This document shows, piece by piece, positions 1 through 64,000 of a DNA stretch of 64,000 bases (its first letter is position 1; each line of letters begins with the position of its first letter). The position numbers and the translations under genes are program-made. The DNA comes from Eledone cirrhosa (taxonomy: Eukaryota), in the NCBI GenBank assembly GCA_964016885.1, contig OZ024759.1, forward strand, positions 29,202,001 through 29,266,000, written 5' to 3'. The notes under the pieces were generated by a model. That model did not search any database. It had not been told where the DNA came from and saw only the letters and a program-made list of their open reading frames with translations.

Positions 1-96
1 TGTATGTTATTGTTTGTGTTAGTATGTGTGTATTAGTGTCAGTGAAGGTGTTTGTGTTAGTATGTTTGATAGCTAACTATATCTGTCTATCTGTAG

Positions 97-262
97 AACA
101 ACACCAAACAAAAATGGAGACAAGAGTTTGTTGAGTTCTGTAATGCTGTACCAAACTTCCTCAACACATACGGTCTGTTGGCTTCTGAGAGAGAAAATGG
201 TAAAGCTGTTACTAAGAGAGAAATGGACAAACTAATTGAAGAGGAAAAACTATTGAATGCCA
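97..262 (+). CDS. CCDC172-like internal exon
   Basis: ctgtag|AAC...GCC A|gtaag, 166 nt open. Confidence 0.8.
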
Positions 263-2481
263 GTAAGATTTTGACTCTTGTGAAATCTGTGATTATTTTT
301 ATGATGAGGGTGTTATTTGTGTCATTTGGCTGCTATTTCTAGCAGGCCGAGTCACCATATTTCATCATCAATATCATTGTCATTGTTTTATGCCTGTCTT
401 TCCACCCTTGCAAGGGTTGGATGGGTCTATCCTTTACAGTTTTCTTTCACTCATGGTGTTCTTTTATCATCTCCTCTGTGAGCTTCAGTGATTTGAGATC
501 AGCTCTCACATCTGCCAAGGTCTTTCTTAGTCTTCGTCGACTGCTATTTACTTCCACTGGGATTTCTTAGCAGTTCTTCATCCATGTGCATCACATGTCC
601 ATACCAGTGCAGTCTTCTCTCCTGCATACTATATCTGATTTCTCTTATACTTAGTTCTTCATTGAACAGTCAACAACCATACACATCACATGTCCATACC
701 AGTGCAGTCTCCTCTCCTGCACACTACATCTGATTCCTCATATACTTAGTTCTTCACCCAACAGACTACATCCATACACATTACATGTCCATTCCAGTGC
801 AGTCTCCTCTCCAGCACACTACATCTGATTCCTCTTATATCCAGCTTTTCTCTCAGACCATCCATGTTTTGTTGTTCACACATATTAAGATCGCATATCC
901 AGCGAAGGATGATCACTTCATTTCTCTCCAGCCTTCACATATCCTCTACATTCGCTGCCCATGTCTCACTACCATGCAACATCACACATCACACATAAGT
1001 AGGAGGTATCATACAGTTGGCCTTTTGCTCATTGCGAGAAGCCAGTTGTTGTCAACACAGATAGTTGTTCCCTGACCCTTTTCCATCCTGTTCTTATTCT
1101 AGTTACTTTACTCTCCGAGCAGCCCACCTCACTGCTAATTAGATTACCTTCATTTGTTTAATATCTGCATTATATTTTTGTTTTTGTTTTTCTGTCAGCT
1201 TTCATTAAACTTAACCATTTTTAAAATCTGTGATTCTCTTAATCCTTCATTCTGCCACAATTATTCTCTCATTCCTATATTGTGTAAAAGACTTGAAGCA
1301 TTATGAAGATAAATCTGAAAAGCTGAATATTTTGAACAACCAACATCAACAACTTCAACACCAATTTGAAGAACAAAATAAGGAACTTGAAGGTATGTTT
1401 AATCTTACTTCCACACACATACATACTTAAATACATATACACATCATCCTCATTATTGTTTTAACATCTGATATCCCCACTAGCAAGGGTTGGACAGGTC
1501 TACATAGACTAAGTCAGTACTGAAGCGATGGCTACTAATCTCCCAGACAAGCCAGGGATCTGCTGTCTCACATTTTACCAAGTGCACAGGAGAGGTTGTC
1601 ATTTCTTTAACATGATTGAAGGGTCCTTTCAAACGTTTGTTTGGCAAGCTTTCTACAGCTGGATGCCTTTCCTAACACCAACCACTTTACAGCATATTCT
1701 GGGTGAATTTATCATGTAGATCATCACCAATTGTAGGGAAGTTGTCATATCCTTCACACGACTGAAGGGTCCTCCCTCCCATATATGAAATGTGTATGTC
1801 CTAACCAAAATTACCATAATAGTTGGTCACTATAAATAATCCTTCGCCCACTTGTTCCTGAGAATAAACCAAAATAGCTTAGTGCCGCAGAACGAGGGTC
1901 AATATCTGGTGGTTTGGTATCAAAAGGGTTTAATTTTGTCACTTTACAGATCTGGAGCTGGAGAAGGAGAAGTATTTTGACAAGTTAGAGAAGTTAACTG
2001 AAGAAAAAAAGGAAGTTGATTCTAAACCTAAAACTGATCCTTATTATTTGAGGTAAGGGACCATATTTGTTGTTGTTGTTGTTATTATTGTCAGGATTAT
2101 AACATCCTCGGTCTTTGTCACAAATGTTATTGTTCTTCCACTCTGCAGCACCGTGCACAGGTCATAATTGGATCATGAAACCCGAGGTAGCGCTTTTTGT
2201 TCCATGTATGAACATAAATAAATTATATATATATATATATCTCATCATCATCATCATTTTACGTCCGCTTTTCCCTGCTTGCAATATATTTACAATATAT
2301 TTATATTTAATCAACAGTGTAGATGTTGATGTAGTTGTTGTTGTTATTGTATTCCAGCCTCCACAGTGAAACTATCAACCAACAGAGGGAGTATGACCAG
2401 TTGAGGAAACAGTGTGAAGAGAAACTCTCACAGTTGCAACAACTTCAACAGAGAAACAGATCAAAACATCGACCAAATTAA
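97..2481 (+). CDS. 3' part of a spliced coiled-coil protein gene, CCDC172-like (exons 97-262, 1291-1392, 1950-2052, 2358-2481; 5' exons outside window)
   Basis: Four AG/GT-bounded exons join in phase (0-1,1-1,1-2,2-stop) to give NNTKQKWRQEFVEFCNAVPNFLNTYGLLASERENGKAVTKREMDKLIEEEKLLNANLKHYEDKSEKLNILNNQHQQLQHQFEEQNKELEDLELEKEKYFDKLEKLTEEKKEVDSKPKTDPYYLSLHSETINQQREYDQLRKQCEEKLSQLQQLQQRNRSKHRPN*. The sequence is heptad-rich. Motif spacing (F..F...Y, KPxxDxxxLxL) resembles CCDC172 as recalled; needs BLAST. Confidence 0.8.
362..1150 (-). mobile_element. RTE-clade LINE 3' fragment with an internal threefold tandem duplication
   Basis: Reverse complement of the 56100-56660 element (L.WYGHV segment repeated three times); (GAT)n tail at ~362-385. 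Confidence 0.8.
1291..1392 (+). CDS. CCDC172-like internal exon
   Basis: aaag|AC TTG AAG...GAA G|gtatgt, 102 nt. Confidence 0.8.
1950..2052 (+). CDS. CCDC172-like internal exon
   Basis: ttacag|AT CTG GAG...TTG AG|gtaagg, 103 nt. Confidence 0.8.
2358..2481 (+). CDS. CCDC172-like terminal coding exon
   Basis: ttccag|C CTC CAC...AAT TAA. Confidence 0.8.
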
Positions 2482-2497
2482 GCTAAACCTTCATTAC

Positions 2498-2503
2498 AAT
2501 AAA
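2498..2503 (+). terminator. polyadenylation signal AATAAA of the CCDC172-like gene
   Basis: AATAAA 17 nt after the stop codon, followed by GT/AT-rich sequence. Confidence 0.55.
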
Positions 2504-2533
2504 CTATATCTCATGTGTGTATATATATATATA

Positions 2534-2728
2534 TCAGACTTGCCAACCCCTAAAAGCCCAAATGGGGAGTACCTTGATTAAAAGTACCCTAGTATGGGAA
2601 GAAATGAGGCAAAATTGGGGAGATTTTATATAATGAAAGCTATACCCATTTTCACAAGAGAAGACATCTTTCATTCACCCTAAAGTGGGTAGATCTCCCT
2701 GTCGGACAGGGAGAGTCGACAGGTCTGA
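2534..2728. mobile_element. short non-autonomous DNA transposon (hAT-like ends)
   Basis: imperfect TIRs CAGACTTGCCAAC / GTCGACAGGTCTG, flanked by TA runs. Confidence 0.5.
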
Positions 2729-4749
2729 TATATATATATTCCAAAATGGGTGATTGAATACACACGTTTTTCTGAAAAATAAAAAAATTCTGTTCCTTCC
2801 TCTTCTCAGTCTCGATCTTTCTATATCATCTTTTATTTCTCTTTCTAACTTCTGATAAAGGACTGGTGTCCGGAATGTTAAAAATCTTTTCCTACTATAT
2901 CAAGCATTAAACTAATATATTTCTTCACTGTACTGTGTCGTTTGCTTTATTATTTCTATCTACTTTTTGCATAAGGAAGTGAGATTAGTGATGAATTCAT
3001 GGTACAGGTAGGAGTTTATCAAGGTGCTTAGTCAACTGTTGTTCATCATAGTTTCCCAGGCCATAACGCAGGAGTTTGAAACTGAATCTAAATGATGAAC
3101 CAAAAGCTTGATCAAGTTCAAATCATTTATTCACCCCCCTCCCCATCTTTTACTCCACTAGACAGAGAGACGGGTTTTATTCGTACATCTTTTTACAACA
3201 TAATTCTAGTATACGTATTTCGAAGATGTCAGAGTGATTACATACGTCCTTTCTAACAGGGTGTCATGTATTTTAACGCCGATGAAACAGTACGGTATAC
3301 GACGTGTGAGTGTGGAAATAAGTATTAATGGTGAAATGGGAAGCGAGTGCAGCAAGGGAAAATCTGTATCAGTTTTCACTCACCTGGTTAGTTTAATTGT
3401 CCACAAGACATACCCCATTGCTATAGGCTCACCAGAATATAAGATGAAAATTGGAGTCATTATAAATAAAAAATAATTACTTTTTTCAAGGGACGTAACT
3501 GCGGCAATTACCAAGGGAAATAAGTCGTACTTTCTCAAGGGAGATAATATTGCCTATATATAATTTTTTTTAGGAAGAATTGCGTACTTAATTCAATATA
3601 TAGAGCAAACTTATGACCAAAGACATTTCGCCGATGGCCACTGCGTCTATTTGTGGACTAATTAGGACTACTTCAACGCCCTCTTCCATTTAACATATCA
3701 ATGCCCCCAGTTTCCATAAAACAGGAAATAAATCCAATAGCAAGTATGTTTAAACATGTTATCTTGGACACAGGATCGCTTCGCATATCCTTGTGAGTAA
3801 AATTGAGTTGACAGGAGCTTCCTAAAAGCCCATCAGATGGGCTGTAGCTGCCATTCAAAAGTTCAGCTTTGTCACACTGAATCTATGTTTAAGGATACCC
3901 GCCTGTGGAATACTCAGCAACTTATATGCTAATCTAACGAGATGGCTATTTCACCGAAACATTAATAACGGATATACAAGACTGTGGAATACTCAGCCAC
4001 GTCATTAATTTCCCATGAACCCAAAATCTTTTATAATCCTACTAAAAGTAGTTAGTATTCTTTATGATATACATCAAATATATCAGCTACCCATACGATC
4101 ACTGTCCTAATGATACAAGCCTAGAAAGTGTGGGAGAACCACCTTTGACATGCAGAACCCCTGATACAAGTCGGCCGTCTCACAGCTGCAGTTTGTATAA
4201 TTAGGGTATTTGTATGCAAGCGTGGCAAGCCACATACATTCTAGTCATTAGAAAAAGTAAAATGAAGATGCTTCACCTACAAGGGAAGGATGACTTAAGA
4301 AGATTACAGAGGTCCTGAGAGCTACCCTAATGATAAAAGCCCAGACAATGTAGAGGAACCCTCGCCGACGTACAGAACACCAGACACAAGCTACTTCATG
4401 ATTGCAGCTTGTATAATTGGAATACTGATAGCTAATCCAATAATACAAGCCCATGTGAGGGAATGTTCTCTAACCTGCAAGACAAGTGTAAGCCACCTCA
4501 TGGTCCTAGTGGTTCGAATGGAGAAATCGTTAACCTCGAAAGATAGCGAGACACATTGGAATAAACATTCCAACTGGTAGGGCGCCTGACTCCACCCCAA
4601 CAGTAGTGAGTTATACTTGCTATATTTCATTCAATGTTTGTTTCTTGTTAATTAATTGCAAAAATAAAATGAATTAAAATTAATCTACCATCACTATTTA
4701 ACATCCATTTTCAATGCTAGCATGGGTTAGACAAGTGTCCTTTTCGTAT

Positions 4750-5035
4750 CTTCGAAGCATGTGGTTATATGACAGTTTCCCATTTCTTTACAGTCCTTTG
4801 CATTATTATAAAATTCTGCAAGATCTTTTAAGCTGCACTGGTTGGGTAGTAGAGGGCAAACAAGGCAGTGCTGCATCGTATGGTCCTCCTCTCCGCAGAT
4901 TGTTGGGCCGGTCTTGTAGCCCCATCTGGCCATAGAAGCTTTTGATCGCCCCATTCCTATTCTCAGGCTGTTGAGTGTCTTCCACTGGACCCATGGTGCT
5001 TCTGAGCCAGGAGTGTCCTGTTGTGAGACAAGACA
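4750..5035 (-). mobile_element. LINE 3' fragment with C-terminal zinc knuckle (Vingi/Ingi- or RTEX-like)
   Basis: GRSKASMARWGY...CGEEDHTMQHCLVCPLL remnant. Confidence 0.6.
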
Positions 5036-5267
5036 GCTCAGGTAATAACTGTCATGCTAAGACAGAACTGTTTTAAAGAGTTTGAGAGGTTTGACAACTA
5101 TTTCTAGCAGATTGAACAATTGCATAAAGGGTCCCTTAGCTACACTCACACACGTGATTGTGCATGTATATATATTATATATCGAACTTTCTTCCCTTTC
5201 CAATACAAAGCGTGAAACTAATAAGACTAAGAGAGAGAGTGAGAGACAGGATGGGGAGAGGGGACTT

Positions 5268-5305
<38 letters not shown>

Positions 5306-7356
5306 AGTGATATCATTCATCATTTAGAGTAACGTTACTCGATAGAATGCTTAGCTCAGCGAACAGAGTCACTCCAAGTAGAGCTGCAACTTCTCCGAAT
5401 AGAGAGATCACAGCTCTGATACTATGGGCTGTGGTTACAATGTCTAAGGAAAAAATTGCTGGACAGATTTTATGGGCAAAACCAACCGACAAGAACTACA
5501 GTCTGTAGTACGTCCTACAACATGGGCAAAGAATAAAAGACAGATAGAAACCAACCTAGATGTATTGTTGATCACCTACCTTAGCCTCATTATGTCTGAC
5601 AGGAAAAGAGTGAATTAGTCGGAGCTGTCAGGGAGATCTGTTGCTGAGGCAGCCTCTCATTTCTAACATCAGGATGAGATGGAACCAACTTAGAAAAGAG
5701 AGAATACAGAAGAAAGAAACACACATACAACTAAACAAGATATTACTTTCATCTTTCTTTATCCCATAACTCCTGAGGGAGTCGTGGGGGCACCATAGCA
5801 TACAGCGTTTCTAGGCCATTTTAAGCCTGGCGGAGCCCATCTCCTCTCTAGGTCTGAACCCAGCAGATTTCTTCCAGAGAAAGATAGAGAGAAGTGAGAA
5901 AGAAACGATCCCAGTAGTTGACTGGTTCTTTTTTTTATCAACCTTGAATGGATGAAAAGCAAAATTGACCTTGGGGGAGATTGAGACAGGGGTACAGAGG
6001 AAGAATCGACCCCAGTACTTGACTGGTACTTTTTTTATCGATCTTAAATGGATGAAAGGCAAAGTTCACCTCGGCAGGATTTGAACTTAGACTGAAGGAG
6101 ACAGAGATAGAGTGAGAGAATGGAAGTGAGAGAGAGAGATATATAGGATGAATCGACCCCTGTAAGAGACTGATACTTTTGTTTTTTACCAAGCTCGTAA
6201 GGGTGAAAAACAAAGTCAACCTTGGCGAGATTTGAACTCAGGGAGCAGAAAGCCAGAATGAATACAGCCAAGTATTCTATCCAACGTTCTAATGACTTTG
6301 CCAATTCACCGCCTTTAAATATTACATTACAAACAAACCAACCCACAAACCCCCCAACCAACAAGCAAAAAATAAAAAAAATAAAATAAAATAAACAAAA
6401 AAAGCATATATTGTAAATTGTCCAGGTATATTTTTTTGTTTCTATTTTTTATGAAAAAAGTAAATTAAAAAAAAACAACTAATTAACAAACTAGTAAAAA
6501 AAGAGCCAGCGAGAGAGGAGAGAGATTGATGTTAAAAAAAAGGGATAAGTCCAATGAAATGTGGGAAGGTTTGACTGTGATTTTTAGAGAAAACTTTAAT
6601 GCATTATTTTTGGAAAAACAGTAGCAGAAGATTTTTACCTTTTTTCTTGTTTTTGTTGTTTTTCTTGAGATTTTTTTTTTAATATATATATTTTTATTTT
6701 TTATATCATTTTTTTTAAATTTTTTTCTTTCTTTTCTTCAAAACAGACTACAGAAGAAGCTACAATCCTCAGCTGTCTGGGATAGGGTAGGGTATTGTGG
6801 AGTTAGGGTTGGGGCGGGACAGGATTAGAGGATGACAGGGTTGGGGGGCAAAGAGGTTTTTTTGGGAGGTGTGTGGATGGGGGTGAGATGGGTTTTGTAG
6901 GAGAGGGCAAGGGGGGGCGTTTAAAAAAATTTTATTTTATTTTATCCTTTTTTGTAAATTTGTTTACAATATTATTTTTGGTTGTCTTGTCTTCAACTTT
7001 TCTTTATTCCTTCCTTTCTTCATCATCATCATCATCATCATGCGATCCCTCATTAACATCTCACCATATGATCCATCACCACCATCACCACGTGATCCAT
7101 CATCATCATCGTTATCATGCGATCCATCATCATCATCATCATCATCAATATTATTAGGTCTTTTATCATCATCACATTCTTCATCAACTCTCTCCTCCGT
7201 CTGTCCGTCCATCCGTCAACAACTGACCCCAAGAATCCTTACACACAATTCTCCCTCCATGTTGGCTGACACAGATGACAATGATTCAGCAACTGATGAA
7301 TTATTATGTAATATTATATATATAAACATATATATATATAAACATATATATATATA

Positions 7357-7413
<57 letters not shown>

Positions 7414-7573
7414 CCTATAAGCCAATACAGAAATCATTATTATTATTATTATATATTCTTTCTAACTGTGGCCTAAGGCCAGCTATTTGAGGGCAGGGGA
7501 AAGCTTATTATATCAACCCCAGTACTTAACTCCTACTTTATTTCATTGAAACGCCCTTGGTGTGTGTGATAGC

Positions 7574-7605
<32 letters not shown>

Positions 7606-8860
7606 GAATAAAGAAACGATTTCTAATTTACACACAAGGCCTGCAATTTGCGGGTAGGATGGAAAAAAAAAATCAATTCTATCGACCCCAGTATTTAACT
7701 GGTACTTTATTTTATCAACCTTGGAAAGATGGATGAAAGGCAAAGTTGACCAAAATGGTTTGTAAAGAACCCAAACAAATACTGCCAAACATTTTGTCCG
7801 ACATTCATGATTCCTCTGCTGCCGATCCACCACCTGAGAAAATTAGGTAATAATGGTTTCTTATATAGGCACAAGGCCAGCAATTTTGGGGGAAGGGGAA
7901 AGTCGATTAAATCGACCCCAGTGCATGACTGGTACTTTATTTTATCGATCCCATAAGGATGAAATGCAAAGTTAACCTTGACGGGATTTGAACTCAGATC
8001 ATAAAGGGGCCGTAACTCTATGATGCAAAGCATGTTGTCCGACGCTCTACCAATACTGCCAATCGACCGAGGTAATAATGGCTAGAAGCAGGGGACAGTT
8101 TGTAAACAAAGCATTTAGTCGCTGGTGAGTTGACCTTTCAGAGAGAGACACACACACACATATATATAATGTACATAAATACATATGTAGAGAGAGAAAG
8201 AGGGAGAGTGTGAGGGAAAGAATGACAGGTAGAGAGATGGTGAGCAAGAGGTGGCGATAGAGTGACATGTTGAGAGAGGGGGAAAGAAAGAGTGACATGT
8301 TGAGAGAGGGGGGAAAGAAAGACTGACAGGTAGAAGAGAAATATAAGCAAAACAAACAATTTTTTTTTAAAAACCAAAAATGAAATTAATTTGATCTGAG
8401 AATGCAGTGAACCAGCACAAATACTGCAAGGTATTTAATCCTATGTTGTAAATGACTGGCAATTGGTTGCAAATGTAAGAATAAATCACAGAAAACAAAC
8501 GAGAAATCAAACAAAACAAAGTAGGAAAAAAAAAAAGGAAATTGAACTTAAAGATTGAAAAAAAAAAAAAAAATAACCAGGAACTTTCTATAATAATGCA
8601 AATCTCCCTCTCTCTCTATATATATATAGATATACATACACACACACATATACATACATATATATATATATACACATTCATATATATACACATATACATG
8701 TATTTCCCAGGGGGTAGCTGATGAGGAAGATAGATGTTTTTGTTCGTTTGCCCCATGTATTTTGTTTTTTGAGTGAAACTGACATAACCCTGCCACAAAA
8801 ATACGTATTATGTAATTAGGAACAATAAAGGAAGATATTGGAATCTGGGTTATCCTATAT

Positions 8861-8891
<31 letters not shown>

Positions 8892-9673
8892 AAGAGAGCG
8901 TGTGTGAGTGGTGTGTGGAATCAAGCAAGTATTGGTCAAAATGTTTGAACAGCTTTAGAGAAAAATCCAAATCAAAAATTTTGCCATGTTTGAATTTTAT
9001 TAAAAAAAAAACCCCCAAAAAACCAGTAAACATACCATTCCAACATTGATACAGAGAGGGGGAGGGACAAAGAGTATGAGGAGGGAGAGAATAAGTGCAG
9101 GACAGAGTATAGGGAGAGGAAGAGACTGAGCGAGTACAGGGAGGAGGAGAGAGACAGAGTGAGAGACACAAACAATAGGGAGGAGGAGAGAGACAAAGAG
9201 TGTAGGGAGAGGAATACAATGGAAGCCAAGAGAGAAATAGGATTCCCCTCTCACAAACCACTCCTCACCATAGTTCCACCAACCCCCTCTCTCCACCCCG
9301 CAACAAGCCTTACCCTCAATCCATCACTATAAACCCCCACCCACATATACAGGAATGCTGATTAGTTTTTTTTAGGGCCACCCCTCTTCACTGCTGTCCT
9401 GGCCAGGAGAACAGTGTCCCCTAATTGTTTTGTTCATGTCCATCACTCTCATAATTATTACATCACGCTTGACTGAACTTATCTTCACCCACACCTTCCA
9501 CCTCCAGTAGCAAGCAACAGAACTGTGCCTCCCACCTTCTCTCTCCAGAACCAACACCACTATCACCACCTTGACCAACATTACTGCCAACATGCCAAAA
9601 GATGGCTGCACATGTTGAAGAACCTTAAATATGTTAGAACCTTTGGTAAGTTATGTTCCAAACACCAAATTAA

Positions 9674-9884
9674 CCCTTTAGCATTTACATTACTCTACAT
9701 TTTCTATTATATTTCCATCGTAAAGTCTTTGCCTCACATAATTATCTCCCATAATATCGAGTGTCTGAGATTTTCATATTAATTATTTTGAGAACAATAC
9801 CTTAACATGAGTATGAGCAGCCAGTTACAACAGAAAGAGGTGAGAGAAGACTGGCTGGACACAGCTGGTTTAACTGCTAAAGGG
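9674..9884. mobile_element. piggyBac-type MITE
   Basis: TIR CCCTTTAGCA/TGCTAAAGGG with TTAA on both sides; other copies 27277-27485, 30192-30403 (truncated), 22134-22308 (truncated). Confidence 0.85.
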
Positions 9885-10234
9885 TTAATAATGAGAAAGT
9901 TAGTTGTATTAGGAAACCTTTCTAAATTCTTGATTAGTTTCATAAAACCATTAGAAAACCACAGGCAGTATCTTTTTAAAGAAACATGGGAACAAAATCG
10001 TTAACAATATCTTGACAGTAAGGAATTTTTTCATCCACATCACACACACACACCTCCTCAAGACTGGCTCTAAAGCTGGAAAGCCCCACCATCATCACAC
10101 CACTACAGCCACTGCTATTGCACCTCCATCAAACACACCATCACGCTATTACAAGCACCACCATGGTGGAAACCTCACCATCACCATGCCGCTATATGAT
10201 ACACACAACCAATCAATGCCTGCCTTCTTTGTGT

Positions 10235-10349
<115 letters not shown>

Positions 10350-10684
10350 CATGATGGCTGCAAACTCACACTAAGATATACATATATACATACATATATG
10401 TTTATACACACATGTGTGAGTATGTATGTATGTATGTATGTATACATGTGTTGTATGTGTACCCTGTTTAGAATAGGTAGAAGGTAATCCTGCATGTTGT
10501 AAAAGGCAACCAAAAGGGTTATTGCTAGAAAGGGCATCTGGTTGTAAAAAATATTTCCTCAAAAAAGGACCCTATCACGAGTAAGAAAATTATCATAAGG
10601 GGCCTCTGTGAGGGAAACTGACCTTAAAAAATATAGCAGTGGTAGCAGCCACTTCCTCCACTGGCTGGCTGGTTGTAGGGCTAA

Positions 10685-10857
10685 AACTCCCACGGACAGG
10701 CTGGCTGGCTCTAGGGCTAAAACCCCCACCAGCTGGCTGGCAGTTGGGCTAAGACCCCCGCCAGCTGGCTGGCAGTTGGGCTAAGACCCCACCAGCTGGC
10801 TGGCTGTAGGGCTAAGACCACCACCAGCTGGCTGGCTGCAGGGCTATGACCCCCACC
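10685..10857. repeat. ~32-bp GC-rich minisatellite downstream of the XPO7 stop
   Basis: CTGGCTGGC..GGGCTAAGACCCCCACCAG, about 5 copies. Confidence 0.85.
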
Positions 10858-11275
10858 ATCAACATCACATCACCATACCACCCTACAGTCGATCCATACA
10901 TGACATCCACTGCCTATATACATATATATATATTATATATAATACAAACGAAGAGAGAAAATGGCAGTAACTTGTTCTGTTGTTGTTTCCATTTTTCTGT
11001 TTCAGTAAATTCTTAAAAATTTTTTTTCTTTTTCATCAATCATCAATCATTGTCTACATTTAGCAGCATCGACAGTAGTAGTAGTAGTAGTAGTAGTAGC
11101 TGTGGAGATGATTTCACAGTGGTGGTGGTGTTGTAGTTATTGCTGTAGTAATAGTAGAGGCAATGACTGAGCTGTGAGAGAGAGAGAGAGACGAAGAAGA
11201 GCAACAAGACGAAGGAGGTGGTGGTGGATGATGATGATGATGATGATGTCAAGGAGGAGTAGGAGGAGGAGGTCG

Positions 11276-11390
11276 CTATGTGTAGCTCATCATGTCTAGA
11301 GAGGCTGAAGAGGCAGGTATCGTGCTGTTGCTGGGTGTTTTCAGACTGTCGTTAACATCTCGCCGAAACACTGACAAATTCTGGGTAAAC
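11276..11390 (-). CDS. XPO7: XPO7 terminal coding exon [17 protein letters not shown]...MSYT*
   Basis: tttcag|G TTT ACC; stop TAG 11276-11278; matches conserved RFTQNLS.FRR..ND. Confidence 0.95.
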
Positions 11391-13274
11391 CTGAAACGAC
11401 ACACAAAAGGTCACAAAATCTCAAAACAAGGTCACAAAATCTCAAAACAGGGTCACAAAAACTTAAAACAGGGTCACAAAAGGTCGCCAATTCTCAAAAC
11501 AAAGTCAGGAGGTTTAAAAAAATAAATAGTAATAAATGTACACCTGTATTTGATGACTGAAAATGGCTAAAACCTGGGACTTGTATGCAAATTTGAAATA
11601 TCCGGTGGCAACAGCAGTTGTAGTAGTTAGGGTGGTAGTTGTAGTAGTTAGGGTGGTAGTAATTGTTTCTACTTTTAGGTACAAGGTCAGCAATTTAAAG
11701 GGAAAGGGAAAGTCAATTAAATTGACCCCAGTGCATTATTGCTACTTTATTTTATTGATTCTGTAAGGATGAAAGGCAAAACTAACCTCAGAGAGATTTG
11801 AACTCAAAACATAAAGAGACGTAATTATATGCCACAAAGCATGTTGTCTGACGCTCTACCAACACCTCCAATCCTCTGCTTTGTTTTCCTATTAGTTTTG
11901 GAAGATTATTAACACAAAATTGTTTGTTGAAACAGATGTTTTGTAGGGCCATGCTACCCATTAAAGTAAACAAACTTAGGGTTAGCCAGGCGGTAAGTTA
12001 GCCTTGCAGGCCCTGGGCCTCATAACAAGCTTAACCCTTTTTGGGCTATGGAACTCCCTGAAACTAACCAGTGTACTGTGATAGAAAACTAGTTTATTTT
12101 AAAGTGTTTTTTCTACTTTTGACACAAAGCCAGCAATTATTCCAGTGCATTACTGGTGTCTTATTTTATCAACCCCGTAAAGATGACAGGCAAAGTTAAT
12201 CTTGGTGGGATTTGAACTCAGACCATAAAGGGCCGTAACTCTATGCTGCAAAGCATGGCGTCCGAAACTCTACCGATACTGCCAATCCACCGCCATTAAG
12301 GGGTTAATAATAACACGTGTGTGTGTATGTGTATCTACTTCTCCTTTCCAATACAGATTAACAACAATAACATCATTAACTTAACATCACCACCACTTGA
12401 CATGATCCAATAATTGGAGGCCCTTAATAGCCTGCCCCTCGACCCGAAATATATTGTTGAATAATTGAAAAACCATTTGATCATTTAGACATGTTTACGC
12501 GTCTCGTAATATAGAGATATGTTAAACTGTTAATATAACCGCCTTATATATATATATATATATATATCATCATTATATATACTAACAAAATTAAAGATGT
12601 CATGTCTGAGAATATCAGAAGCATACGCCATACCACCTGTAGTAGAAGCTCAAAGATTCTAAGGAATAAATCCAAGCATTTATTAAAAATTTAATTAAAG
12701 GTCGATTAACATATATATATATATATATATATAATAAACATATCAAACATTGACAGGGGATAATTTGTAAAGAGTGTAAGCACACATAGTTACGGAGATA
12801 TATTAAAATTTAATGAGAACTTTGAATATATATACCTTTGTAATATATTCCATTCAAGAAATATATTTCACCATTAACAGGTGAATTATATATATATATG
12901 TGTATGTGTGTGTGTGTATGTATGTCCTCCAGATTTTTGCAAAATTGTCGAGTTAGCCAACAGCATATCAACCCACCCACATAATTGTTAATGTGATGTC
13001 ACACTGATGCAAGTGGCTGTTGTAACAATTGCACAACAGCTCTATGCTGGTGTTACAGAAATACGTATAAGAAAAAAATATGATTATGTAACTTCCATTT
13101 TAACATTTCACACACACATATTGTATTTGTAAATGATCACTGAAACACCAGGAAAAAGTGTTTGTGCAAAAAAAAAAAAAAAAAGGTAAAAACAATAAAA
13201 AATAACAGCAAAGATGAAGATAACAGACAAAAACTTCTTTAGTATTCTAATAAATTCATATCTCAAACAATATA

Positions 13275-13316
<42 letters not shown>

Positions 13317-14090
13317 CATCTTATACATTATATACATTATATACATACATTATATAAAGAAAAGCCTATTGTTAGATCACACCAAAAAAAAAAAAAAAAA
13401 CGCTTCCATTAGTCTTTCAATGGATGAAACTATCGTTTGTAACTCCTGGTAAAAGGAGTAACGTGGAATAAAATATTTTGCTAAAGATTAAAACACTGCT
13501 TGGTTCATAGATGGAACACACAGCCTTATGATCAAGACTCTAACACCCTGACCACTAGGCTACATGCCTTCACATTATATGTGTGTATATGTGTGTGTAT
13601 ATATATATATATATATATACATACACACATATATAAATATATATATATATATATATAAATATATATTCACAATATACACACACACACACACATATATATA
13701 TAATATATTCAACAAAAATATATAAAATATTAAAATAAAATAAACATTCATTTTTTTCTTACAAAAATTTCACTTTAATACATTCAATAACTTCAGATTA
13801 AAAACAAATAATTTGAATAAATACGTACATATATATATATATATACACATATATATATCTACACACATATATATATATATACATATATAAAGATGGAGTG
13901 AGTGGTGGGAGCAGAGAAGACATAGTGAACATAACCACAATATATATAGAAAAATGTGAAAAACAAGACCATTGTCCATATTTTCCCTGCCTCACACACA
14001 TAGTCCGGTTTGATTTAATTTAGTTTGGTTTGGTTTGGTTTGGTTTAGTTTAATCTTTTGAACCTTTGTTGTTATTATTATTGCTGCTGC

Positions 14091-14145
<55 letters not shown>

Positions 14146-17100
14146 AATTAATGTTTTTGTTGTAAATATAGTTGTAAAGGACATGGTGAGGTGGAGGGAA
14201 TTTAGAAAGGTAGCAAAAGCTAGGGATATAATATATATATATATAGAGAGAGAGAGAGAGTGGGGGGGGGGGATTCAGAGAGTGATAGAAACAGAGAGAG
14301 TGGGGTGGGGTTGATTCAGAGAGAGAGAGAGAGAGAGAGAGAAATAAAGATACAAGTTTTATTTATGTATTTTTGAAATGGAGGTGGCAAGACATTCAGG
14401 TAATATCATCCGCTAGTTGTGTTTAATTTCGAAGTAGCTGATTGAACAATGTCAGCAGACATAGTAAATGTATTTACCTTGTCCCCTAAACACATCAAGT
14501 CAATTTGACATGCTCCGCAAACATAGTCATTACATCCTTAAACACACCGTGTCATAGTCTGTCCCCCAAATACATCGACTTAATAGGTCATGGTCCCCAA
14601 ACACACCGGATTAATTTGACATGGGCTCCAAACCCATTGGGTCAATTTGACAAATCTCCAAGCACATCGAGTCAATTTGCGCTGTCTTTCAAATATATCA
14701 AGTCAATCTGACATGTCCCCCACACCCACCGAATCAATTTGACATGGTCCCAAAATATGTTGAGGCAATTTGACGTGCCCCCTAAACAGAGTCGATCTGA
14801 CACGTCCCCCAAATATATCGCGTCAGTTTTGACAAGATCCCAAATACATTGACTCAATTTGACATGCCCCCAAACATTGTCAATTTGACATGCCCTCAAA
14901 CATATTCAGTCAATTTGACATGTCCCCTAAATATATCGAGTCAGTTTTGACGCGTCCCCAAATATATCGAGTCAGTTTTGACATGCCCCCAAAGCATAAC
15001 AAGTGTAACTGATATGGCACCCAAACATCTCAAGTCAGTTTGCCATGTCCCCAAACAAAGAACATGAATTGGGTATGTCCCCAAACACGTCAGGTTAATC
15101 AAACATGGTCCCCGAAACACACTAAGTCAATTTGACATGTCTTCAAATACACCAGGTCAATTTAACACGTATCCAAATACTTCAGATCAATTTGACACGT
15201 CCTCAAATACTCCAGGTCAATTTGACACGCCCATAAATACTTCAGGTCAATTTGACATGTCCCCCCGAAAACATAAGACCAGTTTGACATGTCCTGAAAC
15301 ATCATCGCATCAATTTGTTTGACACATCACATAATTTGACATGCCCCCAGCAGCAATACACCAATTTGACGTACAATACTTGTCAGTTTGAAATAGTCGT
15401 CGAACCTAACCTATATTGGATATAAACTGCTGATATCACATCTTCCAACACTCCCATGGATTTTTCTGAAAAAACAAACAGAAGCAGAGATAAAGCATGG
15501 CTACAGAAACTAGGGTAAATAAGGATGGTACATAGATAACTAGTATTGTACATATAGTACAATGTGGTACATGGTATTACAGACACACCACAGCAGGATA
15601 CATAGCAGTATTACAGACACCACAGAACAGGGTACATAGCAGTATTACAGACACGACAACAGGGTACATAGCTAGTGTTACAGACAAACTACAACAGGAT
15701 ACATAGCAGTATTACAGACGACACACCACAACAGGGTACATAGCTAGTGTTACAGACACACCACAACAGGGTGCATAGCTAGTGTTACAGACACACCACA
15801 ACAGGGTACATAGCTAGTGTTACAGACACACTACAACAGGGTACATAGCTAGTGTTACAGACACACTACAACAGGGTACATAGCAGTATTAAAGACACAA
15901 CAGGGTACATAGCAGTATTTCAGGCACACCACAATAGGGTACATAGCAGTATTACAGACACACCACAACAGGGTACATAGCAGTATTAAAGACACCACAA
16001 CAGGGTACATAGCAGTATTTCAGACGCCACAATAGGGTACATAGCAGTATTACAGACACACCACAACAGGGTACATAGCAGTATTACAGACACACCACAA
16101 CAGGGTACATAGCAGTATTTCAGACACACCACAATAGGGTACATAGCAGTATTACAGATACCAGGGTAGGGCACATAGCCAGTATTACAGACACACCACA
16201 ACAGGGTACATAGCAGTATAACAGCTGGGTACATCACCAGTATTTCAGCTGGGTACATCACCAGTATTACAGCTGGGTACATCGCCAGTAGTACAGCTGG
16301 GTACATCACCAGTATTACAGCTGGGTACATCACCAGTATTACAGCTGGGTACATCCCCAGTATTTCAGCTGGGTACATCACCAGTATTACAGCTGGGTAC
16401 ATCGCCAGTATTACAGCTGGGTACATCGCCAGTATTTCAGCTGGGTACATCGCCAGTATTTCAGGTGGGTACATCGCCAGTATTTCAGCTGGGTACATCG
16501 CCAGTATTACAGCTGGGTACATCACCAGTATTACAGCTGGGTACATCGCCAGTATTTCAGCTGGGTACATCGCCAGTATTTCAGGTGGGTACATCGCCAG
16601 TATTTCAGCTGGGTACATCGCCAGTATTACAGCTGGGTACATCGCCAGTAGTACAGCTGGGTACAGACACACCATTACAAGGTACACTAACCACAGGAGG
16701 ATGCAGTATGGGGTAAGACAAATAAAAACAAAAGCCATGGTGTTATTAATTTAAGGAAGTTGAGTGACCTCTAACAGTACACAACATAGAATACACTGAA
16801 GAAAGGATGAAAGGTAAAGTTGACCTCTGACCTCAACCCGAGTTCAACTCAAACCGCTACTACTACTAATACTACAAGCATTTCATGGTCAACTTCCCCC
16901 TTAAATCAGGGAGTTAGTCTTGCAGGGTTCATTACAATCTTTTCCCTGTTTATGGGGGTCCTTTTTCAGACAATGTTTTACAACACAAAGATATGATGCC
17001 CCTATTTCTAAATAGAGATACACACAGTATATATGTCTGTGTGTGCAGATGTGTGCATATATATACACAATAAACATATACACATCCAAATCAACTCTTT

Positions 17101-20100
17101 TTGCAGAGACATGATGTACCTATTTCTAAATGAGATACACAATCTGTGTCAAGAAGAAAGCCACAACATGGTTATTCAACTGTGCTAGAAATATTAACCA
17201 AATATTCCTTCAATTACACCCTACTTGACTACTCCTACCACCACCACTACAAGTATTTCAAGGTCAATAACTTCTATTAAATCAGGGAATTTAGCCTTGC
17301 AGACTATGACAAGCTTCATATTCATCATGGTGTCTTTTTTTAGGCAATATTTCACAGCTGAATGCCTTTCCTGGTGCCAAGCTTTCATGATACAGGGATG
17401 AAGTGTACCAAAGCAAGGATAGATTAGACATTGTAGTCCTTGGTATATCTAAGTCTGCAGGTTACATAATGACAAGTCACACCCACCTCCTGTATCTTCC
17501 CCTCCAGGGCTTATTAGTTGCTCCGTTCCCTACAAGAACCCTAATATATGGACATAACTGGATTAAAGTGTTACTGAGCCATTAACCTTACAACCCTAAC
17601 TATGTAGGTACCACAATAAGGTACAACGATCCTTGATGTAAGGAACAACAGTAACACTGCAGTCGACTGAATTACAGGAGTTACATCCCGTGTCTCCTGG
17701 ACAGAGAGCTTACTGCAATAAGAGTCCAAGCTTCCTCTCCAGGTGAAGATATACTCCTCATCCACTAACTAGCTACAGACACAACCGAAAAGTTAAACAA
17801 GGTTTATATTGTTACCATTATTATTTAATGGCAGTACAGGAATCAACTTCAATTGTATGGAGAACCTGGAAAACACACAAAAAAATAAAACAAAATTACA
17901 ATCCTTCATTAAATGAAGATTTTAAATAGTAAACAATCTATTTTTAGAACTGTTGAGTGATAGGAAGTTTGTAAATTTGGAAGAAGCATCAATGTTGTTT
18001 GACAATGAAAAACAGTCTTATATGTACGACATATAAACCCTAAAGACAGAAAAAAAATTGTACATCGAAGGTGAAGCATTCATTTTGCTTTATCTAATGG
18101 CTAGAATATATGCAGCATGCTACACCTGCAAAATTAAAGACTCATAGGTTTCTCAGCTAACGGAGCAGTTGTGCCAACCCATTATCGAATTAATAGTCGA
18201 TCATCTGCAAAGCCACTGGTGTTCACGACACCAAGGTCATCTAATTAAACTGATGATTGTCACATGAGCTACTGCTTCCTATGAGACTAGCAGGATTTTT
18301 ATCAAGGCACACTCCTCTAGATCCGACCTGTTCTGCTAGACTATTCTATGATAACCATACGAGAGACATCTCATGTACTAATGGTAACATGTAACCCAGT
18401 TACCATGCCAAACTTCTTTCAGACTAGTTTTCATAGTCAAACAATATTGATGCTTCTTTCAAATTAAACAAACTTTAAAATAGTAATTTGTCTAAATAAC
18501 AAATTATTTTTAATTTATGTACAAGGCCAGTAATTTGATGTGGCGGTGGGGGAAGTTGATTAAATTGACTCCAGTACTTTACTGGTACATGTTTTATCCA
18601 CCTCAAAAAGATGAAAGGCAAAGTCAAATTTATCAGGGTTTGAACTCAGAAAGTAAAGAGCCAGGACAAATATTGCTAAGCATTTGTCTGATGCTCTACT
18701 GACTCGGCCAATCCATCGCTCTGCTATTTCTAAGTTAGGCACAAGGCCAAACAACTTTTGGGCAGAGAGAGGATATACAATAAAGGGCTCCTTTCAGTTC
18801 TGATTGGTCATGGATTTGGTACACGTAACTGACTGACAATTGGCTTTATAACCATGATTGACTGGGCATAGGTTTGCCTTCCACAGGCACAAACCTGAAC
18901 AGAGTGTTTTATGAAAGACCAGGAGTCACCCATGTATATACTATATTTATACTTTATAAAGTTGCGACTTTACTGGTACCAAACTGTATCAGACATTGCC
19001 TTTCCTTTGAACAACATCACATATAGTGAATATATATATTGTATAGAATGCATCATATATATATATATATAAGGTATATATATGTTGTGATGTCTCTGGT
19101 GCCAAGCTGTATCAGACTTTACCTTTCCGTGGACAACACCAGTGGTGTGGAGACTGGTATACATTGGTGACTGCCGGTCTTTCACAAAACAAACCTTGCC
19201 CCAACTTTGTGCCTTGGAGGGGAACTTTCTAGGTGCAAAGCCCATGGTTATTTGTGACCAAAGAGGGTGTTTACCCTTTACCCTTAGTAGGCATGGGGGA
19301 TGAGGCAGAGCCCTAAAGCCTTAACAGGCCCTCTCAGATTGGTATGATCAATACTGTTGACCTTCTGCTTAAATTATTGCAAGTGAACTTATTTTGAACA
19401 GGAAGGGAATTCCAGAGGGCTGACATTCAGGGCAGAAAGGACTGGTTGTAGTGCCGGGCATAATAGTTAGTACATGGACAGGCAGGGTTGGACACAACAT
19501 ATATGGATGAGAGGAGGAGAGATGAGAGAGCTTGAGTTGAGCGGCTATGTCATGAGCAAGCTCTGTGGAGCAGGGGGCATTGTAATAGCATTAATGCATG
19601 TTGCTGTAGTGGTTAACAGAGTGCTTAACAGAAAGGAGATGGTATATGGAGTGAATTTCCAGTGAAGTAATTGTAGTAATCCAGAATGAAATGAAGAACT
19701 CAATGTTGAACACAGAGCAGAGTATGTTTCTATACTGACCCTAGAAGCAAGAAAGGCAAAGTCCATCTCAGCAAGATTTCAAAATGAGGGGGGAAAGGAC
19801 GGAACTAAAATACAGAGAAGAATTTTACCTGATGCTTTACCAATGTTGCAACCACCATAATTATTGTTTTATATATAAGCATAATGCCAGAACCAAGAGC
19901 TACACTCCACTGGCAACCAAAAGCCTACACTCCACTGGCAACCAAAAGCCTACACTCCACTCACAACTGAGAGCTATGCTCCACTTGCAACCAAGAGCTA
20001 CGCTCCACTTGCAACCGAGACCTACGCTCCACTTGCAACCGAGACCTACGCTCCACTTGCAACCGAGACCTACGCTCCACTTGCAACCGAGACCTACGCT

Positions 20101-23100
20101 CCACTCGCAACCGAGAGCTACGCTCCACTCGCAACCGAGAGCTACGCTCCACTCGCAACCGAGACCTACGCTCCACTCGCAACCGAGACCTACGCTCCAC
20201 TCGCAACCGAGACCTACGCTCCACTCGCAACCGAGAGCTACGCTCCACTCGCTACCGAGAGCTACACTCCACTCGCAACCGAGAGCCACGCTCCACTCGC
20301 AACCGAGAGCTACATTCCACTCGCAACCGAGAGCCACACTCCACTCGCAACCGAGAGCTACACTCCACTTGCAACCGAGAGCTACACTCTCTGTAAAGTA
20401 ACTGCAATTAGGAAGGGCATCCAGTTATAGAAGCCATGCCAAAACTGGAATGTACAAACAAAATATGGTCACCCAGCCTGTCCTGTGTGAGAATGTGATA
20501 ATCTGTCCAACCCATGCCAACATGGAAAACAGACATAAATTAGTAAGGATGATGATAATGATGGTGATAACCATGACATCAATCAACCAAAAGTATATTT
20601 CACTGTATGACAGAATGAACCCCACCTTTGTCATCATTAGATATATTTTAAGGGCAGTGGATTGGAAGTAATCAGTAGAGCGTCAGACAACAAGCTTCAC
20701 AGCATAGAGTTACGACCCTTTACGTTCTAAGTTTAAATTCCACTGAGGTTAAGCTTTGCCTTTCATCCATACAGGGTCAATAAAATAAAGTACCAGTAAC
20801 ATACTGGAGCCGATTTTATTGACTTTCCCCTCCTCCAAAATTGTTGGCCTTGTGCCTAAATCAGAAACCATTAAATATATTTTCACCTTATATGGGTATG
20901 ATAGTGATAATAATAATTGTTTCTACTTTTTGGCACAAGGCCAGCAATTACCCAGTGCATTACTGGTACTTTATTTTATCGACCTCGTAAGGATGAAAGG
21001 CAAAGTTAACCTCGGAGGGATTTGAACTGAGAACTTAAAGGGACATAACTATGTGCCAGGATGGTGATGATAATAATGGTTTCTGATTTGGGGGAGAGGA
21101 AAGTCAATTAAATCGACACCAGTGTGTTACTGGTACTTTATTCTATCGACCGTGTCAGGATGAAAGGTAAAGCTAACCTCGGCGGGATTTGAAATCAGAA
21201 TGTAAAGAATTAGAAAAAAATAATGTTAAGCATTAGCCCGGTGCTCTAACTCCACTAATCCACTGCCCTTACCAGATTAAATAACAATAATAATAATAAT
21301 AATTAATTAAAATGAGGTGTTAAGCTAAAAAAAAAAATTCAAATTAAAAAAATTAATTAATATTAAAGTAAAATATTAAAAAAAATATTATATATAATAA
21401 ACTCACCTGTAAATGATTTCAGCTTGCAAGTTCTTCAAAGCCAGGTAGAGGTATTTCATAACGAAACAGGTAGGCGGAGGGGTCAAATATTCACAGTGAA
21501 TATTAAGAACTGGTGCCATGAGAAAATGCACCCAGTTCACCCTGTAAAGTGGTAGTGGTTAGTGCCACAATAAAATGTACCCAGTATACTCTGTAAAGTA
21601 GTGGCTAGAACCACAATAAAATGTACCCAGTACACTCTGTAAAGTGGTAGTGGCTCGAGACAATAAAATGTACCCAGTACACTCTGTAAAGTAGTGGCTA
21701 GAACCACAATAAAATGCACCCAGTACACTCTGTAAAGTAGTGGATCGAGCCACAATAAAATGCACCCCTTACACTCTGTAAAGTGGTGTGGTTAGTGCCA
21801 CAATAAAATGCATCCAGTACACCCTGTAAAGTGGTTGGCATTAGGAACTACATCCAACCATAGAAACCATATCAAAATATGGAATATAGTCTAGATGTGG
21901 TTCTCCAACCTGCCTTGTTTTGAATCTTGGACGTGATGACCCATCCAACCCCTGCCAGCAGGGAAAGAGAATGTAAAACAGTGATGATGATGATGATGAT
22001 GATGGTGTTTGTGGACAGTAATGTTGGATGAGAAGAGAAGAGAGAAGTGAGATGGTGGTTGTTTTCACCACCATCACTCCATATATGAATTGATCATATA
22101 CCTAAAGGAGACCCCAATACAGACCTCCCTTAACCCTTTAGCATTTAAATCAGCCGTATCCGACCACAATTCTCTCACCTCTTTCTGTTAAAACTGGCTC
22201 TAACCAGCCACTCACAGTGATGTTAAAGTATTATTCTCAACATAAATAATATCAAAATTTCATAGATTCGATATTATGTGAGGTGAAGCCTTTACCATGA
22301 AAATACAATCTATATTATAAAGCTGACGGCCGCATGTATGGAACAAACTTTTCACCAAATGGCTGGACCAAAAAGCACCAAATTTGCACCATACATGTAA
22401 CTTTTTCCAAGTAAGAAAGTGAGGGAATTTTTGTCTTCTAAATTTCGTTAAAAGATTAAAGATATTTTATCGTTTATTTAAATATTCACTTCTTTAAAAT
22501 TTTCAAATGTCAACACTTCCGGTTATAAGACATTCCTCTCTCTTTCTTAGTCTGTCTTTTAGGATAGATACATAGCTATAACGTTGCACGCTTATAATAT
22601 CTGTCTGGCTGCCTGTCTGCATTGACTTCACTTCTAACCAACTTTTAATTAATTCAGTGCAAAGATGCCGCACGCCCTCTCAATAATTAATTATATATAT
22701 ATATAATTAGTAATAATAATAAATGTGAAGACTAAAATCCAAAGAGGGTTGATAAGGATAAATATATATCAAATATATAAGAACCCTAGAGCAAATATTG
22801 TTCTGATTGTTGACATATTATCTTCGCTTTTTTCCGTTCATTGTCAGGGAACGTCTTCACGAACCAAAGTATCGTCTTCCTGTTTTCCTTTGGCTGCAAC
22901 GTTTTTTAAAATATTTACTTCTGCGTTCACAGATTGATTTTTTTAGTTTCAGAAGATCCCGTTAAGGGTGAAAGCAGCGATCCTTCGCTTAAACTTTAAT
23001 CTGTTATTTTATTATATATATATATATAATTATATATTCGTGTACAGATATTTTTGCATACACAAAAACAAAATATAAACAAACGTATTTATTTCACGCA

Positions 23101-23647
23101 AGCACAGACGGCTTATCGTCATTGTTACTGCCGATATGCCACTCAAAAATTTCCATCCTGGCCTCAAGATCAGATTTTCCAGAAGAAAAAATGTTACTAG
23201 AGCAACAGAGAGACTAAGCTTCGCAATTACCATCAACAAAGCTCAGAGTCAAACACTAAAAGTGGCTGGCCTTCATCTGGGAAAACCATGCTTCTCCCAT
23301 GGTCAATTGTATGTAGGATGCTCTAGGGTGAGCTTGCCAAACAATCTCTTCATCTTTGCTCCCGAGGGCCAAACAAAAAATATTGTATACTCCGAGGCTC
23401 TAACAATGTAATTTATGTATTTTCTGTTACTTGGAATTTCCATTATGGTTGTACAAATTATTGTAAAGTTTGTTAAAAAATGTTCTCTGTTCAGCCTTTA
23501 TTGTTGTAACTATCAATTTTCTTTAACATACTGGCTGCTGAACTGGGAAATCCTAAAAACTATTCAAACCCAACATCAGACCAATCTTGCCTCAAGTGGG
23601 ACAATTCCCGTCTAAACCCATGCTAGTGTGGAAGATAGGCATTAAAC

Positions 23648-23683
<36 letters not shown>

Positions 23684-26417
23684 CTAACATAAACACAAGA
23701 CCTTAAATTGGAGGGTAGAAGTACAGGCAATTATATCAAACCCCAATATTTAGTTGGTATGTCATGTTATTACTGATACCATCTACTAGTCGCAACTCCT
23801 GGCAAAAAGAGCAACATGAAATAAAGTATCTTGTTCAAGGATATAACATCACCTAGTCCAGGAATCAAACTCAAAACCTCACAATTACAAATTCAATTCT
23901 CTAACCATTAAGCCTTTCACAATTTGAAAAGGAACCCTTTAAAATGGAGGGGCTTTATTTCATAGAACCAGAATTGGTTAGAGTCCAGAGAGTTGAGGAC
24001 ACATTACAAAGATAAGTAGAGAAGAGAGACAGCAGCAATAGTTAGTGGTGCTGGTGGTGGACAAGTGGAGGGGATGAAGAAGGCTGATTATGTGTGTGCT
24101 TGTGTGCAGGGAATGGGGGCGTACTGAAATCAATATTTTAAGTCTACATAATGCCTATTACCTGATTTGTCTTGCAAGAGAGACCAGACCACCAATTAGT
24201 TAAAACTTGTTAGTTTATTATCATCATTATTATATTATTATTATTGACATTATTATTATTATTATTATCATCATTATGCAGATGATTATGCTTTTATTTT
24301 CATTTATCTTTAAAACATTCCTATTTTTTGTGCTTTTGCGATAAAGAAAATATTATTATCCTTACGGGGGTCGATAAAATAAAGTACCAGTAATGCACTG
24401 GGTAATTGCTGGCCTTGTGCCAAAAAGTAGAAACAATTATTAGTATTAGCAGTAGTAGAAGCAGCAGCAGCAATAACCACACCTTAGTCAAGGAATGATC
24501 ATCACCATTATTATTATTATTAGGGCAGTGGATTGGCAGGACTGTTAAAGTAGCAGACAAAATACCATGTGATATTTGTTCTGGGTCTTAAACATTCTGA
24601 GTTCAAATCTCACCAAGGTCAACTTTGCCTTTCATCCTTCCAGGTGGGTCAATAAAATAAAGTACCAGTCTAATACTGGGGTCAATATAATCAACTTTTC
24701 CCTCCCACCAAATCACTGGCCTCGTGTGTATGGTAAAACCAATTATTGCTATCATTAAAGAAAAGAAAAGAAAAATGCCCTTTTGGTTTTGCTTCCCAGT
24801 GACACACACAACACACTGCCAGATCATCATCATCAACATACTCTTTTACATCTATTTCTCCATGCTAGCATGGGTTGGACAGGTCTTTTCCAACACAGCT
24901 TCCCTCCACTCTTTGCAGTCCTTCAATTTCCCTGACATCATTACATATGCTCCAAACTCCCTTTCTCCAGCTCCAACTTCTTCTTTAGCTAGCTAATTCG
25001 CTGATGCTGTCCCCACACCACAATGCCCAAAAGTATTGACTCTACATTTCTGTCTATATACCATGGTCCTGGTCGCTAGCTTCCTCAGCTGATGGTGATC
25101 AAACGATCAAACAAAAAAAATAAAGATTGAAGAGGACTCTCTTGCTTGGCCAAGTAGATGGTGGTTATAAGAAGAAAATATTTGGCCAAGACTCTCCAGC
25201 TTGGAGTGTGATCAATTAAAGATAATATAGGCCAGAGAAGGCACTTCAGCTGGAATGAGTGGATGGCAATTGAATGGAGACAGCTTGGGTGGTGATCTCA
25301 GGAAGAAAATATTTGGCAGAGAGGAGACTTCAGCTTGGACGGTGATCTAAGGAAGAAAATATTAGCCAGAGAGGAAACTCCAGCTTGGACGGTGATCTAA
25401 GGAAAAAAATATTAGCCAGAGAGGAAACTCCAGCTTGGACAGTGATCTAAGGAAAAAAATATTAGCCAGAGAGGAAACTCCAGCTTGGCCGGTGATCTAA
25501 GGAAGAAAATATTAGCCAGAGAAGAAACTCCAGCTTGGACGGTGATCTAAGGAAGAAAATATTAGCCAGAGAGGAAACTCCAGCTTGGACGGTGATCTAA
25601 GGAAACAAATATTAGCCAGAGAGGAAACTGCAGCTTGGACGGTGATCTAAGGAAGAAAATATCAACCAGAGAGGAAACTCCAGCTTAGATGATGGTCAAT
25701 CAGAGACAATATATGCTAGAGAGGAGACTTCAGCTGGAAAAAAATGGATGGTGATCGGAGACAATATAGGTCAGAGAGGAATCTCCAACTTGAAAGGTGA
25801 TCTAACGAAGAAAATATTTGGCAGAGAGGAGACTCCAGCTTGGATGGTGATCAATCGGAGATAATATAGGTCAGAGAGGATTCACAGCTTGGCAGAATGA
25901 ATAACAAACCTCTCCAGTACAGGTGCCACAATAAAAAGTATCTGTTGCCAATTTTACATTTATATATATTAAGAACAAAACTAGGTTTCACATTGAGGTT
26001 TTTATTGATTAGGCTCAGTTACAAACGTTTCATAGATGGGTGGCTCAAGATCCATATTAGTGTTACAGATCCAACTCCAGCTCTAATCTACTCATCAAAC
26101 TTGTTCGGTCTATGACACTGGCTCCTGAGTCACCCATCTGTGAAACGTTTGTAAATGAGCTTAATCAATACAAACCTCGTTTTGTTCTTAATGTATTACA
26201 CTCTGCTATAGCATAGAGTGCTAATATTGATACCTTCCTCAGTAAACCACAAAACTACTGAATCATCTAGTATATATATATGTATGAGGTGTTTAAAAGA
26301 AATTAGATATCATTTGGGATGTAAATATCCCAGAATCTTCAAAGTCTAGGTCAACAAAACTGAAATTATTTACAACTCAAATGATATCAAATATTTTTAA
26401 ACATTTTAAACACCCTG

Positions 26418-26452
<35 letters not shown>

Positions 26453-28214
26453 CATAGTATAATATAATGCTTGAAATTTTTATGGGTGTGAAATATGACA
26501 GAAAAAATGTGATGGTACTGCCTGTGGATGAGACAGATTTAATATTAAATGTTGTGTGTATGTACGTGTTTATATATTTATATATATAATATGGAACGCA
26601 TCCAAGCAACCTTACTACAAATATATATATATATTTGATTAAAGCAACAGTCAAGCCTCCAGTTGTTTTATTCAGATTAATATTTAACTCCATGTGAATG
26701 AGATGCATAATGGAGAGTGTTTTCCCTACTATTACATCATGATCAACTAAAAAGAATGACCAGTTCTATCCAGTAGTGAACCACAAAACATGTATGTGTG
26801 TGTGTGTGTGTGTGCGTGTGTATGTATGTATGTATGTATGTATGTATCTATCTATCTCCATGTGATATTGATGAATGTGAGAATTACTCAATATCAAAGT
26901 AGAGTTTAATAATTTTCTTGGATTAGTGATGAGACCTGTTACTCTGCCTAATGATCCTGACAATACAAAGGTGAAACTCCAGAGTAACAAGACTCTTCCT
27001 TAACCATAATATATATATATAGGAGACACACATCAAGGATATAAGTAAACCTGAAAAAAAGGAGCCTGAATAACAAACACAAAAAAGAAACCCTAGAGAA
27101 ACTGAAAAGGTATAACAGAAATTGAGAGATAGATGTGTGTGAGTGTGTGTGTATATATATATATACAAACACACACATTTATATATATACAGAGTCTCCC
27201 CCCCCCCCCCACACACACAAAAAATGTATCACACTTCAGGAATAGAAAAACCTGTATAAATATTCAACTTGTTTAACCATTCAGCATTTAAACCGGCCAT
27301 ATCCGGCCAGAACTCTCTCACCTCTTTCTGTTTAAACCGGCTGTAACTGGCCACTTATACTTATGTTAAGGTATTGTTCTCAAAATAGATAATATCAAAA
27401 TCTCGTAGAATTTAATATTAGGTGAGGTAAAGCCTTTACCGTGAAAATACAATAGTAAATATAGAGTAATGTAAACGCTAAAGGGTTAAATACCTCTTTC
27501 AAAAGTTAGATAACAAATTACGGTAACACTGTGTACTGTAGCAAATTAATATTAAAATAGTTACACAAATTTTTCTTTTCCTGAAGTGCGTAAACATTTT
27601 ATTGGCAGACTGTGTGTAAGTGTATATATATATGTATATATAATATGTAGATTCCTGAGATGTGTCAGGAGGTAAACACAGTTAAAAAAAGTACTCAATA
27701 CATAGGTAGAGTATCGACATATTTTATTTTATATAGTAATGACTTCTACAGGACTTTCCTGATGATTTCATATGAATGAAACAGTTCTAGTCCTGTAGAA
27801 GTTATTTCTATATAAAATAAAATATATCAAGTTTAATATAGAAATGACTTCTATAGAACTTTCCTGATAATTTCTTTTGAATGAAATAGTTCTAGTCCTG
27901 TAGAAGCCATTTCCTATATTAAACTCGATGTTTGCACTCTACTAATGTATTGAGTACCTTTACTAACTGTGGTATCCTCCGACTCACATAAGATTAAATA
28001 TACATATATTTGTATACACATACATATATATATATATATATACATACATACATATATACATACACACACACATATATATCTACATACACATATAAATATA
28101 TATGCATATACACACACACATATATATATGTATATATATGTATATGCTAGCATGGAAGATGGACGTTAAACGAAGATGATGATATATATGTGTGTGTGTG
28201 TATATATGTATATA

Positions 28215-28289
<75 letters not shown>

Positions 28290-29116
28290 TTATGTATATA
28301 TATATATATGTGTCTGTGTATATATGTATATATATGTGTGTATATATATAAATATATGTGTGTGTGTATATACATATACATATATACACACACATATATA
28401 TACATACACATATATATATATGTAGAGAGAGAGAAGGGAGGTCTTGGTTAAAATCTGTAAAATATAAAACACATAACGTCATTTACACAGCAACAGAAGG
28501 AAAGGGTGATGGCAGGTAGGGTATGGGAGTGGGACAGAGGTCAGGAAGTATGGGTTTACCTGTCTCGGTTTTTCGTAAGTAATGATCGTTCGATTCCCTC
28601 CATCAAGTTCTCAAAACACTGGGCCATCGCTGGCTGTTTGTCTGCTGGCTGGCTGGAAATGATGCTGTCCTTCAACTTATGGAAATACTGACGAAACGAC
28701 ACGAGGAAGAGGAAGAAAAAAGAAGGAAAAAAAAAAAAAAGGAGAATATAACACCTTGGTAACAACATTATCAAATATTGTTGTCATAGTTACAGTTACC
28801 AACATTATCAAATGTTGTCATAGTTACAGTTACCAACATTATCAAATATTGTTGTCAGTTACTGTTAACAACAATAACATACACCAACATTTCCACTCTA
28901 GGTGCAACCATGTGGTTCTGGATCTAATGCCACTGTGCAGCACCTTGGGTAAGTGTCTTCTACTGTAGCTACAGACTGGCCAATACCTTCTCACTGAGAT
29001 ATGGTAGATGGAAACAACAAGATATTTACAATCCCGCAAATATGCGGTGGTTTCCACAAACAATTATTAGCTAGGCTCTATGGGAAATTCCGCCAATGTT
29101 AGGGGTACACTGTATG

Positions 29117-29155
<39 letters not shown>

Positions 29156-32100
29156 GACGTAGAATAAGAAAATTTTAAAAATTAAAAATTAACTTACTAA
29201 AATTTTAGTAAGTTAATTTTTAATTTTTAAAATTTTCTTATTTTACATCTTTCATATAATTGTTCTGCACCCCCCTGCATAGAACCACCTAGGTACTGAC
29301 ATAACTTATATATTTGCTAGCATTAGTGTACATCTGTACGCATATGTTGGTAGATGTACTAATTCTCTCTATATATATATATATGACTAGAACAGGTGAA
29401 AGAGTATATGATTTCACTGCCCTGTGTGTGTGTGTATATATATATATATATTAAACCTTGTTTTTAGTACCCACACAGCTCTTTTCGTTTCATATCATTT
29501 TATATATATATATATATAAATTCATACATATAAATATATTTATATGTATAAATATATTTATACATATAAATGAAGTATTTCCGTAGGCTACAGAGCTTTT
29601 TAGTTATGTAATAACTAGTAAATGAAATAATTATCTTATGTTGTTTATTGCACATTTTTTCGGGCGTATGTGTTACCCATATAAAACTGTCTCCCTCTAT
29701 TGGGGAAAATCGACTAATTTTTAAATTGCATTTGTGATAATATTTTACACGTTTTTATTGTATGTAAACTTCCCCCTTTGTATTTGACCCCTTCTTTTGT
29801 GTCCCTGTGGCTAATAAAGCAACACATATATATATATACACACATACATGTGTATGTTTATGAGTCTGTGCTTATGTCCAGTAGCTTATTAGTTTGACAA
29901 AAAAGTTCAATAAAAATAAGTACCAGTGTTGACGTGATTGACTAAATGAAGGCAGTGCCCCAGCATGCCCATAGTCTTATGACTGACTGAAACCCCGTAT
30001 ATGAGTAAAAAGATAAGTTTACTTACATCTTCATTCAGCAAGATCAGGCCCAGAAGGGGCCGAGACATGGACCACTGGTTACGACAGTCTTCAAACATGA
30101 TAATATTTAAAACGGTTGATAACATCTGGAATAGAAAAACAGATAAGTGAGCTTGAAGGAAATCCCTCAAAAGCATACTCGTTTAGTTTAACCCCTTAGC
30201 ATTTACATTACTCTATATATACTATTATATCTCCATCGTAAAGGCTTTACTTCACATTATTATCTCAGATGATATCAAATCTATAAGATTTTGATGTCAA
30301 TCATTTTGAGAACAATACCGTAACATAAGTATGAGCAGCCAGTTACAGCCAGTTTGAACAGAAAGAGGTGAGAGAATCCTGGTCAGATATGGCCAGTTTA
30401 AATACTTGCGATACAGCCTATTTGAAACAACCCCTTGAGTCTATCATACAAAACTGTCTATTTGAAAATGTTTATATTTATCTAAAAATCTTACTTCATA
30501 ATTTTATGCAAAAACCTTTGTTAAGAAATCTTCCAAACACCTGCTTATCCCTTTTGATACAGCACACTTGAAACAACCTCTTGTTTCTACGACACAAACT
30601 TTGCCCTCCTCACCTGTTGTAAAATTTCTGGGTGGACTTCAAGGATTCTGAGGAATGCTTCACTGTCTCGTATGTTGGTCGGATGATTCTTCTTTTTCTT
30701 TCGAGTTAGACGTCGAAATAGATATGTGACAATGTTGTCCAGTATTGCACAACAGCCTGTACACACCATAGTATCTAAACATAGAATAAATAACAACACA
30801 ATATTGTTAAATACTGCACATACAATGGCGTTTAAGTATATAGGATAACAATACAATATTGTTCAGTATTGCACAACAGCCTGTACACACCATAATATCT
30901 AAATATAGAATAGATAACACAATATTGATAAATACTGTAAGCAAATTACGGGGTCAATAAAATAAAGCACCAGTAATGCACTGGAGTAATTGCTGGCCTT
31001 GTGCCAAAAATAGAAACATCATTATTAATATTATAACAACAACAACAACACTTACCTAAAGCAGTTAGTCCCTCGGATATTGTAGATAGAATGTAGAGAA
31101 AGACTTGTGGTTCCAAGTTACTGATAAACATCATGTGGTCTTGAGCAAGGCATTCTAGCAATGCATAATAGTTTTGGCTGAGCTTTGGATAATCCTAACA
31201 TTGCAATAGGGAGAAAAAATATAAAACAAAGAATAATAAAAGTTGCTTTCTAACATAGGCACAAGGCCAGCAATTTGAAGAGAAGGTTGTTTATATCCTC
31301 ACACATACATAGACGCACTCAGACACAGTTACTCATAGATATGGAAATGGGAAATGATCATTTGATGTCATACAGTCCAATGAGAGACACACACACACAG
31401 ACATGGAGAAGTGATATAAAACAACCATTTGATATCAAATAGATTAACCTCAGACACATATATACACAGGCACAAACACAGCATCGCAGACTTGGCGAAG
31501 TGGTGTGAGACAACCATTTGGTGCTAAATAAACCAACCTCATACACATAGACACACACAGAGTCGCAGACTTGGAAATGTGATGTGAAATGACAATTCCT
31601 TACCAAAAGATCATTCTGTGGTATAGATAATAATAACTTGACAAACATTGCTAAAGCGTTATCAAGGGCGTCATCACCATAAAGTCTGAACACACCAAAA
31701 TTTACATAGTTTCCACACAGAGCTGCCTTCAACATTGAAAAACATATAGAAATTCCTTTTAACGTGAGAAAGACAAAGAGTTAAGGACAACAGAGCAACA
31801 GTTTTGAAATTTATAAATACCACACTTGAAGTATTGAGGTCACCATAGAAGCCATTGAAAGAGACATTGGTAATTTGTAGATCAAAGAGGTTCTTATTAA
31901 CAGGTAAAAACTAAATATTAACAACAGATCTGAGCTACATGGCGCTGGCTGGCTTCAATGACTGGTCTGCACATGTAATCTTTCCTCCAATGGTCAGTCA
32001 CACAATAAAGAATAGTTCATTTGATAAAGAAGCCCCCCCCCCCCCCCCCCTCACCTCAAAATATTATCAAATATAGAGTAAAACTATCGTTTTGTATTGT

Positions 32101-35100
32101 CAATCTTACTTTACTCTAGTTCCACCAATATATATTTCCTATGTAAATGTGGTTAGTGTTAGGAAAGGCATCCCGCTGTAAAATACCCAGCCAAATTTAC
32201 AGTCCTCGCCAGCGTGGACAACCCATCTAACCCATGCATGGAAAAGTGGACGTTAAACAATGACGACAATTTGCATTATACCACCAGCTTAATAATGAGA
32301 AACTTAGTTGTTTTACTAAATTCATTGAAACATTTTATTTTCAAAAATATTTGAAAATTATAGGCAGTGTCTATAATTTGTCATTTAACACCACATGGGT
32401 GAGCAGACCTAACACCATCACCATCTGGACTCTGGGTGACTTTAAAGTGAGTAGCTCTGAAGATGTGACCCCTATCTTAGTGGGAAAAATGTTTTCAACA
32501 GGAACCACCAAAGATTTTGAGATATAAGCTAACTTGAAAAATTAGAGAAAAAAAAGTTTTCATATTTCAGCCAAAAAAAGGATATTTCATTGGGTACAAC
32601 TGATCCTTAGGAATATCACCAATAGAAAGGATTCGTTCACCTGAAAATATATTAAAAAAATAAACTAGAAAACATTGTTAACAGGTAGGAATATAACAGA
32701 TGATTTCTATCAAGTTATTGTACTTTCTCTTGTACAAATTCTCCGCTAATTTTGAATTATAAATTAGAACCTTTCCCCACTCCATCTAAATAAGAACTTT
32801 TCATGAGCTCGGTTGATCTTGCTAGGGAATCAAACCAGATCAGTTTGAGATGGTTGTTTCTAACAGGAGCTGCTGGAAGGAGTGTTTAAAGACTCTGCCC
32901 CCATGACCCTACCAGGAATAAGTGGGAAGAGGAAGAAGAGGAGCTACTTACCATAACTAACAACAATTTTGCTAATTTCTCTAAACAATAACACACCATT
33001 TGGTGATGAGACATCAAACTGTAACCTCTGTGAGCTGAAAAGAAATATTTAGATAGGGCAGTTTTTAAAACAACATATTAATTTATTCAAATTAACCCCT
33101 TTTGAATTGCCAATAAAATTAAGCCAACACCCATTTTTAAAAGGTTCCTATTTAAATTAAAATCTTTCAACATAACCCACTTTGAAATGTTTTATTTCAT
33201 AAAAACCACCACCTACAAGAGTGGGTTCAAAAGTTCATAGCCCGACTAGGAAGAAGTAATACTAGAGATGTGAAATCTCGCGTGCACTAATTTCAATTCC
33301 TCTAATTAATAATTGCATTGTTTCTTTCCAGGGACTATGTTGAAAAATAAACCTCATTTGGTCATTCCATGGGAGCATCTTTGTTAAACTAAGAACTTTT
33401 CTGCCGCCACTCATATTTTAAAAGGTTTCTATTTAAATTTAAATCTTTCAATATAATTTGATATAAAGGGCCTTTAGTTATGCTACAAACACCATCTTAA
33501 TAATGAAACAATTTTAATATATTACTCCAATCTTCTCTTGTACACTACATTTGATCCCTCCTATACCCAGTTATTCTCTCAGCTCACCCATACTTTGTCT
33601 TACATCCACAGAAGCATGTCAGCTTCATTTTTCTCCAGCCTTCGCATATCTTCTGCATTCGCTGCCAATGTTTCACTACCATGCAACATCACACATCACA
33701 TACAAGTATCATACAGTCGGTCCTTCGTTCATGCAGAGAAATCCTTTGCTATCAACAGAAGTACAGCAGATAGATGTATAATACTATTTACCGATTCTGA
33801 GCCAGCTCAGCCATAAGTTTCAAAACGGGTGTCGTAACAGATGGATCATGATACCATAATTCAACTGCCCGGTGTAATACTGGTGTGTAAGTAGGATAGC
33901 TAGCACTGATTAAGGAAATTATAACAACAACATTGTTATTTTTTAGTACATTATAACATTATCGTTATTTTTAAGGATGTTGTGACATTATCATTATTTT
34001 TAAGGACATTATAACAATATTATCATTATTTTTAAGGATGTTATAAACATTATCATTATTTGTTAGTACAAGGTGTGTCAGGGGGGCAAAAATACCAGCA
34101 CACCTTTGGTACCCAATTTTCAACAACAATACAATATAAAAAAATGTACCAGTAATGTCTTGGGTAAACAAGGAGGTGGGGGTAAAAGATGTACCAGTAA
34201 TATCTTAGATGCGCAAGGAGGTGAGAGGTAAAAGATATGCCAGTAATGTCTTGGGTACACAAGGAGGTGGGCGGTAAAAAATGTACCAGTAATGTCTTGG
34301 ATGCACAAGGAGGTGGGAGGTAAAAGATGTACCAGTTATGTCTTTAGTAGATGGAGAAGGGGTGAAGAAAGAAATACTAGCACATCTTTGGTACAGAATC
34401 TTCAACAATAACAACAACATAAAAGGATACATCCAATCAAAATTCATCATATAACTAGTTTTGGTATTAAAGGCAAACGCAACACCTCGTAAATCTCTGG
34501 CCAGGCCAATTAACGATCTCTACAATTAAAAATTAGAAAAAAACAGAGAAAATTAAGAATCAAAGAAGCCATTATCATCAACAAGAAAAAGACACATAAA
34601 TAAAAAAATTGGAAATGCATGAAGTGGATTGGCTCCTTTAACTGCTCCAAGTACATGAATTTTAGACACTTAGACCAGTTAAGGAAGAATATGTTGATTG
34701 TTCGTTTTTGTTTTGAACCGTTTACATTTTACATTTGAAAAGTGGTTAAAAAAAGAGTAAAGACCACCTTCGGTCACGAATGACCATGGGATTTGCGCAG
34801 ACAAAGTTCTCCTCCAAGGCACAAGTCTGAGCAAGGTTGTTTGTGGAAGACCAGCAGTCACCCATGCATACCAGTCTACCAGTCTCCCCTCTCGACGCCA
34901 CCGATGTTGTCCAAGCGAAAGGCAATGGCTGATACAGCTTGACACCAGAGATGTCACAACATGTATATATATATATGCACTCTATACAATATATACACCC
35001 TATATATGATACACTATATATGATGTCCAAGGGAAAGGCAATGGCCGATACAGCTCGACACCAGTGACATGGCAACTCATTTCTACAGCTGAGTGAACTG

Positions 35101-38100
35101 CAACAACATGAAATAAAGTGCCTTGCTCAAGAATACAACACAAAGCCTGCTCCAAGAATCAAACTCATAACCTCATGATTGTAAACCCGACGCTCTGACC
35201 ACTAAGCCATGTACCTTCACATTTGAAGAGGGTAATAGCCCTGAAGTATGTTGAAATATACTGGGTAAAACGTTACTTTGTTTTGTTTTATTTGTCATAA
35301 TTTTTTGCCCTTTATTATACCTCTACTAGCTTTCTGAAACTTATCAATCGTTATTACAAATTAATATTTAACCTTTGTATCATTCTGGTTGTATGATACA
35401 AAACTGTTTATTATCAAAGTGTTTGTGAAATAATAATAATTATAAACCGCTCACCTTAGCTTCTTCCATTTTGTTTTGGGTGTTTGCATTGGCAAGCATG
35501 TTTCCAACAGCATCAAAAGCAGCTACAATATAAGAGGAGAGACAGAATCATAGAATATAAGATTACATCAAAAGTAAGCTACAATATAGGAAGAGGAGAG
35601 ACAGAATCATGGAATATAAGATTACATCAATAGTAGCTACAATATAAGAAGAGGAGAGACAGAATCGTGGAATATAAGATTACATCAATAGTAGCTACAA
35701 TATAAGAGGAGGAACGACAGAATCATGGAATATAAGATTACATCAACAGTAACTACAATATAAGAGAAGGAACGACAGAATCATGGAATATAAGATTATA
35801 ATATCAAAAGAAGTTTATAATAAATGTGCAGAAAGAGAAATTGAGAAAGGACATAGCTTCTTAGGATTCAAAGATGAATGTTCTCGTTGTTCAGTCAACG
35901 GAAAAATTGCTTGTAAAATTAATGTGCAAGTGGCTGAGCATTCCAGACCCGTAGTCTTAGTATAATTCACAGGGAGATTCAGCACATGACACAGTGTGTG
36001 ATAAGGTCAATCCTTTGAAATACAGGGACTGTCCATCCAACAGGTTCCAAACAGTCATCATCTACCAAATTTCTAAATATCAATCAGATGGTAAATGACA
36101 CTGGCTTAAGATGTCACACAGTGAGATTGAACCTGGGACTCAATAATGGCGATGTAAACTTCTTAATCATTTAGCCACGCAGCGTCCACAATTCATAAGG
36201 CATGGGTTGACATATTAAAGTTAGTTAAAACTTGTTCTAAGCCAGAGGCTCATCAGGTCAGTGCTTATCCCCATTTTCCTTGGCGTTAAGCAATTGAGAG
36301 TACATGACTTTTCCTGAATAGGATGCCAGTATATCACAGGTTTGACTCCCTGCTACTGCTGGTATTCACTTTCAATTGAGTGTACTGGAGCAACGTGAAA
36401 TAAAGTGTTTTGCTCAAGAACACAATGCAACAGCCTGTCCAGGAATTGAACCGATCACATTACAATCATACCTCAATTATCCTAACCATTAGGCCATGCA
36501 TTCTAACCATTAGGTCATGCACCCTCACCATTAGGCCATGTAGCTATGGTAAATAACACTTGCACAAGATATCTCGTAATGGGATCAAACATAGGACCTC
36601 ATGTTTGCAAAGAGAACTCTTTAACTGCTTGGCCAGGTGAAAACAGAATGACAGGACAAGAAAAGTAGATGAAATTCAACAAGAAGAACAACAATGATAT
36701 AGTTACATGTGAGTGGTAACATAAACTGATCAAACTTCTCCTCATCTTCACCCAGGTCTACCAGCAGTAACCTTCCAAGTGCCGTGTAAAACGTGGTCCG
36801 ACACCTCATATCTGCCATAATATTACCATTTGTGTTCACTCCCAGGAATGGAAAGTGGTCACTCTGGAAGAATGAAAGAAAAAAAGTTAGAAAGAATTAA
36901 AATGTAGTGTTTTATAGAAAGAATTAAAATGTAGTGTTTTATATAATCCAAACAGTTTGGATGGGACCACTCTCAAGGGTCGGGATCCGATCACATGATC
37001 AAACACGAGCTGATCAATATAGAAACAATTGTAATATGAAATAAAGTTTACAAAAAGCTGCAATTCTTATTGTCACTCTGCAAACTACAGCCGCCTTAAA
37101 CTTGGAGCACATCCCAACGAGGGAAGGACCCCCGTAACAGCATTGAGTGCTTCGACTAGCGTTACCACTAGTAACCACAAGTTACGCACATAACATATAT
37201 CATCATCCAGCGGCCTCAGCCAAAATGGACTCAACTATTGATCTCCACGTGGGTCTGTCGTTCATTGCCGTTGCCAAGTACTGGATTTCAATACCAGAAT
37301 CTCTGGAGATGACATCGGGATAGGGGAGCTTGCACCCCCCTGTTATTAGTGACTGCTTGTGGTTTCCAAAACCCTAATGGGGACACAGCGACATTGGTGG
37401 CACGATGGCAGTGGCCAGCAAATCTTACTCTCCTTTTACGTACAACGGCAGATATGCGTTGGAGGCCGGCATATATCTCTCTCAAAGTCATATATATATA
37501 TATATGCACACACAGACTGAACTTATGAGTGTGTCAGGCAGTGCATTCAGTAGTAGTAACAGAATAAGTAGTAATAGTAGCAACAGTATTGTTAGTAGTA
37601 ACAAAAAGAGAGTGTGTGAGAACAAAAAATAACCAACTCACTGTGTGGTTATTGAGCATGAGTTGTACAGCCTCCAATTTGACTAGTTTGCGACCACTAC
37701 TATAACCAACTGACAACTCACTCAATAACAGAAGGGTCTTTGTAATAATCTGTTCACTCCGACCCCAATATTTCAGGTTTGTAATGCTGCAGAAAAGAGG
37801 GGAAACATTTTTTTTAAAATTAAAACCATACATTATGTATTATTGTATCGAAATTCAGATAATTCCCTGAGCAAACTAAGGATGTTGAAACGGAGTAGAA
37901 ATTGTTTAGCTTAGCAGTTTCTGCTTCAGCTGTTAAATGGTGTGGGCAAAAGAGGCTTGGTGTGGCGCCAGATGGCAGGAGGACCCCTTGGTTCAATCAA
38001 GAGGTCAAAGATGCCATCCGCACAAATAAGGACATAAAAATGATAATGAAGATGATAGAGTAGAAAACCAATTATATATTACACACACACACACGCAGAC

Positions 38101-39888
38101 ATACACAAAAACAAACACATACATTCATCATCTTCGTTTAACGTCCATCTTCCACGCTAGCATGGGTTAGACATTATGTATTGTTATACAGTTTTACGTC
38201 GCGCTCAGTTTCCCCACTTCCCAGATCGGCAAAAAAGAACATCTGGGCATCATAAGAGATCTGCCCAAGAACTAAACTTTGCATCTTCAACTCCATAAAG
38301 GTGGTACTGCTGTATGAATGGGAAACTTGGAGGACAACAAAGAAGATGCAGCAGAAGATCCAGACATTCTTCAACAATTTCTGAGGCACATCTACAACAT
38401 CAAATGGCCTGAGATCAGAAATGAAGATCTGTGGGAGCGAGTGGAACAAGAACCAATGGCAAAGCAGATTCTGCAGAGGAAGTGGAGGTGGATTGGACAT
38501 ACCCTCAGGAAACCACCTACCAAAACCACACGTCAAGCCCTGACCTGGAACCCACAGAGTAAGAGAAGTCAGTCCCACAGCAGCTAAAGACATGACACTG
38601 AGGCTGAATTAAGAAAACTGGAAGCCAACTGGAGTGGCAAGAGCATTCCAGGATTGTATATGATGGTGGAGGGTCATCAATGGCCTAAGCTCCACAGAGA
38701 GCGATGGGGCTGAATGAATGAATGAATACAGTTTTACATTTTTACATATTTATGTATACAAAATAGTTGAAATATTTCTCAAGTTACAACCAACACTTTC
38801 ACACAAATGGTAGATAGTAAAATAGATATTTGGTAGTTTCTTACATTTTCCCAATAAAAACACTTAATACCATTGATTCATCACTCAACCTTAAAACTTC
38901 GGAAAGTCTTCGGTACACCTAGAAAATATAGAAATATGAATTACATTAAGGATACACGTGTCTGTGAAACACTCAGTCTGTTACATTAAATAATGGTTTC
39001 TGAGTTAAGCAAAAGGCCAACAATTTTGGTGGAGGAGAAAAGTTGATTAAGTCAACTCCAGTGCATTACTGGTATTTTATTTTATCAAGCTCCGTAAGGA
39101 TGAAAGGCAAAGCTAACCTCGAGGATTTGAATCAGAACGTAAAGGGTCGTAACTCTATGCTGAAAAGCATGTTGTCCGACACTCTACCATTGATGCCAAT
39201 CCACTACCCTGATGGTAGTAGTAATGGCTTCTGATTTAGGCCCAAGGCCAACAATTTTGGGGGAGGAGAAGGTCGATCAAATTGGCACCAGAATATAAAG
39301 GGACGTAACTCTATGCAACAAACCATGCCAGATGCTTTAACAATATTGCCAACCCACCGCCCTGATGGTAATAATAGCAACAAGAAAAGATATCTGACCT
39401 TTGAAGTTTTCTGGACTTGATCACCAACATAAATCTTGCGAAACTGTTCAAAGAAACTCAAGATGGCAAGTTCTAGTTTTTCACAACCACTCTGTTGTAA
39501 ACGAGAGTCTGTGAGGTTCATCAACTGTAGCACTCTGGAATAATAATATAGAAATAATAAGCATTATTACATACCCACATGTATGACTGCTACCTACTCC
39601 GTACCAGACCAGCAGTCTTCTCTCATGCACACAACATCGGCTTTCTCTTAAACCCAGTTTTTCTCTCAGTCCATCTGCGCACACACACATGCATGGATGA
39701 AGGACAAGAGTCCGAAACGTTAAGACCCTTTTCCAACTATATCAAGCAAAACACTAATATATTTCTTCATTGTACTGTGTCGTTTGCTTTGTTATTTCTG
39801 TGATAAAGGCATATTGGACACTGGGAAGAATTTTTTTTGTTTTTTGGGGGAAAAGTGCATCCAATAGGACAGCAAATACAGTAACTGA

Positions 39889-39932
<44 letters not shown>

Positions 39933-42909
39933 AAGAAAGATGACTTACCGACATACAAGCTCTCCATCCATAGTATCATGTTCATCTGTACTGGCAAACG
40001 ACACCCTACCACCCACAACAGCACCAATTATGTACACCAACCATGTTAGACGACCTGGAAAATAAATAATAGAAACAGCATAGCATTACTAGATAATACA
40101 TTTCCTAACCTTCACACACTACTCATACATCTACCTGTTTTCACCTTATCCAAACTTTCCTGATGAAGGACTTCTGTCCAAAACATTGAACCTTCCTCCA
40201 AGCGTGAACCTAATACAACTGTATTTTTGCATTCCTGTGTGTTTTGTTTTGTTTCATTTATTTACATATTAACCGTTTCTATGGCTCATTAAAAAAGTGC
40301 ACAGCCCACAATATAACGCGGTCGTTTTTATGCCACTATAAAAAGCACCCAGTACGCACTGTAAATGTGGTTGGCATTAGAAACCAAGCCAGAATCAGTT
40401 CTGTATGAGCCAGACACACTCATCTGATCTAGCTAGTCTTAAGAAAGGGACAACTCGTCTAACCCATGCTAACATCAAAAAATGAATGTTAAACAGTGAT
40501 GATGATGATATGTGTGTGTGTGTGTGTGTAATGTATTGGTGTCGTTCCAGTCACTCACCTTGCTGCACTGCTACTTCAACACTTTGTCCACCAGATGAAA
40601 TCAGTTCCTGGTACCTTTGTGCAGCCTCATCAAACAGCTGCACCAATAGTGCGCAAGTTTTCTCATATTCACATCGTCCTATAGTTGATAGCTGAAATCA
40701 AAGAAATAAACAAGTGCTATCAAACTGTACCACTAACCCCTTCACAAATACATCGCAACACACAAGTGCTAACACTATTGTTGATTTTTTTTTACATAAT
40801 CTACATGATAAAAAGCATCCAGTTCAGGTAGTCATACTGGGGCCATGACAAAAAGCCTCCAGACCACATTGTAAAGTGGTTATGTTGCTGACACAACAAA
40901 AGTCACCTAGTTCACCCTGTAAGATGGCAGTGCTGGTTCCACGAAAATAGCTCCCAGTACACCTATAAGGTAGTCATACTGGTGCCATGACAAAAAACAC
41001 CCACCCAGCCCACCCTATAAGATGGTAGTGTTGGTGCCACGAAAAAAAGCTCTCGGTCAACACTGAAATGTGGTAGGCATTAGGAAAGACCTCCAGTTAT
41101 AAAAAAACCATGCCAAAAATGGGTCACATGAGCAAAACATGGATTATCTAACCAGTCAAGCTGAGTTTCTGACCCCTCTGATGAGCTGGGGGCTGCATCT
41201 TGCTTACTTACATTACCACACTGCATCGCATGCTCAGGCACGCCAGGAGCCCACATCTCGTTTTACAAAATGTTCCCAAGCTCTACTGGCATCAGGACTA
41301 TGGAGATTATGTTTTTGGCACAGTTGAATAGTCTCCTTCACCCTTTGTTTGGCAGGTTTTCAATTGCTGGATTCCCTCCTATCATGTCTTTGGCACAGCT
41401 GAAGAGTCCTTCTGACCCTTTGTTTGTATCAGTCTAAGAAAAATCTTAAGAAAGCATAGGCACTACCTTATTTACACCAAAATAAGAAATAGTTAATTTT
41501 ACCTGATCTAGTTGTTGAGTTACCATTCCATTATCTTCTAAAGGATCTTCAAGACCCTCACTGCAAGTAAAACACCAAAAATATGTCCATTTTTAATACT
41601 CAGGTTAATATGTTCATTGGATTTGGATATATATATATAAGGAGAAAGAACGAAAGAAAAGTAAAAGAAAAAAAAGGAACCTCTTAAAATTCTCTAACAG
41701 GATTAAATCTTTTGATAACATTAATTAATTAATTAAAATGGAGACTATTTGATTAGGAATATGGTCAGAAAATGGAGAAACAAATTAGTAATAGAAGCAA
41801 ATATAGCTGTTATCTTACGTAAGGGCCACGTGGACAGATTCCATCCTTGAGGTAATATAGGCTTTAGTGACTTCTGGTGTATAGGTTTCTAATAGATGAG
41901 GTTCGGAAGCTTTCACATAAGGAACAGAAGCCACCATACGCTGCCACAAACTCAATAAATAATGTATACTGTTTGGTGCACACTGCCACATCTGAAAATA
42001 AGGAAGATCACAAGAAATATTATATATTACAATTATCATTACCATCACCCTTTAACGTCCATTATTCCATGCTTGCATGGGTTAGATGGGTTGTTCACGT
42101 CAGACAAGTCTGGCCAGTTGGCTGCACCATGCCTTACTCAAACGGAACTCCCATCATTTTTGAGAAACGTGGATTAGCCATGTCTATGCAATGACACATG
42201 CTTAACAGTCAGGCAGATGATAAGCCATCTCCTAGAAGTCACTATCCTTGGAGGCATCAATCATCAAGGAGAAAGTGCATTTACGGAGGTAAACACAATG
42301 ATGATGGCAATGATGATAGCCAGATTTTGGTGATTTTTATGGCAGAAAGTTTGAAGTAGAGAAGCAGAGACAGTAAAATACTTACTCGTAAACTGGTTAC
42401 TGTAAATTCAGCAATGAGTTTTATAATTTCAGGATAGTTATCTACTTTAACAAGTTCTCCTAGTTGATAATTTGATTTCAAGCGGGCAAGCAACCGACAA
42501 AATTCATGGTAGTTATTAGGATGTGACAAACTCTGGGGAAACGAAACAAAACCACAAATAAATACAGTATTTACATTGGAACAGATTCTAAACTACAGTT
42601 TATATTCACAAAATTTAATTCATATGAAGTCAGAAAAGGAAAACATGCATAAATAAATATATATATATATATAAAAATAATTTTCGCTCTACATGGCTGA
42701 ATACAATAAATGTAATCTGAGTTTTTCGAATATTAATAATAATATTTGATTCGTTTGCAATTATGCAAACAAGCCTGCAGTTCTGTTTACATGCCAACAC
42801 AAGAGCAAGAATGAGGGGCTCATTCTACTGACATGGCTTTAAAAATGAGGCTTGTTTGCATAATTGCAAACGAATCGAATGTTATTATTAATATTTGAAA
42901 AACTCAGAT

Positions 42910-42963
<54 letters not shown>

Positions 42964-43108
42964 CAATGTTGTCTCTGATTGAGATAAAGCGAGAGTGTAT
43001 TTAAATACATATAAAAACAGCATTTAGCTGTTTTAACAGTTATTCTAGCGAAGTGGATTTACTTACATAAAGGTAATGGAAGATCGATTCTTACCACCCA
43101 TATACACA

Positions 43109-43142
<34 letters not shown>

Positions 43143-46100
43143 GATAGATAGATAGATGCATTGCCAAAGAAAAATTGGATAACAAGCAAAAGAACTTATA
43201 GGTAGTAAAATTCCGATTATTTTCAGAATTTTACCATCTATATGTAAGTTCTTTTGCCTGTTATCCAATTTTTTTTTGGCAATGCATTATATAGATATAT
43301 ATATATATATAGATATATGTGGATGGTAAGAATATATATATATATATATAATATATGAGCCATCATTATCAGCCAGGTATGAAGGTTTTATCTACAACCA
43401 TCTCAGGTAGAAACTATAATTATTAGCCAGGTATAAAGAGAGAGGTGTCAGTGACTTACCTGTGGATGTTCTAAGATACGTCGTACACCAGCAACAAGAT
43501 GATTAAGAAACTGGGCCCTTTCATCATTATTGAACAATGAACGCCGAACTGATGCCACTTGCACAAGACAAGAGAGAGCCTGCAATGGAATACATACAAG
43601 TGTAAATGTGTGTGTGTGTTCATCATCGCATAATGTCTACTTCACATGCCTACATGACTTAGAAAGGTTGCCGCATGTTGAGGCCAGACAGATGAGGTGA
43701 CCATGTCCTGCTTAAATATGGTAGACAGTGTCTCATTAGAAGAAATATGGTAATGAAATGGTTAACTGAGAAATGTTTTACAACTCACCATTGAAGATAA
43801 TGAAGATGGGAGTCCTGCATACAAATCAAAAAATAACTGTAGCGTACTGAAATCAAGAAAAACTGGAAAAGAAGATGGAATTATAAATATATTTAGTAGT
43901 GACAGAGAAAACAGAGAGAGATATGTCATTGGTGATAGGTAGGGAATGGTAGAAAACCTGCAAACAAAGGGTCGGGAGGCCTCTTCAGCTGTGTCTACTG
44001 TTGGTGCCACAATAAGATGTACTAGGTAGAACATAGGAACATATGTAAGCTGAGATGCAAGTCCCTGAGCCATCTGAGCTCTGTGTAAAGTGCAGGAATG
44101 TATGTAAACAAACCATGTCACTTCCTGCCCCCTATTTTTTATTGATTTTTACCAAAGTTTTAACTCTTTTGTTACCAAACCACCTGATACTGTCCATTGA
44201 TTTATGGTTATGGCAGAAAAATGTTTTTAAATATTTATATTTAGCTAAAATTCTCCAATTTTATATGAGAACCTTTGTTAAGTTATGTTCCAAACAGCAA
44301 CTTAATAACGAGAAAGTAATTTATATTATAAATACCACCAAACTTTTGATTATTTTCAAAATTATTTTAAAATCCTAAACAGGGTGTTTGTGTCATTTAA
44401 GGTTTATTTCACCTAACTTAGCAGTTGGGCAAAATATGTACCAGTGTTGAAAAAAACAAGTACTGGCGTCAATATATTCTGTTCTTTATGTGAAGGTCAT
44501 GGGGGTAGAGTCTTCAGGCACACCTTCCAGAGGGTCCATTGTACCAGACGTGTGATCTCTTGATGCCAAGAAGTAGCAGCTCAACCTGGAGTGACTCTGA
44601 CCTCCAAGCTACGCACCCTATAGAGTAACATTACACCGAAGACCTTTTAGAAGTGAGGTATATGTAAAAGCTGAACTCGCTGTCTTAAATTCAGTATTTT
44701 TACCTGTTCTTACCCACGGTCATGTATCTTGAGTAGTGAACAAAAGAATACAATCATGAATACAGGTGGACAAAACAAGTTCCTCAGATAGAGCCACTAT
44801 GACTGACTGAAATTAAGGTGGTTGACTAGTAGAATTGGTAGAGCGTTGGATAAAATGCCACTGTGGGATTTGTTCTGGCTCTTTACATTCCTAGTTCAAA
44901 TCCTGTCAAGGTCAATTTTGCATTTCATCTTTCTAAGGTTGATGAAATAAAATACCTGTCAAATACTGGGATTGGTTCGTAACTTTACACTTACCCCCAA
45001 ATTTGCTGGCCTAATGTCTAAATTAGAAATCAATATAATAGGACAAAAATCCCTTTAATGTGTTGCTCGAGCACAGCTGCAATTTAATGACTAAGGAGGA
45101 AGGAAGTTAATTGATAAGATCCCAGACCTCATTTCCTGATCAAGTAGGGTGGACTTCTTCAAATCAGATCAAGGAAACAATGTTTCCTTTGGTCTTTCCA
45201 TTGCTGATATTATCTAGAAGTTGCAACTCCTGGCAGAAAGAGCAACGAGAAATAAAGTGTCTTGCTTAAGGACATAACACATCGCCTGGTCTGGGAATCG
45301 AACTCTCAACCTCATGATTACAAATAGGATAGAACTTGTGAAATCAGAACTCTCAACCTCACAATTAGAAATCCAATTCTCTAACCACTGAGTCATCCAA
45401 TTCTCTAACCACTGAGTCATCCAATTCTCTAACCACTAAGTCACTCACCTTGGCTGTGAATGACAAGTAAAAGATAGAAATAAAAAACAGCTAGTCTACC
45501 TGATCGCCAACTTGTTGGAATTTGGACAGTACAAAGGTCGTCTGAAGATTCATCTGTGGATGCTCCTATGAAGTCAAATGTTAAGCAGTTGAGGGCTAAT
45601 CGCAGGGAATGGGACAACAGACCATGCTGTGAATGGGGTGGAAAACAAAAGAGAGAGAGAGAAAGGAAAATATTAAACATGTTAGCTTGGAACTGACATT
45701 TAATCGAGGAGAAAAAAGTGAAAATGAAATGAAATTTACAGCTCACAACTATCTACGAGGGTTGGCTGAAAGGTTTATAGGTTCACTATGAAGGAGTGAT
45801 GCTAGAGCTGTGAAATCTTGCATGCATTAATTTCAACTCTTCTTGTTAATAACTACATTGTTTCTTTCCAAGGAAATAAACCATATTTGGTCATTCCATG
45901 AGAGTATCTTGGTCAGCTTATGAACTTAGTAGGTTTAGCTGGCCTCCTACATGGTTGTATCTCATTGGAGGTTTCTTGGGTACTTTAATGATAGGGATCC
46001 CACTCTAGTCCTATTATGTTGCTGATACAGCTCACAACTATGTAGATTTAGCTGGCATCCTACATGGTTGCATTTCATAGGAAGTTTCTTGGGTGTTTAA

Positions 46101-46329
46101 CTTTAACCCATTTGATAAAACATCTGAAACCGCTTCTGCCTCTATGATACAAAACTTTTAAAGTGTTTGAGTGAGCCGGTTTAGTCACCAACCACTAGAC
46201 CATGAAGCAGGTTGTACTGGGTTACATGGTACCAGTAGCCCCCTCCACCCATTTCCAGAGACCTACCTACACGCAAATTCTAAATAATATAATATATACT
46301 ATGTATAAATATATATTTTTATTTTACTA

Positions 46330-46372
<43 letters not shown>

Positions 46373-48184
46373 TTTGATATTTAATATACTATTATATCAT
46401 CTCTACCACTCCCCCAGCGCCCCCTGGATCTTCTCAATGCCCCCGGGGGACAGTAGCCCCCACTTTGAAAGCCTCCACCATAACAAGTTATGAAATAACC
46501 TCAGTAATGAAATAATTGATAATGTTAGTAAATCCTTCAAAATTCTTCATTAATTAATTTTTAAAATAGTCTATTTCATTAGAACTATGGTCGTTAAAGG
46601 GTTAAAAAAAATGTTTAAATCATAAGCCGAGTTTTTTTCATTAAAAGTCTGGTAATAATGAAAGGATTAATATCAAAATGGCATTGCTTACCTGACTGTC
46701 ATCAGAAAAATCAAGAGTTTTTAGATTTCCTTCAGCTGTTCGAAGTAATGAACAAGCTAGCTGGAATATCTCGTAAAGCTGAGTGTCTCGGAAAGATGAG
46801 GCAGTTTTACGATGTTTGGTGATTGATCTGCTGGCTTCAGCCTGGACATACACACACAGAGAAACATCAAAAGATCAATGAAATTTATGTGATTAAAGGA
46901 GGGTTCTATCACTAAATAGATTTAGGAATTACTGCTATACACACATATATATACTGTGTGGTGTGTATTCAGTTTAGAATAGGTACACAGTATTCTTTGC
47001 ATAGCATAAGAAGAGACTATAAACATTAGTGTTTGGAAGGGTAGCTGGCTATAAAACATTGCCCATAGCCTTAATAAAATGAATATATATATATGCATGT
47101 ATGTATATATGTATATGTGCTTGCATGTATATATGTACTAGCTGATGTACCCGGCTTCACAAGGGTAAACAGATAAGAGAAGACAGGTAGAGGAGAAAAT
47201 GGCTGCATTGGATGTTTGTCTGGTATACAGTATGAGGCAAGACCATGGAGAGTGTGTGATAAAAGAAAAAGAAAACAGTAAAACATTTTCCAGATACACC
47301 AGATTCTTTGTTTTACCGTTCGTGCATATTATATGAAGATTTCTAGGTGTTCCCACTCATGAACAACCTATATATAACTGTCCATGGGTAAAAAGTTAAT
47401 TCCCTTGTATTCAATCCTACAACTTTGAAACTGAGCTTTATTTATGGTCATAGCAAAACTGGCTCTGACAGGGAACTGAAGACTTGAGAATTTGAATGAC
47501 AGCTCAGTAGAGAAAGGAATGAGAGGAATCTTGAGAATAAATGGACTTTTTCCTTGATGATTGCCTCCAAGAATAGTGACCTCTAGGAGATGGTGGTTCA
47601 TCTTCTGCCTGACTGTGATGTATATATATATATGGAGGCACATGGCTTAGTGGTTAGAGCATTGGCCTTGCAATCGAAAGGTTGTGAGTTCAATTCTCAG
47701 ACCGGGTGATGTGTTGTTTCCTTGAGCAAGACACTTTATTTCACATTGCTCCAGTTTACTCCGCTGTAGAAATGAGATGATAGGGACTGGGGTCCCTATC
47801 ATTCCACTGCAAAAAAGCACCCAGCACTCACTGTAAATGAGGTTGGTATTAGGAAGGGCATCCAGCTGTAGAAATCAAGCCAGAATCAGTTCCCGTCCCA
47901 CCCTTGCAAGCAGGGAAAAGCGGACGTAAAATGAAATGATGATGATGATATATATATCACACTGTAAAGTGGTCGTTTTGGTGCCATGACAAAAAGCAGC
48001 CAGCACACACTGTAAATGTGGTTGCCATTAAGAAGGGCATCCAGCTGTAGAAATCAAGCTAGAAACAGTTCTGTATGAGCAAGACAGTCACCTCACCTGG
48101 CTTGTCTCAAATGAGACAACCTGTCTAACTCATGCTAGCATGGAAAATAGACATTAAACAATGATGATTTTATGTGTGTGTATT

Positions 48185-48243
<59 letters not shown>

Positions 48244-48290
48244 ATAATAATAAATTTGAAGACTAAAATCCAAAGAGGGCTGTTATTTTA

Positions 48291-48364
<74 letters not shown>

Positions 48365-51300
48365 CCAGTGCAAATGAGAAGTATTAACCATCTGACTATA
48401 ACAAGGGAAATAATGAGAAGTGTAATTAACTTACCTCACTTAATTGGTTCATTTCACATACTAATTGGGACAGCAATTGGACTCCTATCATGACATGTTG
48501 TGTGGACATACTCTGACAAATAGAGAGAAAACACACATTAGATTTACAGTTGACATGTATGTGTGTATGCATATATAGAGAGATGTAGTGGTCTAGTGTA
48601 TGTGTATGTGTGTGTGTATACATAGAGAGATATAGTGATTAAGTGTGTGTTTGTGTGAGCCTGTGTATACATAGAGATGTAGTGACCAAGAGTATGTGTG
48701 TATGTGTGTGTATATATATAGAAGATATAGTAGGCTAAGTGTATGTATAGAGATGTAGAGAACATATGTATGAATGTGTGTATACATAGAGATATAATGA
48801 CCAAATGTATGTGTGTGTCTACATAGAGATGTAGTGGTCAAGTGTATACATAGATATTGTGGTCATGGGTATATGTGTCCCTGTGTATACATAGATAAAT
48901 GTAGTGGTCGTGTGTATGTGTGCCCCTGTGTATACACACAGAAATGTAGTGACCAACGGTTATGTCCCTATCTATCTATCTTCAGACAATAAAAACAACC
49001 TCTATCTACTTGTTTATCTATCTGTCTATCATTTGTTTATGTGGTTTCATGTGATTTGTTTATTTAAATATTTCTAGAATCTTTACAAGAGCACATATCG
49101 TGAAAATCTGCAGTATTGAGTAAAGACATTAATATTTAATGTGATGCAGTCATAGTGTTGTTTGGAACTTTTCAACAATATTTTGCTTATGTGGTTGATT
49201 AATTCAAATATTTATAGTATCTTTATTAGTGGACAGATTATTGTGAACATCTGCAGTATTAGAGTAAAGACATTAATATTTAATGTGATGCAGGAACTGT
49301 ACTGTTTGGTACTGTTTTTCTAATGCCGTACAAGACATTAAGAGTTAAACAACACCGTCCTTAGTCAAATGAATACAATGCTATACAAACCTGAATGAAT
49401 TTGGCTACGTCTTGTACTGCATTTCGGAATACACACTCATCCTTCTGTACATCAAACCAGCCCAGTTTTGTGATACGTGCAAAAAGCTGTGTTAATAGTG
49501 AAACAGAAAATATACACTTATATTAGAAATAAAAACCCTATATAAATTATCGTCATTTTAAATCTGTGTTACATGCTGGCATGGGTAAGACAGGTTGTCA
49601 TAGTTTGAGACTAGATGAGATTGAGGGACCTCATCTTGCCTGAATGTTCTATATTTGACATGGTTTCTATTGCTGGATGTCTTTTCTAATGCCTAAGACC
49701 CTACAGGGTGTACTGGGTATATTTTATCATAGCACCAGCACTAACACTTTACAGTGTATACTAGGTGTATTTTATCATAGCACCAGCACTTACACTTTAC
49801 AAAGTGTACTGAGTGTATTTTATCATAGCACCATATGTTGGACATATGATCAAAATGTTGTGGGTTCCATTCCTTCACTGGGTTGTGTGTTGTGTTCTTG
49901 TACTCTCAGTTGCTTAAAGCCAAGGAAACTGAGATAAGCACCAGCCAGATGTACCTCCAAGCTCAAGACAGACTTTAGACTGGGTGACACTAGAGAGACT
50001 GTTGATTCTTTGACATAGCTGAAGAGTCCTCGACTTTTAGTTTAGCACTCTTTCTATGGCTGGAGGCCCTTTATATCACCAAACACTTTACAGGGTGTAC
50101 TGGGTGCACATAAAAGTATATATTTATACACTGTATATTCTCGTGGATAAGTCACAACTTTTGTACATAAACCTAAAAATTAGCATGCAACTTTACATGA
50201 GCTGCAAAACCTCACTTCAAATATTAAGTACTGAACCAAGAAAGCTGCATGTAAAATAGAGGTGCAACTTATACATGGGAACATATGGTGTATTATCTGA
50301 ATCTTACCTGGACCAGCGACTGTAAAACATAATGAACTAACTTTGGTCTTGTACCCAGAAAATTTAGTACATAATTTCCTAAGGAAAGAAAGAAAAAAAA
50401 AATATATATATATCATACATAAGTAAATTTGTCTCCAATATACATAACATCTCAATGAAAAAAAATCACTAAAATAAACCTAATAAACAAAAGCAAATAC
50501 ATATAGAACATCTTATATTAAATCACCAATGCGTAGATCCCAGTAATCTAAAACTAGTAAACTTCACAAACATCTTACCCAGGGGGTAGAATCTTAGTTA
50601 AGCAACCTAAAACTAGAAGGCTTCACTAAATTCCCCCTACTGCTGTTTCCAGGACCAAGAAGCACCTCAATTTGAGCAGGCATTTAAATAAATAAATGGG
50701 TTTAAACTATGCAAGTCAGGTGAAGGGTATAACGTTTGCACGTCATATTTTTTTCTATAATCAATCAACACTGTAATTCTAGTTGTCATATTTTGGTACA
50801 TTTATAAAACATAAGGAAGTGTGAAATTTTTATTTAAGAGCCACTGCAGCTCTAGAACTCCGCCAGCCAGTAACCCAAACTGACCCATGACCTTATAAGA
50901 TTCAGGTGATTTTTCTGGGACATTTTTTTTGGGGAAAAGTGAGTCTTCTAAGCCATCAAATACGGTATATATATAAATTGGATAACAATATTGTACTTAA
51001 GCTTCCTTGTGGTTAGACAAAAGACACGTGGTTAGACAAAATAAACATACAAACAAATACGTGATAGCGTTATACACATACACATTACAACACAAGACAA
51101 ATCACAGAAATTTATTTGATGAAACTAAGAGAGCATTAATTAATCAAAGAACTCACACGGCCAGCTACTTACGTATGTCTATTCTTTGTTCCAAAGGTAA
51201 TGTCAAATTTGGACGACTGACCAATTTTGTAAGAGTTGAAGCTGCCAGAAGTTGTGCATAGGGAGACTGAAAGTAAGAAATAGATGACAAAATATAGAAC

Positions 51301-53114
51301 AAAAACAAACACAGGGGAAAAAGTACTCAATAGCAAAATAGAGTGTATTACATATTTATAATAGGGCGGTGGATTGGCAGAATCGGTAGAGCATCAGACA
51401 TGCTTCGCGGCATAGAGTTCAAATCCTGCCGAGGTTAGCTTTGCCTTTCATTCTTACGGGGGTTGATAAAATAAAGTACCAGTAACGCACTGGGGGTCGA
51501 TTTAGTCGACTTTCCCTTTAAGTTGCTGACCTTGTGCCAAATGAAGAAACAACTATATATTTATTGTATTACTGAGGTTACTCTCTGATGCGACCTCAAA
51601 GGAACAGCAGAGAGTAATCATCATCATCATCATTGTTGTTGTATGTTTACACGCTTCAGAAATAAGAAAGAGTCCAAGAAAAAGGTGTCCTCAAAAAACT
51701 GATGCACCCTGTTATATCACATAAACAAAGGGTCAAGAGGACCCTTTAGTTGTGTCATGGACATGACAGCCTTCCTAGTGTTGGTAAACGCATCCAGAAA
51801 CCCCCACTGTATGAAACAAACTGTCTAACTCATGCAAGCATGGAAAATAGACATTAGACAAACAAATATATATATCTGATAGATATGTTAGATTCACCAA
51901 TAAGTATTCCAGTTGTTCAATCAATAGAATAGCCCACTAACAAAATTAATGTGTTAACGACTGGGCACTCCACAGACATGTACCTTTAAAATAAGTCTCA
52001 GGGAGATTTAGCATGACACAGTGTGTGACAAGGCTGGCCTTTTGAAATACAATTACAGTTCATCTTGTATTACAGTATAAGTGGCTGAGCACTCCATGGA
52101 CAGGTGTACCTTTAAGATAAGTCTCAGGGAGATTCAGCATGATACAGTGTGTGATAAAGCTGGCCTTTTGAAATACAGTTACAGTAGTCCATCAGACAAA
52201 TTTCCAAACAGTTTCCGTCTACTTGATTTCACTCACGAGGCAAGGGTCAACCTGAGGCTAAGATAAAAGACACTTGTCCAAGAAGTCACACTGGGGCATT
52301 GAAACTGGGACCTAATGAAAGTGAAGAGAACTCCTTAACCGTTCAGCCATGCAATTACGCTTCTAATGGGAATATCAAATTATTCTGGTGGTCAGTGAAA
52401 ACTTTGGATAAAACATGGATAGTGGTGGAAGTAAAAAGAAAGCTTATCAATTAACATGAATCATTGTGTCCAGTAGATAAATAACTAACAGGCTTGAGAC
52501 AACTGGACTGCAAGGTGGAATGTCAGGGTCAAATCATTTATGGGATTTTATGTAGAGTTAAAGACTAAACTGACTAACTCTTTTCATACCAAGTTACCTA
52601 AAACTATCTCTGGTTCTATTATAAAAAAAAAACCTGCTTGTTTTAAAATGTTTATATTTATCTAAAGTTAGAACTTTTGTTAAGCTATGCCCCAAGCACC
52701 CAGGTTCAATTTTCTGGAAGAACCTTTGTTAAGCTATGCCCCAAGCACACAGGTTCAATTTTCTGGAAGAACCTTTGTTAAGTTATGCACCACCCAATCC
52801 AGGAATGGCAGCCATGATCTTATGGTTTTGATTCCTTCCCCCTAACCACAAGGCAACGCTCCACCCAGTCCAGGAATGCCACCCACAACCTTATAGTTTT
52901 CAGTTCATCACGTTAACCACAAGAGCACAAAAAAAAAAAAACTAAGCGTGTGTTGGATTGTACTTACATTTCCTCTTTCTAACAAAAGTTGACATTTACT
53001 AAGACAATCTGGGGAAGAGGCAAAAGCAACGAGGGCCTTCTCAGCATCACTACGTAAACTGCTGTCAGCAGTTTCATACATCTGCTTGCACAGATTCTCC
53101 AGCTGCAGTAGTTC
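11276..53114 (-). CDS. XPO7: Exportin-7 (RanBP16), 29 coding exons traced, 1096 aa; first ATG exon not located
   Basis: The spliced translation runs [15 protein letters not shown]...[25 protein letters not shown]...[22 protein letters not shown]...[18 protein letters not shown]...DMMSYT*, collinear with vertebrate XPO7. All exon phases join (3291 nt including stop). Confidence 0.97.
14480..15372. repeat. ~30-bp minisatellite
   Basis: TCAATTTGACATGTCCCC.AAA.AC...G, many diverged copies. Confidence 0.9.
15580..16665. repeat. compound minisatellite (~34-bp array switching to a 24-bp array)
   Basis: CAGGGTACATAGCAGTATTACAGACACACCACAA, then CAGCTGGGTACATCGCCAGTATTA. Confidence 0.95.
19340..19690 (-). 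mobile_element. degraded CR1/L2-group LINE 3' fragment
   Basis: ..[14 protein letters not shown] remnant on the minus strand. Confidence 0.55.
19899..20390. repeat. 24-bp minisatellite
   Basis: CTACGCTCCACTCGCAACCGAGAG, about 20 copies. Confidence 0.95.
21515..21835. repeat. 46-bp minisatellite derived from a dispersed-repeat segment
   Basis: CACAATAAAATGTACCCAGTACACTCTGTAAAGTAGTGG..., about 7 copies. Confidence 0.9.
22309..23411 (+). mobile_element. Helitron remnant (5' TC terminus and PIF1-helicase C-terminal fragment)
   Basis: A|TCTATATTATAAAGC start; [39 protein letters not shown] at ~23210-23411; continuity between the two parts is inferred. Confidence 0.7.
25170..25895. repeat. 50-bp minisatellite
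   Basis: CAGCTTGGACGGTGATCTAAGGAAGAAAATATTAGCCAGAGAGGAAACTC, 7 near-identical copies (25331-25680) with degenerate flanks. Confidence 0.95.
28560..28687 (-). CDS. XPO7: XPO7 exon [10 protein letters not shown]...KNRD
   Basis: AG/GT, 128 nt. Confidence 0.95.
30027..30125 (-). CDS. XPO7: XPO7 exon [33 protein letters not shown]
   Basis: AG/GT, 99 nt. Confidence 0.96.
30614..30774 (-). CDS. XPO7: XPO7 exon TMVCTGCC...EILQQ
   Basis: AG/GT, 161 nt. Confidence 0.95.
31056..31194 (-). CDS. XPO7: XPO7 exon [10 protein letters not shown]...LTAL
   Basis: AG/GT, 139 nt. Confidence 0.95.
31604..31763 (-). CDS. XPO7: XPO7 exon [17 protein letters not shown]...NDLL
   Basis: AC acceptor, GT donor, 160 nt. 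Confidence 0.95.
31764..32585 (-). other. U12-type AT-AC intron of XPO7
   Basis: 5'ss ATATCCTTTT; branch site TCCTTAAC (31780-31787); ends ...tttctcAC|G TTA AAA GGA; restores [13 protein letters not shown] in frame. Confidence 0.95.
32586..32640 (-). CDS. XPO7: XPO7 exon [17 protein letters not shown]
   Basis: 55 nt; followed by ATATCCTTT donor. Confidence 0.93.
32952..33034 (-). CDS. XPO7: XPO7 exon [13 protein letters not shown]...VSY
   Basis: AG/GT, 83 nt. Confidence 0.95.
33520..33765 (-). mobile_element. RTE LINE fragment
   Basis: degenerate match to 56170-56400 (KGFS, RLYD, MLHGSET, RLEKNEA). Confidence 0.75.
33792..33899 (-). CDS. XPO7: XPO7 exon [19 protein letters not shown]...AQN
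   Basis: 108 nt. Confidence 0.95.
33900..34430 (-). other. U12-type (minor spliceosome) GT-AG intron of XPO7
   Basis: 5'ss GTATCCTTTT; branch site TTCCTTAAT (33909-33917) 9 nt before the end TAG; no polypyrimidine tract. Confidence 0.93.
34431..34519 (-). CDS. XPO7: XPO7 exon [12 protein letters not shown]...NFDW
   Basis: 89 nt; followed by U12 donor GTATCCTTTT. Confidence 0.95.
35455..35522 (-). CDS. XPO7: XPO7 exon AFDAVGNML...EEAK
   Basis: AG/GT, 68 nt. Confidence 0.93.
35521..35800. repeat. ~57-bp minisatellite containing an XPO7 splice acceptor
   Basis: AGCTACAATATAAG..GAGACAGAATCATGGAATATAAGATTACATCAATAGT x5. Confidence 0.9.
36707..36863 (-). CDS. XPO7: XPO7 exon SDHFPFLG...FMLPLT
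   Basis: AG/GT, 157 nt. Confidence 0.95.
37190..37470 (-). mobile_element. RTE-type LINE 3' fragment (second lineage)
   Basis: [19 protein letters not shown] motif. Confidence 0.65.
37642..37786 (-). CDS. XPO7: XPO7 exon [11 protein letters not shown]...NNHT
   Basis: AG/GT, 145 nt. Confidence 0.95.
38225..38727 (+). mobile_element. RTE (BovB-like) LINE 3' fragment
   Basis: [37 protein letters not shown]; (TGAA)n tail. Confidence 0.8.
38845..38918 (-). CDS. XPO7: XPO7 exon VYRRLSEVL...FIGK
   Basis: AG/GT, 74 nt. Confidence 0.95.
39399..39534 (-). CDS. XPO7: XPO7 exon [12 protein letters not shown]...KTSK
   Basis: AG/GT, 136 nt. Confidence 0.95.
39949..40054 (-). CDS. XPO7: XPO7 exon [10 protein letters not shown]...GELVC
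   Basis: AG/GT, 106 nt. Confidence 0.95.
40559..40691 (-). CDS. XPO7: XPO7 exon [13 protein letters not shown]...AVQQ
   Basis: AG/GT, 133 nt. Confidence 0.95.
41503..41560 (-). CDS. XPO7: XPO7 exon [19 protein letters not shown]
   Basis: AG/GT, 58 nt. Confidence 0.95.
41819..41991 (-). CDS. XPO7: XPO7 exon [13 protein letters not shown]...HVAL
   Basis: AG/GT, 173 nt. Confidence 0.96.
42386..42532 (-). CDS. XPO7: XPO7 exon [15 protein letters not shown]...TSLR
   Basis: AG/GT, 147 nt. Confidence 0.96.
43460..43579 (-). CDS. XPO7: XPO7 exon [16 protein letters not shown]...EHPQ
   Basis: AG/GT, 120 nt. Confidence 0.95.
43789..43862 (-). CDS. XPO7: XPO7 exon [14 protein letters not shown]...SSM
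   Basis: AG/GT, 74 nt. Confidence 0.95.
45500..45626 (-). CDS. XPO7: XPO7 exon [10 protein letters not shown]...PTSWRS
   Basis: AG/GT, 127 nt. Confidence 0.95.
46692..46841 (-). CDS. XPO7: XPO7 exon [12 protein letters not shown]...DDSQ
   Basis: AG/GT, 150 nt. Confidence 0.95.
47138..47615 (-). mobile_element. Helitron 3' fragment with intact terminus
   Basis: [27 protein letters not shown] helicase remnants; 3' hairpin ACCC..GGGT then CTAG followed by T. Confidence 0.85.
47634..47777 (+). mobile_element. tRNA-derived SINE family B (CORE-like centre)
   Basis: TGGCTTAGTGGTTAGAGC...GAGTTCAATTC...CCTTGAGCAAGACACTT. Other copies ~13440-13572, 23790-23920, 35075-35220, 36360-36500, 45220-45440, 56680-57090. 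Confidence 0.8.
48435..48512 (-). CDS. XPO7: XPO7 exon [10 protein letters not shown]...NQLSE
   Basis: AG/GT, 78 nt. Confidence 0.93.
49391..49486 (-). CDS. XPO7: XPO7 exon [12 protein letters not shown]...KFIQ
   Basis: AG/GT, 96 nt. Confidence 0.95.
50308..50378 (-). CDS. XPO7: XPO7 exon [12 protein letters not shown]...SLVQ
   Basis: AG/GT, 71 nt. Confidence 0.95.
51173..51266 (-). CDS. XPO7: XPO7 exon [10 protein letters not shown]...EQRIDI
   Basis: AG/GT, 94 nt. Confidence 0.95.
51364..51550 (+). mobile_element. tRNA-derived SINE family A (representative copy)
   Basis: A-box-like GGATTGGCAGAATCGGTAGAGC, B-box GAGTTCAAATCC, body TTTGCCTTTCATCC..GATAAAATAAAGTACCAG. Many other copies: ~5900-6313, 7610-8070, 11660-12295, 18510-18720, 20652-21270, 24523-24750, 38995-39365, 44818-45035, 62900-64000. 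Confidence 0.85.
52968..53114 (-). CDS. XPO7: XPO7 exon [10 protein letters not shown]...LLERGN
   Basis: tttag|...|gtaag, 147 nt. Confidence 0.95.
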
Positions 53115-53357
53115 CTAAAGAGAGAGAAATAGAGACATACAGATAAACACTGAATTTATATACCAGCAAAACAATCATAATAAAACTCATGGTCACATCA
53201 CCACCACTTTGTGCATCTACTAAGTAACAAGAAACCATCTAAAAGTATAATATATATATATATATACTATAGTAAAAGTTAGGTGGGGATATCCAAGAGT
53301 AAGAGCACTCAGTCCATAGGACAAGTTCAGTATAAATAATTACAACAGTGACATAGG

Positions 53358-53405
53358 CAGATACTCAAGTTTCGTTGGGTTCTGGGCCCCAACTCATTCA
53401 GCCTG
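53358..53405 (-). ncRNA. candidate minimal type I hammerhead ribozyme (inverted twin, sense to XPO7 pre-mRNA)
   Basis: CAGG CTGAATGA GTTGGG gcccagaa CCCAAC GAAAC ttga GTA TCTG. Confidence 0.65.
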
Positions 53406-53416
53406 TCATGAGAAAA

Positions 53417-53464
53417 CAGGCTGAATGAGTTGGGGCCCAGAACCCAATGAAACTTGAGTACCTG
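53417..53464 (+). ncRNA. candidate minimal type I hammerhead ribozyme
   Basis: stem I CAGG/CCTG; core CTGA(A)TGA with a one-base insertion; stem II GTTGGG/CCCAAT; GAAA; stem III AC-TTGA-GT; GUA cleavage triplet. Confidence 0.65.
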
Positions 53465-55799
53465 CCTATGTCACTGTTGTAATTATTTATATATATATAT
53501 AGGGTTGTAATGTTCCAGATTCCAACTGTCAAGTTTTGCTCCCTTCTGGACTCTCTTTGGGGTCTCAGGATACAGAATCTTTACAAGATGTTAAGAATTA
53601 ATAAAAGGGGGCCCCCCAGTCTCATCATGAAAAGCCACATGAAATTAAGGGTCTTGCTCAAGAACACAATGTGACATTGAGACCAGGAATTGCACCCAGA
53701 AACTTATAATTGTGAGTCCAACACCTTAACCACATGAGCAGGGTGTGGCCAGTTGGCCATGCCATACCTTGCTCATAGTGGGACCGTGTTTTGGTTGGAT
53801 TTTTACGGCTGCTCGATGCCCTTTCTAACACCAACCACGTTTACAGCATGGGACACATACACAGATATATATATATATATACATACACACATGCATGCAA
53901 ATATACAGCAGCAACAGCAATAGTGGTGGTTGTGGTTGTGATGGTGGTCTTTGTTGACTACAAAGCTACTAGTAAAAGTAGGTGTATATAGTAGTTTAGA
54001 GTTATTTTAGTCAGACAGTGATAGTTAAACCACCACTAATACCACAGATAATAGACCCTGGCCGGACGGTCAATATAAGTGACCAGTACAACCATATGTT
54101 TGTTGGTTGGCTTGTTTCTTTCTTAATTTGTTTAGGTTATTTTTATCTGTGTGCATGTGTGTATATATATACACACACAAATATATATATATATATATAT
54201 GACCATTTCATTGGCTCTACAGACAAAAGAACTATAACCCTCAATTGCAGACAATTTTAGTGCATCACCAACTTGGATCCAATTTCAAAAGACTTTTTCT
54301 GTGTCTATTCTTAGTCATCACTCTCTCTCACACAGAGTGAAGACATAGTTTAGTGGCGAGAGTGTTAGACTCACAACCACAAGTTCAATTCCTGGACTGA
54401 CCAATGGGTGCATTACGCTGTAATGTGGTAGTGTTGGTGCCACTACCACATTACAGTGTGTGTGTTTTATTGTGGCCCCGACACTACCACATTACAGCGT
54501 ACACTGGGTGTGTTTTATCTTGCCACCCACATTACCACATTGCAAAGTACACTGGATGCATGTTATCATGGAACCAGCATTACCACATTACAGTGAACAC
54601 TGGGTGAAATTTTACAGAGCACCCTGGGTGAAATTTATGATGGCACCAACATTACCACTTTAATATATAAAACAATTTTCTTCTCTGCCTCACCCTCCAA
54701 CATATTTTTTGTTACATCATCGTTCAAACATTAACATTTTGAATTTCTTTCTCTTATAAGATTTATTAAAGGTTAAAAAGGAAAAAAAAACAGAAAAATA
54801 AATAAATAAAATACATGATAAAGTGAATGTTTATAAAAATATGTCATAGAAATCAATATACCATTAAACATTTTTAAATGGAATATATTTAATTAGAAAT
54901 ACAGCAAGTTATTCTGAGAAAAATTTTTTTTCTTTATTCTTTTTAAATATTTGAAATTGTTATCAACATCATTATCATCAAGCAGTGTTCCACACCCACA
55001 CCCCAATAAACCATATTTAAACTAATTCTTGAATAGTTCCAAAAGATCTTTTCACAGAAAAATCTAAAGGAGAATTTTTATTTTTTTTTCAAAGAATACA
55101 ATTTATCTCATAAGATTCTGTACTGGATGAAACCACATTTGCAAGCCTTTCTTGAAAAGTACAAAACAGCACTATAACTGCACTGTATTAGTTAAAACAC
55201 TGTGAGAGTTTTTCACAACGATCTGCCCACTAGTAAAGATACTAGAAACATTTGAATTAACAAACTACATTAGCAAGATATTCTTTAAAAGTACAAAACA
55301 ACACCATGATTGCATCACATCATAAATTAATGTCTCTAATACTACAAATTTTCTCTAATACTGCAAATTTTCCCAATGATCTACGTACTCATAAATATAC
55401 TATAAACATTTGAATTAACAAACCCATTTTCAGATATTTTCTGCTAAATGATTACAGGATGTTATGGGTTAATAAAACGTTAACTAAAATCATTGCTATT
55501 TCATATATCTGCAAAAAATAATAAAAGGAAGGGAGTAACAAATACAATTTGAATAGCATGGTGCCCTTCTCATGATGCCCCAAACATATGCATTTAAAAT
55601 CATTTCATCATGTAAAAAAAGTGCTAAATATATCTATACAAACGCAATTTATATAAGAACTGAATGGAGATAGAAGACTGGTAAAGTTCATCTCAACTCA
55701 TGTGTGAAAGAACTGGAATATTAAATGGCTTCCACCTGAGGTTAACTATTTTCTTTATCATTGTTCATATTCGTCTTTGTTATTTAACTCACAACATGT

Positions 55800-56660
55800 T
55801 GATAAGTAGAAGAGAGGACAATACTCTGATTCCATCGGGGAAATGGCCATGTTCGATATGTAGGAAAGGAACTGGCATAAATTCCATAAAATGTACGCAA
55901 TGCAGATCTTGGGTACACAAGAGATGTAGTGGAATAGCAGGCAAACTAACAGGTAGAGAAAACTACATATGCAGTAGATGTACAGGGAAAGTTGGCAATA
56001 GTAATCGCAGTGATAGACACATTTTTCCAATGCAGGTGGGTTCTATAGAAGTGGTTGATAGCTTCCGGTACCTAGGTGATCAGATTAGCATGGGAGGGGA
56101 GTGTTCCAAGGCCATAGTATCTAGAATAAGGACGGGTTGGAAGAAGTTTAGGGAGCTGCTTCCTCTGTTGACAAAGAAGGGTTTCTCCCTGCATACGAAA
56201 GGACGGTTATATGATGCCTGTGTGAGATGCGCAATGCTGCATGGTAGTGAGACATAAGCAGCAACTGCAGAAGATATGCAACGGCTGGAGAGAAATGAAG
56301 CAAGTATGCTCCGTTGGATGTGCAATGTCAATGTGTGTGATCAACCAAGCATAGACGAGTTGAGAAAGAAACTGGGTATAAGTTGTGGTGTGCAGGAGAG
56401 AAGGCTGAGATGGTATGGACATGTGATGCGCATGGAGGATGACCGCTGGGTAAAGAAGTGCCAAGAAATCCCAGTAGAAGGAAGACGCAGTAGAGGTAGA
56501 CCACAAAAAACATGGGCGGATGTGGTGAGAGCAGACCTCAGATCGCTGAAACTCACCGAGGAGATGACAAAGGACTGTGACAAGTGGAGAGATGCTGTGC
56601 TGAATAGGACCCGTCCAACCCTTGCAAGCAGGGAAAAGCGGACGTATGATGATTATGATG
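55800..56660 (+). mobile_element. 5'-truncated RTE LINE with a PHD-like Cys/His finger, interrupted by a stop codon
   Basis: CSIC..CTQCRSWVHKRC..CSRC, then FRYLG, MLHGSET*, RRLRWYGHVMRM, GRPQKTW; 3' tail CCAACCCTTGCAAGCAGGGAAAAGCGGACG(ATG)n. Confidence 0.9.
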
Positions 56661-57749
56661 AAACCACATTGTTGGACTTAAGATCATAATGTCGTGGGTT
56701 TGATTCTTGGACTGGGTTGTGTTGTGTTCTTGAGTAAAACACTTCATTTCACATTGCTCCAGTGGTAAGGGAGTTGGACTTACGATGATAATGTCGTGGG
56801 TTTGACTCCTGAACTGGGTTGTGTGTTGTGTTCTTGAGTAAAACACTTCATTTCACATTGCTCTAGTGATTAGGGTGTTGGTCTTATGATCATTATGTCG
56901 TGGGTTCAATTTCTAGACGAGGTTCTTGAAGAAAACATTTCATTGCATGTTACTCCAGTATGCTCAGCTGATAATAAGTACCAGTAATAGCTGAGGGTTT
57001 AACCCTGTGATGGACTGGTGTCCTGTCCAGGGGGAAATCTTGTACTCTCGAGATAAGCACCGGCCTGATGAGCCTCAGACCTAGGGACAGAATTTAAATG
57101 AAACCTCATTAGCAAGACATACTTGAAAAGTACAAAAATAGCACTATGACTGCATCACTTTAAATATTAAAGTCTTTAGTTTAATGCAAAATTTCAATCT
57201 ATCCACTAGTAAAGATACTATAGATATTTGAATTGACAAATCATATGAACCCACAAGTCTTTCTTGAAAAGAACAAAATCAGCACTATCACTGTATCAAA
57301 TTAAAAATTAATACCGTTACTTTAGATTAATAGAAAATTTACAAAACACTAAACAATTGAATTAACAGGCCTATTTTTAGATATTTTCTGCTCAATCATT
57401 GCAAGATGTAAAGATTTAAACCAGTTTAAACAACAACCAACAACAATAATACAATGAGTAAAGCCTATGTATGTATACATTTAAATTTATATGTAGAGAC
57501 AAACTTTATCAAATGTGGCCACGTGGTTAAGGACAACCACTTCACAACCTCATGACTTCAGGTTCACTCCCACACAGCATAGTGCCATAGACAAATATAG
57601 TTTGGGGTTGTTGATTGCCTAGTGAGTGAAGTTTGGTAGACAGAAACTACAGAAGCCTGTCATATATCATCATCATCATCGTTTAACATCTATCTTCCAC
57701 GCTAGCATGGGTTAGCCTATATATATATATATATCATCCTCATCATCAT

Positions 57750-57925
57750 CATTATTTTACATCCGATTTTTCCCTGCTTGCAAGGGTGGGCAGGTCCTTT
57801 TCGGCACATCAACTCTCCATTTGTCACGGTCCTTCATCATCTCCTCTGTGAGCCTCAGCGATCTGAGGTCAACTCTCACACCCTCTGCCTATGTTTTCCG
57901 TGGTCTTCCTCTACTGCATCTTCCT
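57750..57925 (-). mobile_element. RTE LINE 3' end fragment
   Basis: reverse complement of 56480-56660. Confidence 0.75.
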
Positions 57926-57959
57926 TCCAGCATAATCACTTTTCTGTACTTTCCACATA

Positions 57960-58236
57960 CAGTGGAACCTCGGTTCACAAACTTAATTCGTTCCTGAAGG
58001 ACGTTTGTCACCCGAAGTGTTCATAAACTGAAACTATTTTTCCCATAGGAAATACTGAGAAAGAAATACAGTACTTGAAAGACATAGATATCACCATAAT
58101 AACTAACTACATAGCAAGTGACACTTTACTACCGATAATCCCAGCTTGTTGTTGCCACCTTGCATGTTCATTACTCGAGACACTGTTTGTAAACCGAGAC
58201 ATTTTATGTTATTATTCATGAACCAAGATTTTACTG
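57960..58236. mobile_element. pogo/Tigger-like MITE
   Basis: TA|CAGTGGAACCTCGGTTCAC ... TGAACCAAGATTTTACTG|TA. Confidence 0.7.
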
Positions 58237-58240
58237 TATA

Positions 58241-58439
58241 TACGAGGTTAGATAGAAAAATTCATAGGCTGACCATCAAGGAGTGATGCTAGCTGTGAAA
58301 TCTTGCATGCATTAATTTCAACTCTTCTTCTTAATAACTGCAATGTTTCTTTCCAGGGACTATGTTGAAAAATAAACTTCATTTGGTCATTCCATGATAG
58401 CATCTTTGTCAGCCTATTAACTTTTATGCAACTCTTGTA
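58241..58439. mobile_element. mariner-like MITE
   Basis: TACGAGG...CTCTTGTA ends; related copies ~33215-33413 and 45754-45930. Confidence 0.7.
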
Positions 58440-60214
58440 TGTGTGCATGTACCCATGTCTGTGCTTATATCCAGTAACTTAGCAGTTTGACAAAAAGAGA
58501 TCGATAAACTAACTACCAGACTTTCGTCAATATGATCGCCAATATGAAGGCAGTGCCCCAGAATGGCCGCAGTTTGATAACTGAAACCAGTAAAAGAATA
58601 CAAGGATCTTGCCACAGAAGGTATTCTATATGACATGTATGTGCTGTGGTGTTCATACTTTTCCCGTTAGGACCAACCAAAGCAATTTTGTTTAATGTGC
58701 CTTTCTTTTTGACAATAGGGCTGCAAAACTACATCAGAGCACACACACATACACACACACACACGTTTCTTGTTTAGCCCAAGGCCATCCCTGGTCGAAT
58801 AGCCATATGATCAGAAGCGTTCCAAATATGCCCATCGCATTTTTTTTTAAAATATATATAATATAATAATAATACACATTATTCAATGTCTGTAATATAA
58901 AGACGTAATGTGTGATTTGCAGTAGATTTGGGTGCTATTTCTAGCAAGTCGAGCGACTACGTAAAAGTCTCCCACATTTGTACATTACATACATAGGAAG
59001 GAGTTAAGCTGGAAATACGGGACGGGTTGTTGAAGGGAGGTAAGCACTGATGGCTTTTCTGGGTTGTCCGAGAACTCTCCCAGTTAATTCTAATATACTT
59101 AGTTACGTTTGATTTATACGAACTATGGAAGTTGTTAATCTTGGTCTTTTGTAATATTGTATACACATAAATACACACTGACATATTTATATTATAAGAT
59201 ATGATAGTTTGCTTGAAGCATTGAAAAGTGGATATGTCTGTACGGCTTTCTAAACATACCATATATATATATAATTTTGGTTTTGCTTGATTAACAAGTC
59301 TGATGAGCAGATTGGGGCTGGAGTTGGGACTATAACATTGATATGGATCCTGAGCCACCACCCACGGTCGTAACTGTGCATAATCAATAAAAACCTTAAT
59401 GTGAAACCTCATTTTGTTCTTAATATATATATATATATATATTTATATGCACATATATAGTCTGCGGTGCTGAGATCGAAGGGATCCATTAATCATGGCA
59501 GTACTCAGTACATGGCGAGATGCAGATTGGGTATAGAGATATGTAAAATCCAGACCGCTTGGTACCGCGGTCGGGATTTTCTATCTCTATCTCATATATA
59601 TATATATATATATATCAGAGGACTTTAGTGAATTGCAGGATTTGATGTGAATAACACACCGGGCTTTAACGCTAGATAAAGCACGCTAGATATATACACT
59701 TTTAATTGTTCAGCTATATATATATATATGTGTGTGTGTATATATATATAGTCACGTTTGTCTAACATCACACGGAAAACGGGTCCATTGATGTACATTG
59801 TTTATCAATATGTGGTGGTGCTGCTGCTGGCGATGAAGAGAACTGAGGGGTGGGTGATGGTGAAATCTACACACAGTTGCGGAAGTGGTTCTAAATATAT
59901 ACACACACGTGGTCATCGGAGAGGAGAGAAAGATTAAGAAAAAGATTGTGGAAAAAAATAAAGATTTAATCATTTTTTTTTTTTTTTTTTTTTTTTTTTT
60001 CAGCGGAATGTCTAGTTGATGAATAGCAACAGACGCGTGAGAAGAATGATCTCGATCTTTTGTTCGAAAAATCAAAAGACGAGATGGTCGCGGTTGGTAC
60101 AGCTTTTGTCTGAAGTTTACTGAGTGCCATACCAGTGCTGCTGACCTGGCAGTTTAAACAACACTACTGTAATGTGGTTGATTTTGAGAAAAACTACTTT
60201 TAAAACAATGTAAC

Positions 60215-60226
60215 ACCTACATCATC

Positions 60227-60260
<34 letters not shown>

Positions 60261-61230
60261 TCACTACTATCATCACAACAACCATCACCACTATCATCAC
60301 AATAACCACCACCACCACCACCACCATCATCACAATAACCCCCACCCCCACCACATTCACAACAAACATCCACTACTACTACTACTACTATCACAACAAT
60401 AACCATCACTACCACCACCACCACACTCACAACAGACCACTACTACTACTACTATCACAACAATAACCATCACTACCACCACCACCACCACCACAGTCAC
60501 AACAACCACTACTACTACTATTACTATCGTCACAACAATAACCACCACACTCACAACAAACAACCACTACTACTACTACTACTCTCATCACAACAATAAC
60601 CATCATAACCACTACCATCATCACAAGAATAACCATCATAACCACTACCATCATCACAACAATAACCATCATAACCACTACCATCATCACAACAATAACC
60701 ATCATAACCACTACCATCATCACAACAATAACCATCATAACCACTACCATCATCACAACAATAACCATCATAACCACTACCATCATCACAACAATAACCA
60801 TCATAACCACTACCATCATCACAGCAACTACTACTACGACTACTATTATCACCATCACTACCACCACCATCATTATCACAACAATCACAATTACTACTAC
60901 TAACACTAGCACTACCATCATTATTATCACAATAACAACCACCACCACCACCACCACAACACTCACAATCATCACCATCATAATAGCCATCACTTTTATT
61001 ATTACCACCACCACTACTACTACCACCAAAGCCACAATCATCACAACATTACTACTGCTACTACAACCAACCCCACAGCAACTACTACTACCACAACAAC
61101 CAACACGACAGCAACTACTACTACCACAGCAACAACAACAACCATCATTGCATATACCACCACCACTACTACTACTACAACCATTACTACCACATTAAGC
61201 ACCACCACCACTACTACTACTACTATTACT
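60215..61230. repeat. trinucleotide low-complexity block with a 33-bp higher-order repeat
   Basis: (ACC/ACT/ATC/ACA)n; ACCATCATAACCACTACCATCATCACAACAATA repeated ~7 times at ~60598-60820. Confidence 0.9.
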
Positions 61231-61720
61231 AATTTCTTGATCTGCTACAAATGAAGTAGGGGAAATTTCCCAAAACCCCGAAAAAGCGACATTGAAAAAA
61301 GGGGAGTGAAATAGGGGTGTGTGGTGGGGGTAGACAAACAAACAACAATACCCTCCTCCTTCCTATCTCTTTCCCTCTCCCTTCCACTCATTCCGCATTA
61401 ACTGACAACAAAATTAAGGACCTTCATATTGCGTGCATAAATATATATATATATACATATATATATACATTCATTTTATGTATGTATATATATATATATC
61501 TACACACACACACATATATATATATTATTCATTTTATGTATGTATATATATATATATACACACACACAAATGGCTGTGTATACATTTTTATATCAATTTT
61601 TCAAAACAAGAAGATATATACATACATGTAAATTGAAATCTCTTATTTACATGTACCCTTGTCATTATATACAAATATACAATAACGAGTTGTGATGGTT
61701 ATATGTTGATATACACCCAG

Positions 61721-61793
<73 letters not shown>

Positions 61794-62242
61794 AAAAAAG
61801 TAAAATTTAACTATTTGCATGTAGACACAAATGAAAAATGCATACATAAATATATATATGCACATACATGTGTACGTACACATACTGTTATACAGGAGAG
61901 TATATCATTGCCAAATACATATGTATATACATATAAATAGAGAGATACATGTGTGTGTGTATATATATATATATTTATATATAGAGAGAGATACATGTAT
62001 TCATATATATATATGATGATGATGATATATATATATATAGAGAGAGAGAAACAAGGCCTACGTTAAAGATACAATATTAAAGTACTCAACACCACACAAG
62101 AGGGTGAAGAGAGGGATTTATTTCATTCATTTACTGGTTATACAGAATCGAAACGGAATTCTTGTATATCTGACAAAATATGTGTATCAACATATACAAC
62201 CACCATATCTTGTATTTGTATACAATGACAAAACAGGTTGTA

Positions 62243-62275
<33 letters not shown>

Positions 62276-64000
62276 CATATACATATAGAAATGACTAGAA
62301 CAGTTTCATACGAATGAAACAGTTCTAGTCCTGTAGAAGTCATTTCTATATGTAATAAAGTTACCTATACTCTACCAACGTATTGAGTACGTTTTTTAAC
62401 TGTGATTACCCACCACCACACGAGACAACTCGGGAACCAACATATATATATATACACTGCTGTCCCGACAAGATACCCTTACCCTAGGGGTATCTTGTCG
62501 GGACAGCAGGCTCAAAGAACGGACGATGAGGGAACCTTTCGCTGATATATATACACACACACACATACATACGTACGACCATATACATATATATATGTAT
62601 ACATACAATTTATATATATATATATATATACACAGGGTGTATATAATACGCCCGTCCGATTACATGGTAGGACCTATTATTTCCCTTGGAACATTTTCGG
62701 TGGAGTTATTTTTATAGCTATTTCTTAAATTAAACACCCATTGGTAATATACATATAAACACACACATATATATATGTATGTATGTAATATATATATATA
62801 TATTATCCATATATATATGAGCCATTTTAAATTATCAACATCATCGTTATTATTATGATATGGCTAAATAAAGAAATTATTATTATTTTTATGGTTATTA
62901 ATACTACTACTACTACATAAACTCCAGTGAGGATTAACTTTACGTTTGATCCTTCCGGGTTGGATAAGATATTGTACCAGTGAAGTACTGAGATCGATAT
63001 AATTATACCCCTAGGTTGTCCTCTCCCACCGCCCCCTCCACACACACAAATTTGAGGAATTTTTCCAGTTAGAAATTTGTAACACTCATCGGTTTTTGTT
63101 GATTTTGAACATTTGCCTCGCGATATATAAATAAACCCCACTTTGTTTTATAATTCGTTCTTCTATGTTGTTCCTACCCCCACAGTCTAGGGCCATTTGT
63201 GCCCCTACGAAAAAAAAGATTTAATAATTATTAATATTACTATTATTATTAATTAACATTTTGTGAGGTAAAACTTTCACTCTCATCCTTCCGGTTGTCG
63301 ATAAAATTCACTACATCATCCTCAGAGGTTTACTTTAAATCGACCAACCCTCAAATAAATATAGTCGTGTGTCTTTATTTAAATATTATTACTATTAAAG
63401 AAATCGAGTACCAGTAATGCACTGTGTCGATTTCATCGACTTTCCCCTCCCTTCAATTTGTTGGCCCTGTACTTAAATCAGAAACCATTATTATTATTAT
63501 TATTCAAGAAATCAACGGGTTCCTGGATGGATCGTTTTCAGTGTCGGACGAAATGCCTTAAGGGTATATTCAGTTCAGATCCGGCCTAGCCGAAATCAAC
63601 TTTGCTTTTCGTCATGCCCGATACCAAAATCATAAATAAAGTACTAGTCTAACACTGGACCCATTTAATCGTCTTTCTATTACCCCTAAATTGCTAGTCC
63701 CTAGTTTAGAAAGTAGTATTTAACAGTAACGTACTGGGGTCGTTTCATCGACTTTCCCCTCCCCCAAAATTGCTGTACTTGTGCCTAAATCAGAAACCAT
63801 TAGATAACATTATCGTTATTTTTATAGCTAAAAACGAAATACTGGGAAGGGTGTTGAGTAGAATTTTGTGATCGATAAAATAAGTACCAGTAACATACAC
63901 GTGGTGATTAATCCTTCCTAAATAATAATTGTTTCTACTTTTGGCACAAGCCCAGCAATTACCCAGTTCATTACTGGTACTTTATTTTATCGACCCGGTC

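Follow-up and report, generated by a model that had tools for sequence, protein, structure and literature searches.

Penelope-like elements are described as inserting in a characteristic form, in which a shorter inverted pLTR lies next to a direct one that may carry a 31-bp tail, the two being mostly head to head (PMC3846280); the same architecture, with (TA)n targets in several clades, is described in PMC8557442. The tail has been explained by two internal priming sites, the element's protein cuts AT-rich DNA with extension on both strands and, for a lizard element, the ribozyme is protein-assisted and dispensable for insertion in vitro (PMC11167929). The minimal hammerheads of these elements have a U-rich 5′ side, a 6-bp stem II closed by G-C, a palindromic stem III and an AU-rich 3′ side, and their activity is low and confined to dimers (PMC4209133). 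The same source describes dual minimal hammerheads in Schistosoma, 100-700 bp apart on opposite strands, and places the end of an intron at helix I in the D. virilis element. In O. vulgaris, Penelope-like elements make up 6.83% of the genome, in 190 families (PMC13282606).

We analysed a 64,000-nucleotide stretch of Eledone cirrhosa DNA (the window), in which a reading of the letters alone (the sequence-only reading) had noticed two hammerhead-like motifs of opposite strand within a long hairpin close to an exon of XPO7. The hairpin is, in our assessment, very probably the scar of a single Penelope-like insertion, of known architecture but carrying a core variant that we did not find on record for the class. 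The XPO7 locus itself is ordinary, being an insertion scar; what is new is the 8-nt core of the family, CUGAAUGA, the architecture of the insertion being already known.

Location of the insertion

The arms of the hairpin (53331-53406 and 53416-53491) match each other as reverse complements in all but two of their 76 positions (74/76) and enclose a 9-nt loop (53407-53415), in agreement with the 76-bp arms, two mismatches and 9-nt loop first described; the mismatched pairs are 53361/53461 and 53374/53448. The hairpin is a real, non-random feature. It lies 216 nt (about 215 nt in the sequence-only reading) before the acceptor, at 53116-53115 on the minus strand, of an XPO7 exon at 52968-53114 (minus strand), which encodes residues 6-54 and is 100% identical to Octopus sinensis exportin-7. 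No coding sequence for the first five residues was found between this exon and the end of the window, and since these residues are not encoded upstream within it, the site of insertion is likely to be intron 1 of XPO7. The orthologous contig of a second organism (run X4, below) ends at 53234, short of the insertion. The coding segments of XPO7 were recovered as 30 tblastn pieces over 15410-53114 on the minus strand, the coding first exon lying either beyond 64000 or in a form that was not recognised, and a PDB search with the exon returned designed repeat proteins only.

An abundant repeat with Penelope-like ends

Mapping of reads and contigs to 52940-53625 at 80% likeness covered four of the 14 runs listed (X1, X4, X10 and X12), X1 and X4 being contigs of two different organisms and X12 raw reads of another sample. 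Over 53262-53500 the summed contig depth was 2,591-43,770 in X1 and 140-7,820 in X4, against 13.2 and 24.1, respectively, on unique exon sequence, and over 53285-53491 it was 4,906-43,770 and 1,655-7,820. Repeat and unique flank differ in this measure by two to three orders of magnitude in two organisms, summed contig depth being a contrast of depth and not a copy number. The raw reads of X12 pile up on the repeat in the same way, and X10 gave only three contigs, none with an arm-length match, which is too little to call the repeat absent from that run. The hairpin thus belongs to an octopus repeat of very high abundance, of which it is a single copy, and this repeat is larger than the hairpin.

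The whole insertion, as delimited by contig depth, occupies 53262-53500 between two (TA)n runs and consists of a tail, a direct copy and an inverted copy. The tail (53262-53330, minus strand), also delimited by contig depth, is a one-sided 3′ extension of about 65-70 nt that ends in (TA)n, and over 53285-53330 the depth in X1 is 25,345-36,759. Arm alignment and contigs define the other two parts: the direct copy (53331-53415, minus strand) comprises the left arm and the 9-nt loop, runs in the XPO7 sense direction and is truncated at its 5′ end at about 53415, whereas the right arm (53416-53491, plus strand) is an inverted, 5′-truncated copy without the tail. The (TA)n run in which the tail ends (53246-53266), identified from the sequence and from loose ends of contigs, is the likely target site, and a second run (53487-53500; sequence and contigs) lies at the end of the inverted copy. 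From the tail, 48 X1 and 38 X4 contigs exit into TA repeats, as do 39 and 30 contigs at the right end, where the tail extension is absent. The hairpin had been called TA-flanked, which holds for its right side; on the left, the repeat extends by the length of the tail before (TA)n is reached. Past 53416, 60 X1 and 34 X4 contigs carry on into sequence that they have in common and that is U-rich in the ribozyme sense, which indicates that the loop belongs to the left copy and that the inverted copy, the right arm, is the shorter one. Depths summed in mirrored bins from the 3′ end to the centre fell about tenfold in X1 (~71,000, 47,000, 23,000 and 7,000) and about fivefold in X4 (~15,500, 11,200, 7,500 and 3,300), which is a gradient of 5′ truncation. 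At 38556-38575, 20 nt match the tail, but the match has no extension and was taken as chance.

The one-sided tail, the adjacent inverted 5′-truncated copy and the (TA)n ends match the published signature of Penelope insertion. By this analogy the repeat appears to insert like a Penelope element, and its membership of the class is likely. With the insertion units of EN+ Penelope elements, as far as the available parts of PMC3846280, PMC8557442 and PMC11167929 describe them, it shares a tail at one end only (on the left alone does the repeat include such a part, 53262-53330), a shorter inverted copy joined head to head at a variable junction, 5′ truncation with a fixed 3′ end (the mirrored-bin depths), an AT-rich or (TA)n target, and a hammerhead close to the 3′ end. 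In this copy as in others (TA)n stands at both ends, a target duplication cannot be read inside (TA)n, and an empty site was not encountered. The octopus insertion differs from those units in that it is only 240 bp long, has no ORF and no readable target duplication, and has a tail of about 65-70 nt against the 30-40 bp described. The length of the tail counts against a Penelope origin, as do the unreadable target duplication, the change of G8 in much of X1 depth (below), a core that is not the published CUGANGAH and the fact that no RT or GIY-YIG frame could be tied to the repeat in 23 frames and the metagenomes searched. Pfam searches on 29 frames (23 of them non-XPO7; a chosen subset, mostly from 125 frames) found no RT or GIY-YIG domain in these frames. 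The arm motif is absent from the supplement files of Craig 2021 (PMC8557442) and from the supplement of the O. vulgaris repeat paper (PMC13282606), which contains no repeat library. Animal non-LTR retrozymes (bioRxiv 10.64898/2026.07.22.740005), in the part of that preprint available, resemble the octopus repeat in being non-coding, in having a type I hammerhead and in their proposed derivation from Penelope; they are, however, head-to-tail tandems with a hammerhead per unit, whereas the octopus insertion is a head-to-head pair, with no tandem or other same-strand copy within the 64-kb window. As its fallback the sequence-only reading had proposed an inverted remnant of Penelope terminal repeats with minimal dimer-type hammerheads, and the tail, the inverted copy, the other loci described below and the architecture in the literature all support it.

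Such a scar could have formed by target-primed reverse transcription, in which a Penelope-type RT/GIY-YIG protein would have started at the element's 3′ end and stopped early, just 5′ of the ribozyme. A fold-back or a second priming on the same template would then have made the inverted arm, leaving a short 3′-end copy with its tail and a shorter inverted copy joined head to head at a TA-rich spot of the XPO7 intron, and each arm would later have acquired one C-to-T change. The motif of the parent element would cleave only when two copies pair up as a dimer via the self-complementary stem III. In XPO7 pre-mRNA, the arms would form a 76-bp duplex that is a likely target of ADAR hyper-editing and is removed with the intron, and the two hammerhead-shaped motifs are predicted to stay paired and silent.

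The sequence differences among repeat copies, as represented by 40 of 175 rows listed, bear on the history of the two arms. At 53465-53466 (mirror 53357-53356) both arms have C,C, where T is found in 98.9% and 89% of the depth in X1. Two rare substitutions common to both arms make it likely that the arms were copied from one template in a single event, or were homogenised later, and that the two mismatches arose afterwards. The mismatches reflect one private C-to-T change in each arm, at 53361 (the other state in 92% of X1 depth) and at 53448 (74%). It had been argued that both become tolerated G-U pairs in the ribozyme folds; they do form G-U pairs, but as private C-to-T changes from the family state they say little about tolerance, since a C-to-U change within a G-C pair always leaves G-U. 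The change shared by both arms removes a fifth pair of stem I that is kept in most copies.

Hammerhead motifs of the two arms

On each strand there is a 4-bp stem I, the core CUGAAUGA, a 6-bp stem II, GAAA, a 2-bp stem III that closes on the loop UUGA, and the triplet GUA, with cuts predicted after 53460 (plus strand) and after 53362 (minus strand). The earlier description of a complete type I hammerhead in each arm is borne out as to shape on both strands by a type I descriptor (stem I of at least 4 bp, stem II of at least 6 bp, stem III of at least 2 bp, and 1-2 bases between CUGA and GA), which matched these two sites only in the 64-kb window, once in 300 dinucleotide shuffles of the window and never in 20,000 shuffles of the arm. 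Rfam hammerhead models, which the sequence-only reading had suggested as a check, gave no match at gathering in the window, and no hammerhead was among the 27 matches at E ≤ 10 in 53100-53700. Rfam microRNA models match well below gathering on both strands, as for any long hairpin, and a microRNA precursor was rejected on these models.

The right-arm motif (53417-53464, plus strand) has its core at 53421-53428, stem II at 53429-53434 and 53443-53448, and the self-complementary stem III at 53452-53459, whereas the left-arm motif (53358-53405, minus strand; C3 at 53401) carries its private C-to-U change in stem I and is predicted to misfold. Both resemble the minimal type I hammerheads of Penelope-like elements, as presented in the available part of Cervera and de la Pena 2014 (PMC4209133), in their short stem I, G-C closed 6-bp stem II, very small self-complementary stem III, flanks rich in U on the 5′ side and in AU on the 3′ side, and 8 nt between stems I and II. 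Of the features given for that class, GAAA, the NUH triplet, stems I and II and the G10.1-C11.1 pair were found, this pair being G-U in the right arm but G-C in the left one, as it is in 74% of X1 depth. At the position of helix I, where the intron of the D. virilis element ends, the octopus left copy has a pyrimidine tract and AG, a candidate splice site.

Folding predictions are consistent with a motif that needs a partner. In monomers the pairing probability of stem III was 0.003 and 0.15-0.16 (0.003-0.16 overall), and the stem III octamer, reported earlier to be self-complementary with G-U wobble, indeed forms an 8-bp self-duplex of −5.8 kcal/mol with two G-U pairs. A palindromic stem III that would allow a dimer is present in both arms, and a near-optimal active dimer is predicted for the right arm only: its active dimer has −30.0 kcal/mol, against −31.2 for the dimer optimum (a gap of 1.2) and −27.2 for two monomers. 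For the left arm, in the XPO7 sense, the active dimer has −28.8 against an optimum of −38.4 kcal/mol, and the monomer is also predicted to be misfolded, with a stem I pairing of 0.01. Whole-arm folding z-scores (−1.1 and −1.3) were not significant. Among copies, a perfect palindrome takes the place of the stem III loop in 25% of the depth in X1, 56% in X4 and 81% (263/324) in X12, which fits what a dimer model predicts. The change of G8 in 54% of the depth in X1, 2% in X4 and 12% in X12 speaks against uniform activity; in one organism much of the family is without the catalytic core, and a core-dead subfamily may possibly have been amplified there. At 53393-53395, the mirror of G10.1 and G8, about half of X1 depth is changed at both, in a stretch that seems to end near 53400; in X4 the figure is only 2-4%.

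A core with an additional base

The core does not follow CUGANGA(H), that of the minimal Penelope hammerhead; it reads CUGAAUGA, with an extra base before G8, and on this sequence we class the XPO7 hairpin's hammerhead as a variant rather than a canonical member. The extra base stands before G8 and not after A9, where the published Penelope consensus (CUGANGAH; PMC4209133) has it, so the '^cuganga' descriptor of that paper would miss CUGAAUGA. The string is absent from the one PMC4209133 supplement file searched, and we did not find it described for Penelope elements in the literature and supplements covered, although Lunse et al. or another Cervera supplement may already show the core. One natural hammerhead with an A6a insertion in its core has been tested and had low activity (Perreault et al. 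2011, PMC3088659, in the part available); it and the phage and metagenome hammerheads described next resemble the octopus motif in having one extra base after A6.

Complete folds with the exact CUGAAUGA core were found in 3 of 120 metagenome matches listed (control 0.16) and in 5 of 121 phage matches listed (control 0.52), whereas two other 8-nt cores gave 1/121 and 0/120 complete folds among the matches listed. In the metagenome they lie at L015 ~415-495 (plus strand), L020 ~100-170 (plus) and L078 ~640-725 (minus), with no Rfam match, and in phage they lie in L124, L145 (two copies), L174 and L237. Seven are of type III and one (L237) is of type I, and L145 has different stems in its two copies, both of which still pair. 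The core thus recurs in nature and is, to judge from these folds, probably tolerated. These hammerheads differ from the octopus motif in being mostly of type III with a stable stem III, the octopus motif being minimal, of the dimer type and part of an animal repeat. A metagenome scan with the octopus family's own motif gave no match; a looser scan gave at least 120 loci, and among the matches listed there was none whose type I stems reached 3+4 bp and none that matched the element by blastn.

These findings have to be set against a less favoured but quite conceivable account, in which a canonical Penelope hammerhead was disabled by the extra base before the family amplified and no copy has cut since. 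The low activity of the A6a case would be in keeping with it (PMC3088659), as would the observation that ribozyme mutants did not impair insertion of the lizard element in vitro (PMC11167929) and the alteration of G8 in more than half of X1 depth. Against it, the exact core recurs in complete folds above control in both phage and metagenome while the other 8-nt cores scarcely do, and the variants of stem III remain self-complementary. Loss of activity of this kind concerns the ribozyme only and is compatible with the hairpin being a Penelope scar.

The family is of modest value as a handle on an abundant octopus repeat whose core variant is missed by CUGANGA-based searches, and counts of animal ribozymes may for that reason be too low. 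More boldly, and only as a tentative proposal, octopus genomes might hold thousands of Penelope-like copies with a working dimer-type CUGAAUGA hammerhead, a rare core otherwise found in phage ribozymes and invisible to Rfam and to the descriptor, which would scatter double-hammerhead hairpins into introns and feed ADAR hyper-editing.

Copies elsewhere in octopus genomes

Pieces of other copies were compared as 19 of 3,036, the longest being preferred, 16 of them from X1 or X4. Both arms were spanned by 11 of these 16 listed X1/X4 pieces, with 13-26 other letters and 2-16 gap letters, and these differences indicate that other loci carry the inverted pair. Joints were available as 15 of 36, each from one contig at 80% likeness and 14 of them from X4; they comprise five strand switches and nine skips from left arm to right arm, a tenth skip into the flanking repeat being excluded. 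The inversion points of these listed joints are many and different. In eight of the nine listed skips both cores are missing from the aligned part (among these, three have unknown letters between and one a decayed core between), and in one both cores are kept. Three of the five listed strand switches lie within 53408-53412, where the ribozyme has its outer edge, and the XPO7 copy switches there too; this clustering is a lead only. Four listed joints fall at 53408-53415, again at the outer edge, and in three of the nine listed skips the inverted arm starts 1-2 nt before the predicted cut site (53458-53459); both counts are too small to test.

It is improbable, in the light of these joints, that the hairpin moves ready-made as a non-autonomous element, either MITE-like with a TA target or as a small retro-parasite using Penelope proteins. 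Near-perfect terminal inverted arms that end in TA would suit such a unit, as would the long pieces that cover both arms with so few gap letters and the three strand switches and one skip at 53408-53415, and the recurrence of near-full-length double-hammerhead hairpins is also expected from a unit that moves as a hairpin. The centres vary between copies, however, eight of the nine listed skips lack both cores in the aligned part (with the unknown letters and decayed core noted above), the tail is on one side only, and 94 contigs proceed 5′ of the ribozyme with no fold-back. A MITE of the Tc1/mariner type was rejected, given the one-sided tail, the variable centres and the copies that continue 5′. 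The family's short inverted insertions, being numerous, would lend themselves to testing genome-wide how the inverted arm of Penelope-like elements is made, and if the point of truncation is set by the ribozyme or its cut site.

Possible editing of the hairpin

The leading idea of the sequence-only reading was an intronic, self-inhibited ribozyme which dsRNA editing or unwinding might in principle unlock. In a co-opted form of it, ADAR editing or a helicase would open the hairpin and the freed hammerhead would cut XPO7 pre-mRNA. The geometry is as that reading described it, both cores are intact in sequence, and hyper-editing is very high in octopus, palindromic repeats and lizard Penelope elements being heavily edited (PMC5625713, in the part available). 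On the XPO7 strand, however, the hairpin is predicted at −140.3 kcal/mol against −57.7 for the best fold that keeps a ribozyme, a gap of about 83 kcal/mol. The hairpin remains the best fold (−72.4 kcal/mol) when all 22 adenosines of the antisense arm are kept from pairing, and a loose one (−38.1 kcal/mol, predicted) persists when this is done for every non-core adenosine in the two arms. Twenty random edits among the 44 adenosines would spare the five core adenosines with a probability of 0.039. Within the 64 kb there is no partner on the same strand for the required dimer, misfolding is predicted for the XPO7-sense arm as a monomer and as a dimer (values above), and the stem I pair kept in most copies is lost from both arms. 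With the inverted pair present at other loci as well, a co-opted ribozyme switch in XPO7 is hardly credible.

Editing of the hairpin as such is plausible, but its effect would be to damage the ribozyme and not to release it. One of the arm mismatches is A-C on the XPO7 strand, a pairing that ADAR prefers and whose editing would tighten the duplex. We found no paper in the literature searched that joins hammerhead, inverted repeat, antisense, ADAR and self-cleavage. The amniote intronic hammerheads (RECK and C10orf118; available parts of PMC6155905 and PMC3088659) also lie in introns of host genes; they are single, canonical, conserved and active, whereas the octopus one is a copy of a repeat, with private damage, locked in a duplex.

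Neighbouring sequences

A fragment of a second repeat (53501-53582; summed depth ~1,600-3,200 in X1 and X4) adjoins the insertion. Its minus strand reads LTVGIWNITT, which we take to recall the start of an RTE-type LINE endonuclease; Pfam gave no match on the 26 residues. In the same intron and opposite to XPO7, a 190-codon frame on the plus strand (55685-56254) contains a PHD finger (Pfam E 1.6e-7) and may possibly be a remnant of a LINE ORF1. Three tandem arrays, at 16142-16765, 19877-20452 and 25231-25885, comprise two of 24 bp and one of 50 bp, with copies mostly 85-95% alike.
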